Virus record (IMG/VR): IMGVR_UViG_3300036766_000416
Span: 96,001 to 160,000 of that record
Origin: a virus
DNA length: 64,000 nucleotides
Reading direction: 5' to 3' (one strand)
The notes below the pieces were generated by a model. The model was given only the letters and a program-made list of their open reading frames with translations. It did not search any database and was not told where the DNA came from. The position numbers and the translations under genes were made by a program. Positions within the stretch are counted from its first letter, which is position 1. Each line of letters opens with the position of its first letter. Positions 1 through 64,000 of the stretch are shown here, piece after piece.

Positions 1-546
1 CTGCTACACTATGACCTGGAGTATGAGAACATTTTCAAGCTCGAATCCACCATGAAAAGTGGCTCACAAGGTGCCAAGATCAGCGGTGGTTTCAAAAAAC
101 AGATGCGCCTGGGCCTCCGCATGACGGAATCTGTGAAGCGTATTGGGTGCCTGAACCTTAAGACCTTTATCGAACAGGACAAGCTTTTGGTGACCGATTT
201 TGATACCATCTCGGAATTGTCCACCTTCACCCAGCAACTTCAGACATACAAGGCCGAAGAGGGGTACCATGACGACCTGGTGATGTGCCTGGTTATGTTT
301 TCCTGGCTGATGACCCAGAAGTATATCCGCGAATCACAGGGCATGGGCGTCGATATACGAAAAGCCCTTGAGGATGAGCAAAATTCGCGTATCGATGAGG
401 ACCTGGTACCCTTTGGATTGATTGATAATGGACTGGAGGAGGATGCCTTTGTCGAAGGCAATGACCTCTGGGTTAGGGCCAACAAAATGTACCCAGGGGA
501 TACCGGGGTCAAGTCCAATGACTATATCCGCAGAGGTGAAAGATAG
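1..546 (+). CDS. gp17: Terminase large subunit, C-terminal nuclease part (5' truncated by window edge)
   Basis: Frame 1 is open from base 1. Motifs GLRMT..VKRIGC.NLKT.IE and AEEGYHDDLVMCLV.F.W match the T4-like gp17 C-terminus; lies directly upstream of the tail sheath gene. Confidence 0.93.
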   Translation: MLHYDLEYENIFKLESTMKSGSQGAKISGGFKKQMRLGLRMTESVKRIGCLNLKTFIEQDKLLVTDFDTISELSTFTQQLQTYKAEEGYHDDLVMCLVMFSWLMTQKYIRESQGMGVDIRKALEDEQNSRIDEDLVPFGLIDNGLEEDAFVEGNDLWVRANKMYPGDTGVKSNDYIRRGER

Positions 547-557
547 GTAGCAAGAAT

Positions 558-565
558 CATAAATA
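558..565 (+). promoter_or_regulatory. T4-type late promoter (CATAAATA)
   Basis: One mismatch to the gp55 consensus TATAAATA, upstream of gp18; the same octamer recurs at 2560, 5391, 7715 and 61437. Confidence 0.7.
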
Positions 566-632
566 GACTGAAGGAAACCCTTACCATACGACCACTATAA
601 TTTGTTGTTCCTATAAAGCAAGGAGATCACCC

Positions 633-2534
633 ATGGCTTTCCAGTTGAGCGCCGGCGTTAATGTTTCAGAGGTCGACCTTACAACAATAGTTCCTACCGT
701 CTCCACAACCGTAGGAGCATTTGTCGGGCAATTTGTGTGGGGACCCGTGGATACCCGCATCTCAATAGACCAGGAAGTGAAGTTAGCCACACGATTCGGT
801 AAGCCCGATTCCAATACCTTTGTGTCATTCTTTACGGGTGCCAATTTTTTGGCTTATGGAAACAATCTTCTCCTCACCCGTGCAGCCAACACACTTTCGA
901 AGAATGCTGTCGCTAACACGACTGCGGGTGCCGCACTGTCGATCACGAATGAAGTGGTCTATGAGAACAGTTACTTCGATGGATCAGGAAACTTTGGTTC
1001 TTTCGCTGCTCGTTACCCAGGAGCCCTTGGAAACAATCTCAAGGTTTCGGTATGCGGTTCTGCCAATGTGTTCGCAAGCAACGTGTCAGTTCAAACTGGA
1101 CAATACGCACAAACATCCAGTGCAGGAGCCACCACGATTCCTACAACGGGAAACACCGCCGCCTATGTGCGACCTGGTGACCTGGTCAAGCTGGATGCCA
1201 ACCCCTACATCACGGTGACCTCAGCAAACGCAACCTATATCACTCTAGCCGCTGGGTTAACCACGGCGATTACTTCCAACGTTTCGATTCTTCGAAAGTG
1301 GGAATATGCTGATGAGTTTGACAGCGCCCCAGGTACCTCAGAGTATGTTTCTTCACGACTCGGATCAGGCGACGAACTTCACGTCATTGTCGTTGATCAG
1401 GATGGTGGTATCACCGGTTCAACCGACATCGTGCTTGAGAAATACCCATTCGTATCCAAGGCATCGGATGCCAAGCAAAGCGATGGCTCTTCAATTTATT
1501 ACCCAGTCGTAATTTTCAACAAGTCTGTTTGGATTTACTGGGGAGATCACGATCCTCTTGGCACGAACTGGGGCAATACCGCTCTCAGCACCATTTTCAC
1601 CGATGTCACGGTGGCCGAACGACTGTCATTGGTTGGTGGGGCCGATCAAACGGTTTCAACTGGAGACTTGGAACGTGGATGGGACCTCTATGCCGATGCA
1701 GATACCGTTGATGTGTCCTTGTTGATCACAGGAAACACTGACGCAACACTCGCCAACTACATCATCGACAACATCGCACTCGCCCGCAAGGATTGTGTGG
1801 TGTTCTTATCACCTCCTCGTGCGACTGTGGTTGACAATGTGGATTCTGAAGCTGATGACATTGTGACCTATCGCAATACCCTGTCCTCGACGTCCTATGG
1901 GGTTCTGGACAGTGGTTGGAAATACCAGTATGACAAGTATAACGACACCTATCGTTACCTTCCATTGAACGGTGACATTGCGGGACTCTGCGTTCGCACA
2001 GACACCACCAGAGACCCATGGTTCTCACCAGGTGGATTTGATCGTGGACAGATCAAGAATGTTGTGAAGCTTGCTTGGAACCCACGCAAGAATTTCCGTG
2101 ACACCCTCTACAAGAACGGGATCAACCCAGTCGTGACATTCCCTGGGGATGGCACCGTGCTCTATGGTGACAAGACCCTGTTGAGCAAGCCTTCAGCATT
2201 TGATCGTATCAATGTGCGCCGTCTGTTCATCGTGTTGGAGAAGTCGATTGCTCGTGCAGCAAAGTTTTCGCTCTTTGAATTCAACGACGAATTCACTCGC
2301 GCAGCGTTCCTCGCATTAGTAGAACCGTTCCTTCGTGACGTGCAGGGTCGTCGAGGTATTTTTGATTACCGAGTCGTCGCTGACAGTACCAACAATACTC
2401 CTGAAGTAATTGATCGTAATGAATTTGTTGGTGACATCTATGTGAAGCCGGCCCGCAGTGTAAATTATATCCAATTAAACTTTATCGCAGTAAGAACTGG
2501 GGTTTCGTTTGACGAAATCGTAGGAAAGTTCTAA
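633..2534 (+). CDS. gp18: Tail sheath protein
   Basis: N-terminal SAGVNVSEVDLT, GQFVWGP; C-terminal FDRINVRRLF and YVKPARSVNYIQLNF..VRTG are typical of gp18. Confidence 0.97.
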   Translation: MAFQLSAGVNVSEVDLTTIVPTVSTTVGAFVGQFVWGPVDTRISIDQEVKLATRFGKPDSNTFVSFFTGANFLAYGNNLLLTRAANTLSKNAVANTTAGAALSITNEVVYENSYFDGSGNFGSFAARYPGALGNNLKVSVCGSANVFASNVSVQTGQYAQTSSAGATTIPTTGNTAAYVRPGDLVKLDANPYITVTSANATYITLAAGLTTAITSNVSILRKWEYADEFDSAPGTSEYVSSRLGSGDELHVIVVDQDGGITGSTDIVLEKYPFVSKASDAKQSDGSSIYYPVVIFNKSVWIYWGDHDPLGTNWGNTALSTIFTDVTVAERLSLVGGADQTVSTGDLERGWDLYADADTVDVSLLITGNTDATLANYIIDNIALARKDCVVFLSPPRATVVDNVDSEADDIVTYRNTLSSTSYGVLDSGWKYQYDKYNDTYRYLPLNGDIAGLCVRTDTTRDPWFSPGGFDRGQIKNVVKLAWNPRKNFRDTLYKNGINPVVTFPGDGTVLYGDKTLLSKPSAFDRINVRRLFIVLEKSIARAAKFSLFEFNDEFTRAAFLALVEPFLRDVQGRRGIFDYRVVADSTNNTPEVIDRNEFVGDIYVKPARSVNYIQLNFIAVRTGVSFDEIVGKF

Positions 2535-2559
2535 GCACAATATCGGGATGAAAGAGTCG

Positions 2560-2567
2560 CATAAATA
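2560..2567 (+). promoter_or_regulatory. T4-type late promoter (CATAAATA)
   Basis: Octamer in the 18-19 intergenic gap, upstream of an AAGGAG SD. Confidence 0.7.
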
Positions 2568-2591
2568 AGTCTGTAAGTAAAGGAGTCTAAT

Positions 2592-3146
2592 ATGGCTTTC
2601 AACGTTTTTGAGTTCCGAAGTCAAATGCAGGGTGACGGCGCACGCCCAAACCTATTCGAAGTACAACTGACATTCCCAACAGCCGTTAACCCAGGGGCTG
2701 CCAACAAAAAGTTGACCTTTATGTGCAAGACCGCTTCGCTTCCAGGTTCGACCATCGGGCACGTGCCGGTGTTCTACTTTGGTCGTGAAACAAAGCTCGC
2801 TGGAAACCGCACATTCCCAGAGTGGACCTTATCAATCTTGAACGATGAAGATTTTGCGGTTCGTAACGCATTTGAAAAGTGGATGAATGGCATCAACCGT
2901 CATGTCAGCAACGTGCGCGACCTCTGGGCCGGAAATTCCTTAGGGTACTCAACGCAGGGATTGGTCAAGCAGTACAGCAAGACCGGTGACGTGTTGAAGC
3001 AATACACCTTCGAAGGTATATTCCCTGTGGATATTTCACAGATCGACCTGGATTGGGGCAGCAATGATACCATCGAAGAATACAGCGTGACACTTGCATA
3101 CCAATATTTCGTTTCTACATCTAAGGATAACACGGTCATTGTATAA
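2592..3146 (+). CDS. gp19: Tail tube protein
   Basis: GARPNLFEV, LPGSTIG, GR..KLAGNRTFPEWT...NDEDF, IDLDW.SNDTIEEYSVTLAYQY; follows gp18. Confidence 0.96.
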   Translation: MAFNVFEFRSQMQGDGARPNLFEVQLTFPTAVNPGAANKKLTFMCKTASLPGSTIGHVPVFYFGRETKLAGNRTFPEWTLSILNDEDFAVRNAFEKWMNGINRHVSNVRDLWAGNSLGYSTQGLVKQYSKTGDVLKQYTFEGIFPVDISQIDLDWGSNDTIEEYSVTLAYQYFVSTSKDNTVIV

Positions 3147-3154
3147 TAGGATTG

Positions 3155-3178
3155 GGGCGTCCTCGGGCGCCCCGTTTG
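3155..3178 (+). terminator. Probable intrinsic terminator after gp19
   Basis: GGGCGTC-CTCG-GGCGCCC stem-loop followed by GTTTGTGATTT. Confidence 0.55.
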
Positions 3179-3187
3179 TGATTTATT

Positions 3188-3670
3188 ATGGATAATGTTC
3201 ACCATATCATTCCTCGCCATGAATGGAAGAGACGATTCGGAAACTTTAGCGGTTGCAACTCACCTGATAATCTTGTGGTTCTCACCACCGAGCAACACGC
3301 TCAAGCCCACCTCTTTCTTTTTGAATTGAATCGACACCCATATGATCTAATTGCCTATGAGACCATATCTGGGAGAATAGGAAAAGACGAAGCCACTTTG
3401 CGGGCTTGGAAAGCCAGAGGTGCTCCCAGACCTAAGGGGTTCAAGATGGACCCGGCTCATAAAAGAGCTATTAGTTTAGCTAGCATGGGAAAACCAGGAA
3501 CTCGTAATGGTGCGACCTGCTCGCCCGAAACTCTTCGGAAACGATCAGCATCCTTACAAAATTTATCTAGGTTAACCTGTCCTAATTGCGGAAAAGAAGG
3601 TGGGCATTGTGCTATGAAACGTCACCATTTTAATAATTGTAAAATGAAGAAAGTGAGTAATATATCATGA
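3188..3670 (+). CDS. Free-standing HNH homing endonuclease
   Basis: HHIIPRH...NLVVLT.EQHAQAH motif; C-terminal CPxCxKxG...M.R.HF.NC module; inserted between 19 and 20 with an ATGA overlap into gp20. Confidence 0.85.
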   Translation: MDNVHHIIPRHEWKRRFGNFSGCNSPDNLVVLTTEQHAQAHLFLFELNRHPYDLIAYETISGRIGKDEATLRAWKARGAPRPKGFKMDPAHKRAISLASMGKPGTRNGATCSPETLRKRSASLQNLSRLTCPNCGKEGGHCAMKRHHFNNCKMKKVSNIS

Positions 3671-5382
3671 GTTTTCGTCTCTTCGGGTTTTCATTAGGTA
3701 AAACCCCTGAAATAACACAATTAGAAGATCCCGCCAAGCAGAATCTAGTTATCCCACAATCCCAGTTGGATGACGGAGCCGTCACGATAACCCAGGGCGG
3801 GTACACAGGGACGTATGTGGACCTGGAGGGTTCGGTTCGCAATGAACTGGAACTCATCACAAGATATCGTGAAATGTCCCTGCACCCAGAATGCTCTGAA
3901 GCGATTGAGGAAATCATCACCGAAGCGGTCACTGCAGATGAAGATGGTGAGATTGTTGGTCTGAACCTCGATAAACTCAATGTCCCCGCGAGCATCAAAA
4001 AGAAAATCATCGACTCGTTTGACAAGATCAAGTCCATGCTGTCGTTCCAGGACCTTGGTGAGGACCTGTTTAAGCGTTGGTATGTCGATGGTCGTCTGTA
4101 TTTCCAGGTCGTCGTGGATACCACAAAACCCAAAGAGGGTATCCAAGAACTCCGCTATATCGATCCTCGTAAAATTCGCAAGGTCCGCGAAATCCTCAAA
4201 GACCGCGACCCTCGCAGTGGTATCGAAATCATCCGTGCGACCAGCGAATACTACGTCTACAACGAGAACGGTCTCACCGCTCAAGCCTATACCGCAAGTG
4301 TGAATCAAGGTACCCGTATCGCCCCAGACTCCATCGTGTTCGTGCCATCTGGATTGCTGGATGCCAAATCCGTGATGGTGATTGGATACCTACACAAGGC
4401 CATCAAGTCTCTCAATCAACTTCGCATGATCGAAGATGCCGTTGTGATCTATCGGTTATCACGCGCCCCCGAACGCCGCATATTCTACATCGACGTGGGC
4501 AACCTACCCAAAGCCAAAGCTGAACAATACCTCAAGCAGATCATGACCCAGTATCGCAACAAGCTGGTCTATGATGCATCGACCGGCGAACTCCGCGATG
4601 AACGCAAGCACCTTTCTATGTTGGAAGATTTCTGGCTCCCTCGCCGTGAAGGTTCCAAGGGTACTGAAATCACCACGTTACCTGGTGGAGAGAACCTAGG
4701 TAAAATGGAGGACGTCGAATACTTCCAAAAGAAACTCTACAAGTCTTTGAACGTACCTATCGGACGACTCGATTCCCAATCAGGTGGTACAGGTGGCCTC
4801 CAGGGTCTTGGTCGTGTCGCTGAACTGACTAGAGATGAGGTCAAGTTCCATAAGTTCGTCCTACGACTTCGCAACAAATTCTCTCGGGTCTTCGATGAAG
4901 CATTGGCAAGAGACCTTGTCCTCACTGGGGTCTGTTCGCAAGAGGAATGGAGTGACTTTCGTGAGTATGTGACCTATGAGTATAAAAATGATAATAATTT
5001 CACCGAACTTCGTGATTCAGAATTGCTGAGGGAACGTATTGCGACCCTGATGCAGGTTCAACCGTTTATTGGCACCTACTATTCGAATACCTGGGTCAAG
5101 CGACATGTGCTCATGTTTGACGACAAAGAAATTGAAGAGATGCTGGATGAGATAGACGAAGAGACTAAACGTGGTGAGTTGCCCTTGGCACCATTGCCTG
5201 GACAAGAGGGACAACCTGGGCAAGGCGGTCAGCCTGGACAACCGGGTGGCGGAGGTGCAGCAGGTGCCCCGGCACCAGAACCGGTCGATAACACCGTAGA
5301 TACCTCAGAGGAACCTACGGAATCACTGACGCCGGGGTTGGATCGGGCAGTGGATAAGGCATTCAAGAAACGAGGCAAGTAG
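3667..5382 (+). CDS. gp20: Portal vertex protein
   Basis: RWYVDGR, YIDPRKIRK, YLHKAIK.LNQLRMIEDAVVIYRLSRAPERRIFYIDVGNLPK.KAEQY, EDFWLPRREG.KGTEITTLPGG. Confidence 0.98.
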   Translation: MSFRLFGFSLGKTPEITQLEDPAKQNLVIPQSQLDDGAVTITQGGYTGTYVDLEGSVRNELELITRYREMSLHPECSEAIEEIITEAVTADEDGEIVGLNLDKLNVPASIKKKIIDSFDKIKSMLSFQDLGEDLFKRWYVDGRLYFQVVVDTTKPKEGIQELRYIDPRKIRKVREILKDRDPRSGIEIIRATSEYYVYNENGLTAQAYTASVNQGTRIAPDSIVFVPSGLLDAKSVMVIGYLHKAIKSLNQLRMIEDAVVIYRLSRAPERRIFYIDVGNLPKAKAEQYLKQIMTQYRNKLVYDASTGELRDERKHLSMLEDFWLPRREGSKGTEITTLPGGENLGKMEDVEYFQKKLYKSLNVPIGRLDSQSGGTGGLQGLGRVAELTRDEVKFHKFVLRLRNKFSRVFDEALARDLVLTGVCSQEEWSDFREYVTYEYKNDNNFTELRDSELLRERIATLMQVQPFIGTYYSNTWVKRHVLMFDDKEIEEMLDEIDEETKRGELPLAPLPGQEGQPGQGGQPGQPGGGGAAGAPAPEPVDNTVDTSEEPTESLTPGLDRAVDKAFKKRGK

Positions 5383-5390
5383 TCAAAACA

Positions 5391-5398
5391 CATAAATA
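5391..5398 (+). promoter_or_regulatory. T4-type late promoter (CATAAATA)
   Basis: Octamer just after the gp20 stop, upstream of the prohead core genes. Confidence 0.7.
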
Positions 5399-5429
5399 AC
5401 AGCACTAACCTATATCAGGAGAATTACCC

Positions 5430-5813
5430 ATGTTGAACGAAGAATTATCCCCTATTGCTGACGTCATCACTCTGGTCGCCAACGGTCAAGCCGGAGAGGC
5501 CACTGGGCTTGTCCATGACCTTCTGGGTGCCCGGGTTCTGGATGCCTTGCAGAGTCACAAACAGGAAATCGCTCAGACGTTGTTTGCACCAAGTGCAGAT
5601 AGTCTCACAGAAGAGTCCGAACAGTTGGATGAACTCAGTAAGGGTACATTGGGAAACTATGTAAAAAAGGCGTCTCACCGAGCGGCCGATAAAGCCTATG
5701 AGACTGGTTATCAGGGTGGAAAAAAGTCAAGTACCGGATTTGGAGATGTCAGTGGAGAAATCAAGCGACACCGAGGTATCCGCCGTGCCGTCGATAAATT
5801 AGTGAAGAAATAA
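5430..5813 (+). CDS. Prohead core protein (gp67-like position) with LDELSKGTLGNYVKKA module
   Basis: Position between gp20 and gp68/gp21; helical N-terminus; AGGAG SD. Confidence 0.55.
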   Translation: MLNEELSPIADVITLVANGQAGEATGLVHDLLGARVLDALQSHKQEIAQTLFAPSADSLTEESEQLDELSKGTLGNYVKKASHRAADKAYETGYQGGKKSSTGFGDVSGEIKRHRGIRRAVDKLVKK

Positions 5814-5816
5814 TCC

Positions 5817-6308
5817 ATGAAAGAATTTACCGAGTTCCGCACAGAATTGAATGAAGGTATCGAGGACCTCGTCGAGCATGTGACGATGCCACCGAACATT
5901 TTAGTGCTCAGACGCCGAACCGTTCGTCAGTTTCCCGATGGCGTCATGGTCGCGTTGTATTACAATGACAAACTGGGTCTCCAGTTCAGCATCCCCTATG
6001 GTGGTCACGAAGAATCAGTGGTGACACCGGTGGCACTGAAAGAAGAGGAATTGACCGAATCGAGTGAAGAAGCTGCCGAGCACGGTGTCATTCAGCGACT
6101 TCGTAACATAAAAGATTTTCATGCTATCAATCATATCACACACGCTGACAAGACCAAGACTCATGTAGACCCAACGACCGCCCACGCGCTCTTGACGGTC
6201 CATGATGCGCTGCATCCAGACAATCAGAAAAAGTTTGCCGATCACCTGGGGCACTCAGCGATAAAATTCAATCGTATGGTGGACTTCGCTTGGAAGAGTG
6301 TGAAATGA
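5817..6308 (+). CDS. Hypothetical head-region protein, His-rich C-terminal half
   Basis: Intact ORF in the head operon with ATGA coupling to the next gene; N-terminus MKEFTEF..ELNE. Confidence 0.7.
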   Translation: MKEFTEFRTELNEGIEDLVEHVTMPPNILVLRRRTVRQFPDGVMVALYYNDKLGLQFSIPYGGHEESVVTPVALKEEELTESSEEAAEHGVIQRLRNIKDFHAINHITHADKTKTHVDPTTAHALLTVHDALHPDNQKKFADHLGHSAIKFNRMVDFAWKSVK

Positions 6309-6613
6309 GCACCATAGAGGTAGTCGGTGAATTGCTGACTGAGATTGCCAGCAGGAACCGCATGAAGCAGGGGCGCACGATTCTGATTCGCCGAAGAATC
6401 CGTAAGGGAAAACTTCAGCGCAACATTCGTCGTTCGGCCGTCAAAGGGTACACAGTTCGCCGTGGTAAGATTACTCGGATACCTGTGGCGCGAAGAATCC
6501 ACATGAGGATCGTGCAGAAGCGAGCAGCGAGAAAACGAAAATCTCATATGCAGCAAACACTCCGTAAGAGGAAGTTGAGTCTCAGGAAAAGAAAAGCACT
6601 TGGAATAAAATAA
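6305..6613 (+). CDS. gp68: Basic prohead core protein (gp68-like)
   Basis: Very Arg/Lys-rich ~100-aa ORF ending RKLSLRKRKALGIK, upstream of gp21; start placed at ATG 6305. Confidence 0.65.
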   Translation: MSTIEVVGELLTEIASRNRMKQGRTILIRRRIRKGKLQRNIRRSAVKGYTVRRGKITRIPVARRIHMRIVQKRAARKRKSHMQQTLRKRKLSLRKRKALGIK

Positions 6614-6622
6614 GGGGATACC

Positions 6623-7006
6623 ATGGGATTAGAAATTATCAATAAATTTCGGGGGCCTTCAATCATTCGCGTGACCAATGCGCTAGGTGCAACCACGATC
6701 AATCTGTCACAGTTGTCAGCTAACACGAACACTGAGAATGTCATCTCTGCAGTCATCACATCAGCAAAGTGGTCTCTGCAACCCACAACGGGCAACTTCA
6801 TTGTGAGCCGTGGGAACCCAGTCAGTCAAACAACCAACACGGTCCTGAACACCTGGCAAACAGGGTATTGGCAGCACGACGAAGGTGCGAAGGCCCTTGG
6901 TAACACCCCAACCGGAAATATTATCATAACCTTAGTGACCGATGGTACTGCAATTTTCACGCTGTCAAAAGATTGTACCTATAACGTCGATACCTCGATC
7001 CTGTAA
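6623..7006 (+). CDS. Hypothetical virion-region protein
   Basis: Intact 127-aa ORF with SD, immediately before gp21. Confidence 0.7.
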   Translation: MGLEIINKFRGPSIIRVTNALGATTINLSQLSANTNTENVISAVITSAKWSLQPTTGNFIVSRGNPVSQTTNTVLNTWQTGYWQHDEGAKALGNTPTGNIIITLVTDGTAIFTLSKDCTYNVDTSIL

Positions 7007-7015
7007 GGGAGAACT

Positions 7016-7693
7016 ATGAAGTTACTTAGAGAGCATTTCGAAAACGTCAAGGTCCTCACGGAATCGGATAAGCTGTCAGGCAAGAAATCCTTCTACATAG
7101 AAGGTATCTTCATCCAGACTGAGCGGCCGAACAAGAACCGCAGACAGTATTGCTTTGAATCAATGGACCGAGAAATCCAGCGATACACCAACACCTACAT
7201 CAAGGAAAACCGGGCGTTTGGTGAACTGGGTCACCCTGATACCCCAACGATCAACCTAGAGCGCGTCTCGCACCTCATCAAGGAACTCAGGGCCGATGGC
7301 AAGGACTTCTATGGCAAGGCCAAGATCCTCACCACCCCCTATGGCAAGATTGTGGAATCCTTGCTGGAAGAGGGCGCCAAAATCGCGGTGAGTACCCGTG
7401 GCCTAGGGTCTCTCGTAGCCGGACCTAATGGTGTCAACATGGTCCAGGACGACTTTCAGTTGGCCACAGCGGCCGACATTGTGGCCGACCCCTCAGCCCC
7501 CGATGCCTTTGTCCAGGGCATTTGCGAACAACGCGAATGGATTTTCGAGGCCGCCAAGGGTACCTGGGTGGAAAAGCAGGTCGAACAACTCTATGAGACC
7601 CTCCCAAAATACAACACCAAACAGCTACATGAAACCGCCGTCAAGCTCTTTATGGATTTCATGGACGGGATCACTGGTAAGGGCCGAAAATAG
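7016..7693 (+). CDS. gp21: Prohead core protease
   Basis: IEGIFIQ....NKNRR.Y, AFGELGHP, INLERVSH, VSTRGLGS, ADIVADPSAPDAFV.GI.E. Confidence 0.97.
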   Translation: MKLLREHFENVKVLTESDKLSGKKSFYIEGIFIQTERPNKNRRQYCFESMDREIQRYTNTYIKENRAFGELGHPDTPTINLERVSHLIKELRADGKDFYGKAKILTTPYGKIVESLLEEGAKIAVSTRGLGSLVAGPNGVNMVQDDFQLATAADIVADPSAPDAFVQGICEQREWIFEAAKGTWVEKQVEQLYETLPKYNTKQLHETAVKLFMDFMDGITGKGRK

Positions 7694-7714
7694 ACAGAGA
7701 CAGCGTCAAAGAAT

Positions 7715-7722
7715 CATAAATA
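7715..7722 (+). promoter_or_regulatory. T4-type late promoter (CATAAATA)
   Basis: Octamer upstream of the gp22 SD (AAGGAG). Confidence 0.7.
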
Positions 7723-7745
7723 ACACTCACAAGGAGAATTTTTCA

Positions 7746-8834
7746 ATGAAAACTTACAAGAGTAACCTACTTGAGGCAGCGGCCGAGATATTGAAGGGAA
7801 GCCTTGCTTCTGCCCCTAAAGAAGAGATGCGTAAAGTCGAGGGAGAGGTTCAGGACCTTGGTGGCGACACACCGACTAAGCACAGTGACGAAAAACTCGA
7901 CGTTCATGCGAAAGAAGCAACACCTCCTGGCAAGCAGCCAGACTCCAGCACCAAAGCCCCAGCCCAAAAGCTTGCGGGTTCTGATGCTCCAGTCATTGAC
8001 CCCACTGATGAAGGTGACGCGAGTGACGAACAGGAAGAAATTGAAAGCCGCGTTCACGCAGGTTTGTCAAAGGGCGACTTGACCGAAGAGTGGAAGCAAT
8101 CCATCTCTGAGGACGTTGCTGCAATTCTCGCATCCGAAACAGGACTTCCCAAGGAATTCTCATCCAAGATTGGTACCATCTACGAAGCTCGCGTGACCGA
8201 CAAGATTCAGAGCATTGCAGAATCCATCGAAGCCGAATACGCTAAAAAGTTTGAAGCCGCTGTGATCGAAGTGCGCGACAACTTGACCGAGCAAGTCAAT
8301 GACTATCTCGATTATGTCGTCGAAGAGTGGATGACCCAGAATGAACTCGCTATCGAAAAGGGACTTCGTTCCGAATTGACTGAGGAATTCATTGGTGGAC
8401 TCCGCAACTTATTCCTCGAACATTATATCGACATTCCAGTTGAGAAAGTTGACCTCGTTGACGAACTCGCCACCAAGGTTGAGGAATTGACCGGATCACT
8501 GAACGAAGAAGTCGCCAAGAGTATCGAACTCAAGAAGCAGCTTGGCGAATCCAAGAAAACCGAAATTCTCCAAGGCGTCTGTGAAGGATTGACACAGACC
8601 CAAGTTGAGAAAGTTCGCTCACTCGCAGAGAGCGTCGAACTCACCGCAGAAGGTGATTACAAGGAGAAGTTGTCCACAATCCGAGAGAACTACTTTCCCG
8701 CAACAGCAGGAAAGAAGATCGATGCGAAAGTGTTGACCGAAGCTCAGGAACCATTGGCTGAAGATAAACCAAAGGCCTACGTTGAAGCTGGAGTCTCCGC
8801 AGTCGCAGCAGCATTGAGCCGAACGAACAAATAA
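7746..8834 (+). CDS. gp22: Prohead core scaffold protein
   Basis: Acidic coiled coil with YLDYVVEEWM..NELAIE.GLRSELTEEFI.GL..LF.EHYIDIP; real start at ATG 7746 behind AAGGAG rather than the 7428 start in the ORF track. Confidence 0.93.
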   Translation: MKTYKSNLLEAAAEILKGSLASAPKEEMRKVEGEVQDLGGDTPTKHSDEKLDVHAKEATPPGKQPDSSTKAPAQKLAGSDAPVIDPTDEGDASDEQEEIESRVHAGLSKGDLTEEWKQSISEDVAAILASETGLPKEFSSKIGTIYEARVTDKIQSIAESIEAEYAKKFEAAVIEVRDNLTEQVNDYLDYVVEEWMTQNELAIEKGLRSELTEEFIGGLRNLFLEHYIDIPVEKVDLVDELATKVEELTGSLNEEVAKSIELKKQLGESKKTEILQGVCEGLTQTQVEKVRSLAESVELTAEGDYKEKLSTIRENYFPATAGKKIDAKVLTEAQEPLAEDKPKAYVEAGVSAVAAALSRTNK

Positions 8835-8853
8835 GATCACCTTCACAAGGAGT

Positions 8854-10200
8854 ATGACCATGTTTTTATCAGAGAACCTAGAGAAAAAGTGGGCAGCCGT
8901 CCTCGACCACGAGGGTTTGCCTAAGATCACTGACAAGTACCGACGCGCGGTCACCGCAGTCGTACTGGAGAATATGGAAGTCGCCCTCAAGGCGGAATCC
9001 AGAATGCTCAACGAAGCAGCCCCAATCAACGCAACAGGCGGTGGTTTGACGGGTGCAGCGACCGCAACGGGACCGATGGCGGGATATGACCCCATCCTCA
9101 TCTCGTTGGTTCGTCGTTCACTCCCCAACCTCATTGCTTACGACGTATGCGGTGTTCAGCCGATGACCGGTCCTACTGGACTGATCTTCGCTATGCGTAC
9201 CGTCTATGCCAACGCGGCACTGGGTCGTTTGGATGAAGCATTCTACAACGAAGCCAACACAGGTTGGTCTGGTGCACAAGCAGCTCAGACAGCCTTGACA
9301 CTCACTGCCTCGGGTAACACCGCGGTGGTTTTTCAGACACCAGTGAATCCTGGAGTGGGTATGTCTACGGCCGCAGCGGAAGGTTTGGGTGCCTCGGGTA
9401 ACAACGCATTCCAAGAAATGGCCTTCTCAATCGAGAAAGTCACCGTCACAGCAGTCACCCGTGCATTGAAGGCTGAATACAGTCTTGAACTCGCACAGGA
9501 CTTGAAGGCTGTTCACGGATTGGATGCAGAGACCGAGTTGTCGAACATCCTCTCAGCCGAAGTGCTCTCAGAAATCAACCGCGAAGTCATTCGCTCCATC
9601 TACTCGATTGCTCGCGTGGGATGCCAAGTGGGTACCACCGCAGTCGGAACCTTCGACCTCGACACTGACTCCAACGGACGTTGGATGGTGGAAAAGATCA
9701 AGGGCTTGGGCTTCCAGCTTGAGCGTGAAGCGAACACCATCGCCAAGACGACTCGTCGTGGCAAGGGCAACGTGGTCATCTGCTCGTCAGATGTCGCGTC
9801 AGCGTTTGCTATCGCCGGATTGCTTGACTACGCAAGTGCCTTAGCAGGCAATGTGAACCTCAATGTTGACGACACAGGCAACACCTACGCAGGTATGCTC
9901 TTGGGTCGCTTCAAGGTCTACATTGACCCCTACTTCCCAGTGTCACAGTCACAGGAGTTTGTGGTTGTCGGATACAAGGGATCGAACGCCTATGACGCAG
10001 GACTGTTCTACTGCCCATACGTTCCTCTCCAGATGGTCCGTGCCATTGACACCAACACCTTCCAGCCGAAAATCGGATTCAAAACCCGCTACGGCATCGT
10101 TGCGAACCCATTCGCTGAAGGTTTGACCCAGGGATCAGGTGCCTTGACGGTGCGCTCGAATAATTATTATCGCAGTTTTAAGATCGCTAATATTGCCTAA
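8854..10200 (+). CDS. gp23: Major capsid protein
   Basis: YDPILISLVRR, GVQPMTGPTGLIFAMR, RALKAEYSLELAQDLKAVHGLDAE.EL.NIL, FQPKIGFKTRYG; gp21-type cleavage site LNE|A near the N-terminus. Confidence 0.99.
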   Translation: MTMFLSENLEKKWAAVLDHEGLPKITDKYRRAVTAVVLENMEVALKAESRMLNEAAPINATGGGLTGAATATGPMAGYDPILISLVRRSLPNLIAYDVCGVQPMTGPTGLIFAMRTVYANAALGRLDEAFYNEANTGWSGAQAAQTALTLTASGNTAVVFQTPVNPGVGMSTAAAEGLGASGNNAFQEMAFSIEKVTVTAVTRALKAEYSLELAQDLKAVHGLDAETELSNILSAEVLSEINREVIRSIYSIARVGCQVGTTAVGTFDLDTDSNGRWMVEKIKGLGFQLEREANTIAKTTRRGKGNVVICSSDVASAFAIAGLLDYASALAGNVNLNVDDTGNTYAGMLLGRFKVYIDPYFPVSQSQEFVVVGYKGSNAYDAGLFYCPYVPLQMVRAIDTNTFQPKIGFKTRYGIVANPFAEGLTQGSGALTVRSNNYYRSFKIANIA

Positions 10201-10250
10201 TCGCCAATATTGTGTAATTGAAACTACGTAGGCTCGTGACAGACAGGATT

Positions 10251-10282
10251 GGGGGTTCCGAAAGGGACCCCCTTTCTTTTTC
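10251..10282 (+). terminator. Intrinsic terminator after gp23
   Basis: GGGGGTTCC-GAAA-GGGACCCCC followed by TTTCTTTTTT. Confidence 0.9.
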
Positions 10283-10285
10283 TCT

Positions 10286-10314
10286 TGACATTCCCTACAA
10301 ACTCCTGTATAATG
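10286..10314 (+). promoter_or_regulatory. Sigma70-type promoter
   Basis: Perfect TTGACA-N17-TATAAT. Confidence 0.85.
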
Positions 10315-10318
10315 AACT

Positions 10319-10510
10319 ATGCTTACTGACACCACCAACAGCTACGGGGTCATCTACACGATCACCAACCTTGTCAATCACAAGGTCTATGTGGGTCAAA
10401 CCAAGACCCCCAAGCTTCGCTATAGACAACACCTCCAAGAGCGATCCAATCGCCCGGTCGCATCACAAAGGCTATTCTTGCAGGAGGTCTTGACAATCCC
10501 TCCTAAATAG
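10319..10510 (+). pseudogene. Internally deleted GIY-YIG homing endonuclease remnant
   Basis: GVIYTITNLVNHKVYVGQT...RYRQH N-terminus. Another frame then reads SHHKGYSCRRS-stop (TGA 10491-10493), like the C-termini of intact paralogues. Confidence 0.75.
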
Positions 10511-10591
10511 TGCTATCATGTATCACTCAGGTCTCAAAGGTCGCCTGTAGACCCTCTGTGTTCGTTCTGGGGGTATCCCTGAAGGAGTTTC

Positions 10592-10831
10592 ATGGTTCTT
10601 CATTTCTTTCTCTGGCTCGCATTGATTCCCATTGGTTTTGGGGCAGTTTCTACAAGCAAAATGGAGCATCACCTCGTCAACCAGTTTGGCCCAGATTATG
10701 AGACAATGGAAGAGTGTGAATTGGAAGCCTCAAGAATTCTCCGTGAGATGCAACTTTCGTACCCAGATGATAAGACCATGTATACCTACTGCACTGATAC
10801 CAAGAAACCAATCATGAAGGAGAATCTATAA
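10592..10831 (+). CDS. Small membrane-anchored or exported hypothetical protein
   Basis: GGAG SD, hydrophobic N-terminus, two Cys residues (ECE...YC). Confidence 0.6.
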   Translation: MVLHFFLWLALIPIGFGAVSTSKMEHHLVNQFGPDYETMEECELEASRILREMQLSYPDDKTMYTYCTDTKKPIMKENL

Positions 10832-10832
10832 T

Positions 10833-11366
10833 ATGTCGCTACCCAGCATACCCCACACCCCGGCCAACCCGAACCTGATGCACCCCAACAAGTTCGTGGT
10901 GACCTTTGTGTCGCTACCGAACGTCGAATACTGGGTACAGTCAGCGAACCTTCCGGGTCTCTCACTGGGGGAAGCACCTCGACAGACCCCGTTCATTGAC
11001 CTTTATTCACCCGGTGACAAGTTGATCATCAACCCCTTTTCGTTTACCTTCCTGGTTGACGAGGACCTCTTTGGTTGGAAAGAAATCTATACCTGGATGC
11101 GCGGCATGACATTCCCCAAAGACTTTACCGAGTACCGTGACCTCAACAAACGACCAGGTACCTTTGGGGCCGTGATGCCACAATTCTCTGATGCCACATT
11201 GACGATCCTGGACTCCAAGCAGAACCCACAGATTCGTGTCAAATATTTTAATTGCTTTCCCATCACCCTTACCGACCTGCTGTTCTCAGCGACCTCAACA
11301 CCCGATGACCCCGTGACGGCTGATTGTACCGTACGTTTCGATTTGTACGAAATTGAGAATTGTTGA
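10833..11366 (+). CDS. gp3: Tail completion / sheath stabilizer
   Basis: NPN...PNKF, VEYWVQSANLPGLSLG, PGDKL...F.F.FLVDEDL, SDATLTIL, F.NCFP..L. Confidence 0.85.
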   Translation: MSLPSIPHTPANPNLMHPNKFVVTFVSLPNVEYWVQSANLPGLSLGEAPRQTPFIDLYSPGDKLIINPFSFTFLVDEDLFGWKEIYTWMRGMTFPKDFTEYRDLNKRPGTFGAVMPQFSDATLTILDSKQNPQIRVKYFNCFPITLTDLLFSATSTPDDPVTADCTVRFDLYEIENC

Positions 11367-11992
11367 TGTATATTATTTACCAAATGATCAATACAATCAA
11401 CTCAAAAGACTACATAGGGTTTACCACCACGTCTGTTGAAGAACGATGGAGTCAACACAAATCATCGGCAAAACACGGCGCCAGAAACCACTTTCATGAT
11501 GCAATTAAGAAACATGGGCCCGATGTATGGATGCACAGAATCTTATGTTGGGGCGAAGACCACGATTCTGGCCTAAGGATTGCTGAACCTTTGATGATAG
11601 AAATTTTCAAACCTAAATATAACGAAACTAAAGGTGGTGAGGGGGTGCTTGGCTACAAACCATCTCCAGAAGCCAACGCCGAGCGTTCCGCTCGCATGAC
11701 GGGAATAACTAAGGGTCCCTATTCACCAGAACACTGCCAGCGTATTTCCGAGTCATTACGGGGTAACAAGAATTGTCAGGGCAAGAAGAATGCCATGGGG
11801 CACCGCTGGTCTATTGGGCAAAAAGCAAAAAAGTCTCACAAATGGGAAATCATATCTCCCACTGGAGAAATATCACAAATTGTCAATCTAAGAGAATTCT
11901 GCCGCAATAACGGTTTGAACAACGGTCACATGGTCCAAGTGGCCAAAGGTCGTGTAACTCACCATAAACAATGGACTTGCCGAAAAATTTAG
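11360..11992 (+). CDS. GIY-YIG (Seg-like) homing endonuclease
   Basis: YIIYQMINTINSKDYIGFT...RWSQH...AIKKHG; YNETKGGEG; C-terminal WEIISPTG..I.NL..FC...HHKQWTC module. Confidence 0.85.
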   Translation: MLMYIIYQMINTINSKDYIGFTTTSVEERWSQHKSSAKHGARNHFHDAIKKHGPDVWMHRILCWGEDHDSGLRIAEPLMIEIFKPKYNETKGGEGVLGYKPSPEANAERSARMTGITKGPYSPEHCQRISESLRGNKNCQGKKNAMGHRWSIGQKAKKSHKWEIISPTGEISQIVNLREFCRNNGLNNGHMVQVAKGRVTHHKQWTCRKI

Positions 11993-12021
11993 TTGACAAC
12001 CCTCTGATACTCTGTTATAAT
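11993..12021 (+). promoter_or_regulatory. Sigma70-type promoter for uvsY (extended -10)
   Basis: TTGACA-N17-TATAAT with a TGn extension; ATG lies 8 nt downstream with no SD. Confidence 0.8.
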
Positions 12022-12028
12022 ACTCGTC

Positions 12029-12493
12029 ATGATCCTCGACACTTCTCACCCATCAACTGCCCAGGTCGACGCACTCTTGACTGAGTGGCAAAAAGACTCG
12101 GCCCTTAATCGCCTGGAGCCATCTGCGGAACTCCAAAAAATAGGTTCTCTACACTCCAAATATCTATTGATCCTTAGTGCCCACAGACGAACCTTCCAAG
12201 AGGGAGAACGAAGGGTGTTCAAACTTAGGCGACTCAAATATGAATATTACTCAGGACGACTCGATAAAGACACCTTGGACAAATATGGGTGGCCACCATT
12301 CCCATATACACTCAAGGGTGACCTCAACACTTATCTCGATTCCGACAAAGATTTACTAAACGCAAAAATAGTTCAAAACATCCACGAAGAAATCGTGGAC
12401 ATTTGTGAGAGAATTCTCAAGGAACTAGGGTCAAGAACATTCGCTCTCCGCGACATCATAAAATGGGAAATGTTTATACAGGGTACCCACTGA
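12029..12493 (+). CDS. uvsY: Recombination mediator UvsY
   Basis: EWQKDS, LHSKYL, KYEYYSGR, P.P..L..DL..YLDSD.DL, WE.F..G; adjacent to uvsW. Confidence 0.88.
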   Translation: MILDTSHPSTAQVDALLTEWQKDSALNRLEPSAELQKIGSLHSKYLLILSAHRRTFQEGERRVFKLRRLKYEYYSGRLDKDTLDKYGWPPFPYTLKGDLNTYLDSDKDLLNAKIVQNIHEEIVDICERILKELGSRTFALRDIIKWEMFIQGTH

Positions 12494-13971
12494 TGGAACA
12501 GATCACCCTTACCAAATTCAACGAGGCCTTTGTCAAGTTTGACTGTGAACGAGGTGTGGGGCAGGAAATTTGGGACTTCTTTTCATTCTATGTACCTGGG
12601 TTTCAATACATGCCCGCGTTCAAGAAGAAATTTTGGGACGGCAAGATGCACCTGGCAAACCTCCAGACACACACAATCCCAGGTGGTCTGGTAGGATACC
12701 TCAAGACATTCGCCGAGGAACGACAGTATCGCCTGGTCATTGACGAATCCATCTTACTGACCACAAGCTTTTCGTTAGCGGAGGCACAAGCATTCGCGGA
12801 TTCTTTGAGACTACCTCATGTGCCCAGAGATTATCAGATCGAAGCCTTTGCGAAGAGTATTCGAAATCGTCGGTTACTCGTGGTCAGTCCAACGGCATCG
12901 GGCAAATCGTTGATCATCTATCTAATCGTTCGGCACCTCCACCTCACACACCTCAAAGGTTTGGTGATTGTCCCGACGACCTCACTGGTCGAACAACTGT
13001 TTGGTGACTTCAAGGCCTATGGGTGGGACTCTGACAGGTATGTGCATCGCATTTATTCGGGAAAAGAGAAACACACGAATCATTTTTTGACGATTTCAAC
13101 ATGGCAATCACTACACCGACAAGGACCCGAGTACCTCAAGCAATTTAATTTTGTGGTCGGTGACGAAGCGCACCAGTTCAAAGCGAAATCTTTGACAGAC
13201 ATCATGGGGAACCTCACGAATGCTGACGTCCGAATCGGCACCACAGGTACACTGGATGGCGCCAAGGTCCATAAGCTGGTCCTCGAAGGTCACTTTGGTC
13301 CAGTATTTCAAACAGTAACCACCAAAGAACTGATGACCTCTGGACACCTCGCAAACCTCACGATCAAGTGTCTGGTACTCAAGTACCCCAAAGAGGTCTG
13401 CGCTCAACTACGAAAGTCCACGTACCCCGAAGAGTATGAGGCCGTTGTCCAGCACCTAGCGCGAGCAAAGTTTGTTCGAAACCTTGCGTTATCATTGAAA
13501 GGAAACACCCTGATTCTCTTTCAACTCGTCAAGAAACATGGGCGTCCCCTCTATGAGGACATTGCAAGTCACATAGTAGACGGTCGCTCGGCGTTTTTTG
13601 TTCATGGTGGTGTGGAAACCGAGGACCGTGAATCAATTCGTAAGATCACTGAGGAGGGTGAGAACGTCATTGTGGTCGCTTCCTATGGGACCTTTAGCAC
13701 GGGTATCAACATCAAGAATCTCCATAACGTGATCTTTGCTGCGCCGTCCAAGTCCAAGATTCGGAACCTTCAATCTATTGGTCGAGGTCTTCGCACAACA
13801 GACAGCAAGACTCAAGCGACGTTGTTTGACATTGTGGACGACCTTCGCATCGGGAAACACCAGAACTTCTTGCTCAAACATTTTATAATACGCACACAGA
13901 TTTACCATGATGAGAAATTCTCATTTCAACAATACCTGATCGACCTGAAGGGACCTGATGCCACACGATAA
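12493..13971 (+). CDS. uvsW: SF2 DNA helicase UvsW
   Basis: WDGK..L, PRDYQ, SPTASGKS, GDEAH, GTTGTL, ASYGTFSTGINIKNLHNVIFAAPSKSKIRNLQSIGRGLR. Confidence 0.96.
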   Translation: MEQITLTKFNEAFVKFDCERGVGQEIWDFFSFYVPGFQYMPAFKKKFWDGKMHLANLQTHTIPGGLVGYLKTFAEERQYRLVIDESILLTTSFSLAEAQAFADSLRLPHVPRDYQIEAFAKSIRNRRLLVVSPTASGKSLIIYLIVRHLHLTHLKGLVIVPTTSLVEQLFGDFKAYGWDSDRYVHRIYSGKEKHTNHFLTISTWQSLHRQGPEYLKQFNFVVGDEAHQFKAKSLTDIMGNLTNADVRIGTTGTLDGAKVHKLVLEGHFGPVFQTVTTKELMTSGHLANLTIKCLVLKYPKEVCAQLRKSTYPEEYEAVVQHLARAKFVRNLALSLKGNTLILFQLVKKHGRPLYEDIASHIVDGRSAFFVHGGVETEDRESIRKITEEGENVIVVASYGTFSTGINIKNLHNVIFAAPSKSKIRNLQSIGRGLRTTDSKTQATLFDIVDDLRIGKHQNFLLKHFIIRTQIYHDEKFSFQQYLIDLKGPDATR

Positions 13972-14419
13972 CATTCGTATGTTTTTGCTGACCAACAACG
14001 ACCTGGTCATTGCTGACGTGTTCGACACCAGTACCGACACCGTAAACCTTAACATGCCGGCTGTGGTCCTCTCCAATCGCATACCACAAGGTGACCTAGG
14101 GTTTATCATTCTGCCCTGGCAGCCCTTTGAATTGCTGGACAGCACCATCATGGTCCTGTCACGAACCAAGAATGTTTTCTGTGACCTACTACCCAGTCCA
14201 GGATTGATAGAATACTACCGGTCCTGGAAGCACAATGAAGAGGATAAGCGCAACAAATTCTCAAAACGTCTTGCTGAACAACTCCAGCAGATCACCAAGC
14301 TCACCAACATGAGGCACCATGAGATGGTCGCGGGTGATAGCTACGAGGATTTTACGGCTGCTGTCAATGAGAAATTTGAACACGACACCGAGTGGGGCGA
14401 TCCGTCAGCTAACAACTAA
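13958..14419 (+). CDS. Hypothetical protein between uvsW and gp55
   Basis: Intact 153-aa ORF overlapping the end of uvsW. Confidence 0.7.
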   Translation: MPHDNIRMFLLTNNDLVIADVFDTSTDTVNLNMPAVVLSNRIPQGDLGFIILPWQPFELLDSTIMVLSRTKNVFCDLLPSPGLIEYYRSWKHNEEDKRNKFSKRLAEQLQQITKLTNMRHHEMVAGDSYEDFTAAVNEKFEHDTEWGDPSANN

Positions 14420-14435
14420 TGACTGGAATCACATT

Positions 14436-14999
14436 ATGGCGACGAAAACAACTGAGTATGTCAATAATGCCACGCTTTTGCAGGAATTGGTGGCCCACAG
14501 AAAGGCTATACGGAAGGCCAAGAGGAATAAGCAAGAACCTCCGTTGCTCAATGACTACATTGGCACCTGCTTTCTCAAGATTGCGGACCACATGTCACGC
14601 AAACCCAGGTTTCTCTATTACAGTTTTCGCCAAGATATGATTTCAGAAGCCGTGGAATTGTGTGTGCGCTATGTGAATAATTTTGACCCAGCGAAGTCCA
14701 AGAACCCGTTTGCGTATTTTACCCAGATCACGTACCATGCGTTTTTCCATCGGATCAACAAAGAGCGCAAGCAACTCTACCTGAGGTACAAATCGACAGA
14801 ATTGTTGGGGTTACTCCAGGGCACCGCGCTCCACGATACCAAAGACCTTGGTATCGAACGTGCCAAGTCCTTCAAGGTCTATGAGAACATCAGCGATTTT
14901 ATTCAGACCTTTGAACAAAGTCGGAAGCAGAAAAAACGACGCAAAATTGTGAAGCCCACAACACGCGGTACCCTGAAGCATTTTATAGGAGATAAATAG
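14436..14999 (+). CDS. gp55: Late-transcription sigma factor
   Basis: EYVNNA.LL, YIG.CF.KIA..MS.KP.F..YS.R.DMIS, FDP.KSKNPFAYFTQI...AF..RI.KE.KQ. Confidence 0.96.
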   Translation: MATKTTEYVNNATLLQELVAHRKAIRKAKRNKQEPPLLNDYIGTCFLKIADHMSRKPRFLYYSFRQDMISEAVELCVRYVNNFDPAKSKNPFAYFTQITYHAFFHRINKERKQLYLRYKSTELLGLLQGTALHDTKDLGIERAKSFKVYENISDFIQTFEQSRKQKKRRKIVKPTTRGTLKHFIGDK

Positions 15000-15170
15000 G
15001 TGGCACTGAAACCAGAATTACAGAACCCAAAGCGGTCACAATTTGACCCCACTGAATCAGAGGCAAGACTGGCTTCCATTGAACAGACACTCGCAGATCA
15101 TGAACAACGTCTAGCAGTTGTCGAATCTTTTGTCTGGCGATTATTGAAACCTACACGGAGAACGGAATGA
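15000..15170 (+). CDS. Small hypothetical protein (56 aa, below the ORF-track cutoff)
   Basis: GTG at 15000 abuts the gp55 stop. The open frame reads ALKPELQNPKRSQFDPTESEARLASIEQTLADHEQRLAVVESFVWRLLKPTRRTE, and its TGA overlaps the gp47 ATG (ATGA). Confidence 0.6.
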   Translation: MALKPELQNPKRSQFDPTESEARLASIEQTLADHEQRLAVVESFVWRLLKPTRRTE

Positions 15171-16243
15171 AAATCGCATTGATCAATGACAGCCACTTCG
15201 GTGCGCGGGGCGAGAACCCTCACATCAACGAATATTTTCACCGGTTTTATCAGAACATCCTATTCCCATACCTCAAGGAACACGACATCAAAACCTTGGT
15301 CCATCTGGGTGATGTGGTAGACCGTAGAAAATTTATCAATTTTCAAATTTGGAACTCTTGGCGCACACGGGTCTTTGATCGTTTGCGGCGTGAAGGCATC
15401 ACGGTCCACATGCTCACGGGCAACCATGACACCTATTTTCGCAACACGAACGATGTCAACGCACTGGATGAACTCCTGGGTGGCTACACCAACATCAAAA
15501 TTTATACCGAAGCTTGCGACGTGGTCTTCGATGGTCTCACAGTTACGATGGTGCCCTGGATCAACAGTGGGAACCTTGAACGGACCTTGGACTACCTCAA
15601 GCACACCACATCTCAGATCATCTTTGGACACCTGGAAATTTCAGGGTTTGAAATGGACCGTGGCAACGTCTGCCAGACTGGGTTGACCAGAGAGGTGTTT
15701 GACAAGTTTGATATGGTCCTTAGTGGACACTTCCATCACAAGTCCAGCGATGGTACCATTTATTACCTGGGCAACCAAGTGGAGATTACCTGGGCAGACT
15801 ATGGCGACAAGCGAGGGTTCCATGTGTTCGATACGGATACTCGTGACCTGACGTTCATCGAGAACCCCGATCACCTGTTCTATCGGCTGACCTACGATGA
15901 CAGTATCCAGAATTTTGAGTATTGGAAGCACCAAGACTTCAGTGCCTATGCGAACTCGTATGTCAAGATGGTGGTCACACGCAAGCAGAACCCCTATCTA
16001 TTCGATACGGTCATGGACCAACTCTACAAGGTCACCCCCATCGACGTCACCGTTGTTGAGGACTACACCGAACAGGTGATTGGCGAACAGCACGAACTTG
16101 ACCAAGCAGAAGACACAATCACCATCATTCAGAAATGTGTGGACACCATGAAACTCGAAAACCATGTGCAACCAGCGGCCCTCAAGCAATTGCTCCAAGA
16201 ACTGTACGTCGAGGCCCTGAACACAGAAACGGCAATCCAATGA
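15167..16243 (+). CDS. gp47: Recombination nuclease (Mre11/SbcD-like)
   Basis: DSHFGAR, HLGDVVDRRK.IN, GNHD.YFRNTND, GHLEI.GF, SGHFHH. Confidence 0.96.
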   Translation: MKIALINDSHFGARGENPHINEYFHRFYQNILFPYLKEHDIKTLVHLGDVVDRRKFINFQIWNSWRTRVFDRLRREGITVHMLTGNHDTYFRNTNDVNALDELLGGYTNIKIYTEACDVVFDGLTVTMVPWINSGNLERTLDYLKHTTSQIIFGHLEISGFEMDRGNVCQTGLTREVFDKFDMVLSGHFHHKSSDGTIYYLGNQVEITWADYGDKRGFHVFDTDTRDLTFIENPDHLFYRLTYDDSIQNFEYWKHQDFSAYANSYVKMVVTRKQNPYLFDTVMDQLYKVTPIDVTVVEDYTEQVIGEQHELDQAEDTITIIQKCVDTMKLENHVQPAALKQLLQELYVEALNTETAIQ

Positions 16244-17952
16244 TTCGGTTTTTGTCTATTGAGTGGCGGAACATTCTCAGTACAGGGAACTACTACACCC
16301 ATATCGACCTCAACGCCTCTCAGAACACTCTCATTGTAGGTGAGAATGGGTCGGGGAAATCAACCATTTTAGATGCTCTGTGCTTTGCCCTTTACAACAA
16401 ACCCTTTCGGAACATCACCAAGCCGGCGTTGCTGAACTCCATCAACCAGAAGGAAGCTCTTGTCAAGGTAGAATTCACTACGGATAACCACACGTTCAAG
16501 ATTGTGCGGGGGATCAAGCCGAATGTGTTCGAAATTTTCAAGGACGGGGTGCTGCTGAACCAAGAGGCCGAAGCCAAGGATTACCAGGGGTACCTGGAAA
16601 AATTCATCCTCAAGCTGAATTACAAATCATTCACCCAGATCGTCATTCTGGGGTCCGCTTCGTTCACTCCCTTCATGCAGCTTTCTGCCTCAGACAGGCG
16701 AGCGATCATTGAGGACCTTCTGGACATTCAAATTTTCTCAGTGATGAACGGGTTGGTCAAAGAAAAGTTTTCGGGTATCTCATCACAGCGTAACGAAAAC
16801 AGACTCTTGATTGAGGGTGCCCACGAGAAGATTGCGATTCAGGAACGGTACCTCAATGAGATGCAGCAGGACCACGAGAAACTGATTCTTGAGTACCAGA
16901 AGGAACACCAGCAACACACCGAGGAAATCAATCGTCTGTCGGCCAACATCCTGGACTGCAAACATGCGATCAACACCCTATCCACCACGATTCTCGACAA
17001 ACCAAAGGTCGAAGCAGCCATCAAGAAAGTCACCCAGCTTGAGGCGCAAATCGAGAACGTATCGAGCAAGCACGTCAAGGCCGTTCAGTTCTTTGAAGCC
17101 CATGACAACTGCCCAACGTGTACCCAGGTGATCGATGCGACCTTCAAGACCGAGCACCTGGCACAACTGAACGACAAGATTGCCGAGTGTGCCAAGGGCC
17201 TCATGCAACTGGAAGAGAAGTTTCTGGTTCAACAAGCTCGGCTCACTGAGGTTCACGACACCGAAGCTCAGATCGACAAGAAGAAGCACGAGCTAGCCGT
17301 CGATACCACCACGGTGTCACAGATCAAGAAGTTCATTGGCAAACTCAACGAAAAAATCACGGGTTTACAAGGCACTCATCACTCCGTTGAACGCGAACAC
17401 GAACGCTTAGACACCCACCGTCAGGAACTTGGTCAGCTAGAGGAGACCAAGAAAACCTTGGTGGAGCAGTCGTCCTACTACGAGGTCGCTGGTAGTCTTC
17501 TCAAGGACACAGGTATTAAGACCAAAATTATTCGCCAGTACCTTCCGATCATCAACATGTTTGTCAACAAGCACCTGGCCCAGATGGACTTCTTTGTGAA
17601 CTTCAATCTGGATGACACGTTCAAAGAAACCATTAAGTCAAGACACCGAGATGAATTTACTTACCCATCTTTCTCGGAGGGTGAGAAACAACGTATCGAC
17701 ATGGCACTCATGTTGACATGGCGAGCAGTGGCCAAACTCAAAAACTCGGTGAACACAAACTTGTTGATACTGGATGAAATTTTCGATTCCTCAATGGATA
17801 CCACTGGGGCAGAGGAACTGATGAAGATACTACATGGTCTTGATACGGCCAACGTGTTTGTTATCTCACACCGCGGAGACATTCTTGGTGACAAATTTCA
17901 GCGAGTGATCAGGTTCCAGAAGAATCAAAACTTTAGCCATATTGTCAACTAA
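16240..17952 (+). CDS. gp46: Recombination ATPase (Rad50/SbcC-like)
   Basis: Walker A GENGSGKST, CPTC zinc hook, FSEGEK signature, LILDEIFDS. Confidence 0.97.
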   Translation: MIRFLSIEWRNILSTGNYYTHIDLNASQNTLIVGENGSGKSTILDALCFALYNKPFRNITKPALLNSINQKEALVKVEFTTDNHTFKIVRGIKPNVFEIFKDGVLLNQEAEAKDYQGYLEKFILKLNYKSFTQIVILGSASFTPFMQLSASDRRAIIEDLLDIQIFSVMNGLVKEKFSGISSQRNENRLLIEGAHEKIAIQERYLNEMQQDHEKLILEYQKEHQQHTEEINRLSANILDCKHAINTLSTTILDKPKVEAAIKKVTQLEAQIENVSSKHVKAVQFFEAHDNCPTCTQVIDATFKTEHLAQLNDKIAECAKGLMQLEEKFLVQQARLTEVHDTEAQIDKKKHELAVDTTTVSQIKKFIGKLNEKITGLQGTHHSVEREHERLDTHRQELGQLEETKKTLVEQSSYYEVAGSLLKDTGIKTKIIRQYLPIINMFVNKHLAQMDFFVNFNLDDTFKETIKSRHRDEFTYPSFSEGEKQRIDMALMLTWRAVAKLKNSVNTNLLILDEIFDSSMDTTGAEELMKILHGLDTANVFVISHRGDILGDKFQRVIRFQKNQNFSHIVN

Positions 17953-17963
17953 CGAGGTACCCC

Positions 17964-18623
17964 ATGAAAGAGTTTACCTACAATACATCGACACCCCCAA
18001 CCATCGTGCAGAAGAAGTATGACCCGCTACCTCTTTACAATGATAAGAATCCGATGCTCGCACAACGACAGGAGGCCATGGACCTCAATCCACTGCCTGT
18101 GGACCTCATCGAGACCTGTAACCGATTGCTGGCGACCATGAATCAGTATGGTGGCGTAGGTCTCGCTGCTCCTCAATGTGGGATACCCTTGAGGCTCTTT
18201 GTCATGACTGGTGGAATGGTGTGCATCAACCCTCGGATTCTCACAGCTTCTATTGAGACCCTACGCGAGAAAGAGGGGTGCCTCTCGTTTCCTGGACTCT
18301 ACCTACCTATTACACGGTCCAGGACCATTGAGGTCGAATACTTCAACGAGTTTGGTGTGCAGAAGCACGAGACATTTTCTGGTGCCACGGCGAAAGTCTT
18401 TCAACATGAGACCGATCACCTCAATGGCATTGTCTTTACGTCTCTGGTGGGAAACCTGACACTCCAGATGGCCAAGAAGAAAAAACAAAAGCTCTTCAAG
18501 CGCATGGAGCGCATTGTGGAGGTCAAGGAAATGCAGCGCAAGATGGCTGATCTGGTCAGCAAGAGCGCGATGGCCAAGGTGGCACCTCGTGCAGTTCAGG
18601 TTCAGTCAAACAGAGTGACATAG
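17964..18623 (+). CDS. def: Peptide deformylase
   Basis: All three motifs present: GVGLAAPQ, EGCLS, QHETDH. Confidence 0.95.
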   Translation: MKEFTYNTSTPPTIVQKKYDPLPLYNDKNPMLAQRQEAMDLNPLPVDLIETCNRLLATMNQYGGVGLAAPQCGIPLRLFVMTGGMVCINPRILTASIETLREKEGCLSFPGLYLPITRSRTIEVEYFNEFGVQKHETFSGATAKVFQHETDHLNGIVFTSLVGNLTLQMAKKKKQKLFKRMERIVEVKEMQRKMADLVSKSAMAKVAPRAVQVQSNRVT

Positions 18624-18629
18624 GGTGGC

Positions 18630-19787
18630 ATGATGAAAAGTTGGCAATGTGGTTTCGAAATTGATGAACTGAAAACCTTGGAGGCCTTCTACGAGCCATA
18701 CAATCGCTATGCCCTGTCACCGTTCGGAAAATTTAAGAAGAATGACATCGCCACCAAGCTGGACAACAAGGCCTTCAACCAGGTCAACGACCGAGACGGG
18801 CACGTCGAGGCAGCTTGGGTGCGTGAAAGGTCAAAGGTACCCAGCAAGATCACGATGCACGGCAAAACCATCATTGGTGAGAAACTCAAGGGTGACGTGA
18901 CCCTTTCAAGACTCTGTGGTGACCCAGAGACCTTAGAGACCTCACTGATGCATGAGGGGTACACGATGGACAACTGCTGGCTCCTGTCCTACGGTGGGGA
19001 CACCGCGATCTGCCGGCTCGCTGAACGCCTGGGGTTCAAGAAAATTGGCTACAAGGTCACCTCGTTTGCAGAGATCATGGCGGTCTATTTTCGGGACAGT
19101 GACCTCAGTTTGGCACCCAGGAACCACCCAGTGGTGAACAAGGCTGACTTGGTGGGTATGGCAAAGATTGCGAGCATAGGGTCCACGTTGCCCTTGTTGA
19201 TTCTGCAGAAAATCCAACTCAAAGGTCTCCAATACACCAATCACTACAGCAACTACAACACCAAGAATGCCTGGTCTGCATTGGCCCTTCGAGGTTACTC
19301 AGCGGACGCCGCGTTCATCACGAAGCCCGCTGAGATGAATGACAAGTGGCATGAGGCCCACACACACGAACACTTCGAACTTCAAGATACCCCACTCTAC
19401 GCACAGTTCCCCGAAGTCAGAAAACTACTTACGTTTTTAGACGGGGAGTGCCACCGAGTCAGATTTATGCGTCTCGCCCCTGGTGGGGGAGAACTTACTC
19501 GTCATACAGACCAGGTAGACCCCGACGCTGGCAACTCACTAGGCGCGCTGGCTCGCTTGCACTTCCCTCTCAAAACCAACAAGGACGTCCTATTCAGCAC
19601 ATGGAATGGTGACGACCAAGAGGAACGCTATCACTTTGGATTCGGTGAGTGTTGGGTCATTGATACTCGGAAACCTCATATGGCTGTCAATGGGGGCACA
19701 GAGGAACGGATACACCTCGTGGTTGACGTGATTGTGACACCTAAAATCGAACGCATGATCACCGAAGGACTCTCTATTCGAGCCTAA
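18630..19787 (+). CDS. Two-domain protein: possible GNAT-like N-terminus plus Asp/Asn beta-hydroxylase-like 2OG-Fe(II) oxygenase
   Basis: C-terminal RVRFMRLAPGGGEL..HTD...RLHFPL...H.A.N...RIHLVVD (HxD...H jelly roll); N-terminal AICRLAERLGFKKIG loosely resembles GNAT motif B. Confidence 0.65.
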   Translation: MMKSWQCGFEIDELKTLEAFYEPYNRYALSPFGKFKKNDIATKLDNKAFNQVNDRDGHVEAAWVRERSKVPSKITMHGKTIIGEKLKGDVTLSRLCGDPETLETSLMHEGYTMDNCWLLSYGGDTAICRLAERLGFKKIGYKVTSFAEIMAVYFRDSDLSLAPRNHPVVNKADLVGMAKIASIGSTLPLLILQKIQLKGLQYTNHYSNYNTKNAWSALALRGYSADAAFITKPAEMNDKWHEAHTHEHFELQDTPLYAQFPEVRKLLTFLDGECHRVRFMRLAPGGGELTRHTDQVDPDAGNSLGALARLHFPLKTNKDVLFSTWNGDDQEERYHFGFGECWVIDTRKPHMAVNGGTEERIHLVVDVIVTPKIERMITEGLSIRA

Positions 19788-19805
19788 TCAACCACTTAGC
19801 ACCCC

Positions 19806-19834
19806 TTGACACCTGGACCTGGTTGTGATACCCT
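19806..19834 (+). promoter_or_regulatory. Sigma70-like promoter
   Basis: TTGACA-N17-TACCCT with TGA before the -10; near-identical layout to the 27557 promoter. Confidence 0.6.
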
Positions 19835-19873
19835 TAGTATGACAGTTGAAGAAACACCAGGAGCCTTTATATT

Positions 19874-22800
19874 ATGAGTACCCTCAGCAAACTTACAAAG
19901 ATTGTCAGACACAATTACAAAAAGTCTCTGGCCAGGGAACCCAAGGTTCTTCTCTATGTCTATCAGATGATGGACCACAAACCCCTGAATTCTGCCGACG
20001 GGATATACAGTCTCAAGGTGGGGGACCATTGGTGTATCTTCAGGGACATTTATGCGGCCGCCAAAAGGCGAATTCGAGAGGGGTTGGGGTGCCACAAAGC
20101 TGCCCTGGATGACGGTCGAATCAAGATTCTCGCAGTATTCGATGTGACTGTGTATGCCAAGCACCACAAGAAATATAAAAAACATGGCAAGATCGACCTC
20201 AATGTTCACAAAGTTATTCCAGGTCACTATCGAGATGACAATTTCCATGTCAACGATATTGGTGAAGTTCTAGCTCTCATCACCAAAGAAATCAACCGCT
20301 ATTCGACAGCACAACAGAAGGACACCCTCAAACTCAGCCCTCTCCAACACGATCTGCTCAGAGATTCCATTGTGGCCTACAAGGCAGGGAAACTCCGACA
20401 GTTGTTCGCCGCGGCAGCACGAATCGGAAAAACCTGTATGGCTCTGGCTCTCATGCGGGAACTGAACCTTCCGTTTATGGTGTTCGCCAGCTACGTCACG
20501 ACTTCACTCAATTCGATGATTCAGGATGCCGCAAAGTTCGCGCAATTCCACAACATCCTTGTGGTCGATACGCGAAAAAATGACTACCAACAACTCATTA
20601 GTGAAGGTCTTGCGGCGGGTAAGCAAATCGTGGCGCTCCTGAGTATGTGCAATGGTGATGATCGACAGGAACGCATCGACTTTCTCTTCAAGCTGAACCT
20701 TCTTCAAACGTTGGTGGTCGACGAGGCAGACTATGGGTCACATCAACCGACGCAAACCGAACCACTTCAAGCAGCGGTCTCTGTAAACGAATTGGTGATC
20801 CTGATGTCAGGGACCAATCCAGAACGGTCTATGAGTACCTGGAAAATCGACTTCCAGCGACACATCAGTAATCAAGACATGCAAGTGGCCAGAGGGCTGT
20901 ACCTCAGAGGTGAGTACAAACAGTCACCGAGCAAGATGCTCTTCTTCAAGAAGGACTACAGCATTCTCGGCGCGGTTGTTCCGGCTCGCTACTACCAAAT
21001 GACCCTCAAGAAACTTCAGGACCTCGCCAAACTCCAGCACCCAGAGGCCTTCACGGATGATGAACTGTGGGGTTCGTGGATCAAGTGGATGAAGAACCCA
21101 GCGAAGGCCAGTGGCCCACTGTCCATGTTCTTTGAGTCAGTCTTTGAGGGCAAGTGGAACCTCGAAGAAGTCAACACCAGGTATCAGTTTAGTATCACCC
21201 CAGGTGGACAACAAGTGGTGATGGTCTGGCTGCCTTCCTGCACCGAGACCGAGAAGATGAACTTGTTCGCTGAGATTGCTCAAAAAAGTCTCAAAAACTG
21301 GGACGTGATTCCGCTCTCTGGTGGAGTGACGACCCCCGATGGCACCAGGATGACAGGCGCGAAGGCTGAACGCCATGTGAATGAACGTATTGCCTCAGCC
21401 AAATTCAATGGCAACCGCAACGTCATGATCATCTCAGCGATCATGGGTGCCCGCTCATTCGGGATCAAGGAAATCACTGAGGTCTATCTGTGCTACGATG
21501 AGGGAGCGGTGGGTTCGACGATTCAGAAAATGTCACGAGCCCTCACACCGTTCTTCGACGGGACTGAGAAACTTGCTCGCATTGTCTCGTGCAGCTTCGA
21601 CCCTAACCGTGACGAGAAATTCGACCCACTGGTCCTTGAGTGTGCCAAGCACACCAAGGCTCTGTATGGGATACCCCTGGTCAAGGCCATCAAACTCGTG
21701 CTACGCACGTCAGACTTCTTTGTGATGACCCAGGATGGACCGAAACCCTATGAAATCTCCGCGTACCTTGAGGGTGTGTTGGCCCGCAAGAGTACCGCGC
21801 GGGTGTTCGGGAAAATTTTCAAGCTGGAAAACATTCCCACTGACCTGTTGGAGTCTATCGCCAGGGTCTCTGGAAAAATCGGCAAGACCACGAAACAAGA
21901 AGTTGCTCAACGAGGCAAGACGCTCGCTGAGGTCCTCAAGAAATCACCAGGAACCAAGAATACTCCGGCTCAAGACAAAATCTGGAAAGACATCCACAAC
22001 GGCCTGGTCTACATCGCGTCCAACATCGATTGGATCATGTGCTTCGGTCGCCGTGGGGCCTCATTGGTGGAGTGCCTGGACATTCTCGATAAGGAAACTC
22101 AGAGGACCCGGGATGGCCTCGCTGAGGATTATGGTATCCCCTATGCGGACCTCGCACGATTGCTTCGGTGCGACGTGAGTAGCCATGACCTCCTGGAGTT
22201 GGAGTCCTACGCGGGCACTGGGACCGCTAGCAACCGCACAAAATTTTCTATCGACCCAGTGGTGATGGAGATGTTGGCGATCATTCCTGAGAAGGATTGG
22301 CAGTCGTCTACCAAGACCTTTGCGGACCTGGCGATGGCAGGAGGTCAGTTTATTGTTGGGCTGGTGCGAATGCTGAGAACCTACGGACACTCAGACGAGA
22401 ACATCAGGAGTCGTGTGTTCGGATTCGACACCTGCAAGCACAGAATTCTCGCTGCTAAATACCACTGTCCAGACCTCATCGGAACCTTTGAGGTCAAAAC
22501 AATCGAGGAGTTGATGAAGATGACCCAGAAATTTGACGTGATCGTTGGGAACCCACCGTTTCAACAAAATAGCAAAATCGCAAAAGACAGCGGCACCAAT
22601 AAACTCTGGAATAAATTTACAAAACTCGCTATCGATCTTTCACCGGGGGGATATGTGACATACATCACCCCCCAATCATGGTTGGTGGGAAACAGGACAT
22701 TCGACCTGCTCACCAGTAAGAAATCAATAAGTGTTAATACCGAAATCTCTCATTATTTTCAGGGTGTTAATAGTTCTTTCTGCTCGTGGGTTCTGTCAAA

Positions 22801-23404
22801 CAAAGACAAGGACGACGCAGAAACTGGGAAGATATTTGTGAACGGCAAACCACTTGACAGTTCCCTAGGTTTGATACCCAAAGACAGATCACACAACGGT
22901 CTTTCTTTAGTTGCTAAGTTTTTTTCAAAGAAAGATAAATTTTCATTCGACCGACTTTATAATCATGGATCAACAGCCATTAAAAACGACCCAACACTAC
23001 TAGGCAAAAAAAGTCAACGATACCAACACCCAATTACATTCACCGCCTCAAAACAAGGCATTGCGTGGAGTCGCATACCAAGCCCAGTGCAGGGGAAAAA
23101 GAAAGTGATTATATTTCGTAGCGCCCCTATAAAACCCACGTATTCAACTAATGGTGTTGGTGCTGACGCCTTCTTTAAGTTAGTGACCTCGAAAGAGGAA
23201 GGAAAGAATATGGTTGAAATTTTCAACTCAAAACTCTACTCATACATTTTCAAAACCACACTCTATAGTGGATTTTTCTCTATGTCAGTGTTTAACCACA
23301 TTCCCTATCTCGATTACACCAGGTCCTGGAGTGACGCTGAAATCTATGAGCACTTCAACATCACCAAGAAAGAGCAAGCACACATTGAAGCCTACCTTGC
23401 GTGA
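19874..23404 (+). CDS. Restriction-modification-like fusion: possible GIY-YIG/T5orf172-like N-terminus, SF2 helicase, amino-MTase and specificity domain
   Basis: AARIGKT (Walker A-like), VVDEADYG, MSGT, QKMSR.LTP; FADLAMAGGQF (motif I-like), FDVIVGNPPF, YITPQSW; AT-rich C-terminal region. Confidence 0.75.
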   Translation: MSTLSKLTKIVRHNYKKSLAREPKVLLYVYQMMDHKPLNSADGIYSLKVGDHWCIFRDIYAAAKRRIREGLGCHKAALDDGRIKILAVFDVTVYAKHHKKYKKHGKIDLNVHKVIPGHYRDDNFHVNDIGEVLALITKEINRYSTAQQKDTLKLSPLQHDLLRDSIVAYKAGKLRQLFAAAARIGKTCMALALMRELNLPFMVFASYVTTSLNSMIQDAAKFAQFHNILVVDTRKNDYQQLISEGLAAGKQIVALLSMCNGDDRQERIDFLFKLNLLQTLVVDEADYGSHQPTQTEPLQAAVSVNELVILMSGTNPERSMSTWKIDFQRHISNQDMQVARGLYLRGEYKQSPSKMLFFKKDYSILGAVVPARYYQMTLKKLQDLAKLQHPEAFTDDELWGSWIKWMKNPAKASGPLSMFFESVFEGKWNLEEVNTRYQFSITPGGQQVVMVWLPSCTETEKMNLFAEIAQKSLKNWDVIPLSGGVTTPDGTRMTGAKAERHVNERIASAKFNGNRNVMIISAIMGARSFGIKEITEVYLCYDEGAVGSTIQKMSRALTPFFDGTEKLARIVSCSFDPNRDEKFDPLVLECAKHTKALYGIPLVKAIKLVLRTSDFFVMTQDGPKPYEISAYLEGVLARKSTARVFGKIFKLENIPTDLLESIARVSGKIGKTTKQEVAQRGKTLAEVLKKSPGTKNTPAQDKIWKDIHNGLVYIASNIDWIMCFGRRGASLVECLDILDKETQRTRDGLAEDYGIPYADLARLLRCDVSSHDLLELESYAGTGTASNRTKFSIDPVVMEMLAIIPEKDWQSSTKTFADLAMAGGQFIVGLVRMLRTYGHSDENIRSRVFGFDTCKHRILAAKYHCPDLIGTFEVKTIEELMKMTQKFDVIVGNPPFQQNSKIAKDSGTNKLWNKFTKLAIDLSPGGYVTYITPQSWLVGNRTFDLLTSKKSISVNTEISHYFQGVNSSFCSWVLSNKDKDDAETGKIFVNGKPLDSSLGLIPKDRSHNGLSLVAKFFSKKDKFSFDRLYNHGSTAIKNDPTLLGKKSQRYQHPITFTASKQGIAWSRIPSPVQGKKKVIIFRSAPIKPTYSTNGVGADAFFKLVTSKEEGKNMVEIFNSKLYSYIFKTTLYSGFFSMSVFNHIPYLDYTRSWSDAEIYEHFNITKKEQAHIEAYLA

Positions 23405-23825
23405 AGTGATTGAACACGTTCGCAACAGGTCCTACATGTCAGGGGTCCAACGGGATGCCCTGCGCGTCAAGGCCACTGGTGAAATCTTCACACCGACACC
23501 ACTGGTCCAGGAACTTCTGGACCAACTCCCCACTGAGGTGTTCAGTGAGCCCTCCGAGACCTTCCTAGACCCTTCCTGTGGTGACGGACAGTTTCTCGGC
23601 GAGGTCCTGATCCGCAAAATGGAGCATGGTAGCACGTTCGCTGAGGCCCTCAACACGATCTATGGTGTCGAACTGATGCCCGACAACAGGGCCCTCTGTG
23701 TTGAACGGCTCCTGTGTGGTCACGAAGAATACCGGGACCTCGTGGAGTCGCACATCGTCTGCGCTGATGCCTTGAGCTATGATTACTCGTTCGGTAAACC
23801 TGTGGGTCTGGAGAACCTGTGCTGA
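23385..23825 (+). CDS. DNA amino-methyltransferase, SAM-binding half only
   Basis: RVKATGEIFTP (motif X), FLDPSCGDGQFL (motif I), IYGVEL, IVCADAL; no NPPY/F. Start uncertain (TTG 23385, GTG 23406 or ATG 23436). Confidence 0.75.
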   Translation: MKPTLREVIEHVRNRSYMSGVQRDALRVKATGEIFTPTPLVQELLDQLPTEVFSEPSETFLDPSCGDGQFLGEVLIRKMEHGSTFAEALNTIYGVELMPDNRALCVERLLCGHEEYRDLVESHIVCADALSYDYSFGKPVGLENLC

Positions 23826-24394
23826 TCATTGGGAACCCTCCATTCGGCAAGAGGGCCTCTCTGGCGATAGAGTTTTTCAATCGAGCCACCCGGCTCTCCG
23901 ATGTGATTGCGTTCGTGGTGCCAGTACAGTTCAGGAAGTGGTCGGTTCAGTCCAAACTCAACCCGGAAATGCGACTGGTCCTAGACAAGGATGTTCCTGA
24001 ACACACCTTCGACGGGATACGCTGCTGTTTGCAAATCTGGAAACGGGGAGGGTCGGGTCCCGATCTACGACTGAAAGCGGCACCCACGATCACCCACAAA
24101 GACTTTTTCATGTGGCAGTATAATAATACAGAAAAGGCCAAGCGAGTGTTCGGCATCACGTTCGATTTCGCGGTACCCCGTCAAGGGTACGCAGATTACA
24201 CCAGGCGTGAGACAGACTACAGGGCCTGTGAACTGACAACCCAATGGATACTCTTTCGAGCACCCAATCCAGTGGTCTTGTCGAGACTCAAGCAATTAGA
24301 TTTTGAGGCACTTGCAAAGAAGAATACGACGATCCCTGGGTTCGGCAAAGCAGACGTGGTGAGATTGTATCATGAGGTGTATGGTGACAACTGA
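23819..24394 (+). CDS. DNA amino-methyltransferase, catalytic/target half
   Basis: Begins LIIGNPPFG, then IAFVVP..F; GGAG SD 5 nt before the GTG; lacks motif I. Confidence 0.75.
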   Translation: MLIIGNPPFGKRASLAIEFFNRATRLSDVIAFVVPVQFRKWSVQSKLNPEMRLVLDKDVPEHTFDGIRCCLQIWKRGGSGPDLRLKAAPTITHKDFFMWQYNNTEKAKRVFGITFDFAVPRQGYADYTRRETDYRACELTTQWILFRAPNPVVLSRLKQLDFEALAKKNTTIPGFGKADVVRLYHEVYGDN

Positions 24395-25301
24395 ACGAGA
24401 CATCGATCACGCGCTAGACCTGATTACCCCGGTCCAGTTCGACCAGGGTCTCTATTGGAAACGCGACGACCACTTCCAACCTTTCGGGCCCCTACATGTC
24501 AATGGCGGAAAAGTCCGACAGGCGATCATGGTCTTTCGGTCCAAGCTGGAAGAGCTTCGTGACCCTGAGTGCTACGACAATGGCGTGGTCACCGCCGCCT
24601 CAGTGTACTCCCCACAATCCGCCAACATCGCCAAGGTCGCGCAGCACTATGGGGTGAAGTGTATCTCGACAGTAGGGGGAACCACTGAAGCAGGACTCCG
24701 TAAGCACCATATGATGCGGCTCACGCGGCACTACGGGTCCGAGATTCGTATTGTCGCAGGGCACGGCATGACCGCGGTGATCCACAGCCGGATGCACGAC
24801 ATTGCGAAGCAGCTTCGGTACCTCCCAATCGAAATGGGTGAACTGATGGAGGAGAACCCCACTGCAATCTTTGAGTCAACCGCTCGCCAAGTCCAGAACC
24901 TACCCGATGACCTGGACAACCTCATCGTGCCCACTGGTGTTGCCATCCAGTTGACGGGTATCCTGCGGGGCCTCAGGGAGTTTGACAAAAAAGTTGGACG
25001 GGTCGTGTGTGTCTGTGTGGGACCGACCAGAGAGAAGCAACTGAGCCACTACCTCCGTGACATTTACAAGGAAGAGGTCTCGCGGTACCACAGTGTCGAG
25101 ATGGTTGCCCACAAGGCTCCGTATTCGAAACCCTACGAGGTCAAGGTCAACGGTGAGCATATCGATGACCTCTATGAGGGCAAGGCCTTTGACTGGATGA
25201 CCAAGAACGTGGATTACCGTAACCAGAAAACCTGCTTCTGGGTCGTCGGCAAGAGGCCTAGAGTGACCGATGTTGATACCATCATCCAGGACATGCTATG
25301 A
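24384..25301 (+). CDS. PLP-dependent fold-type II enzyme (ACC deaminase / D-cysteine desulfhydrase-like)
   Basis: WKRDD.F...GGKVRQ (PLP lysine), VTAAS..SPQ, IVPTGVA, LDDLYEGKA-like C-terminal motif (IDDLYEGKAF). Confidence 0.75.
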   Translation: MTTERDIDHALDLITPVQFDQGLYWKRDDHFQPFGPLHVNGGKVRQAIMVFRSKLEELRDPECYDNGVVTAASVYSPQSANIAKVAQHYGVKCISTVGGTTEAGLRKHHMMRLTRHYGSEIRIVAGHGMTAVIHSRMHDIAKQLRYLPIEMGELMEENPTAIFESTARQVQNLPDDLDNLIVPTGVAIQLTGILRGLREFDKKVGRVVCVCVGPTREKQLSHYLRDIYKEEVSRYHSVEMVAHKAPYSKPYEVKVNGEHIDDLYEGKAFDWMTKNVDYRNQKTCFWVVGKRPRVTDVDTIIQDML

Positions 25302-26878
25302 ACTACTTCTATGAACGGGGCACCGAACTACTCGAATCACCCGTCAACAAAACGTTCGACGAACTGTTGGTCATGAGCACCGAGGAATTTCGACAATGGG
25401 TCATCGACCTTCGCAAGACCGTCGTGTACCTCTGGGATACCAAGGGACAGCCGCCACGGGTGGGCTACGACGAAGCAGGGATCATCAAACAGTTTCGGGA
25501 ACTAGAGCCCTTCATCACCGAGACCTTCGAGCAGCTTGACGAGTGCACCGGTGAACGGAACGTGATCCGCAACACCTCGAACCTTGGGAACGCGGTGAAC
25601 CAGTGGTTTCCCACGATGATGAAGGTGCGTATCAACTACACGAAGGACGTCGACGCAGGGAAATCTATCTACGATTTTTTCGCTAAGGACTCTTTGCTCG
25701 ATACGTTCGTGACCTATGCGTCAAGACATTTTCACAGAGACTCGTTCTACAACTTCTCGCTGACCTTGCAGGCCTCTGACACCACACGGTACGGTCAGGT
25801 CCCTGTGGCGACAACGGGTCTGGAGTGGGTCCGACAATTCGAGACTGATGGGTACCGCAACCGTGGACAGTGGGATTACTGGCTCGAAACGATAGCTGCC
25901 ACGAAAACTTATACGGGCTACAACGAAGTTCTCAAAGACCGTCAGTACCTCCAGGTGTCTCAGCAAGAATTGGAGACCCTAGGTGACCTGGTACCCGCCC
26001 GATGCACAACCAACATCAACAGGTCCAAAGGTGACCTCTGTGCCATCAGGGTCTATGAGACCGGGCAGAAGGTGTTTCCAGTAGGCCTCAAGGCATTCCG
26101 TATGAGCTTCTGCCAGTACGCGGTCCAATGGCCTCCATTGACAGCCAAGCATATCATTGAACGGTTTACAAACGAGTGGAAATCTGAACCCACAATATAT
26201 TGTTGGGACCCTAGTGCTGGGTGGGGCGGGCGATTGCTCGGTGCTTTGGCAGTCGAGGATAAGCGTCACATCACCTATCTGGCCAATGACCCCAACAGCG
26301 ATCATACAACAACTCTAGGGCGGACTAAGTATCACGAGGTATACGACTTCTATTGCCAGCACGTTCCTAAAGGTGGAATTTTTGGTGCGGAGCACACTGA
26401 ATTCAAATTTTGGCAACTGGGGTCGGAGCTGATGCACCGTGACCCCGGCTTTTGTGAATATAAAGGAAAAATATCTCTGGTGTTTACCAGCCCACCATAT
26501 TTTTGCAAAGAAGCCTACTCGGAGGACCCCTCACAGTCCTACAAGAAATTCTCGCAGTACGATCAGTGGCGCGATGGGTTTCTCAAGAGGACCTTGGAGA
26601 CTGCTGTTGAGTGGTTGCGACCCGGTGGGTATCTGGCTTGGAATATAGCGAACGCCACATTTAGCGGAGATAGATTGCCCTTAGAAAATGATTCCAATGT
26701 TATCCTAAAATCGCTTGGTATGGAGTACGTGCAGGTGCTGAAAATGTCCCTTGCTCAAACCCCGGGCGGCAATAGACTAGACAAAGTTACAGGACTTCCA
26801 AAAACAGAGCATTCCTGCAAAGTGGGAGGGTTGTGGTTGAAATGGGAACCTATTCTAATATGGCGCAAACCGAAATAA
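25298..26878 (+). CDS. DNA methyltransferase-like protein (N4-C/N6-A, SPPY type)
   Basis: WDPSAGWGGRLLG (motif I), LVFTSPPYF..EAY (motif IV), LRPGGYLAWNIA; ATGA-coupled to the PLP gene. Confidence 0.8.
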   Translation: MNYFYERGTELLESPVNKTFDELLVMSTEEFRQWVIDLRKTVVYLWDTKGQPPRVGYDEAGIIKQFRELEPFITETFEQLDECTGERNVIRNTSNLGNAVNQWFPTMMKVRINYTKDVDAGKSIYDFFAKDSLLDTFVTYASRHFHRDSFYNFSLTLQASDTTRYGQVPVATTGLEWVRQFETDGYRNRGQWDYWLETIAATKTYTGYNEVLKDRQYLQVSQQELETLGDLVPARCTTNINRSKGDLCAIRVYETGQKVFPVGLKAFRMSFCQYAVQWPPLTAKHIIERFTNEWKSEPTIYCWDPSAGWGGRLLGALAVEDKRHITYLANDPNSDHTTTLGRTKYHEVYDFYCQHVPKGGIFGAEHTEFKFWQLGSELMHRDPGFCEYKGKISLVFTSPPYFCKEAYSEDPSQSYKKFSQYDQWRDGFLKRTLETAVEWLRPGGYLAWNIANATFSGDRLPLENDSNVILKSLGMEYVQVLKMSLAQTPGGNRLDKVTGLPKTEHSCKVGGLWLKWEPILIWRKPK

Positions 26879-27464
26879 CTTCAGTACATTTCCATCCTTT
26901 ATGATGCCTCCTTTCCCCGCGAGATGTTGACCACATGTGGCTAACATTCAGCTTATTGGTTCTACAGAACCCCTTCAGGTTTGTTATTTGAAAAGTACTC
27001 CCGGCAGGTGATGTCACCTCCCAGTGTTTATCTCTCTTTCCGCGTATAACTTCAGCAACTTTCCTAACATGTTCTGGGGATTGTGGACCCGTTTTTATTC
27101 CTCTATTCCAGGGAATTCTTCTCTTGAACCTCGCAATAGTCTCTGGCGAGTGTCTGAAACCAAGTTGTCCCTCTCCGCCGTAGGGCATATTATAGCCCTT
27201 GCCAGTAGAGTAGTGTGAATCATAAAGACGAATAAAATAACCCTCCATAATGTTCAACACAAAATCTTTATCAGGTGACTCATACTCAATAGTCCAATCG
27301 AATCCAGACGCACCATATTTCTTGATGGCTTGATGAAACACAACCCCCTGAGCTTTTGACTTTGCTTCCCATAGATGGATATACTTTCGTTTAGGCCAAG
27401 CAGAGTCGTACCCGATATAGACTTTTCCGTTGGTCTTGTTTGTCGCTTTATAAATGACAGGCAT
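26850..27464 (-). CDS. GIY-YIG homing endonuclease (minus strand)
   Basis: VIYKATNKTNGKVYIGYD...RKYIH, AIKKYG, GYNMPYGGEG; NUMOD3-like middle; HHKGWKC end. Confidence 0.85.
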   Translation of the reverse strand: MPVIYKATNKTNGKVYIGYDSAWPKRKYIHLWEAKSKAQGVVFHQAIKKYGASGFDWTIEYESPDKDFVLNIMEGYFIRLYDSHYSTGKGYNMPYGGEGQLGFRHSPETIARFKRRIPWNRGIKTGPQSPEHVRKVAEVIRGKRDKHWEVTSPAGSTFQITNLKGFCRTNKLNVSHMWSTSRGERRHHKGWKCTEVISVCAILE

Positions 27465-27469
27465 AACGT

Positions 27470-27477
27470 TACTTATA
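27470..27477 (-). promoter_or_regulatory. Late-promoter-like TATAAGTA for the minus-strand endonuclease
   Basis: Reverse complement reads TATAAGTA, ending 6 nt before the ATG at 27464. Confidence 0.45.
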
Positions 27478-27556
27478 CGCGATCCACTGTGACAAAAATC
27501 CCACAGTTTTATAATGCTGGTCTAATCTAATTCTAATCTTCCCGCCCGTTTCCTGC

Positions 27557-27585
27557 TTGACACCCACCCCGGTACATGATACGCT
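27557..27585 (+). promoter_or_regulatory. Sigma70-like promoter
   Basis: TTGACA-N17-TACGCT; ATG 7 nt downstream. Confidence 0.6.
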
Positions 27586-27591
27586 TAGTGT

Positions 27592-27855
27592 ATGAACAAA
27601 GCACTCATCCCTGTCAATTCAGTTGTCACCCACCTCAGCAAGTATGGCATGAAGAAACAAGCCGGACTCGTTGTGGCTGATGCCGGGACCAAGTATGGTC
27701 GGCAGTATGTTTGGGTGTCGTGGGTCGCCCCTAAGACTCTCGTGGTCATGCAGACCGCCTTTTGGACCCAGGTTTTGAGGGTTTCCGACCAGACTGCCCA
27801 AGAATTTATTAAACAGACAGCAAAATCAATGAGTTACGCCGAGAATAGGGCTTGA
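27592..27855 (+). CDS. Hypothetical protein (probably leaderless)
   Basis: 87-aa ORF starting at the expected +1 of its promoter; no SD. Confidence 0.6.
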   Translation: MNKALIPVNSVVTHLSKYGMKKQAGLVVADAGTKYGRQYVWVSWVAPKTLVVMQTAFWTQVLRVSDQTAQEFIKQTAKSMSYAENRA

Positions 27856-27879
27856 CATTCCGGTAGGATATGATAGAAT
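27852..27879 (+). promoter_or_regulatory. Sigma70-like promoter, extended -10
   Basis: TTGACA-N16-TAGAAT with TGn. Confidence 0.7.
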
Positions 27880-27885
27880 TAAGAC

Positions 27886-30348
27886 GTGGATAAGAGAGAA
27901 AACCTAGAGACCAAAAAAAGCATGTTTACCGTTGAAACCAAGAGTATGCTCGCCAAGCTGATGGCCGCTGAGAATATCAAAGTTGAGCACCGAGTCTGCA
28001 AGACCGCTAGCTTCAACCTCAAGACCCGCACGTTGACCTGCCCGATCTGGAACAATATGTCAGGCGACCTCTATGACCTACTGATGGGGCATGAGGTTTC
28101 TCACGCCAAGAACACTCCGATGAACGGATGGCACGATTCTGTAGTCTATGCCGGGGGTGACAAAAAAGCCTCTGCGATGGCACAGAAAGCCTTCAAGAAC
28201 TTCCTCAATGTCGTTGAGGATGCCCGTATCGAAAAGCTGATCAAGCGAACCTACCCCGGGCTCCGACAACCAATGATCCGGGCCTACAAGGAATTGGTCG
28301 CCAAAGACTTTTTTGGACTGTCTGCAATCTCGGACTTCAATGAACTGTATCTGATCGACCGCTTGAACCTCGCTGCGAAGTGCGGGTCATCGCTCAATAT
28401 TCGATTCTCGAAAAAAGAACAACCCCTCTATGATGAAATGATGACCCTGGAGACCTGGGATCAAGTTGTGGCCCTTGCGAAAAAACTCTACAAGCATAGT
28501 GTCGATGAGCAAAAAGATGGCGAGCAAAAAAAGAAAGAGTTAGCCGATCACCTCAAGGATTCTTTACAGGATCAAGATGAGGGCGAGGATGGAGAAGAGG
28601 GAGAAGAATCTGATTGGGATGAGGATTATGATTCTGAGGAAACTGAGGATGGGGACCGCAATGAAACGGGTTCCGATGACCTCGATTCTGATGAAGAAGA
28701 TCCTGATTCTGAGAAAGCTGATGGTCAGGATAGTGACGCCGAGGGCGAAGATGCCGATGGCGACAAAGAAGAAAAGGCCGACGATAAGACCACCAAGAAG
28801 TCGAAGGACGAGGGTGAGGGAAACCGAACCAAGGATTCTGACAAGAAACCTGCCGGAAACAAGAGCGACGGGGAGGGTGCTGGGCAGCAAGAAACGACTC
28901 AGGACCAGGAATTTATTCCCAAAGCGAAAACCGACGAGTCATTCCGTAACATGGAGCAAAATCTTGTCGCGGATAGCAATGTGGTCCCAATGGACGTCAT
29001 TATCCCGACCCCGAACCTCAAGGACCTTGTGGCCCCCGCTGCTGTAGTCAATAAGGGTCTCACGTCGTTCTATGCTGGATACCGAGCCAAGGGTATTCAA
29101 CTGCTGAACGAATTCAAGAAAAAGAACGAGGATTATATCTCATTGCTCGCCAAAGAGTTCGAGATGAAGAAAGCTGCGCGGTCCTACGCGAAAGCAAAAA
29201 TTTCCGACACTGGGGATATCAATGTCAACAAGCTTGCGAACTATAAGTTGGAAGACAATATGTTCAAAAAACTCATGGTGGTCCACAAAGGAAAGTCACA
29301 TGGGCTTGTATTGATCCTGGACAAGTCTGGGTCGATGTCCGAGCATATCAAAGGGGCCATGGAGCAGATTCTTGTGATGGCACTCTTCTGCAGAAAAGTC
29401 AATATCCCGTTCGTGGCGTATAGCTTCAGTGACAATGTAGGATCTGCTCGCAGCCACGATTTTCCTGGGCGAGAGGTATATTCACCGAACCCCCTGAAGC
29501 CGTTCAGCACCAAAGAGGGTGAGATGTTCATGGGAAACCTCGACCTTCGGGAGATGTTCAATTCGAAGATGCCCGCGCACGAATTTACGCAAGCGATTGC
29601 CAATCACCTGTTATTGTTGAATGGATTCAAGGGACGAGACGGCATGGGTATCCCTGAGCACGAACGAATGGGTTCGACGCCGCTCAATGAGGCGTTGGTC
29701 GCCTTGAGAGACATGATCCGAAACTTCAAGAAAGCTCATCGCCTGGACATTGTGAATGCCATCGTGGTACATGACGGAGATTCTGACGGGAACAGGGAAG
29801 TGCATGGACCTACTCAGAATTCTAGCTGGCAGAGAAAACGGTTTGACCCTCAGCATATGCGAGTAACCCTGATCGACCACAAAGAACACCTGCGCGTGGA
29901 CGTGCCCAAGGATTATCGGGGCGTGACCATTGCCCTGATGAAGTGGGTTCAAATGACCGCCGATTGCGGGGTCTTTGGATTCTTCATCACCGGGAACACC
30001 GCCAAGAGTGCCAAGCGTGGAATCATGGGTCTCTATCAGAACAAACAAGGGATCAGAATGAAGTTCGGCGGTCGCCTGGATCAACCTGTGGCCGACCAAA
30101 TGATCTTGCTGGACAAGCTCGCCAAGGAAGTGATCGAGCATAAATTTCTCGAATCCTACTCTGACGGCTATACGCGATTCTATTTCATCCCAGGCTCAAC
30201 GGAATTGCAGACCAGCAATGACACCATGGTGATTCATGGGGGCAAGTGGACCCCTTTCCGCCTCCTGGCCGCCTTCAAAAAGGTACACCAGAAGCGCCGA
30301 GTGAGTAGGGTTTTAGTCAATCGCTTCATTGAACTGATGAGCGTCTAG
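27886..30348 (+). CDS. cobT: CobT-like protein: HExxH N-terminal domain, acidic linker, VWA domain
   Basis: GHEVSHA, NVVEDARIEK, long D/E-rich linker, LILDKSGSM MIDAS, GSTPLNEAL, HDGDS; precedes a CobS-like ATPase. Confidence 0.75.
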   Translation: MDKRENLETKKSMFTVETKSMLAKLMAAENIKVEHRVCKTASFNLKTRTLTCPIWNNMSGDLYDLLMGHEVSHAKNTPMNGWHDSVVYAGGDKKASAMAQKAFKNFLNVVEDARIEKLIKRTYPGLRQPMIRAYKELVAKDFFGLSAISDFNELYLIDRLNLAAKCGSSLNIRFSKKEQPLYDEMMTLETWDQVVALAKKLYKHSVDEQKDGEQKKKELADHLKDSLQDQDEGEDGEEGEESDWDEDYDSEETEDGDRNETGSDDLDSDEEDPDSEKADGQDSDAEGEDADGDKEEKADDKTTKKSKDEGEGNRTKDSDKKPAGNKSDGEGAGQQETTQDQEFIPKAKTDESFRNMEQNLVADSNVVPMDVIIPTPNLKDLVAPAAVVNKGLTSFYAGYRAKGIQLLNEFKKKNEDYISLLAKEFEMKKAARSYAKAKISDTGDINVNKLANYKLEDNMFKKLMVVHKGKSHGLVLILDKSGSMSEHIKGAMEQILVMALFCRKVNIPFVAYSFSDNVGSARSHDFPGREVYSPNPLKPFSTKEGEMFMGNLDLREMFNSKMPAHEFTQAIANHLLLLNGFKGRDGMGIPEHERMGSTPLNEALVALRDMIRNFKKAHRLDIVNAIVVHDGDSDGNREVHGPTQNSSWQRKRFDPQHMRVTLIDHKEHLRVDVPKDYRGVTIALMKWVQMTADCGVFGFFITGNTAKSAKRGIMGLYQNKQGIRMKFGGRLDQPVADQMILLDKLAKEVIEHKFLESYSDGYTRFYFIPGSTELQTSNDTMVIHGGKWTPFRLLAAFKKVHQKRRVSRVLVNRFIELMSV

Positions 30349-30487
30349 AATGCCCTCCAAGGGGTCCAAAAAGAGTGGGTATGCTAGGACATTGGTGCCC
30401 ACTCAATCGACCCTCCTGGACCCTTTGCGGGGGTCGTTTGAGTGTTCAAAAGTGGACATTATAAACCTCTAATGTGGCTCATAGAAC

Positions 30488-30516
30488 TTGACAGGGACCT
30501 CGGTGTTTGATAGAAT
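30488..30516 (+). promoter_or_regulatory. Sigma70-like promoter, extended -10
   Basis: TTGACA-N17-TAGAAT with TGn. Confidence 0.75.
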
Positions 30517-30563
30517 TAGATCATGGATAGCAGAGAAAACCAACTAATTGGGAGTGACAGATA

Positions 30564-31787
30564 ATGAGCGCCAGAAGTGAAAGCCGTGAAAAGTTCCTAG
30601 CCCTGTTGATTGCGACCGGAAAAGCGACCGTGACCACCAAGGAATTACTGGACCTGTGCGAAGCGAACGACCTCAAGGAACCTCAGTGGTTTACCAAGGA
30701 CACCGCGAACCGAGCGGGGCGTGGTCAGTTTCTCGTGCCGAATGGGGCTGTGCCAGTCTCATCGAAATTCAGTGCCCCTGCCCTCGAACCGAAAATTGTG
30801 GAAGAAGAAGTGGTGGCCTTTCAACCCCTCACGGGCAAACCGAAACCCCGGGTTATCTCCGTCGTGACCGACCTTGAGGACCAGGGTATTGTTCCCATCA
30901 AGTATAAAAATTATGTACCCTTTGGCAACTTTGAGGACCTCAAGTCTATCATCGTTTCTCGCCAATTCTACCCTGTGTTCATCACGGGCCCTTCTGGTAA
31001 TGGGAAGTCTATGTCCGTGGAGCAAGTTTGCGCCCTACTGGGGCGCGAGTATGTTTGCGTTTCCATGACCCCTGAGACCGATGAGGGTGACCTTCTCGGA
31101 AACTACATTCTTCTCGATAATCAGATGGTCTGGCGTGACGGTGCCGTGACAACGGCCGCTCGCCGTGGGGCTGTCTTGTGCATCGACGAGATTGACTACG
31201 GAGCCCAGAACCTTTCGTGCCTCCAGAGAGTCTTGGAAGGGAAGCCATTCTTACTGAAAAAGAAGGGTGAGATTGTCACTCCGGCGCCTGGATTCCAGAT
31301 TATTGCGACCGCTAACACCAAAGGAAAAGGTTCTGAGGATGGTCGCTACATGTTCACCAACGTGCTCAACGAGGCCTTCCTTGAGCGATTTCCCATCACC
31401 TTCGAGCAAGAGTGGGCACCTCAGGTGGTTGAGCGGAAAATTATCAAGAAAGAACTGGAAGCCGCGGGTCGGGGCGATGATGAGTTTGCCAATCACCTCG
31501 TGATCTGGGCTTCTACAATTCGCAAAGCCTACGATGAGGAGGGTGCGTCAAGTGAAGTGATTTCCACTAGACGACTCGTTCACATTGCCAGAGCGTATCC
31601 GATCTTCGGTGGTGACAGACTCAAGGCAATTCGGTATTGTCTAAACCGCTTTGACGAAGAAACAAAAAAAAGTTTCATAGATTTATATTCAAAGGTCGAT
31701 TCGAGCATAGTTATACAAAATACTATGGCAGGTGAAGGCACTCAAGACGGATCGGAGAATACAACACAAGAGCCTGTCACTGTCTAA
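30564..31787 (+). CDS. cobS: CobS/MoxR-like AAA+ ATPase
   Basis: ITGPSGNGKS, ETDEGDLLG, LCIDEID, ATANTKGKGS.DGRY, LNEAFLERF, ISTRRLVHI. Confidence 0.9.
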   Translation: MSARSESREKFLALLIATGKATVTTKELLDLCEANDLKEPQWFTKDTANRAGRGQFLVPNGAVPVSSKFSAPALEPKIVEEEVVAFQPLTGKPKPRVISVVTDLEDQGIVPIKYKNYVPFGNFEDLKSIIVSRQFYPVFITGPSGNGKSMSVEQVCALLGREYVCVSMTPETDEGDLLGNYILLDNQMVWRDGAVTTAARRGAVLCIDEIDYGAQNLSCLQRVLEGKPFLLKKKGEIVTPAPGFQIIATANTKGKGSEDGRYMFTNVLNEAFLERFPITFEQEWAPQVVERKIIKKELEAAGRGDDEFANHLVIWASTIRKAYDEEGASSEVISTRRLVHIARAYPIFGGDRLKAIRYCLNRFDEETKKSFIDLYSKVDSSIVIQNTMAGEGTQDGSENTTQEPVTV

Positions 31788-31858
31788 ACCGACAACGATC
31801 AAAATGCCAACGGGTCATGGTATTACTACCACTGAGTATCTTGGTAGCGAAATAGTTC

Positions 31859-31887
31859 TTGACAATCCACCGAAATTATGTTATCAT
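31859..31887 (+). promoter_or_regulatory. Sigma70-like promoter
   Basis: TTGACA-N17-TATCAT. Confidence 0.7.
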
Positions 31888-31973
31888 AGTCCTCAATCGT
31901 GCGAGGTTCTTTGTGAGCCAGCACAGGGAATGGGGCGACCTCTTTTTCGTCCCAATTATAGTGAGGTGTTCCT

Positions 31974-32270
31974 ATGAGTCATGTTTCAGCAAAGTCACGC
32001 ATTCTCGCATTCTTGTCCAAGACCACAGGGTACAACACCCTCAGCGTCAAGCAAGCTCGCGCCCGTTTTGGTATCCAGAACGTGTCTGCCCGCATCGCCC
32101 AGCTTCGGCAAGAAGGCTACTCAATCTACACCAATAAGTGCACCCACGGCGCCAAGGGTTATGAGTACCGCCTCGGCCGTCCTTCCAAATCATTCATCGC
32201 CAAGTGCGAAATGAATGGTGTGGTCGCCAAGGGTCCTGAAGCACTTCAGACAAACCAGAGCGCGTTCTAA
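31974..32270 (+). CDS. Small HTH-like DNA-binding protein
   Basis: SAKSRILAFL...ARARFGIQNVSARIAQLRQEGYSIYTN winged-HTH-like pattern; GAGG SD. Confidence 0.6.
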   Translation: MSHVSAKSRILAFLSKTTGYNTLSVKQARARFGIQNVSARIAQLRQEGYSIYTNKCTHGAKGYEYRLGRPSKSFIAKCEMNGVVAKGPEALQTNQSAF

Positions 32271-32297
32271 TTCCAGAACGTTTCGCTCTGCAATACA

Positions 32298-32330
32298 GCG
32301 GAGGTCCTCTTTACGGGGTCCTCCGCTTTC
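32298..32330 (+). terminator. Probable terminator
   Basis: GCGGAGG...CCTCCGC inverted repeat followed by TTTC. Confidence 0.55.
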
Positions 32331-32349
32331 GTCCGGTCTTGGAGGCACT

Positions 32350-32802
32350 GTGGATTATCGAAAATGGGACCTCAGGTTCATTGAACTCGCCAAACACGTT
32401 TCTCTGTGGAGCAAAGACCCAAGCACCCAAGTCGGTGCTGTCGTGGTCGATAGAAAGAACCGGGTACTCAGTCTAGGGTATAATGGGTTCCCTCGTGGGG
32501 TCAAGGATACCGATGAACGACTCAACAACCGTGACGTCAAGTATTCCATAGTCGTCCATGCGGAAATCAATGCGCTGATCTTTGCCACACAACCCCTCGA
32601 AGATACCACTCTCTACCTGTGGCCGTTTCTTTCGTGCTCTAGTTGCACCTCTATCATCATCAACGCAGGCGTCAAACGAGTCGTGGCCCCTGTAAGCCAT
32701 AATCCCCGTTGGCTAGACTCCATCACCCTGAGCCAAACACTCTACCATGAAGCTGGTGTTCAGGTTGTGCTCATTCCCATGTTTGACAAGATGACTACAT
32801 AA
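32350..32802 (+). CDS. cd: dCMP deaminase
   Basis: WSKDPSTQVGAV, GYNGFPRG, HAEINA, CSSC zinc ligands; GTG start behind GGAGG. Confidence 0.9.
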   Translation: MDYRKWDLRFIELAKHVSLWSKDPSTQVGAVVVDRKNRVLSLGYNGFPRGVKDTDERLNNRDVKYSIVVHAEINALIFATQPLEDTTLYLWPFLSCSSCTSIIINAGVKRVVAPVSHNPRWLDSITLSQTLYHEAGVQVVLIPMFDKMTT

Positions 32803-32833
32803 GAGTATGACTTTATTATAGGGAGGGTTTGAA

Positions 32834-33628
32834 GTGGAAATAAAAATTGACATCGAAGTTCTACACAAGAACAAAATCTTCATCGCAACACCGATGTATG
32901 GTGGACAATGCTGCGGTATGTATATGAAAAGTTGTCTGGACCTCCAGACCATTTTTCAGCAATACGGAATCCCCTCCAGGTTCTCCTTCATTTTCAACGA
33001 ATCACTCATCACCAGGGCCCGCAATTACCTCGTCGACGAATTTCTCAGAACCGACTTCACCCACCTCTTGTTTCTCGATGCTGACATTCACTTCAACCCT
33101 CAAGATATTATTGCCATGCTCGCGCTGGACAAGGACGTGATCGGTGCCCCATACCCCAAAAAAGCCTTGAACTGGCACAACATCGCTAAGGCTGCTCGCA
33201 ATCACCCAGAGCTTGACCCCAAGGAACTTGAGAACGTCGTGGGTGACTATGTGTTCAATGTGGTCAAGGGTACTGAAAAATTTCAGGTCTCGGAGCCTCT
33301 GGAGGTCATGGAAATCGGTACAGGCTACATGCTCGTCAAGCGCGAGGTATTTGCGAAGTTTGCTGAGGCCTATCCGCAACTCAAATACCGGCCAGACCAT
33401 GTTGGACAAAAAAACTTTGACGGCACTCGATACATACACGCATATTTTGATACAGTGATCGACCCACAGAGCGAACGGTACCTCTCAGAGGACTACATGT
33501 TCTGTCAGTGGTACCGCGCGATTGGTGGACACATCTGGTTGTGCCCATGGGTCCAGACGCAGCATGTAGGGACATACGCCTTCACCGGTAACATGGCGAA
33601 GATCGCCGATCTCACAGGGAGTCTGTAA
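32834..33628 (+). CDS. GT-A fold glycosyltransferase-like protein
   Basis: IATPMYGG, NESLITRARN, LLFLDADI (DxD), GTGYML, YLSEDYMFC. Confidence 0.7.
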   Translation: MEIKIDIEVLHKNKIFIATPMYGGQCCGMYMKSCLDLQTIFQQYGIPSRFSFIFNESLITRARNYLVDEFLRTDFTHLLFLDADIHFNPQDIIAMLALDKDVIGAPYPKKALNWHNIAKAARNHPELDPKELENVVGDYVFNVVKGTEKFQVSEPLEVMEIGTGYMLVKREVFAKFAEAYPQLKYRPDHVGQKNFDGTRYIHAYFDTVIDPQSERYLSEDYMFCQWYRAIGGHIWLCPWVQTQHVGTYAFTGNMAKIADLTGSL

Positions 33629-33629
33629 C

Positions 33630-34034
33630 ATGAGATTCTTCACATACCTTCTCGGTGGTCTCTTACTGGGCCTCATTCTCGCACTCGTGGTCACCACATT
33701 TGCATCGGAAACTATCCAAGTGTGTACCGCAACAGACGGTAGCATAACATACACCAACAAGAACCAACGGGGTTGCTCCGCGGTGACACTACCAGAACTC
33801 TCGGTCATCCCCACACGAAACATTCCTGTGGTTCCTCTCTCCCCCCAAGTGTCGGTCACTGAGGAGAAGGCTCCGTCAGTCAACGATGGTATCTGTGCGC
33901 TCTATGAGGAATGGATGACCCTCGCGTCAAGAACACTAGGTGGCTTCGCACACAACACCATTCAAGATACCCAACGTCGTCTGGTACTCGTTCAATTATT
34001 TGGTGGTGGGTTTGCTCCAAATTCATGTCACTGA
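33630..34034 (+). CDS. Exported hypothetical protein
   Basis: Signal-peptide-like N-terminus followed by C...DGSITYTNK...GC. Confidence 0.6.
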   Translation: MRFFTYLLGGLLLGLILALVVTTFASETIQVCTATDGSITYTNKNQRGCSAVTLPELSVIPTRNIPVVPLSPQVSVTEEKAPSVNDGICALYEEWMTLASRTLGGFAHNTIQDTQRRLVLVQLFGGGFAPNSCH

Positions 34035-34043
34035 AAGGTTCTC

Positions 34044-34493
34044 GTGATCCATAAACACCACATAATTCCTGTTCATGCGGGAGGGTCAGATGATCTCTCG
34101 AATATCAAGGAAGTAACCATTGCGGAACATGCAGAAGAACATCGGTTGCTCTGGAAACAATACGGTCGATACCAGGATTGGTGTGCGTGGAAGGGATTAT
34201 CTGCTAAAATAGGGCGAGAAGAGATTTATAGTATCATAGCAAAAATAAATGGGAGACTTGGGGGTCTGTCGCTAAAAGGAAAACCAAAATCAGAGGAACA
34301 CAAGAAAAAGATTTTATCCCTCAAACAAGCATTTAGAAAAGGTGATGCCCCTTGGAACAAAGGAAAAACTTCGAATCAAGAAACCAGAGATAAAATATCA
34401 AGGTCTTTAACAGGCAAGAAACAATCACAGAAAACCATTCAAAAGAGAGCAACATCAAATAGTCATCCGAGAGGAAAATACAAAAAAGGATAA
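34044..34493 (+). CDS. HNH homing endonuclease
   Basis: HKHHIIPVHAGGSD..SNIKEVTIAEHAEEH; NUMOD3-like repeats (KPKSEEHKKKI, PWNKGK). Confidence 0.85.
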   Translation: MIHKHHIIPVHAGGSDDLSNIKEVTIAEHAEEHRLLWKQYGRYQDWCAWKGLSAKIGREEIYSIIAKINGRLGGLSLKGKPKSEEHKKKILSLKQAFRKGDAPWNKGKTSNQETRDKISRSLTGKKQSQKTIQKRATSNSHPRGKYKKG

Positions 34494-34507
34494 AGGGAGA
34501 TTATATC

Positions 34508-35128
34508 ATGTTCATTGGTTTGGTTGGGTTTATAGGGTCGGGCAAAGGAAGTGTCGGTGACATTCTCAGCAATGATTTTGGGTACACTCAGGATTCCTTT
34601 GCGAAGCCTCTCAAAGACGCAGTGACGGCCATCTTTGGATGGGACCGACAGAAGCTTGAAGGTAACACACACGAGTCTCGACAGTGGCGCGAACAACCCT
34701 GTGAGTTCTGGTCCAAACAATTCGGGTACCCCTTTACACCGAGACTGGCTCTACAACTCATGGGTACCGAAGCAGGGCGCAACGTGTTTCACCCAGACCT
34801 CTGGGTCATCTCATTGCTCAATCGTAGCCAAGGCAAAAACGTTGTGGTCACCGACGTCCGATTCAAGAACGAGGTTGCTGCAGTCCACAACGCAGGTGGC
34901 TTGGTGATTCGAGTGCGCCGAGGCCTCGAACCATTGTGGTACAAGACTGCGCTGCTCGCAAACGGTGGCGACAAAGAAGCCATCAACACAATGGAGAAAT
35001 CTGGTGTCCACCAAAGCGAACATGATTGGATCGGCTCCCACGTTGACGTGACCATCGACAATGACGGTACTCTTGCAGACCTTCGAGAAAAAATAACCGG
35101 GGTGCTCTTGACAACCGGCACGAAGTAG
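34508..35128 (+). CDS. gp1: Deoxynucleoside monophosphate kinase (gp1-like)
   Basis: GLVGFIGSGK, SFAKPLKDAV, TPRLALQLMGTEAGR, VVTDVRF.NE, IDNDGTL. Confidence 0.88.
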   Translation: MFIGLVGFIGSGKGSVGDILSNDFGYTQDSFAKPLKDAVTAIFGWDRQKLEGNTHESRQWREQPCEFWSKQFGYPFTPRLALQLMGTEAGRNVFHPDLWVISLLNRSQGKNVVVTDVRFKNEVAAVHNAGGLVIRVRRGLEPLWYKTALLANGGDKEAINTMEKSGVHQSEHDWIGSHVDVTIDNDGTLADLREKITGVLLTTGTK

Positions 35129-35136
35129 TGTATAAT
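35108..35136 (+). promoter_or_regulatory. Sigma70-type promoter for gp45
   Basis: TTGACA-N17-TATAAT. Confidence 0.8.
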
Positions 35137-35180
35137 CAATTCAGTCGTCACCATGTTACATCATTCACCTGTGAGGCTTT

Positions 35181-35861
35181 ATGAAACTTAGCGAAAACAC
35201 CGTCAACGTGCTCAGGAATTTCTCCACCATCAATACCGCTCTCTGGTTCAAAGGTGGTAATGTTTTGCGAACCATCAGCCCGTTCAAAACGGTACTTGCG
35301 GAAGCCGTGATCGACGAAACGATATCCTCGGACTTTGGGGTGTACGACTTGCATCAACTTCTCAGTATCCTCTCACTGTACCAGGATACCCCAGAGGTCA
35401 CGGTAGATGGCAACAACCTCGTGATCCAAGGTCACGGTGGTCGTAGCAAGATCACCTATCGCTGCTGCGATTCCACGATGATCAAGACACCACCCGACAA
35501 GGAAATCAAGCTTCCCTCAGAAGACCTGTCGTTCCTACTGACAGAAACAGACCTTGAGTGGGTCATGAAGTCTGCCAGTGTGCTCGCCAATCCCCATATC
35601 GCCGTCGTAGGTGACGGGAGCAAGCTGGTGCTGCGAACCTTGGATGCCTCCAACGACTCAGCACACACTGATACCCTGGACATTGGACCCCATACGGGAA
35701 CCCCCGTCAAATTCGTGTTCAAGACCGAAAACTGGAAGTTCCTACGTGGGACCTATGCAGTGACCGCCTCGAACAAGAGTGCCACGACCGGGGTAGCCAA
35801 GTTCCAGAATCAAGCTCGCAAGATCGTCTACTTCGTAGCAATTGAAGGACAGACCAAGTAA
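35181..35861 (+). CDS. gp45: Sliding clamp
   Basis: MKLSENT..VL.NFSTIN, RTISP.KTVLAEA, DFGVYDL.QLL; precedes gp44. Confidence 0.93.
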   Translation: MKLSENTVNVLRNFSTINTALWFKGGNVLRTISPFKTVLAEAVIDETISSDFGVYDLHQLLSILSLYQDTPEVTVDGNNLVIQGHGGRSKITYRCCDSTMIKTPPDKEIKLPSEDLSFLLTETDLEWVMKSASVLANPHIAVVGDGSKLVLRTLDASNDSAHTDTLDIGPHTGTPVKFVFKTENWKFLRGTYAVTASNKSATTGVAKFQNQARKIVYFVAIEGQTK

Positions 35862-35963
35862 CCCCGGCATAGTAGGAGTCCTATCACCGATAAACCGCCC
35901 TCCTGAGCCCTTTCTGGCCCCTGTGGGGGTGGTTTTGTCACATAGAAACAAGAGGATAGACAA

Positions 35964-36908
35964 TTGGAACCCAATCTTAGACATGCCCTGTGGACCGAAC
36001 GCTATCGACCCCTCACCGTTGAGGACTGTATTCTGCCGGACCGACTCAAGGTTCCGTTCAGGGAATACGTCAAGACCAAGACTATCCCGAACCTGTTGCT
36101 AGCGGGCACCGCAGGTGTTGGCAAGACTACTATCGCCAAGGCGCTCTGCAACGAAATCGGGTGCGATTATCTAGTCATCAACGGTAGTGATGAATCGGGC
36201 ATCGACACGTTTAGAACCAAAATAAAAAACTATGCGTCCTCACTGTCGATGACCGGAGGTCGCAAAGTCATCATCATCGATGAAAGTGATTACCTGAATC
36301 CCAACTCTACTCAACCAGCGTTGCGTGGTGCCATGGAAGAATTTGCAGGTAACTGTTCGTTTATCTTCACAGCCAACCACAAAAACCGACTCATCGAACC
36401 ACTGCACTCTCGGTGTGCCGTTGTGGAGTTTACCCTCAAGGGCACCGAGAAACAAAAGATGGCTGCGGCATTCTTCACCAGGGTCCAAGCGATTCTCAAA
36501 ACTGAAACCATTGAATATGACCAGAAAGTTCTTGCGGAACTGGTCACTAAGTATTTTCCAGATTTTCGACGGGTTTTGAATGAATTACAACGATACTCAA
36601 AGTTCGGCAAGATCGATGTTGGTATCCTGAGCCATATCGGTGACGTAGACATCACAGAGGTTGTTGGGTACCTCAAGGTCAAGGATTTTGGTTCACTGAG
36701 AAAATGGGTGGGGAGTCATACCATAGAACCGACGGTGTTATTCAGGAAAATTTATGATGGTATGTATGAAATCCTGAAGCCAGAATCTATACCTCAGGTG
36801 GTTTTGCTCCTAGCAGATTATGGGTATAAATCAGCCTTCGTGGTCGACCAGGAGATAAATACAATGGCATGTTTAGTCGAATTGATACTACAGTGTGAGT
36901 TCGTATAG
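35964..36908 (+). CDS. gp44: Clamp loader large subunit
   Basis: LWTERYRP, GTAGVGKTT, INGSDESGID..R, IIDESD, Q.ALR..ME, PLHSRC, FPDFRR.LNELQRY. Confidence 0.96.
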   Translation: MEPNLRHALWTERYRPLTVEDCILPDRLKVPFREYVKTKTIPNLLLAGTAGVGKTTIAKALCNEIGCDYLVINGSDESGIDTFRTKIKNYASSLSMTGGRKVIIIDESDYLNPNSTQPALRGAMEEFAGNCSFIFTANHKNRLIEPLHSRCAVVEFTLKGTEKQKMAAAFFTRVQAILKTETIEYDQKVLAELVTKYFPDFRRVLNELQRYSKFGKIDVGILSHIGDVDITEVVGYLKVKDFGSLRKWVGSHTIEPTVLFRKIYDGMYEILKPESIPQVVLLLADYGYKSAFVVDQEINTMACLVELILQCEFV

Positions 36909-37432
36909 TGAAACATCATATTATCCCCCTTCATGAATGGAAGAAAAGGTTCAATCCAAAGGCTACAAGGGCTGATAAAGAATTGAACGCTCCCGACAAT
37001 GTTGTTGTTCTCACAATAGAGCAACATGCTCAGGTTCACCAATTCCTGTATGAGCAATATGGTAGGTGGGAAGATAGGCTGGCTTGGAAGGGGCTGACTG
37101 GTGGAATTGGTACAGAAAGTATTCTCGCTGAGAAGCAGCGTTTGAACGGTAGCAGATCGGGACTACTCATAAAAGGAATTCCGAAATCACAAGATCATAA
37201 AAATGCCCTAAAAAGTGCTTCCAGAAAAAGATGGGATTCGGAACAAGGTAAAAAAGAAATAGATAAAATGGCTCGCAATTATAAAGTGATTTGTCCATCT
37301 GGTTTGGTTATGGTAATACGAAATCTCACACAATTCTGCAGAGAGCACAATCTTCCAATTCAAAACATGACTCATGTAGCCAAAGGTAAGAGAAAACATT
37401 GTAAGCACTATTGGTGTGAGGAAATCGGATGA
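36908..37432 (+). CDS. HNH homing endonuclease
   Basis: KHHIIPLHEW...NVVVLTIEQHAQVH; inserted between gp44 and gp62, overlapping both. Confidence 0.85.
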   Translation: MKHHIIPLHEWKKRFNPKATRADKELNAPDNVVVLTIEQHAQVHQFLYEQYGRWEDRLAWKGLTGGIGTESILAEKQRLNGSRSGLLIKGIPKSQDHKNALKSASRKRWDSEQGKKEIDKMARNYKVICPSGLVMVIRNLTQFCREHNLPIQNMTHVAKGKRKHCKHYWCEEIG

Positions 37433-37830
37433 CACCCTTTGACTTTGTTCGTCAAATCAATACCGGTAAACAAGACCTGATGACCGATGACTTGTCGGAG
37501 AAGGAATATGTCCCGTTCGTCGTGAATCGTACCTTGTCCTATGAAATGGACAGTCTGATGCAGGCCAACGAAATGAACACGCGGGCCCATTGTGACAAGA
37601 AACTCCAATATCACTACCTCCTGGGCACCGTCCGGTCCCGCAAGCGACCGTTTCACAAGTGGTTCAAAGCGGCCAGCGACGACGTGATCGATGATATCAA
37701 GCTATTCTATGGGTATTCGGACAAGAGAGCCTATGAGGCACTTGAGTTGCTTACACCCGAACAACTCCAAGAAATCAGCGAAAAAACTGATCCCGGCGGC
37801 CGCGCTGGACACAGGAAGCAGAAAGTATAA
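37429..37830 (+). CDS. gp62: Clamp loader small subunit
   Basis: PFDFV..IN.GK, KEYVPFVVNR.LSY, ANEMN, QYHYLL..VR.RKR...W, YGYS..RA.EAL.LLT. Confidence 0.9.
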   Translation: MTPFDFVRQINTGKQDLMTDDLSEKEYVPFVVNRTLSYEMDSLMQANEMNTRAHCDKKLQYHYLLGTVRSRKRPFHKWFKAASDDVIDDIKLFYGYSDKRAYEALELLTPEQLQEISEKTDPGGRAGHRKQKV

Positions 37831-37833
37831 ATA
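37826..37833 (+). promoter_or_regulatory. T4 late promoter TATAAATA upstream of regA
   Basis: Exact consensus. Confidence 0.6.
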
Positions 37834-37877
37834 GCCATGCGATATGTCACCACTATGAGAGAAAGCGAGTTGAACGC

Positions 37878-38297
37878 ATGGAAGACATTTTCAATGGCGT
37901 CGGGGTCGAGATTGCCCTCACGACACCAGAGGATTTTCTCAAAATCCGTGAAACCCTATCCAGGATCGGCGTCTCGTCACGCAAAGAGAAGATTCTCTAC
38001 CAGTCATGCCACATCCTCCACAAACGCGGTCGCTACGTTGTGCTCCATTTCAAAGAACTATTCCTTCTTGACGGCAAACCCACAGACATTACCGAAAACG
38101 ACCTTGCACGGCGCAATGCGATTGCAGGACTCCTGGCTGAATGGAAACTCTGCAGTATCCTCCACCCAGGGACCTTGGGCGCGTCAGCACCGTTGGCACA
38201 GATCAAGATCATCGCACATAAAGAGAAAGCAGATTGGACGCTCGTGACCAAGTATACCATGGGTAGGAAAACGCTACCAACCACACAAAGCATATAA
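37878..38297 (+). CDS. regA: Translational repressor RegA
   Basis: DFLKIRETLSRIGVSSRKEKILYQSCHILHKRGRY..LHFKELF.LDG, KIIAHKEK..W.LV.KY.MG. Confidence 0.97.
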   Translation: MEDIFNGVGVEIALTTPEDFLKIRETLSRIGVSSRKEKILYQSCHILHKRGRYVVLHFKELFLLDGKPTDITENDLARRNAIAGLLAEWKLCSILHPGTLGASAPLAQIKIIAHKEKADWTLVTKYTMGRKTLPTTQSI

Positions 38298-38334
38298 GTT
38301 CATTTAATACAAGTTCGCTCTATATCACATAAAC

Positions 38335-38770
38335 AGTTTCGGGTGACGGATAGACCTCACTAAGTTTTCTAAAGGTCCTATAGAGGATCAAGAGTGGCAT
38401 TAACAAGCCACATGGTGCTGATGGACTGGTCGAACGGTCCCAGTGCTTGCGACCTTCAGTTCGCTCGTCAAAGGGAGTCAAGCGGTTCCTCCCCTTTCTT
38501 CTTCGGAAGTTGAGTCGTTCGACATGCCCACGGCATTCCTCGCTGCCTCAGCATAGTTTTGCCCGAAAACCTTAACTTCAAACCCACCGATGAAGCGTAG
38601 CACGAGCCGTAGGCGAGTGGATGAAGAACTTCCGAAGATGACCTTATGAAACCTCAAGTTCGGAAATGCTTTTGGGCGCTTGGAATAGTCTTGTTCATTT
38701 CGGATTAGACGTCGAGGTCGCAAGGTCACGTTAGGAAACGTGTAGGGATAACTCAATTTTTATTATAAAG
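38335..38770. ncRNA. Candidate large structured non-coding RNA (family unknown; strand not determined)
   Basis: About 480 nt without a convincing gene. Contains nested perfect inverted repeats (38446-55/38715-24, 38500-11/38627-38) and several local hairpins. Confidence 0.5.
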
Positions 38771-38776
38771 GTTATT

Positions 38777-39073
38777 ATGTCAATGCACTACTCAATAAAA
38801 CCTGGTTGCCATTACTCCAAATACTCATCAGAATCCGCTTGGTACGCATTCTACCATGATGACACCTACTCAAGTGGCTCAGGTCCATCCAAGACTTCTC
38901 AAAAATTGGCGCTGTGGCACAACAACCTCTGCACGGATTGGCCCTACCTCGGTCTCAAAGGTATGAGGCCTGAGGATATTCAGAACCACTATAAGTGTTC
39001 TGATATAGAACTCGCTTCTGCCCTATGTTTCATTGAACGATTTTATCGAGATGTTGAAAAGAGATTTGTATGA
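38777..39073 (+). CDS. Hypothetical protein (weak DUF433-like C-terminus)
   Basis: GMRPEDIQNHY...ELASALCF pattern; ATGA-coupled to the next gene. Confidence 0.5.
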   Translation: MSMHYSIKPGCHYSKYSSESAWYAFYHDDTYSSGSGPSKTSQKLALWHNNLCTDWPYLGLKGMRPEDIQNHYKCSDIELASALCFIERFYRDVEKRFV

Positions 39074-39720
39074 CCATCAAGGATTTTAAGTTTCGGTTTG
39101 GTTCAGAACTGACACGGGCTCGACGTGTTCTCAATGCTCCCTTGATCTACCTTCACAATCGTTGGGTCTGCCCCAGTGACCGAGTGATCATCAAGCACCC
39201 CGACTGTCCTCGTGGTCGGTACCGCGATGCAGATACCGTGTTGTTGTATGCCATGTTTCAAGTGTTGGTGGACTTTGTGGAAACTGAGTGCGGGAATCAT
39301 TATTTCAATCAACCACATTCACATTTCGAGACCTTTAGTCAAAAAGTTTATCGAGTAATTCAAGACCTTCCAGTGTTTCACTACCTTCTTCCACCACTTC
39401 GCAACGCTCGCCGTGGTCTCCATTATCTGAGATGGTGTATGAAGCTGACCGATCACCCGGGGCAAGCTCAGTTCGGTTGTGATGTATTCGAACTCTATCG
39501 TTTCTGGAAACACGAGAGACCGGCGCGAGTCGAACCATTCGATGGTGGTGAACAGTTCACAGAAGAACGAAGGAATATGGAACCAGGTCACTACCTCGAT
39601 TTTTCGCCAGAATATTCGGCATTTTTGAAACAAGCTGGAGAAATTGAGGATAAATATATTGAGGAAGATACAAGAATGTTGACGCAACTGGTTAAGATTA
39701 GGGGAGGTCTTTGGACATGA
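39070..39720 (+). CDS. Hypothetical protein
   Basis: Intact 216-aa ORF with ATGA overlaps at both ends. Confidence 0.75.
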   Translation: MTIKDFKFRFGSELTRARRVLNAPLIYLHNRWVCPSDRVIIKHPDCPRGRYRDADTVLLYAMFQVLVDFVETECGNHYFNQPHSHFETFSQKVYRVIQDLPVFHYLLPPLRNARRGLHYLRWCMKLTDHPGQAQFGCDVFELYRFWKHERPARVEPFDGGEQFTEERRNMEPGHYLDFSPEYSAFLKQAGEIEDKYIEEDTRMLTQLVKIRGGLWT

Positions 39721-40199
39721 GCCAACTAAGCCCGCATTTTTCATTGAGGGAACTGACACGATCTGATACCGCACTGAGACTGGGTATAGACAATCTTCCA
39801 ACAGAAGAGCACTTGAAGAATCTTGTGCTGGTCTGTCACCATATACTAGAGCCAGTTCGCGCAAAGTTCGGAGTGGTCCGAATCAATTCTGGGTACCGGT
39901 CACTCGCACTGAACATGTCCATAAACCCTATGACGACCACACTCACTAGGTTATCTAGGCACTGCACGGGGCAAGCAGCAGACTTTGAGGTGGATGGGGT
40001 TTCGAACGTAGTAGTCGCCGAATGGTGTCGAGACAATCTCCCTGAGTATCAACAAATTATTTTGGAATTTTATACTCCAGGTCAACCAAACTCTGGATGG
40101 GTGCACGGAGCATATGTGGTCGGACAGCAGAAAAAAGAGTGTCTGACAGCGGTGAAGGTGAATGGAAAAACAACATATCTATTAGGATTACAACCATGA
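39717..40199 (+). CDS. Peptidase M15 family (endolysin-like Zn peptidase)
   Basis: LSPHFSL.EL..S, INSGYRS, SRH..GQAADF, WVH. Confidence 0.85.
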   Translation: MSQLSPHFSLRELTRSDTALRLGIDNLPTEEHLKNLVLVCHHILEPVRAKFGVVRINSGYRSLALNMSINPMTTTLTRLSRHCTGQAADFEVDGVSNVVVAEWCRDNLPEYQQIILEFYTPGQPNSGWVHGAYVVGQQKKECLTAVKVNGKTTYLLGLQP

Positions 40200-40214
40200 A
40201 TAAGAAAAGGAATA

Positions 40215-40568
40215 GTGATGCATCCGTATCATGATGTAAAAAACTTTGTTGAGATCAGTGGTGCCCGAGACCCTGTATTGTATGAGAAATTGATTGGAGA
40301 GGAATATAAAGAATTTCTCGCTGCCAAGACCGATGACAATAAATTGCAAGAGGCCTCCGATCTTATCTGGGTATTATATGGTTACTGTATCACTCGTGGA
40401 TGGGACGTTGATGGTGCCTGGCAAGAATTGACGAAAGCGAACATGGCGAAGATACAAGTTGATCCTACCACTGGGCAATTGAAACGCCGTGCTGATGGAA
40501 AAATTTTGAAACCCGCCGGCTGGGTGAAGCCGGATATGATACCGTTTCTTAACATTACGAAGGAGTGA
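40215..40568 (+). CDS. MazG-like / PRA-PH family NTP pyrophosphohydrolase
   Basis: IGEEYKEF...EASDLIWV.YG...ANMAK...RRADGKILKP.GW. Confidence 0.8.
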   Translation: MMHPYHDVKNFVEISGARDPVLYEKLIGEEYKEFLAAKTDDNKLQEASDLIWVLYGYCITRGWDVDGAWQELTKANMAKIQVDPTTGQLKRRADGKILKPAGWVKPDMIPFLNITKE

Positions 40569-40573
40569 ACATC

Positions 40574-40906
40574 ATGGGGGATATCAAGTTAATTGTGCTC
40601 AACAATGGGCTTCAAATTATGGGTGAGATCGTGAGTACCGACGCAGGTGACGCATCGATCCATAGCCAAGGTAAAGTTCTGGTTGTCAATCCGGTCAGTG
40701 TGGTAATGGTACCTAACAAGACCCCTGGTCAACATCAGGCGCAGATTGGTTTCGGATCGTTTCTGGAGTATGTCGAAGAATACAAAACTGGTATCCCACT
40801 GCATGTGACCGACATCCTGACAGTGGTCACACCGGTACAGGATTTGCTCAATCACTACAAGACCCTGTTCTCTGGTCTCGTGCTACCTCCTGGGATTAAC
40901 GGTTGA
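40574..40906 (+). CDS. Small Sm-like hypothetical protein
   Basis: IKLIVL.NG.QIMGEI...VVNPV...Y...F pattern, resembling small proteins near gp43 in T4-likes. Confidence 0.6.
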   Translation: MGDIKLIVLNNGLQIMGEIVSTDAGDASIHSQGKVLVVNPVSVVMVPNKTPGQHQAQIGFGSFLEYVEEYKTGIPLHVTDILTVVTPVQDLLNHYKTLFSGLVLPPGING

Positions 40907-40931
40907 CAATTCTCAGTGAATGTGTTATCAT
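40903..40931 (+). promoter_or_regulatory. Sigma70-like promoter for the DNA polymerase gene
   Basis: TTGACA-N17-TATCAT; ATG 6 nt downstream, no SD. Confidence 0.75.
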
Positions 40932-40936
40932 AGTCC

Positions 40937-42460
40937 ATGTCCAAGCCTTTCTACACCAATGTCTCGGTGAGCGGAAACCACGTCTACTATCGTGGTATCG
41001 AAAACGGTCGTCGGGTGCAGCGGAAACTCTCCTATGCCCCGACGCTCTTTGTGCCTTCAAAGACCCCCAACACCACAGTCACCTGGAAAGACCTGCAAGG
41101 TAACCCTGTTGAACCAATGAAGTTCACGTCGATCTACGACGCCAAAGATTTCATCAAACGGTACAAGGACGTTAAAGGGTTCACGATCTACGGACAGCAA
41201 AACTTTGCGACGGCTTTCATTGCAGAACAGCACCCCGAAGAAATTATGGAATGGGACCTTGCCCATGTGGTGACCGCGTACATCGATATCGAAGTCGATA
41301 CTGAGTACCGAATGCCAGACGTCGATACCTGCCTGAATCCCATCACTGCTGTCACTATCAAATTTTCCAACGACCCCCAGTATCATGTGTTTGGCTGCAA
41401 TCAGTATACCCCTCACCGTCCCGATATCACCTGGTATCAGTGTGTCGATGAGTGTAACCTTGTAACCCGCTTTATGTCACTGTGGCGCGACAGAGCCCCT
41501 GATATCATTACTGGGTGGAGTGTCAAGACCTTCGATATTCCCTACCTCGTCGGACGTATCATCATGTTGTTAGGTGAGGATCAAGCTCAGTGGTTGTCAC
41601 CATGGGGGAAGGTGAACCGTCGTGAAGAAAAATCAAAGTTCGGGAAACCAATTACTACGTACCAACTTTTGGGTATTTCCACTCTTGACTATTTTCAACT
41701 CTACAACAAGTATGCCCCCAAGTCGAACCAAGAATCCTACAAGTTAGACTACATCGCTCATGTGGAATTGGGTGAACGCAAAGTCAACTATGAAGAACAT
41801 GAAACACTTCACAACCTTTATCGAGACAATTTTCAAAAATTTATTGAGTATAACATTCATGACGTCGAGTTAGTGGAAATGCTCAATGCCAAGGGACGCC
41901 TTGTTGATATGGCTGTCTTGCTTGCCTACGACAACAAGACGAACTATGAAGATGCGTTTTTTCAGGTACGTATGTGGGATGCGATCACCTACAATCACCT
42001 GAACCGAAAGTATATTGTGATACCTCCCAAAAAGGGAGAGGAAAAAGACGAAGCGTATGAGGGTGCGTATGTCAAGGACCCACAGACAGGTCTCTTTGAG
42101 TGGTTGATGAGTCTGGACTTGGATAGCTTGTACCCCCATTTGATTATGCAATATAACTTGTCACCCGAAACATTGATCGACCCCAAGAACTATACACCTG
42201 CTATGAAAGCGGTGTTGGAACAGGGGGTATCCGTAAACGCTTTGCTCCAGCAAAAGATCACCCTTGATGGTCTTGAAGGGTGTACGCTGACCCCCAATGG
42301 ACAATTTTTTGATACCACTCGGGTTGGATTTCTTTCTGAGATTATGGATACCATGTATGCCGCTAGGGTACACTACAAAAATAAGCAACTCGAATTAGAA
42401 CTAGAACTTGAGGAGATTAAGGGGGAAATGATGCGGCGAGGAACTAACTTTCCTAAATAG
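40937..42460 (+). CDS. gp43: DNA polymerase B, N-terminal subunit (43A: exonuclease, motif A, start of fingers)
   Basis: DIEV (ExoI), GW..KTFDIPY (ExoII), YNIHDV (ExoIII), YEGAYVK, SLDLDSLYP..I.QYNLSPET; ends in the fingers tip. Confidence 0.95.
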   Translation: MSKPFYTNVSVSGNHVYYRGIENGRRVQRKLSYAPTLFVPSKTPNTTVTWKDLQGNPVEPMKFTSIYDAKDFIKRYKDVKGFTIYGQQNFATAFIAEQHPEEIMEWDLAHVVTAYIDIEVDTEYRMPDVDTCLNPITAVTIKFSNDPQYHVFGCNQYTPHRPDITWYQCVDECNLVTRFMSLWRDRAPDIITGWSVKTFDIPYLVGRIIMLLGEDQAQWLSPWGKVNRREEKSKFGKPITTYQLLGISTLDYFQLYNKYAPKSNQESYKLDYIAHVELGERKVNYEEHETLHNLYRDNFQKFIEYNIHDVELVEMLNAKGRLVDMAVLLAYDNKTNYEDAFFQVRMWDAITYNHLNRKYIVIPPKKGEEKDEAYEGAYVKDPQTGLFEWLMSLDLDSLYPHLIMQYNLSPETLIDPKNYTPAMKAVLEQGVSVNALLQQKITLDGLEGCTLTPNGQFFDTTRVGFLSEIMDTMYAARVHYKNKQLELELELEEIKGEMMRRGTNFPK

Positions 42461-42484
42461 TGCGTTGGGAAGGGAGAATTTCAT

Positions 42485-43189
42485 ATGTATTATTTGATTT
42501 ATAAGACGGTTAACCGTCATAATGGAAAGTATTATATTGGTTCCCACGAGACCTGTAACCCATACGATTCTTATTTGGGGTCGGGTACAATACTTAGGCG
42601 TGCAATAAAGAAATATGGTAAGAGAAATTTTACAAAATTCATTATAGAGTTCTGCGACACTAGAGATATAATGTATGAGCGGGAAAGGGAATTGGTAGAA
42701 GTTGCCAGGAAAGATGAAAGAAGTTATAATGTAAATGTGGGAGGTTCTGGTGGATGGAATTTTGTGAATGAAAGTGGAACGAATCTAGGTTTGGGCAACC
42801 CCATGCATCAACAAAATGCAAAGAAAGCGGTGTCCGTTGCGATAAAATCTAATTGGGCAAAAAATCGCCCAAAGTATTTGAAAATTTCTTTGGATAATCT
42901 TTCTAAAGCCAACAATGTTGGCGTCATAAGAAGCGCATACACTCGTAAACTTATATCAGAAAACAATAGAAAAATGTGGAATAATCCTGTAATTCGAGAG
43001 AAAATTTTGTATGCTAATCGCACAAAATTTGAAATATTATCTCCTGGTGGAGAGATTTTTCATACTGACCAATTGGAAAAATTTTGCATCGACCGAGGCC
43101 TAACTTACGTATCAATATGGGACACTATTCGTCGTAAAAGGCCAGTGAAGAAAGGTCGATCAAAGGGGTGGATGTGCAAAAAGATTTAA
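42485..43189 (+). CDS. GIY-YIG homing endonuclease between 43A and 43B
   Basis: YYLIYKTVNRHNGKYYIGSH...YLGSG..L..AIKKYGK.NF.K; SYNVNVGG.GG. Confidence 0.88.
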   Translation: MYYLIYKTVNRHNGKYYIGSHETCNPYDSYLGSGTILRRAIKKYGKRNFTKFIIEFCDTRDIMYERERELVEVARKDERSYNVNVGGSGGWNFVNESGTNLGLGNPMHQQNAKKAVSVAIKSNWAKNRPKYLKISLDNLSKANNVGVIRSAYTRKLISENNRKMWNNPVIREKILYANRTKFEILSPGGEIFHTDQLEKFCIDRGLTYVSIWDTIRRKRPVKKGRSKGWMCKKI

Positions 43190-44339
43190 CTTCTATATCA
43201 GATAAGGAACTCCAGCGCCTTCGTAAGGAGAAAGAGTTTGAAATTTCACGCTATAGGAATCTCCAATTAGCGAAGAAAGTAGGACTCAACTCTGCTTACG
43301 GGGCGCTGGGTTAGGTTCTGAATACTTCAGGTTCTTTGATATCCGTATTGCCGAGGGTGTCACACTAGCAGGTCAGTTGGGTATCCGCTGGATTGGAAAC
43401 AGACTGAATGGGTTCCTCAATACCCTTTTGAAAACTACCGAGGTGGACTATGTGATTGCCAGTGATACGGACTCGGTATACCTACATCTCGCACCGCTAG
43501 TGTGTCGTGTGTTTAAGGACACCACAGATACCCAAAAAGTCATTGACTTTCTTGATAAAGTGTTCAAGGAAAAAATCAAAGGTTTCATCGAAATGAACTA
43601 TACGGAGCTTGCTAAATACACCCATGCGTATGCCCAGAAGATGCGTATGAAGCGTGAATCTCTGGCGAACAAAGGCATCTGGACAGCCAAGAAACGCTAT
43701 ATCCTGAACGTGTGGGATTCAGAGGGTGTTCGGTATAAAAAACCCAAGATGGTCATTCACGGTCTGGAGGCGATCAAATCTTCGACACCTGGCGCCTGCC
43801 GAGAGAAGATCAAAGAGGCATTGACGATCATCATGAATGGTACCGAAAATGAACTCATCGAACATATTGAAAAATTTCGTGTGTCATTCAAGACCCTCCC
43901 CATTGCTGACATCGCATTCCCTCGTGGTATGAATGACCTAGAAAAATGTGACAGTGATGAATGCAATGATTCAACCAGTGCGTTGTCGTTCGATGATTCG
44001 TCAACAGCCGACCGACAAATTTATGAAAACCGTACACCCATCCACGTCAAGGGTGCGCTCGTGTATAATAGGTTTTTGAAACAAATGAAACTTGATACGC
44101 AATATGAAACCCTGCGTTCGGGTGAAAAACTGAAATTTGTGTACCTCAAGGAACCCAATATTTTTCGAGAATCAGTTATGTCGTTCCTGGTGCGCGTACC
44201 CAAAGAATTCCACCTGGAAACCTGTGTGGACTATGACCTCATGTTCACCAAGGCCTTCCTTGATCCCCTCAATATTGTCTTGAAATGTATTGGGTGGTCA
44301 GCCGAGAAGAAATCTACACTAGATGATTTTTTTGGATAG
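43168..44339 (+). CDS. gp43: DNA polymerase B, C-terminal subunit (43B), interrupted by a stop and frame change at 43312-43316
   Basis: Frame from GTG 43168 gives [17 protein letters not shown]-stop (motif B). A different frame from 43317 continues [25 protein letters not shown]...ASDTDS (motif C)...KKRY...TPIHVKG. Confidence 0.85.
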
Positions 44340-44360
44340 CAGCTTCTTTAGTTTGTCATA

Positions 44361-44627
44361 ATGATCTATTTAGCAACGGAGGTTCTTCTCATGACTCCTG
44401 TAAAGGATGGTTTCAAAATTGTCGATATGCCCAAACTGGACTATAAGGGTAGGGTACTCTGTAACCGCTGTGGTATCGAGTGTGACAGTGACCAGTTACT
44501 CTACGCGAGACCTCTCGAAGGTTTCAAGAGCAAGTACCTATCCTGGTACTGCCCGACCTGGAATTGCCATGGTCACCTGAGTAGTGGAGTTTATTTTCTG
44601 TCAACTTCGACTCTCACCGAGGGTTGA
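44361..44627 (+). CDS. Small Zn-finger-like hypothetical protein
   Basis: CNRC ... CPTWNC cysteine pairs. Confidence 0.5.
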   Translation: MIYLATEVLLMTPVKDGFKIVDMPKLDYKGRVLCNRCGIECDSDQLLYARPLEGFKSKYLSWYCPTWNCHGHLSSGVYFLSTSTLTEG

Positions 44628-44652
44628 CTTTACTCATCAACTGTGCTATAAT
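44624..44652 (+). promoter_or_regulatory. Sigma70-like promoter
   Basis: TTGACT-N17-TATAAT. Confidence 0.7.
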
Positions 44653-44663
44653 CGAAAGGATCA

Positions 44664-45017
44664 ATGATGAAATTCACATACGAAGAAATTGCGGAAATCT
44701 GTCACGAGAATAACCGAGCGTATTGCCATGCGTTTGGCGACTACTCGCAACCAGCATGGAAGTATGTGCCCCAAGAAATCAAGGATTCGATTGTCAACGG
44801 TGTCGAATTTCACCTGGCGAATCCTGATGCCAGCCCCGAAGCATCGCACAAGCAATGGGTCAAAATCAAGCTAGAAAATAAGTGGAAGGTGGGTCCTGTT
44901 AAGGACGTGAAGAAAAAAGAGCATCCAAACTTGAGACCCTACAGCGAATTGTCAGACGTAGAGCGCGGAAAGGACATTATTTTCTCCGCGTTGGTTAATA
45001 CTCTCAAAGGAATCTAG
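44664..45017 (+). CDS. RyR-domain-like protein
   Basis: IAEICHE..R...SH..W...K...W..GPVKD..KKEHPNLRPYSELS..E..KD. Confidence 0.7.
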   Translation: MMKFTYEEIAEICHENNRAYCHAFGDYSQPAWKYVPQEIKDSIVNGVEFHLANPDASPEASHKQWVKIKLENKWKVGPVKDVKKKEHPNLRPYSELSDVERGKDIIFSALVNTLKGI

Positions 45018-45020
45018 AAT

Positions 45021-46040
45021 ATGAGCTTGATGGATCGAATCAAAAAAACCAGCAGCATAGAAATCGCTAGTGTCCTTGACGAATCAGAGGTATTCGGTGA
45101 GCGCCAACTCATTCTCACCGAGGTTCCAGTCATCAACATCGCCCTCTCCGGTACCCTAAAGGGTGGTTTGACTTCGGGTGTCACAGAGATTGCTGGACCC
45201 TCCAAACATTTCAAAACGGGTATTGCGTTGCTCTTGATGCGAGCATTCCTCAAGCAGTACCAAGATGGCGCAATTTTATTTTATGATGCCGAGTTTGGTA
45301 CCCCAGGTTCCTACTTCCAGACCTTCGGGATCGACATGAAGAAGGTCTTCCACACCCCCATCACCGACGTCGAACAACTCAAGCAAGACATCATGAAACA
45401 GTTGGTTGAGATGAAACGCGGAGACCACCTGATGATCGTCATTGACTCTATCGGACAATTGGCCTCACTCAAAGAAGTGGAAGATACCCTTGAAGGTAAG
45501 TCGGTGGCCGACATGACAAGGGCAAAGGCGATCAAGTCGTTGTTTCGTATGATCACCCCACACCTGAGAATCAAGGATATCCCATTGGTTGTGGTGAATC
45601 ACACCTACATGGAAATTGGTATGTTCCCTAAGGCTATCGCAAGTGGTGGTACGGGTATGACGTATGCTGCCGATACCATCTGGATTGTGGGTCGCCAACA
45701 GGAAAAGGTAGACAACGCGGTCGCTGGATTCAACTTCATTATCAATGTGGAGAAATCACGATTCGTGAAAGAGAAATCAAAGTTGCCCATCTCCGTGTCA
45801 TTCGAGAAGGGTATCGAACAGTATTCTGGTCTCCTAGAGATTGCTCTAGAGGGTGGGTTCGTGCTCAAGCCATTGCCTGGATGGTACGCGAAGCCGGGTG
45901 CCAAGACCAAGGTGCGCGAGGTAGACACCAAGACCGAAGAGTTTTGGAAGGACATTCTAGCCAATGAGGAATTTGATGCGTATATTCGAAAGCGTTTTGA
46001 AATGGCTTACGGCCAAATTTTGGGGAGTGACAACACCTAA
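45021..46040 (+). CDS. uvsX: RecA-like recombinase UvsX
   Basis: INIALSG...GG, AGPSKHFKT, FYDAEFG, IDSIGQLAS.KE, ADMTRAK..KSLFR, VNHTY, EKSRFVKEK. Confidence 0.96.
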   Translation: MSLMDRIKKTSSIEIASVLDESEVFGERQLILTEVPVINIALSGTLKGGLTSGVTEIAGPSKHFKTGIALLLMRAFLKQYQDGAILFYDAEFGTPGSYFQTFGIDMKKVFHTPITDVEQLKQDIMKQLVEMKRGDHLMIVIDSIGQLASLKEVEDTLEGKSVADMTRAKAIKSLFRMITPHLRIKDIPLVVVNHTYMEIGMFPKAIASGGTGMTYAADTIWIVGRQQEKVDNAVAGFNFIINVEKSRFVKEKSKLPISVSFEKGIEQYSGLLEIALEGGFVLKPLPGWYAKPGAKTKVREVDTKTEEFWKDILANEEFDAYIRKRFEMAYGQILGSDNT

Positions 46041-46353
46041 GGTTCTCCCACAAGAGGGTATTGACTATGTGTTTGTCGATATCACCCTCGACGAACCTAT
46101 CAGTGCGGTGAAGCTACTCCTAGAACCCTATCAGGGTATCATTTATTATTATGGCTGGGTGAAACCTCAACCACTCGACGACGGTGTGATGGGCCTTGCG
46201 TTTCAATACACGCTCTATGAAACCGCAGGTCGACCATATAAAGACCTTGTGAATTCGAAAGAGTTCACAAATTACCTGGGTGACGTGCTTACCACAATCA
46301 TTATGAATGAGCAGCATAAATTAGAGTCAGTGACCATGAAGGACAGCGAATGA
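46027..46353 (+). CDS. gp40-like head vertex assembly chaperone / hypothetical protein
   Basis: Syntenic position between uvsX and gp41; PYQGIIYYYG.V pattern. Confidence 0.5.
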   Translation: MTTPKVLPQEGIDYVFVDITLDEPISAVKLLLEPYQGIIYYYGWVKPQPLDDGVMGLAFQYTLYETAGRPYKDLVNSKEFTNYLGDVLTTIIMNEQHKLESVTMKDSE

Positions 46354-47750
46354 TCCGTTTGGAGTCGGCAATCCTCAAGAACCTGATCTACCACGAGGAA
46401 TACGCTCGCAAAGTCTTGCCCTTTCTCAAGACGGAGTATTTCAAAGAGCACACCGAGCAACTGATCTACGAGCAGATCGCCAAGTTCATTGATACCTACC
46501 ACAACCTGCCTACCCATGAAGCGTTGGTTATCACGATCACCGAGCTTCACAACCTCAAAGAGGAACAGGTCCAGCAAGCCGTCTCATTATTGCAGCAGCT
46601 ACACGCCGACAAACAAGAACCCACTGATATTCCCTGGCTCATTGCTCAGACCGAACGGTTCTGTCAGGACTCCGCGCTCTACAATTCGGTACTTGAAGCG
46701 GTGTCGATCATGGACGACAAGACGGGCAAGAAATCAAAGGGATCGATACCCGACCTCCTCACCAAAGCGTTATCCGTGACATTTGATAATCATGTGGGTC
46801 ATGATTACATGACGCAGTCAGATTCTCGGTACGAGTTTTACCACCATACCGAGAAGAAGATTCCGTTTGATCTAGATTATTTCAACAGGATTACTCGTGG
46901 TGGATTCTCTCTCAAGACTCTCAACATTTTCCTGGCTGGAGTTGGAGTTGGTAAAACTTTGGTCATGGGGCACATGGCAGCCTCAGCACTTAGTCGAGGT
47001 TACAATGTTTTGTATATCACCATGGAAATGGCTGAGGAGAAAATTGCTGAACGCATTGATGCGAACCTGCTCAATGTGGATATCAACACCCTGGAGAAGA
47101 TTGCGAAAGAGGATTATGAGAAGCGATTTGCGATTCTCAAGTCCAAGACCTGTGGCAAACTAATCATTAAGGAATATCCGACCGCTTCTGCATCGACACT
47201 TCATTTTGCCGCGCTGCTGAATGAATTGCAACTCAAGAAATCGTTTCGTCCCGATTTGATTTTCATTGATTACTTGAATATCTGTGCTTCCTCTAGGATT
47301 CGTCCAGGTGGCAATGTGAATTCTTATACCTACATCAAAGCCATTGCGGAAGAACTGAGAGGTCTCGCAGTCGAATACAAGGTTCCTGTGATTTCAGCGA
47401 CCCAAACGACTCGCCAGGGATTCGATTCGAGTGACCTGGAACTGACGGACACCTCAGAGTCCTTTGGGTTACCGGCAACAGCCGATTTTATGGCTGCTAT
47501 TATTAGTAATGATGAATTGGAAGCCCTGAATCAGTTTATGGTCAAGCAGTTAAAAAATCGTTACATGGATAAGGCTACAAATAAGAGATTTGTAGTGGGT
47601 GTGGACAAATCAAAAATGAGATTATACGATATCGCTGCGAGTGCTCAGACGAATTTGACTGATGCCGGCCAGGTTAAGAATGAGGAAGATGAAGAAGTGA
47701 GAAAACCATTCGAGCACAAGAAACGAGACTTTAGGGGGTTCAAAATTTAA
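46350..47750 (+). CDS. gp41: Replicative DnaB-like helicase
   Basis: IPFDLDYFN.IT.GG, LAGVGVGKTL, MEMAEEKIAERIDANL, IIKEYPT, IFIDYLNIC, IAEELRGLA, SESFGLPATAD, QLKNRY. Confidence 0.97.
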   Translation: MIRLESAILKNLIYHEEYARKVLPFLKTEYFKEHTEQLIYEQIAKFIDTYHNLPTHEALVITITELHNLKEEQVQQAVSLLQQLHADKQEPTDIPWLIAQTERFCQDSALYNSVLEAVSIMDDKTGKKSKGSIPDLLTKALSVTFDNHVGHDYMTQSDSRYEFYHHTEKKIPFDLDYFNRITRGGFSLKTLNIFLAGVGVGKTLVMGHMAASALSRGYNVLYITMEMAEEKIAERIDANLLNVDINTLEKIAKEDYEKRFAILKSKTCGKLIIKEYPTASASTLHFAALLNELQLKKSFRPDLIFIDYLNICASSRIRPGGNVNSYTYIKAIAEELRGLAVEYKVPVISATQTTRQGFDSSDLELTDTSESFGLPATADFMAAIISNDELEALNQFMVKQLKNRYMDKATNKRFVVGVDKSKMRLYDIAASAQTNLTDAGQVKNEEDEEVRKPFEHKKRDFRGFKI

Positions 47751-47751
47751 T

Positions 47752-48351
47752 ATGAAAGATGAATTCAACCTCGGTGTCACTGCGTATCATGCTGGGTACC
47801 CTTATGTCGCGGTATTTGATGAGGTGCTTCCAAGAAACTTTTGTCATACCCTTATTGAGAAATTTGAGCGCAATGAGCCTAACGAACAGGTCGAAACTTT
47901 CTATGCTGGTATCAGGCACTTCATCGAGGTCAACATTTCACAGAATTGGCCTGATGAGCACCTAAGACTCCTCGCATACCTGCAAGAAGCCTGGAAGGTC
48001 TACCAGACCGTTCAAGGTCTCCGTGAGACTCAGTACCCCAAACAGTTCGGCTACGAGGCCTTCCGCATGAAACGCTACCTACCCAATGGGCGCGACGAAT
48101 TTGCGCTGCACACCGATGTTGGAAGCTACGCATCTGCTCGTCGTTTCGTGTCGTTTTTGTTTTACCTGAATACGGTGGAGAAGGGTGGTGAAACTGAATT
48201 CGGCAAGACACAAGGTAACGCATCGGTTACAATTCCTGCTGTTACCGGCAGGCTCCTGATATTCCCTCCATTGTGGACGCACCCTCACTGGGGTTGCAAG
48301 GTTGTCAGTGGTCCAAAGTATATCGTATCGGGATACCTGCATTACATATGA
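47752..48351 (+). CDS. 2OG-Fe(II) oxygenase (prolyl-4-hydroxylase-like)
   Basis: MKRY...FALHTDV, FLFYLN.V..GGETEF, GRLLIFPP.WTHPH.G...KYIVSGY. Confidence 0.88.
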   Translation: MKDEFNLGVTAYHAGYPYVAVFDEVLPRNFCHTLIEKFERNEPNEQVETFYAGIRHFIEVNISQNWPDEHLRLLAYLQEAWKVYQTVQGLRETQYPKQFGYEAFRMKRYLPNGRDEFALHTDVGSYASARRFVSFLFYLNTVEKGGETEFGKTQGNASVTIPAVTGRLLIFPPLWTHPHWGCKVVSGPKYIVSGYLHYI

Positions 48352-48980
48352 AACTCACAAAAATTTACAACCTCGTCTATCAGACACCTGAGCGAACGTT
48401 GTCTCTCAAACAAATCCTGAGGCCACTGAGAGCATCATTCAGACCATACCCCTGGATACGGTTCCTCGGTAACATTTTGCCCATCCAATACACCGAATCT
48501 CGGTACTCAACGGTGCCCGCTGATAATCTGTTGTGTGTCACGGGTCACTTCGATCCTGACTACCAGGGTCGCTCAGTGTGTTTCGTGACACTCAGTAATT
48601 ACTCACAGGACCCCCAGAAAAAAATTCGATTTATGGGTACCCTCAGGCACCGCATCCTGTTCGATGTGTTTGCGACCATTGCTCACGAGCGCATCCACAT
48701 GCTCCAGAATTATAAAGCTACTGGGTGCCCACGACCTCTCCATGACCGCTATGCGGACCCTGTCACTGAGAGAAACCGAAGGTACTATGGGGCCACCAAC
48801 GAGATCGACGCCTATGGGTTCACTGCGGCCCTTGAGGAGCACTATGGGGAGCAACCAGATATCCTCACCAGGTACCGAACGGTCTTTGCGCCTGATGACC
48901 TATGTTACAAGAGGTTCCTCAAAAAGAAGGTGAAATACAGCTTGACATTGCCCCAGGTCCGTGTTATAACGGGAATATAA
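48348..48980 (+). CDS. Hypothetical protein with HExxH (zincin-like) motif
   Basis: AHERIH ... YY...NEIDAY. Confidence 0.6.
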   Translation: MKLTKIYNLVYQTPERTLSLKQILRPLRASFRPYPWIRFLGNILPIQYTESRYSTVPADNLLCVTGHFDPDYQGRSVCFVTLSNYSQDPQKKIRFMGTLRHRILFDVFATIAHERIHMLQNYKATGCPRPLHDRYADPVTERNRRYYGATNEIDAYGFTAALEEHYGEQPDILTRYRTVFAPDDLCYKRFLKKKVKYSLTLPQVRVITGI

Positions 48981-48983
48981 ATA
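48976..48983 (+). promoter_or_regulatory. T4 late promoter TATAAATA (a sigma70-like TTGACA-N17-TATAAC lies at 48942-48970)
   Basis: Exact late consensus upstream of a GGAGG SD. Confidence 0.75.
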
Positions 48984-49004
48984 CATTATCACCTGGAGGG
49001 AAAA

Positions 49005-50240
49005 ATGTCCAAGCAAGCCGATCTACAGGAAACAGCACAAGCATTGTTCTGCGCGATGGCAGATTACTTGGGTGTCGCCAAGGTTGAAACGATATTTGAC
49101 TTGAAAGTGAACGACACATATACCAAGTTCAAAGAAGCCTGGGATTCAAAACATCCCTCACTCACGGTCAGCACAGTGCTCAAGACGCGAGTGGATGCGC
49201 CCGGTGACTCGCTGAAAGAAATTGAAGCATTGTTTCACCGCGACAACGACTGGTATAAATCTTCTGTCCAGATTGCTAAAAAAGTCATAGAAGAAGTGGA
49301 CGCGATCAGTACAAAATTTGCGCGAATCAAATCACCGAATTGGTCTGATTTGTTCTACTCTCGTGGTGATAAAGAGGTGATGGGTAATATCTCTGCGTTG
49401 TTCTCGATTGCCAATGGCACACAGAAGAAACTTAATGCCTTACCCAACGCTGCTCACAAAACTATTTTTACGAATTTGAATAAGTGGTGTCCTGCTGATA
49501 TTTACTTTGCCTCGGAAAAAGCCAAGCGAGACATCAAAGAGTTATTGCGGGTGAATCAGAATAAATCCATGACATTCACCGTGTTGAATGGTCTTGTGAG
49601 TTCGTTAATTGATTCGGGCGACCTGTTGCCCCTCTCGTTGAAACAACAGCCCGGCACCGTCACCATTAAAAAGGTGAATTTCGACAGAAAGAAAGAACTG
49701 GAGGATATGGAGAAGTTCCAATTTCTCAGTGTTGAGAAGTGGGAGCCTTATGTAAAAAATGGAAAACAGGCTCGTTACCTGAGTATTCGTTACGATCCCG
49801 CAAGTCCCAGGAGTTTTATTTATATTCGGCACGACCCCGCCACCCCGGCATTCAAGGCTGAAGTGGTACATGCCTCAGGAGGTGCGACTGTCTCGCGTGA
49901 AGGCTCCGCTCCTCCAGGAGTGATGGAAAAAGCCATAGCTCTTGCTGATGGCAATACCAACTATTCCAGGAAATTCTTCAAGACATTCAAGGACGGAGAA
50001 GCGGAATTTGCCAAGGAAATGAAAACGAAAAGAATGACCGAGATGAAGTCAAAAGACAGGACGAAGTTCGATGTGGAACGGACCTGGCTTAGTTCTTCTC
50101 TTATCACGAATGCTGTCTTTCCAGAACTCATTAAGTGGTTGAAGCGAGATAAAAAGAATTCCACCAGATTCGTGCAGTTGGTGTTCGCTTACACGACGTC
50201 CCGTTCTGATGAATCCGGTAAGTTTGTGATCGCCAAATAG
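49005..50240 (+). CDS. Hypothetical protein, possible PD-(D/E)xK nuclease fold
   Basis: KWCPADIYF ... LLPLSLK resembles a PD...(D/E/S)xK arrangement. Confidence 0.5.
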   Translation: MSKQADLQETAQALFCAMADYLGVAKVETIFDLKVNDTYTKFKEAWDSKHPSLTVSTVLKTRVDAPGDSLKEIEALFHRDNDWYKSSVQIAKKVIEEVDAISTKFARIKSPNWSDLFYSRGDKEVMGNISALFSIANGTQKKLNALPNAAHKTIFTNLNKWCPADIYFASEKAKRDIKELLRVNQNKSMTFTVLNGLVSSLIDSGDLLPLSLKQQPGTVTIKKVNFDRKKELEDMEKFQFLSVEKWEPYVKNGKQARYLSIRYDPASPRSFIYIRHDPATPAFKAEVVHASGGATVSREGSAPPGVMEKAIALADGNTNYSRKFFKTFKDGEAEFAKEMKTKRMTEMKSKDRTKFDVERTWLSSSLITNAVFPELIKWLKRDKKNSTRFVQLVFAYTTSRSDESGKFVIAK

Positions 50241-50256
50241 CATGGAAGCTGTTCAT

Positions 50257-51480
50257 ATGTCTCTCAAAACGTTTATCACAGAATCCTCTGAGGGTAAGAA
50301 TGTGCACCTAGAGCACCTCGAAGACCAGGTGTTGAATCGTGGGGTTGATGGTGCTCGTGAGGCGATCAATTTTCTCCGTAGTCTACGTGACATGCTCTCA
50401 GGGCACACTGAGAAACCCATCAACGTCACTACCAAGTTCGATGGAGCCCCTGCGGTGATCTGTGGGCTCAATCCAGAAAACGGTAAGTTCTTCGTAGGCA
50501 CCAAGGGGGTGTTCAACAAGACCGCCAAGCTGAACTATACGGAACACGATATCGACCTGAACCATCCATCTGAAGGTCTCAACAATAAGCTCAAGGTCTG
50601 CCTTCGCTATCTTCCAAAATTAGGAATAAAAGGGATTCTCCAAGGCGACCTCATGTTTACAAAAGGTGACATAAAATCCGAAACCATTGAAGGAGAAAAA
50701 TATGTTACCTTTACTCCGAATACTCTTACCTATGCTATTCCTGCCGGTACTACTCTTGCTAGCCGTATTCTTTCTGCTGCTCTGGGCATAGTGTTTCACA
50801 CGGAGTACCATGGCACCACAATGGCGGGTCTCAAGGCGTCCTACAAGGTCGACCTAGGGTACCTGCATCACTCGAAAGAGGTCTGGTTCAGGAACGCGGA
50901 TTTGGTAGACGAGAGCGGCACAGTGAGTTTCACGGTAGCTGAAACGGCGCACTGTACCTCCTTGCTCGCAGTGGCAGGCACGATGTTCCAAGCGATCAAC
51001 GGTAAAGTTCTGAACCAGATTGCGCTGAACACGGTCTACCGTGACTACCTCAAGACCTTCAACAACTCCAAGGTCCACGAAGGTGCAGCGATTACCAATA
51101 CTGTTCAGCACACCAACGAGTTTATCCGATGGCTCGATGCCAAGATGACGGCTGCAATCGGTGAAGCGAAGCAACCCGATACGAAGCGCAAGCGCACCCA
51201 GGAGAAAACCCTGGTGCTTGGATTTTTTAGGGCTCATGCAGCCGACTTACGTGATATTTTCAACTTGACAAACCAGTTGGTATATGCTAAACTATTGATC
51301 GTCCAAAAGCTTCAACAGGTCCAGGGCACCCGAAAGTTTTTCAAGACCGCTGACGGCTACCAAGTCACAGGTGACGAAGGCTATGTGGCTGTGGATCACG
51401 TTGGGAACGCGGTGAAGCTGGTTGACCGCTTGCAGTTCTCACACCAGAATTTTACCGCTTCTAAAATATGGGATAAATGA
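50257..51480 (+). CDS. Conserved T4-like hypothetical protein with KxDG motif
   Basis: KNVHLEHLED, TTKFDGAPA, QGDLMF, F.PNT..Y, EGYVA.D..G.AVKLVDR..FS. Confidence 0.7.
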   Translation: MSLKTFITESSEGKNVHLEHLEDQVLNRGVDGAREAINFLRSLRDMLSGHTEKPINVTTKFDGAPAVICGLNPENGKFFVGTKGVFNKTAKLNYTEHDIDLNHPSEGLNNKLKVCLRYLPKLGIKGILQGDLMFTKGDIKSETIEGEKYVTFTPNTLTYAIPAGTTLASRILSAALGIVFHTEYHGTTMAGLKASYKVDLGYLHHSKEVWFRNADLVDESGTVSFTVAETAHCTSLLAVAGTMFQAINGKVLNQIALNTVYRDYLKTFNNSKVHEGAAITNTVQHTNEFIRWLDAKMTAAIGEAKQPDTKRKRTQEKTLVLGFFRAHAADLRDIFNLTNQLVYAKLLIVQKLQQVQGTRKFFKTADGYQVTGDEGYVAVDHVGNAVKLVDRLQFSHQNFTASKIWDK

Positions 51481-52071
51481 ATGAGATTCAAACATCATAT
51501 AATTCCTCTTCATGAATGGCGCCGTAGGATCAACCCCAAAGCCAACAGGCACAATAAAGAATACAATGCCCCAGACAATGTGGTTTGGCTGACGCTTGAG
51601 CAGCATATTCAGGTGCACCAATTACTTTATGAATTGAATGGAAGTGAGTGTGATAGGATTGCGTATTCTCGAATGTCAGGACAGATGGGATGTTGGGAGG
51701 CAACCATAGCAGCGGCACGCCTAGCCAATACAGGGAAAAAACACACCGAGGAGACAAAGCATAAGTGGTCTGTTATGAGGATGGGTAGCAAACACACAGA
51801 AGAGTGGAAACGGGATACCTCTTCTCGGATGAAAGGAAATACGTTTTGTGTCGGATATAAGTACACACTAGAACAACGAGAAGCCCGATCAAGAGGTATG
51901 ATCGGAAAACAAAATGCTTTGGGTACCATACAAACCGCAGAGAATAAGCGGCGAAAGAGTGAAGCCGCGAAGAAAAGGTGGAAATTATGGAGAGAGAAAA
52001 AAGAGACCTTGTTATTGGGGCCATCGACAAATATAATTTTGAACAAATTGCCCCCTGGGTTAATAGTTTAG
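51481..52071 (+). CDS. HNH homing endonuclease
   Basis: KHHIIPLHEW...NVVWLTLEQHIQVH; NUMOD3-like KHTEETK repeats. Confidence 0.85.
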   Translation: MRFKHHIIPLHEWRRRINPKANRHNKEYNAPDNVVWLTLEQHIQVHQLLYELNGSECDRIAYSRMSGQMGCWEATIAAARLANTGKKHTEETKHKWSVMRMGSKHTEEWKRDTSSRMKGNTFCVGYKYTLEQREARSRGMIGKQNALGTIQTAENKRRKSEAAKKRWKLWREKKETLLLGPSTNIILNKLPPGLIV

Positions 52072-52865
52072 ATAGATCGGGATTTAGTGGAATCAAGGCA
52101 GTTGTTGCCTACAATATCAACCATGCGACCTGTGAAGAACTCACCAAGCGCGGTTATTCCATTCTTGCTTTTCAGAGGGACCCTGTCAGTGGTGACCTTA
52201 GTTATCCAAGTCGGGATTATGCTGTTGTTACGGACCGATTTTTACACTACTACCTTATGCTCAATAACCCACAGAACGCCGAGGGCATTAGGTACGTCAT
52301 TGCGACCGACGCAAAGGACGTGATCTTTCAGCGCAACCCTTCAGATTTTCTTAACGGTTGCAACCCAGGTATCGTCGCTTCCTCTGAGGGTATCGCATAC
52401 GAGCATGAGCCTTGGGGTCGAAACAATCTCACCCAATCCTTCGGTCCCCTCGTGTATGAACAGCACAAAACAAACACCATTATCAATTGTGGAGTTCTCG
52501 CTGGTACCTTCAGTCACTTCATGGGTCTCTGTAAATCCATCTACCTGATGTCTCATGGTACTGTTCAACATGTTCCTGGAGGTGGTGGTCCCGACCAAGC
52601 GGCACTGAACCTCCTGCTGTCCACTGAGGCTTACAAAGAGTGTACCATGGTGACGACTCATGCTGATGCCTGGGCCTGTCAGGCCGGCACTACTATGGAC
52701 CCCAATAAAATTGATTCGTATAGACCCCATATCACAGAATCATTGCCTCGATTTTATCCTGGAACTGGTGAGGTGATGAATGCGTCAGGTGAACCATACA
52801 CACTGGTACACCAATGGGACCGTGTACCCGAAATTCGTGCAGCCGTCGAAAAGAGATACCGATGA
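51987..52865 (+). CDS. GT-A-like glycosyltransferase
   Basis: VIATDAKDVIFQ.NP, INCGVLAG, DQAALN, VHQWDR. Confidence 0.7.
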   Translation: MEREKRDLVIGAIDKYNFEQIAPWVNSLDRSGFSGIKAVVAYNINHATCEELTKRGYSILAFQRDPVSGDLSYPSRDYAVVTDRFLHYYLMLNNPQNAEGIRYVIATDAKDVIFQRNPSDFLNGCNPGIVASSEGIAYEHEPWGRNNLTQSFGPLVYEQHKTNTIINCGVLAGTFSHFMGLCKSIYLMSHGTVQHVPGGGGPDQAALNLLLSTEAYKECTMVTTHADAWACQAGTTMDPNKIDSYRPHITESLPRFYPGTGEVMNASGEPYTLVHQWDRVPEIRAAVEKRYR

Positions 52866-54100
52866 CCGAGCCATTTCTCGAATGTGAGTTCGGCACCCTG
52901 TATCTTGGTGACTCGCTAGACATCCTGAAAACTCTCGACGACAACTCAGTGGACTCAGTGGTGACCGACCCTCCATATGGGCTCACGAACGCAAGACCTC
53001 AGGTGTTCAAGTCTGTCAGAGACCCCAGTGTGAACAAGGGTGCCAAAGGGTTTATGGGTATGGAATGGGACCATGGGGTACCTGGACCTGACTACTGGGC
53101 CGAGGCGTTCCGCGTAGCGAAGCCAGGAGCCCACATGCTCGCGTTCGGCGGAACGAGAACCTATCACCGTCTTGCGTGTGCGATTGAGGACGCGGGTTGG
53201 GAGATCCGAGACTGCATCATGTGGGTCTATGGGTCCGGGTTCCCAAAGTCCCTCGATATTGGTAAGGCTCTCGACAAGTCAGCAGGAGCCACACGTCAAG
53301 TCACTGGGTCTCGCCAAGGTAACGTGGGCATCCAAGGTGGAAACTTTGGTCGTTCGCCTCTCACGGGTACGATTCTGCAGTATGATGACCCTGTTACTGA
53401 GAACGCCAAGCAATGGGATGGGTGGGGTACCGCTTTGAAGCCAGCCTGGGAGCCGATCATCGTGGCCCGCAAACCCGTCGAGGGTTCTGTATCATCGAAC
53501 GTCCTGAAGTATGGCACCGGTGCGATCAACGTTGATGAGAGCCGTGTAGGTACTCAAGGTGGCACTGAGAGTGTGGGTGATCCCAATTTCAAAAATCAGG
53601 TGTATGGTAAAGGTATGGGTGGACTGGGGATCGTCGATGGTGACAAAGGTCGCTGGCCCGCCAATCTGATCCATGACGGTAGCGAGGAGGTGCTAGAGGT
53701 ATTTCCTGATGCACCTGGGCAGCAATTTGCTGTAGGTCCTGAGCATGGTGACAAAAAATCGATCAATACATTTGGTGATTATGGACCACGACAACAATTT
53801 GAACCTCGTAACGATTCTGGTTCTGCTGCCCGGTTCTTCTATTGCGCGAAGGCCTCCCCGTCAGAACGCGGTGAGACCAACAACCATCCAACGGTCAAGC
53901 CACAAGCCCTCATGCAGTATTTGTGTCGCCTGGTGACCCCTCCAGGGGGCACGGTGCTTGATCCATTCATGGGTTCGGGGAGTACCTGCTTGGCCGCAAA
54001 AGAGACTCGTTTCAAATTCGTGGGTATCGACATGACCCCTAAGTATTGTGAGATTGCGAAGCAACGATTGATAACCTCTGAAGGGATATTCGGTCTATGA
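52862..54100 (+). CDS. DNA methyltransferase (N6-A/N4-C, beta class)
   Basis: LYLGDSL, VVTDPPYG, RDCIMWVYGSGFPKS, ALKPAWEPI, HPTVKP..LM.YL..LVTPPGG.VLDPFMGSGST. Confidence 0.93.
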   Translation: MTEPFLECEFGTLYLGDSLDILKTLDDNSVDSVVTDPPYGLTNARPQVFKSVRDPSVNKGAKGFMGMEWDHGVPGPDYWAEAFRVAKPGAHMLAFGGTRTYHRLACAIEDAGWEIRDCIMWVYGSGFPKSLDIGKALDKSAGATRQVTGSRQGNVGIQGGNFGRSPLTGTILQYDDPVTENAKQWDGWGTALKPAWEPIIVARKPVEGSVSSNVLKYGTGAINVDESRVGTQGGTESVGDPNFKNQVYGKGMGGLGIVDGDKGRWPANLIHDGSEEVLEVFPDAPGQQFAVGPEHGDKKSINTFGDYGPRQQFEPRNDSGSAARFFYCAKASPSERGETNNHPTVKPQALMQYLCRLVTPPGGTVLDPFMGSGSTCLAAKETRFKFVGIDMTPKYCEIAKQRLITSEGIFGL

Positions 54101-55119
54101 CAACCGCCGAAGCACCGGAACCTCAAGGGTACAAAGTAGAGATAACTGTTCAGAAGAAACCACGACGGTTCTTGTTCGTGGTCCATCGGTACGCACCGTT
54201 TCCTGGTGGCTCAGAGAACTACGTAAAGGACATGGCCGAAGAGACTATGCTACGTGGTCACTCTGTCGCGGTGTTCGCCGGTGAGCATATGGGTGACTAC
54301 CACGGTATCAGAGTATCCTCAGAACCTAGCATCCTCACCGAACCCTGGGACCTCATCATCGTCCATGGTGGTGACGTAGGCATCCAGAATTTTGTGCTGA
54401 AGCACGCCGACAAGCTCGGTGGACCTGTGCTCTATCTCCTGATACTCCCATCGAATTCTGTTGAGTGTGTGAGTGCGCTGCACCGTGTCTCATTCATCGG
54501 CTGCAGTACCATCGCTGACTGGCGCCACGTCGATGCCTACAAGGCACAGAGCCGCGCCGTCAGAGTGCGCCACGGAATCAACCTTGAGGGTTCAATCGGA
54601 CATCCTGGATTCAAGTCCAAGCATAATATCAAAACAAAAAATATGTTCCTGTCGTCTGGTGGATTTTGGCCCAACAAGGCATTCGGTGAATTGGTTGACG
54701 TGTTCAAGAGCAATCACCGCACGGATACCACGTTGGTTTTGACTGGTTATGATAACCGTCATGGAATCATGCCACCTGACGAAGAATTTGTGCGTTCGTT
54801 TTTGCTTGATGACCGTCGTGAAATGCTCTCGGCTCTCATGGACGCGGACCTCTACGTCCTCAACAGTACCTCAGAGGGATTTGGATTGGTCTTACTGGAG
54901 TCGATGGTCAACATGACACCCTGGGCAGCCAGGAGCATCGCTGGTGCTGAACTGATGCGCGAGTATGGGTTTACCTACAACACACCACAAGAATTGGGTA
55001 CGTTTCTTCATTCGTTTATGGGCGCCCCCGGGCCTCACTTGCTGGAAGCTCAGAAATACGCGATCACCACGCACCTGATCAAGCACACGGTTGATGATAT
55101 TCTACATGTGGGACTATGA
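54097..55119 (+). CDS. GT-B glycosyltransferase (GT4-like)
   Basis: RYAPFPGGSENY, GFWPNK, DLYVLNS.SEGFGLVLLESM. Confidence 0.85.
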   Translation: MTTAEAPEPQGYKVEITVQKKPRRFLFVVHRYAPFPGGSENYVKDMAEETMLRGHSVAVFAGEHMGDYHGIRVSSEPSILTEPWDLIIVHGGDVGIQNFVLKHADKLGGPVLYLLILPSNSVECVSALHRVSFIGCSTIADWRHVDAYKAQSRAVRVRHGINLEGSIGHPGFKSKHNIKTKNMFLSSGGFWPNKAFGELVDVFKSNHRTDTTLVLTGYDNRHGIMPPDEEFVRSFLLDDRREMLSALMDADLYVLNSTSEGFGLVLLESMVNMTPWAARSIAGAELMREYGFTYNTPQELGTFLHSFMGAPGPHLLEAQKYAITTHLIKHTVDDILHVGL

Positions 55120-55739
55120 ATTTTACTTTTGGCATCTGCACAACCTATGAGAATATTCCACAACTACGAGAGGTGGTGACGTCCATTCAGGCCCTCAATG
55201 TTCCCCAAGCAGAAATACTTATCGTAGGTTCCTATAGTGGCTTCGATAGTGACAAGGTACACGATTTGGATTGCCAGCATATACTCGTTGATGGATGGCT
55301 ACCAAAGAAGAAAAATATGGTAGCGAAATTTGCTTACTATGAAAACCTTGTGATGCTCCATGACTACTATGTGTTCGACCCCGATTGGTACAGGGCCTAT
55401 CAAAAGTTTGAAGAAGAGTGGGATGTGTGTTCGAACCCACAGTTTCTCCAAAACGGAAACCGACACTTCACCGACTGGGTTGTGTGGGATTCACCAATCC
55501 ACCCACGGTATCACTCATTGTGTCATGACGACTGGACACAGACGAAGTATCAGTATGTGAGCGGAGGGTACTTTCTTGTCAAGCGAAGTTTTTTGAGAGA
55601 GAATCCTCTCAACGAAGAACTGAAACCCGGGTCACCAGAGGACGTTGAGTGGTCACTCAGAATCCGTGACAAAGCAGTAATCAAGTGTAACCCATGGGCC
55701 ATTGTGCGCCACAACAAGAAGCATAGGGACTGCAAATGA
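55116..55739 (+). CDS. GT2-like glycosyltransferase
   Basis: FTFGICT, EILIVG, KKN, VMLHDYY, GGYF.VK, EDVEWS.R. Confidence 0.7.
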   Translation: MNFTFGICTTYENIPQLREVVTSIQALNVPQAEILIVGSYSGFDSDKVHDLDCQHILVDGWLPKKKNMVAKFAYYENLVMLHDYYVFDPDWYRAYQKFEEEWDVCSNPQFLQNGNRHFTDWVVWDSPIHPRYHSLCHDDWTQTKYQYVSGGYFLVKRSFLRENPLNEELKPGSPEDVEWSLRIRDKAVIKCNPWAIVRHNKKHRDCK

Positions 55740-57106
55740 ATAAATTAGTGATCTTTGATCTGGACGGTGTGTTGATAGATAGCCGCAGGATTCACTTCCT
55801 GGCTCTCAATAGGGCCCTTGATCCTATTCACCCCAAGTTTTGTATCATGTGGGATGAACACTTGGCCAAGTATGACGGTCTCCCCACAACCAAAAAACTC
55901 AAATTACTTACCACTGAAAAGGGGTTGCCCGAACGGTTTTATGATGAAATTTGGAAAGAAAAACAAAAGCATACCGTAGAACTTTACAAAGAAATTCCAG
56001 AAAATCCCAGGCTCCAATCGATCTGTGATATTATCAAGTCACGGGGTATCAAGATTGCCGTGGCCTCCAATAGCATCTATGTCACCATGGCGATGGCGCT
56101 CAGTCGCATTGGTATCATTGAATATGTGGATTATATGGTGTCCAATGAAGAGGTCAAGCACCCGAAGCCCTACCCTGAAATGTATTGGAAATGTATGATA
56201 CAACTCAAGGCACTTCCAGAGAACACGGTGATCATCGAAGATAGCCATATTGGCCGTGAAGCAGCTCTGGCATCCAAAGCCCATTTGATACCTGTGAGGG
56301 ATAGTGAGGATACAACGCTGGCTCTTGCTGGAGAAATTATTTCATACTTCGCGGGTGTCAATAAACCACGGATACCTTGGCACAATAAGAAGATGAACAT
56401 TGTCATTCCTATGGCTGGCCATGGGTCTCGATTTGTGCAAGCGGGGTATACGTTCCCGAAGCCCTTGATTGAGGTCAATGGAAAACCGATGATCCAGGTG
56501 GTTGTGGAGAACCTGAACATCGAAGCACACTACATATTCATAGTTCAAAAAGAACATTATGAGAAATACCAACTCAAGTATATGCTCAATATGATTGCCC
56601 CAGGTTGCCATGTCATTCAAGTTGCCGGGGTCACTGAGGGGGCCGCATGTACCACGCTGTTGGCGAGAGAGTATATTGATAATGATGACCCATTGCTCAT
56701 TGCGAACTCGGATCAGTATGTGGAATGGAACTCCAACGAATGCTTGTATGCATTCACTGCTGACGGGATTGACGCTGGAATCCTTACTTTCAAATCAGTC
56801 CACCCCAAGTGGTCCTATGCGAGACTTGATGACCAGGGATTTGTTGCTGAGGTAGCCGAGAAGCGTCCTATCTCTGATCTGGCAACCGTGGGCATCTACT
56901 ATTGGAAGCGCGGGGCCGACTATGTGAAGTATGCGGAGCAGATGATACAGAAAAATATTCGCACCAACAATGAGTTTTACGCGTGCCCTGTGTTCAACGA
57001 AGCGATAGCCGACGGCAAGAAAGTGCGCGTCAAGAATATTGAAAAAATGTGGGGTATCGGGACACCCGAGGACCTGAAAACATACCTAGAGCGCCATTCA
57101 TCCTAA
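55736..57106 (+). CDS. HAD phosphatase fused to sugar-nucleotidyltransferase
   Basis: IFDLDGVL, KPYP, IEDS..G; then VIPMAGHGSRF..AGY..PKPLI, TEGAACT, IANSDQ, WGIGTPEDL. Confidence 0.88.
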   Translation: MNKLVIFDLDGVLIDSRRIHFLALNRALDPIHPKFCIMWDEHLAKYDGLPTTKKLKLLTTEKGLPERFYDEIWKEKQKHTVELYKEIPENPRLQSICDIIKSRGIKIAVASNSIYVTMAMALSRIGIIEYVDYMVSNEEVKHPKPYPEMYWKCMIQLKALPENTVIIEDSHIGREAALASKAHLIPVRDSEDTTLALAGEIISYFAGVNKPRIPWHNKKMNIVIPMAGHGSRFVQAGYTFPKPLIEVNGKPMIQVVVENLNIEAHYIFIVQKEHYEKYQLKYMLNMIAPGCHVIQVAGVTEGAACTTLLAREYIDNDDPLLIANSDQYVEWNSNECLYAFTADGIDAGILTFKSVHPKWSYARLDDQGFVAEVAEKRPISDLATVGIYYWKRGADYVKYAEQMIQKNIRTNNEFYACPVFNEAIADGKKVRVKNIEKMWGIGTPEDLKTYLERHSS

Positions 57107-57119
57107 GAAAGGTGATTTA

Positions 57120-57800
57120 ATGACAGACATGATTAAGAAATTTTGGGCAGACCAGGCATCTGGTTGGTCATTGAGCAACAAGAATCCTCTTGTGGGTTGG
57201 TACCATGAGCACAATGCCGACACACGAGAGGGAGAATTGTTGTTTCGCGGAGTCCCTATCAAAGTTGGTTCACTAGCTCTAGAGTATGGCTGTGGTCCTG
57301 GAAGGAATATGATCAAATTCAAAGAGTTTTTTCATCGAATTGATGGGGCTGACATTTCTCAGGAAATATTGAATAAATTGCCCCTCAATCTTGAAGAAGC
57401 AAATGTCGCGGTACCCAACCTCTTTCATACAGATGGACATTCACTCCCACTTGTCAGTGACTCTGGATACGATGTGGTTTTTTCTATTATCTGTATGCAG
57501 CATATTGCTTGTCGTTCCTGGAGATTGGAGTTGTATCGTGAATTTTTGAGGGTGCTTGTTCCTGGAGGGTTCTTTTGTTTTCAGATGGGGTTTGGAAAAA
57601 ATGATAGTGCCGCCGATTATTTTCACGACTATGACGACACCGACAATCACCATCGAGATGTGAGGGTTGAGGATGTCTCGGTGCTCCAAAAGGACCTGGA
57701 GGATCAAGGTTTCGTTGGGTTTGATCATGTATTGACTGACCCGTGCCACGATATTCATGCTCAGTGGATATGGGTGCGCGTCCAGAGGCCAGTGAGGTAG
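57120..57800 (+). CDS. Class I SAM-dependent methyltransferase (paralogue 1)
   Basis: ALEYGCGPGRN, IDGADIS, YDVVFS, RVLVPGG. Confidence 0.85.
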   Translation: MTDMIKKFWADQASGWSLSNKNPLVGWYHEHNADTREGELLFRGVPIKVGSLALEYGCGPGRNMIKFKEFFHRIDGADISQEILNKLPLNLEEANVAVPNLFHTDGHSLPLVSDSGYDVVFSIICMQHIACRSWRLELYREFLRVLVPGGFFCFQMGFGKNDSAADYFHDYDDTDNHHRDVRVEDVSVLQKDLEDQGFVGFDHVLTDPCHDIHAQWIWVRVQRPVR

Positions 57801-57803
57801 GGA

Positions 57804-58352
57804 ATGCACAAGCACCACATAATTCCTAGACACATGGGCGGGACTGATGAAGCATCTAATATCAAAGAAATAACCATTAAGGAACATGCAGAAGAACATT
57901 ATAAATTATGGAAACATTATGGGTATTGGCAAGATGAAGTTGCTTGGAGAGCATTATCTGGACAAATTTCTTGCGAAGAGGCTACCAAGGAGGCAACCTC
58001 AAGGGCTCGCAAGGGAATTGCTCTATCGCAGGAATGGAAAGACAAGATCAGTAGTTCTCTCAGTGGGAAGAAACATTCCGCTATCCATGTCGAAAAACAA
58101 CGTCTATCACACAAAGGACACAAACGGACACTGGAAACAAGAAAGAAAATTTCTATCGCTAGAGCAGGGAAGTTGTTGTCGGAGGAACATAAAAATAATA
58201 TTCGTTTGTCAGTAAATCTCAAGGACTGTAAAGAAAAACAAAGCAGTGCTAAAAGAAAGATCATAACATGTCCCCATTGTAATAAAAGTGGTTGTGGACC
58301 CATGTATCGTTGGCATTTTGATAATTGTAAGGAGAAAAGGAATGTCTCTTAG
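57804..58352 (+). CDS. HNH homing endonuclease
   Basis: HKHHIIPRHMGGTD..SNIKEITIKEHAEEH; C-terminal CPHC module. Confidence 0.85.
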   Translation: MHKHHIIPRHMGGTDEASNIKEITIKEHAEEHYKLWKHYGYWQDEVAWRALSGQISCEEATKEATSRARKGIALSQEWKDKISSSLSGKKHSAIHVEKQRLSHKGHKRTLETRKKISIARAGKLLSEEHKNNIRLSVNLKDCKEKQSSAKRKIITCPHCNKSGCGPMYRWHFDNCKEKRNVS

Positions 58353-59145
58353 TTGTTGGATACTTACCTTCAATCGTCCTGCTGCCCTCAATAGACAGAT
58401 TGATGCATTCAGTCGATGGACCGACGTGAAAATTTTCACCAATCACCCAGAGATCCAATTGACCGCAGAACACTCAGACCTTCATAAACGCGGGTTGCTA
58501 CCTATTCTCTATAATTCATTGTCAGACCCAGAGGCCACCTCATACTGTGCGCGAAGCTGGAATAATATTTTCCTGAAGGGTTTCAAAGACCAAGACGAAA
58601 TGATTTGTGTGCAGGACGACACCCAAATCAATGATTGGGAGCGATTTCGTGATTTGATTCTGGCAAACAAAGACCGCTATGACCTGATATGGGGACCTGG
58701 TGGTGATCAATTCTTTTACATGAAGAAGAAAATCTTGCAGACCGTTGGATGGTTCGACGAGCGGTACCTCGGGTGCTATTGTGGTGACGCGGATTGGCTC
58801 CAACGCATCTGGCAGCAGTATGACCACAATAAACTCTCGGTCTATGAGACTCATGATTGGGGATTCGTTCACAATGATATCGGTCTCGGACAATTCATCC
58901 CCACACACATTCAATCGAAATCCATCGACCCTAACTACGTCAATCAGCACCACGAGATTGAAAAGGTTGTTGGTGTGAGGACCAATCGTATTCTGGAGCA
59001 TTCACAGGCGTTCTATGTATCCAAGTGGGGCCACATGCTCAACGGCACGGGTCCTATTAGTCGTACCGATTTACCAAATGGTTCAATGATTACAGAGATT
59101 GATTGGTACCCATGGTTCACAGAAAAATATCTCAAAGGTAAATAA
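58342..59145 (+). CDS. GT2-like glycosyltransferase
   Basis: WILTFNRP, ARSWN, CVQDD, GWFDERY, DADW..R. Confidence 0.7.
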   Translation: MSLSCWILTFNRPAALNRQIDAFSRWTDVKIFTNHPEIQLTAEHSDLHKRGLLPILYNSLSDPEATSYCARSWNNIFLKGFKDQDEMICVQDDTQINDWERFRDLILANKDRYDLIWGPGGDQFFYMKKKILQTVGWFDERYLGCYCGDADWLQRIWQQYDHNKLSVYETHDWGFVHNDIGLGQFIPTHIQSKSIDPNYVNQHHEIEKVVGVRTNRILEHSQAFYVSKWGHMLNGTGPISRTDLPNGSMITEIDWYPWFTEKYLKGK

Positions 59146-59678
59146 TGAAAACGATCATCGAAGTGGGTGCCCATCAGGGTGTCGAAACCTTCAATTTTCT
59201 CACTGACTACGAAGCGGAGGTCTGGGCATTCGAACCTGATCAGTCAGAGTTCATCATACTGTATAAAATGTCACGAGAATTTCCTCGTCTCCATGTGCTC
59301 CCATTCGCGGTTGACATTGGGGATAACCAGGAACCCCTATTTCGCCGAGAGAATGGACAGAGTACCTTAGAGCCCCCTGCGTTTGGTACCAGTGTCGCCA
59401 CGAATTTCACGATGACCTGGACAATCAGACTCGATACATTCATGACGCTCTACTCTATTGGTCACGTAGACTACCTGCGAATTGACGCACCACTTCGTGA
59501 GGAGATGATCCTTGAGAGCCTGGGTGACCGAATCAAGGATATTGAGCGTGGTCGTGTCAGTCGCTATGAACACCGATCGGCGGTACCTGCGTTCCTCTGT
59601 GACCATGGGTTCAACATCATGAGTGACACGGTTTCAAACAATACACTGTGCCCTGACATAAAATTTTGGAGGTTGTGA
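59145..59678 (+). CDS. FkbM-like methyltransferase
   Basis: IIEVGAHQG, VWAFEP, IRLDTF, VDYLRID. Confidence 0.75.
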   Translation: MKTIIEVGAHQGVETFNFLTDYEAEVWAFEPDQSEFIILYKMSREFPRLHVLPFAVDIGDNQEPLFRRENGQSTLEPPAFGTSVATNFTMTWTIRLDTFMTLYSIGHVDYLRIDAPLREEMILESLGDRIKDIERGRVSRYEHRSAVPAFLCDHGFNIMSDTVSNNTLCPDIKFWRL

Positions 59679-60388
59679 TGGCTATTGAAGAAAATGATTT
59701 TTTGAAACGTCAGCAAACATTCTGGGGTGACATAGCCAAGAACTGGTCTCTCGAAAATAAAAATCCAATCGTAGGTTGGTGGAACGAGCACCAAGCTTTC
59801 GAAGAATACGACACCGTGTTATTCAGGAATATTCCTCTCACTGGGCACGAAGTGGCCTTAGAGTATGGTTGTGGCCCCGCGAGAAACCTTGTGCGGTTCA
59901 AAGATCGTTTTGCGCGAATCGACGGGGTTGACATTGCTCCAGACTGTATCGAGAAAGCGAAAGTGTATCTGTCGTCCCTGGGGTTACCAGAACCCAATCT
60001 CTGGGCGAACGACGGTCGCTCACTGCCGATGATTGCAGATGCACAGTATGACATCGTGTTCATGGTCATCAGTCACCAGCATATCACCAGTCGTTCGGTC
60101 AGACTCCAACTCTATAAAGAATTCCTGCGGGTCCTGAAGCCCGGCGGCTACCTGTGCTTCCAAACCGGGTATGGTCCAGGTCACCCAAGGTCGGTTGACT
60201 ACTTCACAGAGCACTACGACAACGAAGTAGACTTTGTGGACAAGGATGTTCGCGTTGAATCTATTGTTGTTATAAAAAAAGATTTGGAGGATTGTGGGTT
60301 CAAATGGTTGGACCATGTATTCACAAGAACCGTTCACGATGAACACCCATGTTGGACATGGATTCGTTGCCAAAAACCAAATGTATAG
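59678..60388 (+). CDS. Class I SAM-dependent methyltransferase (paralogue 2)
   Basis: ALEYGCGPARN, IDGVDIA, YDIVF, RVLKPGG; collinear with the 57120 ORF. Confidence 0.85.
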   Translation: MAIEENDFLKRQQTFWGDIAKNWSLENKNPIVGWWNEHQAFEEYDTVLFRNIPLTGHEVALEYGCGPARNLVRFKDRFARIDGVDIAPDCIEKAKVYLSSLGLPEPNLWANDGRSLPMIADAQYDIVFMVISHQHITSRSVRLQLYKEFLRVLKPGGYLCFQTGYGPGHPRSVDYFTEHYDNEVDFVDKDVRVESIVVIKKDLEDCGFKWLDHVFTRTVHDEHPCWTWIRCQKPNV

Positions 60389-60977
60389 TATTTACCAAAT
60401 AGTAAATAATATCAATAATAAGAGGTATGTTGGGTTCACGTCACTAAGAAATCCGAGAACTAGATTTATCCAACATTCATCTAAATCCAAAAGAGGTTCC
60501 AAGTCTCCCATACATTGTGCGATCAGGAAATATGGGAAAAATAATTTTCATTTTGAAATTCTAGAGCAAGGTGAAGATGGGGAGTATGGTAAAAATATTG
60601 TTGAACCTATGTATATTGAATGGATGGTGCCTGAATATAATTTGACTAGGGGTGGTGAGGGTGCTTTTGGTTATAAGCACACAGAACAATCAAAGAGCAA
60701 GTTATCCCAAAAACTAAAAGGAAGGACGTTTAGTGACGACCATATAAGAAATTTAGTAATAGCTAGGTCTTTTAGAAAAGTCACTGAGAGTTGGAAAATC
60801 AACAACGGTGAGGGACACGCAAAAATATTTATTATAACTTCACCTACCGGGCAATCCTACACCATAAAAAACCTAAGAAAATTTTGTAGACAGAATAATC
60901 TCCATCAAGGTTATATGGTTTCTATCGCAAAGGGTAAAAACAAATCCTATAAGGGGTGGAGGTGTAAATATCCATGA
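60381..60977 (+). CDS. GIY-YIG homing endonuclease
   Basis: SIYQIVNNINNKRYVGFT...RFIQH...AIRKYGK, YNLTRGGEG. Confidence 0.85.
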   Translation: MYSIYQIVNNINNKRYVGFTSLRNPRTRFIQHSSKSKRGSKSPIHCAIRKYGKNNFHFEILEQGEDGEYGKNIVEPMYIEWMVPEYNLTRGGEGAFGYKHTEQSKSKLSQKLKGRTFSDDHIRNLVIARSFRKVTESWKINNGEGHAKIFIITSPTGQSYTIKNLRKFCRQNNLHQGYMVSIAKGKNKSYKGWRCKYP

Positions 60978-61444
60978 TCCTTATTTCTCATAGAGGCAAC
61001 CTCAACGGGGCGGCTCCTGACCTCGAAAACACCCTAGGGTACATCGACACCGCTATCAAGAGTGGTTTTGATGTCGAGATCGACGTCTGGGGCATCGAAG
61101 GTCGCCTGTGGCTCGGTCATGATGCAGGTGTCAAGTCCATCTCCACGGGGTACCTTCATGACAACTTTGATCGACTGTGGGTTCACTGCAAGAATATCGA
61201 GGCGATCAACATGCTCCATGCCCATGCCCCATTGGTTCGACACTTTTGGCACCAAAAGGACGACTATACGATGGTCAGCAATGGGTTGGTGTGGTGCTTC
61301 CCAGGCAAGCAGCCACCAGCAAAGGGTGGCATTGTGGTCATGCCAGAACTCCTGATGACACTGGACGCGATTCGTTCGTATTGGAACCAGGGTGTCTATG
61401 GGATTTGCAGCGACTTTGTGGGGGTGCTCAAAGATCATAAATAG
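60974..61444 (+). CDS. Glycerophosphodiester phosphodiesterase-like protein
   Basis: ISHRGN...ENT, DVEIDV, LGHD, WVHCKN, GICSDF. Confidence 0.75.
   Translation: MILISHRGNLNGAAPDLENTLGYIDTAIKSGFDVEIDVWGIEGRLWLGHDAGVKSISTGYLHDNFDRLWVHCKNIEAINMLHAHAPLVRHFWHQKDDYTMVSNGLVWCFPGKQPPAKGGIVVMPELLMTLDAIRSYWNQGVYGICSDFVGVLKDHK
61437..61444 (+). promoter_or_regulatory. T4-type late promoter (CATAAATA)
   Basis: Octamer overlapping the stop of the preceding gene. Confidence 0.55.
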
Positions 61445-61473
61445 CTCATCGACCCATAATCCACCTGCAGAGG

Positions 61474-62103
61474 GTGTTCATGCTTGCCACAATCTACAAG
61501 GCTACCAATATACTTAACGGCAGACCCTACATAGGGTTCGATTCTTCTTGGCCAAACCGTCAAAAAGAACACCTTAGACAAGCCTTTCAACCAAAATCCT
61601 CCTCCTACTCCACTGCTTTCCACAAAGCTATCCGCGAATCGAAACCAGAATCATTTGTGTGGGAAGTTCTCTATACCTCTGACGATTTAGAGCACACTCT
61701 CAATGTCATGGAGTCTCGATTTATCCAAGAACACAACTCCCATCACCTTTATGGACATGGATACAACATGACCTTGGGTGGCAATGGGTCTGTGATACAT
61801 TCGTTGATTGAAATAGAGAAAATGTGCGAAGCACAGAAAAGAAGGTATACTGACCCAGAACAGAGGCGTCTGACAGGAGAGGCAATAAAGAAGTCCTATA
61901 CCCCCGAACTCATAAAAAAGAGGTCTCAGGGAACCAAAAAATCATATACTCCTGAGTTGAGGGAGATACGTCGCCAGCAAATGCTGTGTAAAAATCCAGC
62001 AAAAACTATGTCTAGGATTGAGTGTCCTCATTGCCACCTGGTTGGTTCCAGCAATAATATGAAACGATACCACTTTGATAATTGTGAGGTGTCGCGTGGA
62101 TAA
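61474..62103 (+). CDS. GIY-YIG homing endonuclease
   Basis: TIYKATNILNGRPYIGFD...RQKEH, GYNMTLGG; C-terminal CPHC...MKRYHFDNC. Confidence 0.85.
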   Translation: MFMLATIYKATNILNGRPYIGFDSSWPNRQKEHLRQAFQPKSSSYSTAFHKAIRESKPESFVWEVLYTSDDLEHTLNVMESRFIQEHNSHHLYGHGYNMTLGGNGSVIHSLIEIEKMCEAQKRRYTDPEQRRLTGEAIKKSYTPELIKKRSQGTKKSYTPELREIRRQQMLCKNPAKTMSRIECPHCHLVGSSNNMKRYHFDNCEVSRG

Positions 62104-64000
62104 ACTCATCATACCCCACGGACTGAATTTGGATAGGGCGTCTCTACCTCAGGTGAAATCCACCGATGTTCCTGATTATCTTCGTTGGCTCTCACAGCAC
62201 AAGCACTACTCTTCTTTCCGAACTGAGTTGCCTGTTGCCTCATTGTTCTTCACGCAAGGCAACCTGAACAAATCAAAAATAAAACATTTCATGACGGATA
62301 AAAGAGACAATCTCAGAAAACCTGTTATTGTTTCGGGAGATCATTATGTAATTGATGGACACCATAGAGTTACTGCTCTCCTGAACATGGACCCCACAGA
62401 TACCATACCAGTTATCATGGTCCATGCAAAGGTCCTGGACCTCATTACTGCTACTAGAGAATATCCGCGCTCATTCACCAAGAACGTGGTCGAGTCATTC
62501 GCGTTGGTCACTGAGGCCGCTGAGAAGCATACAGTTCTCACCTTTGGTCGCTTCAACCCACCCACAGCGGGGCACAAAAAGCTTGTCGATAAGGTCCACG
62601 AGGTGGCCAAGGAACACACGGCAGACCACCATGTGGTTCTCAGTCACACCCATGATGCTGAGAAGAACCCTCTCAGTCCAGCAGACAAACTCAAGCACGC
62701 CAAGCGGGCCTTTCCGGGCACCCATGTTTATGCGTCATCCACCAAGTACCCCACGATTTTCCACCATGCGGCCCATTTCCATAAAGCAGGTACCAAGCAC
62801 CTCCATGTGGTCGTTGGGTCCGATAGGGTCAAGGAGTTCCATGACTCCCTTCATAAATATAATGGACACTTCGACAAGGAAGGCCACGGATACAAATTCA
62901 AGAGTATTACAGTTCACTCGGCGGGTCACCGAGACCCTGATGCCAAAGGAGTAGAAGGTATGAGTGCGAGCAAGATGCGTGAACATGCCCATTCCGGCAA
63001 CTTCAAGGAATTTAGCAGAGGGGTCTCCAGTCATATGACACCTGAACATGCGAAAGAGTTATATCATGATGTTCGTAAAGGGCAGGGGCACCTGAAGGAA
63101 TCATGGTACAACACCAAAGTTGGACATGTTGAATTCAAAAAGGCAGATCCAAAGTGTAAACACTGCGGCGGCACAGGTTACACAGACAACTATAATGCCC
63201 ATGGAAGTCCAGCGGCTCCTGGTTTTGGAACGCACAATTCTTCAGCGTGCTCATGTACCAGTAAATGGGTAGAAGCTAAGTTGAAAGAGGAAGTTGTAGA
63301 AATCCTCGCCGAGGGTGTTCACGACGCCGGTATCTTCAAGGCTGTGTTCATCACTGGTGGCACAGGGTCCGGCAAAGACTTCGTGATGAAGAAGTCTCTG
63401 CATGGTCACGGTCTCACCGAGATCAACTCAGACACAGCCTTAGAGCACCTGATGCACAAAGGTGGACTGGACAAGAAGATGCCAGCCCACGAAAAAGAAA
63501 AACGTGACGTCACCAGAGAGCGCGCCAAGTCGATCACTGACCTCAGACAGCAGCTAGCGATTCATGGTCGCAATGGTCTCATCATCAACAGCACAGGTGC
63601 AAAGGCTGACCAGATCAAGAAACTCAAGGGTGCCCTGGAGGACCTTGGGTACGACGCCAAGATGGTGTTTGTTGATGCTTCCGACAACGTGAGCAGAAAC
63701 CGCAATGTCGAACGTGGCCAACGTGGCGGTCGCATGATTCCAGAGGATCTGCGAGCCAAGAAGTGGCGCGAGGCACAGGACAGTCGCGTGGTGTTCTCCA
63801 AGATGTTTGGACAGGAGCACTACCACGAATTTCAAAATGACGAGGACCTGCGGCACAACACTGATCCTGAGATTCATTCTCAAAAAACAGCGGAACTGGA
63901 TGACCTGTTCAAGACCGTCAGAAAGTTCACACAGCAACCACCCAAGCACCCCGTGGCTCAGGAGTGGGTCCACAGGAACCTGGGTAAACTGGCCAAGCAG
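62096..64000 (+). CDS. Multidomain protein (3' truncated): ParB-like, HxGH nucleotidyltransferase, Zn-finger and P-loop (zeta/AAA_33-like) kinase
   Basis: My translation is open from GTG 62096 to the window end (635 codons; absent from the ORF track): PVIVSGDHYVIDGHHR; TFGRFNPPTAGH...GSDR...MSASKMR; CKHCGGTG...CSC; AVFITGGTGSGKD...INSD...RNVER. Confidence 0.85.
   Translation, partial: MDKLIIPHGLNLDRASLPQVKSTDVPDYLRWLSQHKHYSSFRTELPVASLFFTQGNLNKSKIKHFMTDKRDNLRKPVIVSGDHYVIDGHHRVTALLNMDPTDTIPVIMVHAKVLDLITATREYPRSFTKNVVESFALVTEAAEKHTVLTFGRFNPPTAGHKKLVDKVHEVAKEHTADHHVVLSHTHDAEKNPLSPADKLKHAKRAFPGTHVYASSTKYPTIFHHAAHFHKAGTKHLHVVVGSDRVKEFHDSLHKYNGHFDKEGHGYKFKSITVHSAGHRDPDAKGVEGMSASKMREHAHSGNFKEFSRGVSSHMTPEHAKELYHDVRKGQGHLKESWYNTKVGHVEFKKADPKCKHCGGTGYTDNYNAHGSPAAPGFGTHNSSACSCTSKWVEAKLKEEVVEILAEGVHDAGIFKAVFITGGTGSGKDFVMKKSLHGHGLTEINSDTALEHLMHKGGLDKKMPAHEKEKRDVTRERAKSITDLRQQLAIHGRNGLIINSTGAKADQIKKLKGALEDLGYDAKMVFVDASDNVSRNRNVERGQRGGRMIPEDLRAKKWREAQDSRVVFSKMFGQEHYHEFQNDEDLRHNTDPEIHSQKTAELDDLFKTVRKFTQQPPKHPVAQEWVHRNLGKLAKQ

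Follow-up and report, generated by a model that had tools for sequence, protein, structure and literature searches.

A phage gene module centred on a divergent SAM-dependent enzyme points to an undescribed pathway decorating DNA (or RNA) bases

Described systems and the locus compared

In the thymidine hypermodification pathways of phages ViI, M6, and PaMx11, 5-hmdU is processed by the kinase 5-HMUDK and the amino-acid:DNA transferase aGPT-Pplase, followed by a PLP decarboxylase, an acetyltransferase, or other tailoring enzymes (PMC8989533). The PLP enzyme of ViI, gp226, is a decarboxylase of O-serinyl-thymidine in DNA with K92 as its catalytic residue (PMC8989533). In microcin C maturation, the MTase-fold protein MccD transfers a 3-amino-3-carboxypropyl (acp) group that the PLP domain of MccE decarboxylates to aminopropyl (PMC10491745), and in wybutosine synthesis TYW2 is a Rossmann-fold acp transferase and TYW5 an Fe/2OG hydroxylase of the acp beta carbon (PMC3045595).

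Here we describe six ORFs, g1 to g6, of a T4-like phage within the window, the whole 64,000-nucleotide stretch of viral DNA that was analysed. All six, previously described in an earlier note on this DNA, are present on the plus strand, and most of the domains assigned to them stand. The description of five overlapping genes was overstated: g3/g4, g4/g5, and g5/g6 overlap by 7, 23, and 4 nt (ATGA), respectively, while g1 and g2 are separated by 86 nt and g2 and g3 overlap only if g3 starts at the upstream TTG (23214), to which the ATG at 23436 is the more likely alternative. The genes and their neighbours are as follows.

17964..18623, plus strand: peptide deformylase (PDF; Pfam Pep_deformylase, E 6.6e-36), conserved left neighbour of the module
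18630..19787, plus strand: g1, a degenerate GNAT-like N-domain (about residues 10-151) fused to an AspH/proline-hydroxylase-like Fe(II)/2OG cupin (residues about 200-370)
19746..23820, no strand: 4.07-kb segment without a DNA counterpart in the closest relative (L084), holding g2 and g3
19874..23404, plus strand: g2, a helicase-like ATPase and a gamma-class N6-adenine MTase (NPPF) in one protein of 1176 aa
23436..23825, plus strand: g3, a 129-aa stand-alone SAM-binding half with MTase motifs I-III (phrog_4376)
23819..24394, plus strand: g4, the C-terminal 191 aa of a resident type II N6A MTase, with motifs IV-VIII and TRD
24372..25301, plus strand: g5, a fold-type-II PLP enzyme, type A (PALP, E 1.4e-12, exceeding the cut-off)
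25298..26878, plus strand: g6, 526 aa, a 285-aa N-domain and a class I SAM-dependent amino-transferase fold
26850..27464, minus strand: GIY-YIG homing endonuclease (phrog_314, phrog_5123), its 3' end overlapping that of g6; by tblastn it belongs to a set of about 15 paralogues genome-wide
27886..31787, plus strand: CobT-like (phrog_459) and CobS (AAA_5) genes, conserved on the right-hand side of the module

The locus resembles thymidine hypermodification in its PLP enzyme, which is homologous to ViI gp226, in the varied combination of acetyltransferases and other tailoring genes around one core transferase, and in metagenomic fusions between pathway enzymes. Unlike that system, this genome carries no ThyA-family hydroxymethylase, aGPT-Pplase, or 5-HMUDK, so that this is not the known thymidine pathway; the AspH-like hydroxylase is an extra tailoring step; and the core, g6, is a SAM-dependent MTase-fold protein, whose substrate is therefore probably not 5-hmdU but an exocyclic amine on A, C, or G. 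With microcin C maturation, in which MccE combines PLP decarboxylase and GNAT domains, the locus shares a genetically linked MTase fold, PLP enzyme, and GNAT, a likeness of enzyme types and, on the acp reading given below, of logic, whereas the substrate of MccD and MccE is a peptidyl-nucleotide phosphate and not a polymer base. The wybutosine pathway likewise pairs a SAM-fold transferase with a 2OG hydroxylase of a family that hydroxylates amino-acid beta carbons, but it is eukaryotic/archaeal and targets tRNA, its TYW5 belongs to the JmjC proteins, unlike the AspH/proline-hydroxylase-like g1, and its TYW2 is Trm5-like whereas g6 resembles Trm11/N6_N4-type amino-MTases. We found no published description of this g6-centred pathway.

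Recurrence of g6 with its tailoring partners

The real unit in this stretch is g6 together with its tailoring partners g1 and g5. Gene neighbourhoods were counted in 69 loci of related T4-like phages, each showing PDF as well as g6, and in these the order gp46, PDF, variable tailoring genes, g6, CobT, CobS is conserved; of 88 related loci, 70 have PDF upstream of g6. One or more tailoring genes stand between PDF and g6 in 63 of the 69 loci, and the kinds seen are the GNAT-like/AspH-like hydroxylase (g1), a stand-alone GNAT, two fold-II PLP enzymes, a SLOG protein, and a vWA protein. The full-length form of g1 occupies this position in 35 loci and a cupin-only form, counted with a GNAT, in 12 more, while a GNAT alone is found in 13 and a PLP enzyme of type A or B in 17. 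Orthologues of g5 lie between g1 and g6 in L085, L086, L090, and L091; in L084 the orthologue follows g1, and the contig stops short of g6. The tailoring steps are optional, since g6 is unaccompanied by any tailoring gene in six related loci and the PLP enzyme is missing entirely from two near-complete relatives; g6 also occurs alone in Twort-like staphylococcal phages. In phages the module sits in the replication/recombination module, and in bacteria it is found in integrase-bearing islands.

Fusions of g6 recur with each tailoring enzyme, in clusters of 26, 10, 9, and 18 members on separate contigs, and take the following forms.

P0046: g6 and PLP type A
P0084: PLP and g6, the fusion being flanked by ParB_N genes
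P0148: g6 MTase domain, g1-like hydroxylase, and PLP type B
P0149: g6 and PLP type B
P0110: g6 and PLP type A
P0060 and P0081: g6 and GNAT

The g6 and PLP parts are thus found in both orders. The pairing is also seen in an independent lineage, mycobacteriophage Vincenzo, where the MTase domain of gp1 is homologous to g6 (hhalign 96%, E 3.5e-9) and gp1 overlaps gp2, a homologous PLP enzyme. Adjoining or fused, g6 and its partners recur in hundreds of phages and some bacteria. The functional link among hydroxylase, PLP enzyme, and SPPY MTase-fold protein that had been proposed earlier is therefore supported twice, by recurrence between PDF and CobT and by single-polypeptide fusions in recurrent protein clusters; absence of co-occurrence in other genomes had been named beforehand as grounds for rejecting the proposal, and the genes do co-occur.

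Both domains previously assigned to g1 were matched. The C-terminal part matches Asp_Arg_Hydrox (E 1.4e-12, exceeding the Pfam cut-off), with H292, D294, and H362 invariant across 18 homologues, and its closest solved relatives are free-amino-acid hydroxylases (PDB profile matches to L-proline cis-4-hydroxylase 4p7w, E 7e-10, beta-hydroxylase 7v4f, and proline 3-hydroxylase 1e5r). The N-domain is homologous to the stand-alone GNAT family (hhalign 95%, E 2.4e-8), with the acetyl-CoA loop missing. By these matches, g1 is a candidate tailoring hydroxylase. The g5 protein falls in phrog_3650 (E 2e-38) and is 28% identical to ViI gp226 (YP_004327553; E 7e-24), with Lys47, the predicted Schiff-base lysine, aligned to K92; this grouping with a DNA-acting decarboxylase supports the earlier view of g5 as a PLP enzyme of the DNA-hypermodification type. 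With the PLP domain that P0046 carries in fusion with its g6 homologue it shares 44% identity, and no PDB sequence match to solved cellular PLP enzymes was found at E <= 0.1.

At the core of the module, g6 is a divergent class I SAM enzyme (AF2 model pLDDT 92) with motif I DPSAGWGG(R) and motif IV (T)SPPY(F). The (S/D/N)PPY motif is typical of enzymes that alkylate exocyclic amines. The catalytic half aligns with the first half of the N6_N4_Mtase profile, at 25.3 bits slightly below the 26.7 cut-off, and also matches the MTase_II profile. In these matches g6 resembles phage orphan DNA N6A/N4C methyltransferases (Pfam N6_N4_Mtase, Eco57I, N6_Mtase), but it lies under the Pfam cut-off, is not circularly permuted as the beta class is, and is alone in its ties to hydroxylase, PLP, and GNAT partners. 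In structure and in sequence alike, its nearest solved relatives are tRNA m2G methyltransferases and not DNA enzymes: TrmN, Trm11, and Trm14 head the structural list for the catalytic domain (Z 15.5-15.8 over about 180 residues, rmsd 2.6-3.1; next row 14.3), sharing with g6 a (D/S)PPY motif and the placing of motif I ahead of IV. Identity to them is just 11-15%, however, and g6 differs in its unrelated 285-aa N-domain and in extra invariant residues past motif IV (E405, Y407, Q413, W424); D304, G308, R312, D331, N333, S398, and Y401 are also invariant. The N-domain (model pLDDT 91) has no recognisable fold relative (best Z 4.1) and gives no substrate clue. Whole-library Pfam scan and N-domain structure comparison revealed neither THUMP nor any other RNA-binding domain in g6, and the Pfam scan gave no match to known acp-transferase families. 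Relatives of g6 form 2934 representative clusters at E <= 1e-3; IMG/VR has 218 relatives; and among the 120 listed of 1215 related proteins at E <= 1e-10, every source name is 'hypothetical protein'.

Mosaic origin of g2 to g4

The six genes do not form a single unit. By blastn, only 18003-19745 and 23821-25285 of the window align with L084, and the segment between stands in place of about 1 kb there (5171-6165), its right junction falling within the resident MTase gene. The g4 product begins at motif IV (IIGNPPF), from a GTG start with GGAG 5 nt upstream and stop codons further upstream in its frame, and shares 71% identity with residues 86-276 of L084's intact 276-aa MTase (PADLOC MTase_II PDLC03274, positions 96-291 of 298, E 1.9e-28); judged from this alignment, g4 is the resident MTase deprived of its own N-terminal 85 codons. 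The two half-MTases noted earlier are indeed halves, g3 matching phrog_4376 (E 4e-25, profile positions 7-131 of 134). Together with g2, g3 recurs as a separate cassette in Synechococcus cyanophage S-CAM7, where the helicase part and MTase are neighbouring genes followed by a 133-aa protein 39% identical to g3 over its full length. In g2, called a nuclease-helicase-MTase fusion, the MTase domain has profile matches (Eco57I, E 2.4e-13; phrog_3689 DNA MTase, E 8e-26) and the helicase-like part is weak (Walker A GKT, DEAD; ResIII, E 0.034). Residues 1-160 gave no nuclease match.

The proposed membership of these three genes in the module is not borne out: all 87 related g6 or PLP loci lack g2 and g3, and g4 is present, in intact form, only in the closest relative. 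Ordinary members or fragments of the phage orphan methyltransferases, g2, g3, and g4 are, by their sequences, adenine-MTase genes landed in a variable slot between g1 and g5/g6, with g2 an accessory MTase outside the conserved module.

Candidate chemistry and its alternatives

Our best explanation, to which as a whole we give an even chance, is that g6 transfers acp to a base that g1 and g5 then tailor. Most likely, g6 would alkylate an exocyclic amine on the phage's own DNA bases after replication, using a SAM-derived amino-acid-like group, probably acp and not methyl. We infer acp because each partner is of a type that acts on amino-acid-like groups (an amino-acid/AspH-type beta-hydroxylase, a PLP relative of the ViI DNA-tethered amino-acid decarboxylase, and, in relatives, a GNAT acetyltransferase) and because the cluster conserves no other group-transferring enzyme; MccD acting with the PLP decarboxylase MccE is a chemical precedent. 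Hydroxylation of the acp side chain by g1 and decarboxylation by g5 would leave a (hydroxy)aminopropyl group. Pointing to DNA are the N6_N4_Mtase and MTase_II matches, the ParB_N neighbours, ROS/MucR zinc fingers fused to distant g6 relatives, and the location of the genes in the replication/recombination module or, in bacteria, in integrase-bearing islands.

As a counterpoint to acp, g6 may simply be an ordinary DNA amino-methyltransferase (m6A, m4C, or m2G) whose partners elaborate the N-methyl or act elsewhere in the same complex. The class I fold, SPPY motif, and DNA-MTase profiles would fit, as would the occurrence of g6 alone in six loci and in Twort-like phages, but hydroxylating an N-methyl gives an unstable hemiaminal, that is, demethylation, PLP enzymes and GNATs require a primary amine that methyl does not offer, and the cluster conserves no further transferase that could attach an amino acid; we consider this reading unlikely. 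Slightly less probable again is modification of tRNA or rRNA, of acp or m2G type, tuning translation during infection. RNA is a live alternative target because the nearest solved relatives of g6 are tRNA m2G methyltransferases, Vincenzo gp1 likewise matching aTrm11 (E 1.4e-5) and CcrM at just 0.13; moreover, all acp transfers to nucleic acids so far known are to RNA, and a peptide deformylase adjoins the module. Against this, the sole characterised relative of the PLP partner works on DNA, the catalytic half of g6 matches DNA-MTase profiles, ParB_N and MucR associations are present, g6 lacks a recognisable RNA-binding domain, and no tRNA genes were found in the window.

An auxiliary metabolic function, in which a small molecule or a protein is made or altered, is quite improbable: the free-amino-acid relatives of the hydroxylase, the ACC-deaminase/D-cysteine-desulfhydrase-like character of the PLP enzyme, the PDF and CobS/CobT neighbours, and a structural match of g6 to PrmC (an NPPY-motif MTase acting on protein glutamine; Z 13.7) are outweighed by the gp226 relationship, the ParB/MucR associations, the DNA-MTase profiles, and recurrence in mobile elements and phage replication modules. 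Least credible is the earlier note's full model of a single restriction-modification-like island, with g2 cutting DNA that is unmodified, for although g2 joins a helicase-like ATPase to an MTase as type ISP/IIG enzymes do, its PADLOC matches (MTase_II/IIG) are confined to the MTase region, nothing points to such an attack, and g2 and g3 have a separate origin.

The note's observation is thus confirmed in part and its interpretation supported in part, with the g6/g1/g5 module pointing to decoration of DNA (or RNA) bases by an undescribed pathway. If the acp reading is right, the modified base would be bulky and charged and would block host nucleases.

The six genes and their genomic setting

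The virus record is a complete genome of 178,609 bp with terminal repeats, and nearly all genes of the window lie on the + strand. An ORF check in the window found the six genes that the earlier note had proposed as a DNA-modification and restriction island, and comparison with related loci indicates that this "island" consists of a conserved module and a methyltransferase (MTase) cassette that was inserted recently.

18630-19787 (+), g1, GNAT-like/hydroxylase protein (385 aa)
19874-23404 (+), g2, helicase-like/MTase protein (1176 aa)
23436-23825 (+), g3, MTase half
23819-24394 (+), g4, MTase half
24372-25301 (+), g5, PLP enzyme
25298-26878 (+), g6, MTase-fold protein (526 aa)
26850-27464 (-), GIY-YIG homing endonuclease, its end overlapping the 3' end of g6

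Overlap had been described for five of the six; g3/g4, g4/g5 and g5/g6 truly overlap and no other pairs do. The left flank is T4-type (UvsW, gp55 late sigma factor, gp47/gp46, peptide deformylase [PDF]), and CobT-like, CobS and GT-like genes lie to the right. A few kb to the right of CobS lies a conserved Anp1-like glycosyltransferase-type gene (phrog_1574; window 32834-33628), accompanied in relatives' loci by dCMP deaminase and dNMP kinase. Megablast of window 18000-27500 gave no cultured-phage match, and a promoter/terminator scan performed no better than on shuffled sequence. About 15 GIY-YIG homing-endonuclease paralogs were detected in the genome by tblastn, an unusually high load that fits frequent cassette exchange and may drive mosaicism of the slot upstream of g6.

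Enzymes and neighborhoods of the conserved module

The AF2 model of g6 (pLDDT 92) and its PDB matches agree, confirming at the level of predicted structure the Rossmann-like fold of class I SAM-dependent amino-(N6/N4/N2) MTases with motif I, D/E-x-G-x-G, and motif IV, (S/D/N)PP(Y/F); the corresponding DPSAGWGG and TSPPYF motifs are invariant or nearly so in 49 sequences. Against Pfam N6_N4_Mtase, g6 scores 25.3 bits, just under the cut-off of 26.7, and four representative homologs (P0003, P0008, P0014, P0077) score 29.7-31.9 bits. Structurally, the catalytic domain is nearest to the tRNA guanine-N2 MTases TrmN, Trm11 and Trm14 (Z 15.5-15.8, ~180 residues, rmsd 2.6-3.1), with the next structural match at Z 14.3, and the related gp1 of Mycobacterium phage Vincenzo matches aTrm11 by sequence (E 1.4e-5). 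Foldseek with the full g6 model returned generic class I MTases only, and the family profile found nothing significant among PDB sequences. Whole-library Pfam and NCBIfam scans, which yielded N6_N4_Mtase only, place g6 in none of the families that transfer the 3-amino-3-carboxypropyl (acp) part of SAM (TYW2/Met_10, Tsr3, DTW/TapT, nicotianamine synthase/CntL, MccD); none of these is among its top structural matches either, which is inconclusive alone.

Folded alone (pLDDT 91), the 285-aa N-domain of g6 has no PDB representative at Z of at least 5, which is not proof of a new fold, and it matches only unnamed viral clusters, below 0.9, in the ESM Atlas. This domain is missing from several of the fusions described below and from 329-aa homologs of Twort-like phages. 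Distant g6 relatives bear ROS/MucR zinc fingers, and a homolog search confined to proteins of at least 922 aa gave four distant matches. Homologs P0002, P0003, P0007, P0008 and P0014 (725-771 aa) share a conserved C-terminal extension of ~230 aa with motifs INPN..RAIY and SLVGK and no Pfam match.

By Pfam score and facial triad, g1 is a predicted Fe(II)/2-oxoglutarate AspH-like hydroxylase. Its C-terminal Asp/Asn-hydroxylase-type cupin (PF05118) scores 48.1 bits against a cut-off of 22.6 (E 1.4e-12), the HxD...H triad (H292, D294, H362) is invariant across 18 homologs, and the cupin profile matches L-proline cis-4-hydroxylase (E 7e-10), a beta-hydroxylase and proline 3-hydroxylase in the PDB. 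The g1 N-domain, which has no match in Pfam, is homologous to a stand-alone GNAT-like family (hhalign 95%, E 2.4e-8), with the acetyl-CoA loop region (Q/R-x-x-G-x-G/A) deleted. Members of that family are 142-150 aa long with motifs Q-G-x-G-N-A and N-x-R-A-x-x-F-Y, and their PDB profile matches are all GNATs (E 0.001-0.1).

The fold-type II PLP enzyme g5 (PALP 48 bits, Pfam cut-off 35; phrog_3650, E 2e-38) is 28% identical to the ViI PLP decarboxylase gp226 (YP_004327553; E 7e-24), with K47 (in NGGKVRQ) aligned to K92, the proposed Schiff-base lysine of gp226 (PMC8989533). That enzyme decarboxylates O-serinyl-thymidine in DNA (PMC8989533), and g5 is by sequence a gp226-type PLP-dependent enzyme with predicted decarboxylase activity. 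It has no PDB sequence match at E <= 0.1, which places g5 nearer to gp226 than to PLP enzymes of solved structure. A second fold-II kind, PLP-B (about 250 aa, motif VVRDDLLxYGSKxRF, weak PALP match), occurs in related loci and shares 46-51% identity with a fusion protein's PLP domain; we refer to the g5 type as PLP-A.

Although a gp226-type enzyme is shared with thymidine hypermodification of the ViI/M6 type, the 5-hmdU supply, the 5-hmdU DNA kinase (5-HMUDK) and the amino-acid:DNA transferase aGPT-Pplase of that pathway are missing here. Searching the complete 178.6-kb genome with PF00303 revealed no dUMP hydroxymethylase of the ThyA family (controls matched), and neither 5-HMUDK nor aGPT-Pplase was found with ViI gp243/gp247 queries, which gave nothing or one match at E 0.008 with an internal stop codon. 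We therefore rejected a role for g5 in a ViI-type pathway; the module is not the thymidine pathway.

Relatives of g6 with 56-61% identity over the full length number 218 in IMG/VR, and the gene order in 80 examined loci is gp46, PDF, (g1), g6, CobT, CobS; g2, g3, g4 and g5 are in none of these 80. Nearer relatives were located via the PLP gene and a protein collection, and the interval between PDF and g6 was classified in the 69 loci showing both genes. Two near-complete relatives that have g1 and g6 lack any PLP gene.

Gene layouts in nearer relatives of the module
L084 (closest relative): g1, 209-aa ORF, intact 276-aa MTase, PLP gene
L085/L086: g1, vWA, PLP, GNAT, SLOG, g6
L090: g1, 342-aa ORF, PLP, SLOG, g6
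L092-L094: g1, (other genes), second PLP type, SLOG, g6

Content of the PDF-g6 interval (loci of 69)
GNAT-like-hydroxylase: 20
GNAT: 13
Cupin-only hydroxylase + GNAT: 12
GNAT-like-hydroxylase + PLP-B: 7
PLP-B: 3
Richer sets (vWA, PLP-A, SLOG [YAcAr], unknowns): 8
Empty: 6

A small SLOG-family protein (Pfam YAcAr), missing from the window, is encoded directly upstream of g6 and overlapping it in the closest relatives (L085 6387-6767, L090 8612-9004, L092 8640-9020, L094 8615-9004), where it perhaps serves in nucleotide binding or by-product handling.

Fusions were sought among the 150 best of the 2934 representative clusters found with g6.

Fusion proteins carrying g6 homologs
P0046 (829 aa): g6 + PLP-A, PLP part 44% identical to g5
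P0084 (796 aa): PLP + g6
P0110 (443 aa): g6 C-terminus + PLP-A
P0148 (1081 aa): g6 MTase domain + g1-like GNAT-like/cupin (35%) + PLP-B
P0149 (537 aa): g6 MTase domain + PLP-B
P0060, P0081 (490 and 387 aa): g6 + GNAT

With 26, 10, 9 and 18 members whose contigs are separate and come from several sources, the 90% clusters of the fusions are not assembly chimeras. The fusion genes belong to bacterial islands that also encode integrases or serine recombinases; two ParB_N genes bound one of these. The gene of the triple fusion P0148 (L088 6520-9765) lies in an island just downstream of glmS and is followed by genes for a WG-repeat protein, serine recombinases and the toxin PemK; the island looks like a mobile element at a glmS-linked site.

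Independently of the T4-like loci, the MTase domain of Vincenzo gp1 (motif CPPY) shows homology to g6 (hhalign 96%, E 3.5e-9), and the gp1 gene overlaps that of gp2, a PLP enzyme with homology to g5. The annotation of gp1 is "ParB-like partition protein" and that of gp2 "carboxylate deaminase"; in residues 1-210 of gp1, Pfam did not bear out a ParB domain. The two genes occupy the left genome end (L003 1-2275), and the MTase-fold and PLP pair is also found in phage AlanGrant. Together, neighborhoods, fusions and the Vincenzo pair tie g6 functionally to hydroxylase, PLP and GNAT enzymes. The core idea of the earlier note thus holds for g1, g5 and g6, a link that the fusions strengthen.

The inserted MTase genes

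The helicase-MTase g2 and the half-MTases g3 and g4, which had been counted as members of the module, emerge from locus comparison as bystanders of mosaic origin. Window DNA aligns with L084 over 18003-19745 and 23821-25285, so that the intervening 19746-23820, with g2 and g3, stands in place of roughly 1 kb in L084. On its right side the exchanged segment meets the resident MTase at codon ~86, exactly at motif IV, and g4, which begins at IIGNPPF (motif IV) and is 71% identical to residues 86-276 of the intact L084 MTase, is thus that enzyme minus its SAM-binding half. Stop codons lie in frame upstream of g4, and GGAG stands 5 nt before its GTG start.

The g2 protein combines an Eco57I-type N6A MTase domain with a weak helicase-like part (ResIII E 0.034). 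No nuclease domain was found in it, residues 1-160 are without a Pfam match, and PADLOC recognizes MTase regions only, leaving the proposed attack on unmodified DNA unsupported. Type ISP/IIG restriction-modification enzymes join nuclease, helicase/translocase, MTase and TRD in one chain; of these parts, g2 shows the MTase and the weak helicase-like region. A pattern search of IMG/VR found no g2 relatives, and no PDB sequence matched. With motifs I-III, g3 is a stand-alone SAM-binding half and a full-length ortholog (39% identity) of a 133-aa protein of Synechococcus phage S-CAM7. There (L087 2593-6418), the helicase part of g2 is encoded as two genes followed by a separate MTase and then the 133-aa protein; this is the g2-g3 cassette in unfused form, and the g3 ortholog trailing helicase and MTase genes marks g2 and g3 as a separate cassette.

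Together, g3 and g4, which overlap by 7 nt (23819-23825) with GGAG present, may form a split MTase that arose naturally from halves unrelated to each other, or they may be a dead remnant. We rejected g3 as the missing half of g4 because of its full-length orthology to the S-CAM7 protein, and a single frameshifted g3-g4 gene because g3 stops at the natural end of that protein, homology to the relative's MTase DNA starts only at 23821, and stop codons lie upstream in the g4 frame.

Proposed chemistry and significance

PLP enzymes and GNATs require a primary amine, and relatives of the hydroxylase act on amino-acid carbons. With g6 as the sole conserved transferase of the module and SAM as its sole evident co-substrate, the simplest scheme that supplies every partner with a substrate is that g6 transfers acp. 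We infer that g6 would move this group from SAM onto a base amine, after which g1 and g5 would act on the side chain, giving a hydroxylated aminopropyl (or acp) base here and N-acetyl forms in relatives with a GNAT. By analogy, each enzyme pairing of this putative pathway has precedent: MccD, of MTase fold, transfers acp before the PLP decarboxylase MccE acts (PMC10491745), and amino-acid adducts on DNA are decarboxylated and acetylated in ViI, M6 and PaMx11 (PMC8989533).

RNA is an alternative target, for which the Trm11-like catalytic domain of g6 speaks; DNA is more likely, being favored by the kinship with gp226, the ParB/MucR associations, the DNA-MTase profile matches and the replication-module and mobile-element setting. 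The Trm11-like domain also suggests that guanine N2 may be the atom modified. We tentatively suggest, while considering it rather doubtful in full, that g6 founds a large, unstudied family of SAM-dependent acp transferases that place an amino-acid side chain on DNA, at the exocyclic amine of cytosine or of a purine, possibly guanine N2, with this side chain diversified by hydroxylase, PLP decarboxylase and acetyltransferase.

The g6 family (2934 representative clusters, 218 IMG/VR contigs, 1215 proteins at E <= 1e-10) has no functional name in the sources, where all 120 listed close relatives are "hypothetical protein" and the fusion proteins have been named only by automatic JGI annotation, for example "TrmN6" or "ACC deaminase-like". 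A non-exhaustive literature search found no description of the g6/hydroxylase/PLP/GNAT module. To our knowledge, every phage DNA hypermodification known to carry an appended amino acid or amine derives from 5-hydroxymethyl-pyrimidines or 7-deazaguanine, and an MTase-fold-based pathway would be new DNA chemistry, probably at a different base position. Such a pathway would have consequences for restriction-enzyme and CRISPR-nuclease resistance, for base-calling artifacts in metagenomic long reads and for enzymatic DNA-labeling tools. As Vincenzo and AlanGrant are cultured carriers, the prediction is testable at once in a ready experimental system. If true, it would reveal a second, 5-hmdU-independent way of decorating phage DNA with amino acids, one widespread among T4-like phages of fresh water, in mycobacteriophages and in mobile islands of bacteria.

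Follow-up and report, generated by a model that had tools for sequence, protein, structure and literature searches.

Elaborately folded large RNAs are rare, and new ones have tended to reveal new biology; GOLLD and ROOL are examples that occur in phages as well. The replication genes of T4 carry structured operators, namely the gene 32 leader pseudoknot, the gene 43 hairpin and the RegA sites, which span 20-40 nt and overlap the ribosome-binding site (RBS). We know of no description of a large structured RNA in the replication gene cluster of T4-like phages, well studied as it is. The locus reported here lies in that cluster, within a window of 64,000 nt (positions 96,001 to 160,000 of IMG/VR record IMGVR_UViG_3300036766_000416), which is the whole stretch of DNA that was analysed. 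A 480-base gap (38298-38776) separates regA from the next gene, and inspection of the open reading frames (ORFs) of the window and of its relatives showed that this gap is real and non-coding. Its setting is as follows.

37826-37833, plus strand: TATAAATA, the T4 late-promoter consensus and a candidate transcript start, in the 47-nt gp62-regA spacer
37878-38297, plus strand: regA, translational repressor, the upstream flank (Pfam PF01818)
38478-38756, minus strand: 92-aa ORF, spurious, its frame broken in relatives
38777-39073, plus strand: conserved gene of 96/98 aa, the downstream flank, directly 3' of the element in every copy

The position downstream of regA, given in the first-pass annotation, was borne out by Pfam (PF01818, E=6e-41, with profile positions 2-122 of 122 covered), and regA was 92-93% identical to its counterparts in L001 and L002. 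The 96/98-aa downstream gene matched nothing in Pfam or PHROG; the 96-aa gene is complete, and its alignment with relatives covers its full length. The gap had been described as the longest gene-free stretch, which is not strictly so, since 585 nt at 60389-60973 stay free of ORFs under a naive ORF cover. The minus-strand 92-aa ORF had been put forward as what might be conserved instead; in L095, L001 and L098 its frame is broken by 2 to 5 or more stops, stop codons occur in every relative, and the ORFs differ relative by relative. With no Pfam or PHROG match in addition to these stops, it was ruled out as a gene. The longest plus-strand ORF inside the gap is at most 42 aa.

Seven distinct homologues of the element, from about five lineages, were obtained, all from environmental T4-like phages and all sitting between regA and the same 96-aa gene, on the gene strand. 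In L082 a free-standing HNH gene is inserted between regA and the element, which is still joined to the downstream gene; L095 has the uninterrupted form of this arrangement. An HNH gene also lies at 36908-37432 in the window, in a vicinity rich in homing endonucleases. The element was never seen apart from the 96-aa gene. More distant phages with regA and the same downstream gene are without it; their spacer is shorter and structured, and it has an H11-like hairpin (C-GA-GC..GC-GA-G) 60-80 nt before the same gene (L101, L106, L107 and L108). The spacers of these distant relatives are full of GCGAAGC, which is absent from the window element.

Searches beyond these loci added little. A blastn comparison with 50,697 phage records gave no match, three DNA-pattern scans of viral contigs returned the same three relatives and chance matches in coding DNA and nothing else, and an nhmmer profile found no additional members among 111 collected loci. 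A metagenome scan using the 96-aa protein gave two loci only. The nine chance matches from a pattern scan of genome contigs were not confirmed by nhmmer (0/9), so that nothing points to a host-derived RNA. So far the distribution is very narrow: seven sequences from one phage clade.

Overall identity of the element was 57-77%, roughly what the third codon positions of the flanking genes show, and primary-sequence constraint is therefore weak outside a few blocks. Between conserved blocks, indel lengths are not divisible by three. By their 5' halves the copies form two groups (A and B) that are only 44-55% identical there, and the 5' and 3' halves differ in their nearest relatives; the two domains of the RNA recombine independently, as modules.

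A common fold was modelled by hand; its 16 helices, a 7-bp pseudoknot among them, comprise 88 pair positions. The 5' domain contains the following predicted features.

38298-38341, plus strand: variable 5' lead-in outside the conserved core, differing in length and sequence, absent in L001 and L110
38342-38361, plus strand: hairpin H1, GGUGA/UCACY with GGAU in the loop, an optional module in 5/7 homologues
38394-38411, plus strand: hairpin H2, 5 bp (38394-98/38407-11), with covariation, predicted in both groups
38414-38447, plus strand: two-part hairpin H3 with an 8-nt loop (outer 38414-20/38441-47; inner 38423-27/38436-40)
38429-38435, plus strand: 5' strand of the pseudoknot, GUCGAAC, in the H3 loop, pairing with 38517-38523
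38463-38515, plus strand: three-way junction of Hx enclosing H5 and H6
38463-66/38512-15, plus strand: Hx, from RNAalifold on 7 sequences, C-G to U-A in L110
38473-77/38489-93, plus strand: H5, with double-sided change at 2 positions
38498-501/38506-09, plus strand: H6, UUCG loop, with double-sided change at 4 positions, register between groups ambiguous
38517-38523, plus strand: 3' strand of the pseudoknot, GUUCGAC, pairing with 38429-38435
38524-38552, plus strand: H7 (38524-28/38532-36) and H8 (38542-45/38549-52)

H1 is nearly invariant where it occurs, shows no covariation and is missing from L001 and L110; this 5' module is dispensable. Four stem variants of H2 were found (GUGGC, GUGGU, GUAGG and GUGGG), each with a matching 3' arm, and two of its five pairs showed double-sided change; the hairpin was predicted independently in both groups, with a pair probability of 0.87-1.0 in 6/7 sequences. 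H3 is a hairpin of 12-13 bp in both groups, in which the stem sequences differ and the loop is the same. Its inner stem had pair probabilities of 0.72-1.0 in 7/7 sequences and its outer stem 0.86-0.96 in six and 0.37 in L095. Across H2, H3 and H4 the values were 0.6-1.0 (mostly >0.85) in nearly every sequence, the two lower ones being from L095.

The pseudoknot, which joins the H3 loop to a downstream strand, has 7 bp in all seven homologues (100% canonical), with double-sided change (G-C to A-U) at two positions and a wobble change at one. A competing pairing of 38517-38523 with 38566-69 has 4 bp and covaries at the same position. The closing pair of H7 changes from A-U to C-G, and its G-rich 3' arm has an alternative partner at 38562-66 that was preferred by RNAalifold on group A; the sequence of H8 is mostly conserved. 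The GCC/GGC strands around 38524-38566 form mutually exclusive pairings with three-way covariation.

The predicted features of the 3' domain, which is less certain than the 5' domain, are these.

38561-38677, plus strand: 3' domain, whose closing helix is the long-range H9 (38561-68/38670-77) of the consensus folds
38576-38594, plus strand: variable hairpin H10, CUUCA/UGAAG
38602-38618, plus strand: hairpin H11, N-C-[GA]-GCC / GGC-[GA]-G-N', with tandem G.A pairs and a triloop
38624-38671, plus strand: long variable hairpin H12 (arms 38624-41/38654-71), an inverted repeat of 78%
38680-38703, plus strand: H13, tentative (38680-86/38697-703), of low pair probability
38727-38742, plus strand: terminal hairpin TH, 5 bp, with the conserved hexaloop U(C/A)GGAA

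H9 was present in the consensus folds, and its inner half is swapped for different complementary sequences in L096 and L110; it is absent from single-sequence thermodynamics, and confidence in it is therefore moderate. At the H10 site, relatives carry a UCCU-loop hairpin (H10b) that the window lacks. In six relatives all four of its pairs covary beneath the conserved UCCU loop, and in the L112-115 variant UCUU is restored to UCCU. The H11 core is invariant in 6/7 homologues, with closing pairs of three types (A-U, G-C and U-A); L096 has a different 6-bp hairpin in its place. Hairpins of other sequence occupy the H12 site in relatives. H13 has 7 bp in five homologues with one double-sided change, and a competing 5-bp hairpin is possible. 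TH lies 31-40 nt upstream of the start codon of the next gene, and both the hairpin and this spacing are kept among homologues; double-sided change was seen in three of its five pairs, it is duplicated in L110, and it has 3 bp only in L001 and L095. The TH motif is unique within the 178.6-kb genome, and after a genome-wide motif check H11 and TH were rejected as genome-wide repeated elements.

The common fold was supported by several comparisons. RNAalifold, when run separately on groups A and B, gave the same hairpin order, H2-H3-H4-H5-H6. Canonical pairs made up 96.8% of the model compared to 86.4 ± 0.9% in shuffled controls, with 0/2000 shuffles reaching the model, and double-sided changes occurred at 32 positions compared to 16.7 ± 2.3 (maximum 26); these statistics are optimistic, since the helices were picked by eye from the same seven sequences. 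When the 3' partners were slid by 1-3 positions, 32-41% of cells paired. On the minus strand canonical pairs fell to 87.8%, so that the strand marked by the G.U pairs is the plus strand. Both compensatory pairs and G.U strand asymmetry, the generic marks of a structured RNA, were thus found, in few sequences and a hand-built alignment. The covariation called for in the first-pass annotation is present on the plus strand as compensatory changes.

Other results were weaker. In the MAFFT-aligned sequence-conserved core, covariation was not significant (89.8% paired compared to 88.3% in shuffles). RNAalifold on MAFFT alignments that mixed both groups did not recover H2 and H3, because their arms were misaligned. 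H9, Hx, H7 and H13 were not found by single-sequence folding. Minimum free energy (MFE) z-scores ranged from -0.4 to -3.6 across homologues, which is modest and similar on both strands; for the window copy the z-score was -2.3 or -1.65, so that the earlier description of the region as highly structured holds only mildly in thermodynamic terms.

The individual pairings first proposed from the window fared unequally. All five local hairpins are at the places given, and four of them fall within the shared model: GTGGC/GCCAC is H2, GGACT/GGTCC the inner stem of H3 and ATGCC/GGCAT H7, all three conserved with covariation, and CTTCA/TGAAG (38576/38591) lies at the position of a variable hairpin. The fifth, GACCT/AGGTC (38353/38373), has no counterpart in the alignment of the relatives. 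The 10-mer inverted repeat CTTGCGACCT/AGGTCGCAAG (38446-55/38715-24) is present with 10/10 matches, as is the 12-mer repeat (38500-11/38627-38), which lies within a 15-nt repeat of 93%. By our own estimate, about 550 nt of random sequence would hold a perfect 10-mer repeat ~0.14 times and a 12-mer ~0.01 times, and in the window copy these repeats are therefore not due to chance. Neither is shared anatomy. The 3' arm of the 10-mer is in a 9-nt insertion private to the window, and relatives such as L098 keep local hairpins without the long-range match of the 12-mer, which arises because the local hairpins 38498-38509 and 38624-38671 have a common UUCGGAA/UUCCGAA core. The conformational switch suggested between 38714-27 and 38640-55 relies on the same window-only insertion and was set aside. 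A late-like CATAAACA is present at 38328-35 but is not conserved in relatives.

Conservation, lack of coding, strand, covariation and synteny were each shown, and it is likely that a conserved structured RNA of ~390-430 nt is encoded in the gap, on the plus strand. Comparison with Rfam 15 gave no match at E<=10 for 37000-40000, none at E<=5 for the element in six homologous loci and none at gathering score for the whole window, and ARAGORN found 0 tRNA or tmRNA genes in the 64 kb, in agreement with the first report that no such family could be recognised. The term candidate novel structured RNA therefore stands. As to a non-coding RNA (ncRNA) in its own right, the conserved non-coding plus-strand fold without a known family was upheld, but a promoter or terminator of its own is not evident. 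There was no Intron_gpI match even at E<=10, the order of helices does not, in our reading, map to group I P3-P9, and a group I intron interrupting a host gene was ruled out, since regA (2-122 of 122) and the 96-aa gene are both complete. A CsrB/RsmZ-type sponge was also rejected (4-11 GGA per copy compared to 6-8 expected from shuffles); only three loops bear GGA, those of H1, H8 of group B and TH.

Our preferred reading, plausible but short of probable, makes the element a cis-acting RNA co-transcribed with regA, either a long structured leader or an intercistronic segment. Transcription would pass through regA and might start at the conserved TATAAATA at 37826, a candidate promoter by its T4 consensus. 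This sequence has 3 matches in 64 kb compared to 0.59 expected; every relative that bears the element has a nearly identical spacer around it, and the distant clade without the element lacks this spacer. A consensus scan of the plus strand, which covers promoters of the sigma-70 type, found none ahead of the element and no intrinsic terminator beyond it. The element would then act on the downstream operon, from the 96-aa gene towards DNA polymerase, and set mRNA stability, processing or translation, possibly through a protein bound at the invariant loops (H11 and TH) or, alternatively, by switching between the GCC/GGC strand pairings around 38524-38566. We infer the transcription, the cis action and any ligand or protein. 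Sequestration of the Shine-Dalgarno sequence was rejected, as it was not consistent across homologues. The link to RegA is one of adjacency only. At ~400 nt and with a pseudoknot, the element is large for a mere leader, which counts against a cis-leader role.

It is rather unlikely that the element is instead a stable trans-acting structured ncRNA, either excised from the regA transcript or transcribed from a promoter that escaped recognition, that would serve as a ribonucleoprotein (RNP) scaffold, decoy or catalyst (cf. GOLLD, ROOL and OLE). Its size and complexity, with ~16 helices, a pseudoknot, a multi-way junction, a tandem-G.A motif and invariant loops, would suit such an RNA, as would the exchange of whole domains between phages as modules, and some copies have a weak promoter-like GCT(A/C)TAT block before H1 (read by eye). 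However, there is no terminator 3' of the element and no conserved promoter, L001 has no space for a promoter between the regA stop codon and H2, the 96-aa gene accompanies the element in every copy, and the distribution is very narrow. A bolder form, in which the element founds a new class of two-domain, pseudoknotted, autonomously folding phage RNAs of ~400 nt that are released from the regA transcript and act in trans, is unlikely. If true, the RNA would be an RNP scaffold, host-factor decoy or ribozyme in the replication or late-gene programme, with domains swapped between co-infecting phages like protein modules.

It is quite improbable that no fold has been selected at all, and that the gap is a fast-evolving spacer with a few regulatory blocks (promoter, RBS and protein sites) whose hairpins are what any 450-nt sequence yields to a motivated search. 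The identity close to that of third codon positions, the MFE z-scores that are alike on both strands and the non-significant covariation of the conserved core, together with a hand-picked model, are what such a spacer would give. Against this, groups A and B when folded independently gave the same hairpin series, with pair probabilities mostly >0.85 for H2, H3 and H4; the 7-bp pseudoknot is kept in 7/7 with two compensatory positions, the loops of H10b and TH are kept while their stems change, and neither the 2000 shuffles nor the slid controls matched the model.

A role at the DNA level, as an origin, a primer-RNA or R-loop site, or single-stranded hairpins recognised by a protein, is very improbable. 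The element sits among clamp-loader, regA and polymerase genes, its domains recombine, and the spacers of distant relatives are rich in GCGAAGC, a very stable DNA mini-hairpin that has been reported at some phage origins. However, the window copy is without that motif, the many G.U pairs mark one strand, and an origin-like composition signal was rejected, there being neither an AT-rich unwinding region nor a GC-skew change and a GC content of 0.47, similar to the flanks. That the gap is coding or formerly coding, either as the 92-aa gene or as the remnant of a decayed gene, homing endonuclease or intron insertion, is hardly credible and largely refuted: the ORF exists and HNH genes are present in the window and L082, but its frame is broken in all relatives and matches no family, the indels do not preserve a reading frame of three, no intron core was detected and both flanking genes are complete.

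If the element is a regulator, as in the preferred cis reading, it would add an RNA layer of control over the genes from regA to DNA polymerase in an uncultured phage group; as a free RNA, it would represent a new orphan family. It further exemplifies the recombinational exchange of RNA domains as modules.

Like the origin primers (ColE1 RNA II and the T4 oriF/oriG R-loop RNAs), the element is a structured untranslated candidate beside replication genes; unlike them, it is without an unwinding element or skew change, and to our knowledge the T4 origin RNAs do not require an elaborate fold. With T-box and large riboswitch leaders it shares a location upstream of an operon and mutually exclusive GCC/GGC pairings; it differs in having no recognisable terminator or anti-terminator and no Rfam riboswitch or T-box match, and it is larger than known riboswitch aptamers and suggests no ligand. 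It resembles the T4 replication-gene operators in being structured, in the same cluster and upstream of a start codon, and an AU-rich stretch around the RBS of the next gene (read by eye) recalls RegA targets; in contrast to those operators its size is tenfold theirs, and ~35 nt lie between its end and the start codon. There was no covariance-model match to GOLLD, ROOL, HEARO, OLE or raiA, and unlike large orphan RNAs the element is co-directional between two genes, with no tRNA genes nearby and neither a promoter nor a terminator in evidence. It is nevertheless like these five RNAs in its length of several hundred nt, its many helices and its pseudoknot, and in the variable peripheral hairpins that surround its conserved junctions.

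The source genome is that of a T4-like phage, complete at 178.6 kb with direct terminal repeats (IMG/VR); it encodes a DNA polymerase that shares only ~43% identity with its counterparts in cultured cyanophages. The element, a candidate plus-strand RNA of approximately 400 nt, lies between regA and a conserved 96/98-aa gene (the 96-aa gene).

Genes and spacers around the element (window coordinates)
35964-36908, plus strand: gp44 clamp loader
36908-37432, plus strand: HNH endonuclease, between gp44 and gp62
37429-37830, plus strand: gp62
37831-37877: gp62-regA spacer, 47 nt, with TATAAATA at 37826-37833
37878-38297, plus strand: regA (Pfam PF01818, E=6e-41)
38298-38776: gap holding the element
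38777-39073, plus strand: conserved 96/98-aa gene
Then, in order, all plus strand: 216-aa gene, M15 peptidase, two small genes, gp43

The gp43 ORF (40937-42460) ended after 507 aa, compared to 873-874 aa in relatives, which indicates that the polymerase gene is split in the window.

The element is very probably a real, conserved, plus-strand structured RNA that belongs to no known family, is narrowly distributed and is modular. Rfam gave no match in the region at E≤10 and ARAGORN found no tRNA or tmRNA; searches of Rfam 15 with the element from six homologous loci, and with the whole window at the gathering score, also gave no match. The gap had been described as the longest gene-free stretch, which is not strictly correct, since naive ORF cover (ORFs of at least 45 aa) leaves 585 nt at 60389-60973. 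A further ORF-free stretch lies at 7007-7427 (421 nt); neither had an Rfam or tRNA match.

Homologues were sought with RegA, conserved DNA blocks and the downstream 96-aa protein as queries. Seven distinct copies were obtained (window, L002, L096, L001, L110, L095 and L098); loci L112-115 were counted with L001, from which they differ by four bases, and L082 with L095, which is the same apart from an insertion. Each copy was flanked by regA and the 96-aa gene and lay on the coding strand. A survey of 127 loci added no more, nor did pattern scans of viral contigs or scans of metagenome and prokaryote-genome contigs; all additional matches were rejected as chance matches in coding DNA. One chance pattern match, in L088 (~4150-4400), fell in an unrelated high-GC viral contig with tandem units containing GAGCCTAAGGCGAG-like words. 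The insertion in L082, at 13164-13643 on the minus strand of that locus, is a homing-endonuclease gene of the HNH type, free-standing and placed between regA and the element. It took the place of the last regA codons, and the junction of the element with the downstream gene was kept. L095, a sister contig, represents the same phage type without the insertion. The HNH gene of the window, which separates gp44 from gp62, is related to that of L082.

A distant clade of four loci retained the order regA, spacer, 96-aa gene, with a 96-aa protein ~50% identical and a shorter spacer (178-320 nt) of other sequence.

Distant-clade regA-96-aa spacers (locus coordinates)
L101: 2755-3000
L106: 1042-1219
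L107: 2073-2300
L108: 2681-3000

In these spacers a hairpin directly follows regA, and a TATACATATC-like block is common to them. Each also has between one and three hairpins whose outer stems covary and whose cores are GCGAAGC or C-GA-GC..GC-GA-G. Together these features may constitute a second, related RNA motif. An H11-like tandem-G.A hairpin was positioned 60-80 nt before the 96-aa gene.

The 5' halves of the element fell into group A (window, L002, L096) and group B (L001, L110, L095, L098), with 70-98% identity inside groups and only 44-55% across them. The 3' halves were grouped differently: that of the window was nearest to L001, L095 and L098 (69-71%), L002 and L096 were 94% identical in the 5' half and 52% in the 3' half, and for L095 and L098 the values were 98% and 70%. 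Because the halves have different nearest relatives on either side of ~38560, these comparisons indicate that recombination has exchanged RNA domains between phages as modules. At 57-77% overall identity, the element was about as conserved as the third codon positions of regA and of the 96-aa gene (46-83%, mostly 50-65%), and thus sequence constraint is confined to a few blocks.

When the 5' halves of groups A and B were analysed separately, RNAalifold returned an identical hairpin order, H2, H3, H4, H5 and H6, with H2 a 5-bp hairpin and H3 a two-part hairpin of 12-13 bp with a 6-8-nt loop; Hx, which closes H5 and H6, was returned for group B. In single-sequence folds, H2, H3 and H4 mostly had pair probabilities >0.85 (0.6-1.0 overall), apart from two lower values in L095. 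The model was built by hand, as coordinates only, from these and other folds of the homologues.

Helices of the element model (plus strand, window coordinates)
38394-98 / 38407-11: H2
38414-20 / 38441-47: outer H3
38423-27 / 38436-40: inner H3
38429-35 / 38517-23: pseudoknot, H3 loop with strand after the junction
38463-66 / 38512-15: Hx
38473-77 / 38489-93: H5
38498-501 / 38506-09: H6
38524-28 / 38532-36: H7
38542-45 / 38549-52: H8
38561-68 / 38670-77: H9, long-range
38602-18: H11, tandem G.A
38680-86 / 38697-703: H13
38727-31 / 38738-42: TH, terminal hairpin

In relatives H4 is a strong, GNRA-capped hairpin, and H10b, a UCCU-loop hairpin, is present in relatives and lost from the window. Among individual helices, the following stand out most clearly. 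All seven copies can form the 7-bp pseudoknot, in which G-C is replaced by A-U at two positions. H2 had four stem variants, H3 the same loop on quite different stems, H10b and TH conserved loops on changed stems, and the closing pair of H11 three types (A-U, G-C, U-A). H11 and TH were not found as genome-wide repeats.

Covariation was assessed at 88 pair positions (93 with a second L110 hairpin; about 530 cells) against 2000 controls in which the 3' letters were permuted among sequences. Canonical pairs made up 96.8% of the plus-strand cells, compared to 86.4 ± 0.9% after shuffling (0/2000 as high) and 32-41% with partners slid by 1-3 positions; double-sided changes occurred at 32 positions, compared to 16.7 ± 2.3 (maximum 26), these statistics representing ~5 independent lineages and helices picked from the tested sequences themselves. 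The same pairs were 87.8% canonical on the minus strand, and therefore G.U pairs mark the plus strand. Pair counting revealed no significant covariation in the MAFFT-aligned, sequence-conserved core, RNAalifold did not recover H2/H3 from MAFFT alignments mixing groups A and B, and single-sequence thermodynamics did not predict H9, Hx, H7 or H13. Given these weak points, the predicted fold is well supported for the 5' domain and only moderately for the 3' domain.

The headline of the first-pass annotation, a candidate novel structured RNA, was upheld; most of its specific anatomy was not. Every quoted repeat was found in the window sequence, and the GTGGC/GCCAC, GGACT/GGTCC and ATGCC/GGCAT hairpins correspond to the conserved H2, inner H3 and H7; the CTTCA/TGAAG hairpin is present at a variable position. 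Chance would rarely produce perfect long-range inverted repeats of 10 nt and 12 nt such as those of the window copy (expectations of 0.14 and 0.01, our own estimate). The 10-nt pair is nevertheless private to the window, its 3' arm lying in a 9-nt window-only insertion, and the proposed conformational switch at 38714-27 fails because it is built on the same insertion. The 12-nt pair arises secondarily from two local hairpins that share a UUCGGAA/UUCCGAA core; in L098 the 3' hairpin is present and the 5' hairpin is not complementary to it. The late-like CATAAACA was not conserved in relatives. Unlike the proposed switch, alternative pairings around 38524-38569 were conserved. For the G-rich strand 38532-36 the alternative partners are 38524-28 and 38562-66; both are C-rich, and in each the first base changes in step with the base opposite it (A with U, or C with G). 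Pairing with 38566-69 is an option for the pseudoknot 3' strand, the same position covarying. These pairings give not more than a hint of a switch.

A consensus scan detected neither a plus-strand sigma-70-like promoter ahead of the element nor an intrinsic terminator behind it. In L001, H2 directly adjoins the regA stop codon, so that a promoter would not fit between them. On the simplest reading, transcription would run through regA into the element and onward into the 96-aa gene. Our tentative preference is for a structured leader or intercistronic segment acting in cis, on four grounds: the link and spacing to the downstream start codon are fixed, the element can lose its 5' end, its junction with the downstream gene survived the HNH insertion, and in the distant clade a shorter, structured spacer carries an H11-like hairpin. 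A stable trans-acting RNA, for which the size and complexity of the element speak, is less likely. GGA motifs were not enriched in the element, so a CsrB-like sponge is unlikely.

That the gap is a spacer with chance hairpins is improbable. The annotation had called it highly structured, but its folding energy bettered that of shuffled sequences only mildly (z -2.3 on the plus and -2.2 on the minus strand); with our own shuffles, the seven homologues ranged from -0.4 to -3.6. A DNA-level element is very improbable, there being no AT-rich region or skew change. A coding remnant is scarcely credible: no plus-strand ORF in the gap exceeds 42 aa, and the minus-strand 92-aa ORF, which had no Pfam or PHROG match, was ruled out as the conserved element by 2 to at least 5 in-frame stop codons in relatives, whose own minus-strand ORFs all differed.

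For the favoured cis-acting element, Shine-Dalgarno sequestration was inconsistent across copies; the ribosome-binding region of the 96-aa gene paired weakly with an upstream U-run in three of seven. RegA and the element are linked by adjacency only. The gp62-regA spacer was almost identical in all element-bearing phages (including the window, L002, L096, L098, L112 and L114), the third codon positions of which were only 54-65% identical, and was missing from the distant clade, in which gp62 and regA adjoin. The spacer could serve as a conserved leader of regA or as an autoregulatory site; its TATAAATA is the T4 late-promoter consensus. The ribosome-binding region of the 96-aa gene (38745-38785) is AU-rich, UUUUUAUUAUAAAGGUUAUUAUG, and resembles RegA-type targets.

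Follow-up and report, generated by a model that had tools for sequence, protein, structure and literature searches.

We uncovered a stop-led coding gap of 5 nucleotides (nt) in the family B DNA polymerase (PolB) gene of a T4-like phage, located at 43312–43316 of a 64,000-nt stretch of its genome (positions 96,001 to 160,000 of the IMG/VR record IMGVR_UViG_3300036766_000416; this whole stretch is hereinafter the window). We regard it as highly probable that this gap is crossed by a programmed +5 translational bypass, that is, a stop-hop, and that it forms the 3′ end of a homing endonuclease cassette in which it likely serves to disrupt the target site of the endonuclease. The gap is genuine and has been conserved; it goes together with the cassette, occurs irrespective of the reading frame and is flanked by coding sequence under selection.

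The record from which the window comes is 178,609 bp long, with direct terminal repeats and a completeness rating of 100%. A near-identity search among cultured phages returned no match to the window, the cultured polymerases nearest to its PolB are those of cyanomyoviruses (~52% identity), and psbA was not found in the 178.6-kb genome. The genome as a whole codes for a single PolB, which is laid out in the window as follows:

40937–42460, + strand: 43A, the N-terminal part of PolB (exonuclease, motif A and first fingers helix), ending in a short C-terminal tail that derives from the cassette (Pfam DNA_pol_B_exo1, 7e-16; DNA_pol_B, 3e-15).
42485–43189, + strand: free-standing gene for a Seg-like GIY-YIG homing endonuclease of 234 amino acids (aa), which fills the split at the fingers tip (PHROG 314, 2.5e-35).
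43162–43176, + strand: AAAGGGG, probably the ribosome binding site, with the start of 43B (from the sequence, the list of open reading frames (ORFs) and comparison with the lineage L089).
43168–43311, + strand: 43B part 1, 46–48 codons that comprise an N-terminal extension and motif B and end with the take-off codon (PHROG 1918 "DNA polymerase", positions 10–54, 1.9e-7).
43309–43311, + strand: proposed take-off codon GGT (Gly), from the sequence; GGT is found here at 49 of the 58 gap-bearing loci.
43312–43316, + strand: 5-nt coding gap, TAG (43312–43314) plus GT, from the sequence and comparison with relatives; its last three bases, 43314–43316, are the proposed landing codon GGT.
43317–44339, + strand: 43B part 2, the remaining 340 codons with the second fingers helix, the catalytic Asp motif, the thumb and the stop (from the translation; 84–85% identity to L001–L003 over all 340 residues).

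The 43A product matches residues 1–485 of its relatives with 84% identity (tblastn), the alignment showing where the homology ends, and this places the split at the tip of the fingers domain, which is known from the literature as an insertion spot in gene 43 of T4 relatives. For the start of 43B two codons are predicted: GTG 43168, the first start in its frame, or GTG 43174, which aligns with the ATG of the sister cassette in L089. The protein encoded by 43B part 1 is 83% identical to P0241, the product of the 46-aa ORF of that sister cassette. The upstream split of the gene into 43A, the endonuclease ORF and 43B is a point absent from an earlier, first-pass annotation of this DNA.

That annotation had, from the sequence, its coordinates and the 5-nt arithmetic, correctly described a motif B that is followed by GGT, TAG and GT at 43309–43316. 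The codons CTG (43306–43308), GGT and TAG lie in frame 1, and frame 0 is open from the TCT at 43317 to the stop at 44337–44339. The further claim that the rest of the enzyme lies in another frame without an early start also stands, there being no ATG, GTG or TTG in frame 0 before the TTG at 43377. When exactly the five nucleotides 43312–43316 are skipped, the joint becomes colinear, without any indel, with all 12 of the nearest uninterrupted IMG/VR relatives, as had been proposed. These relatives are 62–85% identical over the C-terminal part, and one of them has the identical eight residues around the joint; in each of the 12 the polymerase is one continuous gene with neither an inserted ORF nor extra bases.

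The break is also present in an independent assembly. The Logan assembly of the run SRR11714510 has the same layout of 507-, 234- and 295-aa ORFs and the same total length; the 507-aa and 234-aa products are identical to those of the window, and the 295-aa ORF ends at the same distance. Since this is an assembly of another read set, the frame break is not an assembly error. Moreover, a self-trained coding-frame scan of the 178.6-kb genome, which ranked sites by coding signal ahead of the first start codon, placed the gap site first and raised only one further flag, a trivial one of 10 codons; thus, with no other comparable break, the assembly is not riddled with frameshifts. Together with the recurrence of the structure in dozens of independent contigs (see below), this puts the feature well beyond chance. 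The tRNA cluster of this genome (25 genes by ARAGORN, 28 by Rfam) contains no credible tRNA with a CUA anticodon or an expanded anticodon among its confident calls, and a tRNA-Gly(GCC) appears at a relaxed threshold only. A decoding by a suppressor or otherwise odd tRNA was rejected because no such tRNA is among the confident calls and because reading the TAG as sense leaves the 5-nt gap unrepaired.

Related genomes were searched for the same junction with degenerate pattern scans of IMG/VR and a metagenome collection, whose fixed elements were limited to motif B, a Gly codon and a stop. The IMG/VR scans recovered 26, 12 and 13 contigs from 51 datasets, and further contigs came from the metagenome collection. 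Every IMG/VR match is a T4-like PolB that is interrupted directly after the Gly that ends motif B; hence, the relatives of the window are not all uninterrupted. The resulting family has at least 58 gap-bearing loci, with gap lengths of 5 nt (32 loci), 9 nt (10), 10 nt (six), 4 nt (five), 8 nt (three) and 6 nt (two). The first triplet of the gap is a stop (TAG, TAA or TGA) at all 58 loci, and the take-off codon, when it is not GGT, is GGA (five loci) or GGC (four). At 53 of the 58 loci the gap closes with a GGN triplet, which is followed at once by the resuming Asn or Ser codon, and this holds independently of the frame. The exceptions are the five 4-nt loci (TAG plus C), which lack a Gly landing triplet and count against a hop, as does the wobble base of the landing codon, which in many lineages differs from that of the take-off codon (e.g., GGT to GGA). 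The remaining bases of the gap vary freely among the 58 loci.

The gap is identical in L089–L094, and the tree shows its length shifting between sister lineages (9 and 5 nt, 5 and 6 nt) with the ORFs intact. Together, the gaps place the two parts of the gene in all three frame relations, and the resumption is always at the canonical next codon. Three of the 10-nt variants (L139/145/147, L144 and L146) are particularly constraining: in each of them the landing GGT is immediately preceded by a TAA that lies in the resumed frame, which makes a +1 shift and readthrough impossible and leaves landing on that GGT as the only way to join the two parts.

The ORF downstream of the gap is intact, with 321–340 codons, at every full-length gap locus. 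Its dN/dS is 0.05–0.17 between pairs in which both members bear a gap, with dS at or near saturation, and 0.045–0.073 for 43B part 2 of the window against L001/L002. These values indicate that the downstream part is translated and under strong purifying selection in the gap-bearing lineages. The stop and the GG of the landing triplet thus appear to have been held over a long divergence, during which neutral positions turned over. Hence, the proposal made from the window alone, namely a 5-nt hop from one Gly codon, next to which lies a UAG, to another, with recoding of some kind being obligatory for an essential gene, is strongly supported on comparative grounds by the gap family and the selection on both sides of the gap.

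Several other readings of the same facts have to be weighed. The first is a −1 frameshift at a shifty stop, in which the pairing would shift from GGU (43309–43311) to GGG (43308–43310) and UUA and GGU would then be read, adding the two residues Leu-Gly after motif B. A stop codon in the A site favours P-site slippage, the −1 triplet of the window is GGG, with which two of three bases could re-pair, and frame 0 runs through the site without a stop, with Leu-Gly ahead of the Ser codon, so that such a shift would formally suffice for the 5-nt form alone. However, the base preceding the take-off GGT in the 5-nt variants is G, A or T, with A or T in most of the relatives, and the −1 re-pairing site is therefore not conserved. 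Furthermore, the 6-, 8-, 9- and 10-nt gaps at the same site would need different shifts, and the three 10-nt variants with the TAA are blocked in the resumed frame. The Leu-Gly pair is absent from all uninterrupted relatives, and its insertion would sit in the fingers helix beside the catalytic residues of motif B. We accordingly consider a −1 frameshift improbable.

An even smaller chance attaches to an enzyme in three pieces, in which translation would terminate at the TAG, the C-terminal 340 residues would be made separately by re-initiation near the gap (TTG 43377 or GTG 43452), and this product would assemble with 43A and the 46–48-residue peptide. Such an arrangement has some appeal in that the polymerase of related phages already works split, with 43A and 43B co-purifying and being active, and in that gene callers place ORFs from GTG 43452 and further downstream. 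Yet the stretch between the gap and 43377 offers no start codon of the three kinds, and a start at 43377 or beyond would lose at least 20 conserved residues of the fingers helix that are still under selection. The break would, moreover, lie within a helix and not at the fingers tip, and the conserved Gly triplet that ends every gap length would be left unaccounted for.

That the gap is not decoded at all, being either a sequencing or assembly artefact or, in a defective genome, a mutation that recently inactivated the gene, is very hard to credit. The genome is metagenome-derived and its viability is presumed, and the annotation of its polymerase is truncated, the deposited gene calls being fragments of 276 and 295 aa. 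On the other hand, the artefact, which the first-pass annotation had kept as an alternative, is excluded by the second assembly, which keeps the break, and by the dozens of related loci that have a gap. A recent inactivation, for its part, is at odds with an identical junction in a lineage whose endonuclease is only 54% identical (at least 24 contigs, six runs), with dozens of further variants whose downstream dN/dS is well below 1, and with the lack of any second polymerase gene in this complete genome. Equally implausible is a removal or repair of the gap in the RNA before translation (micro-intron, editing or polymerase slippage), for which the self-splicing group I intron that cultured phages have within a few bases is a precedent at the site, but 4–10 nt cannot hold a ribozyme, there is neither an Rfam intron nor a homopolymer run for slippage, and such a process needs neither a stop as the first triplet nor a Gly codon as the last, although both are conserved.

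Returning to the +5 bypass, the origin of the gap can be traced to its genomic neighborhood. The 234-aa endonuclease, whose match to the Pfam GIY-YIG family is weak, shows 30–41% identity to Seg-like genes of T4-like phages and 36% (E = 3e-21) to the endonuclease encoded between gp43A and gp43B of the Aeromonas phage Aes120. A match to an endonuclease of the phage Aes508 was set aside, as it is located in a tRNA region and has no connection with the polymerase. A peptide-pattern search of IMG/VR for the window endonuclease gave no match; homologues were retrieved by a protein database search. The closest of these is P0122 (54% identical), which is found on at least 24 contigs from six sequencing runs and is inserted at the same site of a polymerase that is only 52–54% identical; it is followed by a 46-aa ORF and then by a frame break. 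The junction DNA at this P0122/L089 locus is identical to that of the window over 29 nt ending with the gap, and past the gap comes a different, lineage-specific polymerase sequence in a shifted frame. No group I intron was detected with Rfam around the endonuclease gene or the gap (positions 40000–46000).

The association of gap and cassette holds across the family. All 49 gap loci with at least 1 kb of upstream sequence are split 45–82 codons before the gap. At 36 of them the split holds a full endonuclease gene of the Seg-like family, whose 3′ end overlaps the start of 43B, at six a remnant of one, and at seven no endonuclease was detected, with 43A abutting 43B in several of the seven. None of 69 continuous polymerase genes has the gap. 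What counts against the gap being a part of the cassette is the L095/96 lineage, in which the endonuclease and the split are present and the gap is absent. Over the 24 nt before the gap, the DNA of the window is 96% identical to the sister cassette of L089 and 75% to L001/L002, its nearest backbone relatives; over the 24 nt after the gap, the identity to L089 is 62% and that to L001/L002 is 75–88%. A tree of the C-terminal parts from a quick IQ-TREE run groups the window with the gapless L001 and L002 with 100% support, and the gap character requires at least five changes on well-supported branches of this tree; hence, the cassette appears to have moved between lineages. This flip in DNA identity, along with the tree, indicates that the gap marks the 3′ edge of the cassette.

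The neighboring homing endonuclease cassette, which accounts for the existence of the gap, had not been connected to it in the first-pass annotation. A mobile-element scar had nevertheless been offered there as another alternative, and this is right insofar as the gap is part of a mobile cassette and lies within 3–6 nt of the site of a group I intron in cultured relatives; what does not hold is the notion of a dead remnant, as the gap appears to be maintained and decoded.

We also looked for signals of the kind that stimulate the bypass in the T4 gene 60, and none were found at the window gap, which counts against a hop. Local RNA folding at the gap equals that of shuffled controls (z 0.0 to 0.6). 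The CTGAA/TTCAG hairpin that had been pointed out downstream (43318–43330) does exist; it has no significant folding energy and is not conserved, with a wobble version of it being present in the gapless L002/L003 and none in L089, which has the sister cassette. When 16 distinct 5-nt junctions are folded together, their consensus is a weak hairpin (−2.9 kcal/mol) that shows no compensatory changes. A gap of 5 nt (4–10 nt in the family) is too short to hold an internal Shine–Dalgarno element, and no similarity to the nascent peptide of gene 60 was seen in the 46–48 residues before the take-off codon, which consist of polymerase sequence and the cassette extension. Two further candidates were rejected: The upstream inverted repeat that two Gln-Leu codon pairs make up in one clade has 82% of its cells paired versus 79% in shuffled columns, with no excess covariation, and is explained by codon composition. 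The other, a Shine–Dalgarno-like GGGG at a distance of six bases ahead of the take-off codon, is confined to the window and L089, consists of codons that are not rare, and is not conserved.

On balance, ribosomes most likely hop over the gap, in what would be a natural miniature of the gene 60 bypass; we infer both the hop and its efficiency from comparison of the sequences. Translation of 43B from GTG 43168 or 43174 would proceed to GGU 43309–43311, where the P site would be occupied by the peptidyl-tRNA-Gly and the A site by UAG. Slow release would give the tRNA time to unpair and the mRNA would slide by 5 nt, upon which the same tRNA would re-pair with GGU 43314–43316 and decoding would restart at UCU 43317. 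The product would be one polypeptide with the canonical sequence from motif B to the fingers, and the ribosomes that do not hop would release the peptide of 46–48 residues. Synthetic stop-hops have an efficiency of near a percent, and such a low level makes the supply of enough of an essential polymerase hard to explain, which counts against the hop.

The mobile cassette would then consist of three parts inserted together at the fingers tip: the gene for the Seg-like GIY-YIG endonuclease, the extension with which 43B begins and a copy of motif B that replaces the resident one. Judging from its relatives, the endonuclease probably has its target in the conserved motif B DNA, and the gap would break this recognition or cleavage site, leaving the carrier uncut and gapless relatives cut. 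Thus, the site would be disrupted in the most conserved DNA of the gene with the protein unchanged, since the ribosome would skip the 5 nt. Such an immunity role of the gap is most likely, by analogy to the T4 MobA/gene 60 system and to the intron of the Aeromonas phage 25.

Beyond the window, we lean toward a broader proposal, to be taken as a whole: that the ribosomes of diverse bacteria hop 4–10 nt over a stop at a Gly codon efficiently enough for an essential polymerase, without RNA signals like those of gene 60; that such micro-gaps join introns and inteins as a third general means by which homing endonuclease cassettes disrupt their own target within invariant coding sequence; and that they may derive by reduction of the group I intron found at the same place in cultured relatives.

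A full-text literature search found no description of a stop-led polymerase gap, and polymerases go unmentioned in a survey of gene 60 homologues from 2022 (bioRxiv 10.1101/2022.08.31.505936). On the reading preferred here, the polymerase gap is a case of translational bypassing tied to a homing endonuclease cassette. For decades, programmed bypassing has comprised one case in bacterial viruses (the T4 gene 60 and its homologues) along with that of yeast mitochondria, and short stop-hops have been limited to engineered constructs. A natural and widespread gap family in an essential and well-understood enzyme would offer dozens of variants from which the minimal requirements for hopping can be read, and would be evidence that homing endonuclease cassettes can hide the disruption of their target site by means of the ribosome instead of an intron. 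It also serves as a warning that gene callers systematically truncate such polymerase genes; polymerase-based phylogenies and marker surveys of T4-like phages are affected as well.

Among known systems, a close parallel is the T4 gene 60 bypass, which lies in the cassette of the homing endonuclease MobA (Huang 1988; Bonocora 2011; Manning and Atkins, bioRxiv 10.1101/2022.08.31.505936) and whose 50-nt insert, according to the gene 60 literature, stops MobA from nicking its own genome. Both have a free-standing homing endonuclease gene that divides an essential gene for replication, and in both the downstream half shows, after some 46 codons, the succession of Gly take-off codon, UAG, non-coding gap and Gly landing codon. 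In both, too, the gap would be the 3′ end of a mobile cassette, with the endonuclease gene lost in some lineages and the gap kept. There is no sequence homology between the two cassettes, and they differ in several respects: the gap is 4–10 nt here versus 50 nt in gene 60 (20 in one clade), the host gene is that of PolB versus that of the topoisomerase large subunit, and the endonuclease is of the GIY-YIG Seg-like type versus the HNH type of MobA. Likewise, the take-off stem-loop, internal Shine–Dalgarno element and recognizable nascent-peptide signal of gene 60 were not found here, and the wobble mismatches at the landing codon in the polymerase-gap family exceed what one tRNA reads.

The proposed mechanism is also close to the synthetic stop-hops and tRNA hopping of Escherichia coli (Weiss et al. 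1987, reviewed in Atkins et al. 2016, PMC5009743). In the account given by that review, these too have matched codons around a stop, are triggered by a slow A-site codon and re-pair independently of the frame, with hops of +5, +6 and +9. As presented there, unlike the polymerase gap, they are engineered, non-programmed and low-level events, whereas here the gap lies in an essential natural gene across a wide group of phages; natural stop-hops were not known at the time of that review (Atkins et al. 2016, PMC5009743). The "byp" elements of Magnusiomyces capitatus mitochondria provide another parallel, being, as the same source relates, numerous short non-coding inserts in essential genes that ribosomes skip with imperfect take-off and landing sites tolerated, as would be the case here (Lang et al. 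2014, via PMC5009743). They differ in being mitochondrial and 27–55 nt long, and in that the review, in what it says of them, reports no homing endonuclease cassettes (PMC5009743).

The precedent at the very site comes from cultured phages. In Aeromonas phage Aes120 (JN377898), gp43A, a GIY-YIG endonuclease and a gp43B joined from two pieces are annotated, and E. coli phage G2285 (MK327933) has the same 43A/endonuclease/43B layout with the annotation "unable to determine intron/exon boundaries". In each of the two phages the interruption is a group I intron (77 and 84 bits, respectively), which starts just after the Tyr-Gly-Ala codons of motif B, approximately 3–6 nt from the position of the gap. 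The endonuclease of the Aeromonas phage 25 is said to have been found by Petrov and colleagues, in 2010, to cut intron-free 43B DNA. As regards that phage, whose gene 43 stands for the "collaborative homing" type, in which a free-standing endonuclease is paired with a separate disruptor of its target site, the literature further has it that the ORF-less intron of 43B is predicted to use the free-standing endonuclease and that 43A and 43B form an active polymerase. Thus, the common thread connecting phage 25, Aes120 and G2285 with the window is a 43A, a related free-standing endonuclease at the fingers tip and a 43B that is interrupted at motif B; in those phages the interruption is a self-splicing intron of ~240 nt that is removed from the RNA, whereas here it is a mere 5 nt that would be left to the ribosome.

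In one clade of the comparison loci (L125, L126, L128, L131 and L134), the gap that directly follows the motif B Gly codon in 43B, the C-terminal part of the split PolB polymerase, is 4 nt long, being made up of TAG plus C, and the triplet preceding the resuming codon is AGC, a non-Gly codon. This means either that the proposed ribosomal hop occurs there with poorer re-pairing, or that a +1 shift adds a Ser.

The Seg-like GIY-YIG homing endonuclease gene is also seen together with an ungapped polymerase: in a single lineage (L095 and L096), the polymerase is split and the endonuclease gene is present (at 47% identity), but 43B is intact at 366 aa. The motif B DNA of this lineage is divergent, with Ser replacing Ala and the Leu codon being TTA; these differences may represent an alternative escape from the putative cleavage by the endonuclease.

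Other inserts likewise divide the polymerase. In another T4-like lineage from freshwater metagenomes (L082–L087), the split lies at the identical fingers-tip position, with a gene for a 170-aa 2OG-Fe(II) oxygenase occupying the place of the endonuclease gene, and the 363-aa 43B is intact and lacks a gap. In the sister cassette lineage, 43A, the N-terminal part, is split a second time (L089–L091 and L093; about 2500–3470 in L089) by a 240-aa ORF that is weakly similar to the endonuclease family of the window and is followed by a polymerase piece of 85 aa; this second insert is absent from L092. Separately, five contigs from the metagenome scan (L152, L173, L177, L189 and L197) share a common interrupted motif-B-like sequence different from that of the gap loci, in which Asn-Thr-Ala-Tyr-Gly is followed in turn by TGA, two Gly codons, TAG and a conserved stretch of DNA that looks non-coding. 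These contigs may represent a different type of interruption, for example by an intron or by a longer gap, in a separate group of polymerases.

Outside the window, the phage encodes a tmRNA (genome 17283–17619; L081:5784–6120; Rfam RF00023, 81.6 bits, E 7e-31) within a large tRNA cluster, which could be relevant when a ribosome stalls, or fails, at a site of recoding. For this cluster (genome about 12000–20500), Rfam counts 28 tRNAs versus 25 by ARAGORN at default settings; several, including tRNA-Gly(GCC) at genome 18488–18562, are detected only once the threshold is relaxed, suggesting that their features are atypical.

The publicly available gene calls cut both products short: the endonuclease (window 42485–43189) is called as a 172-aa version, and the polymerase C-terminus (window 43452–44339) as fragments of 276 and 295 aa. 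Neither the split nor the gap can therefore be seen from the automatic annotation.
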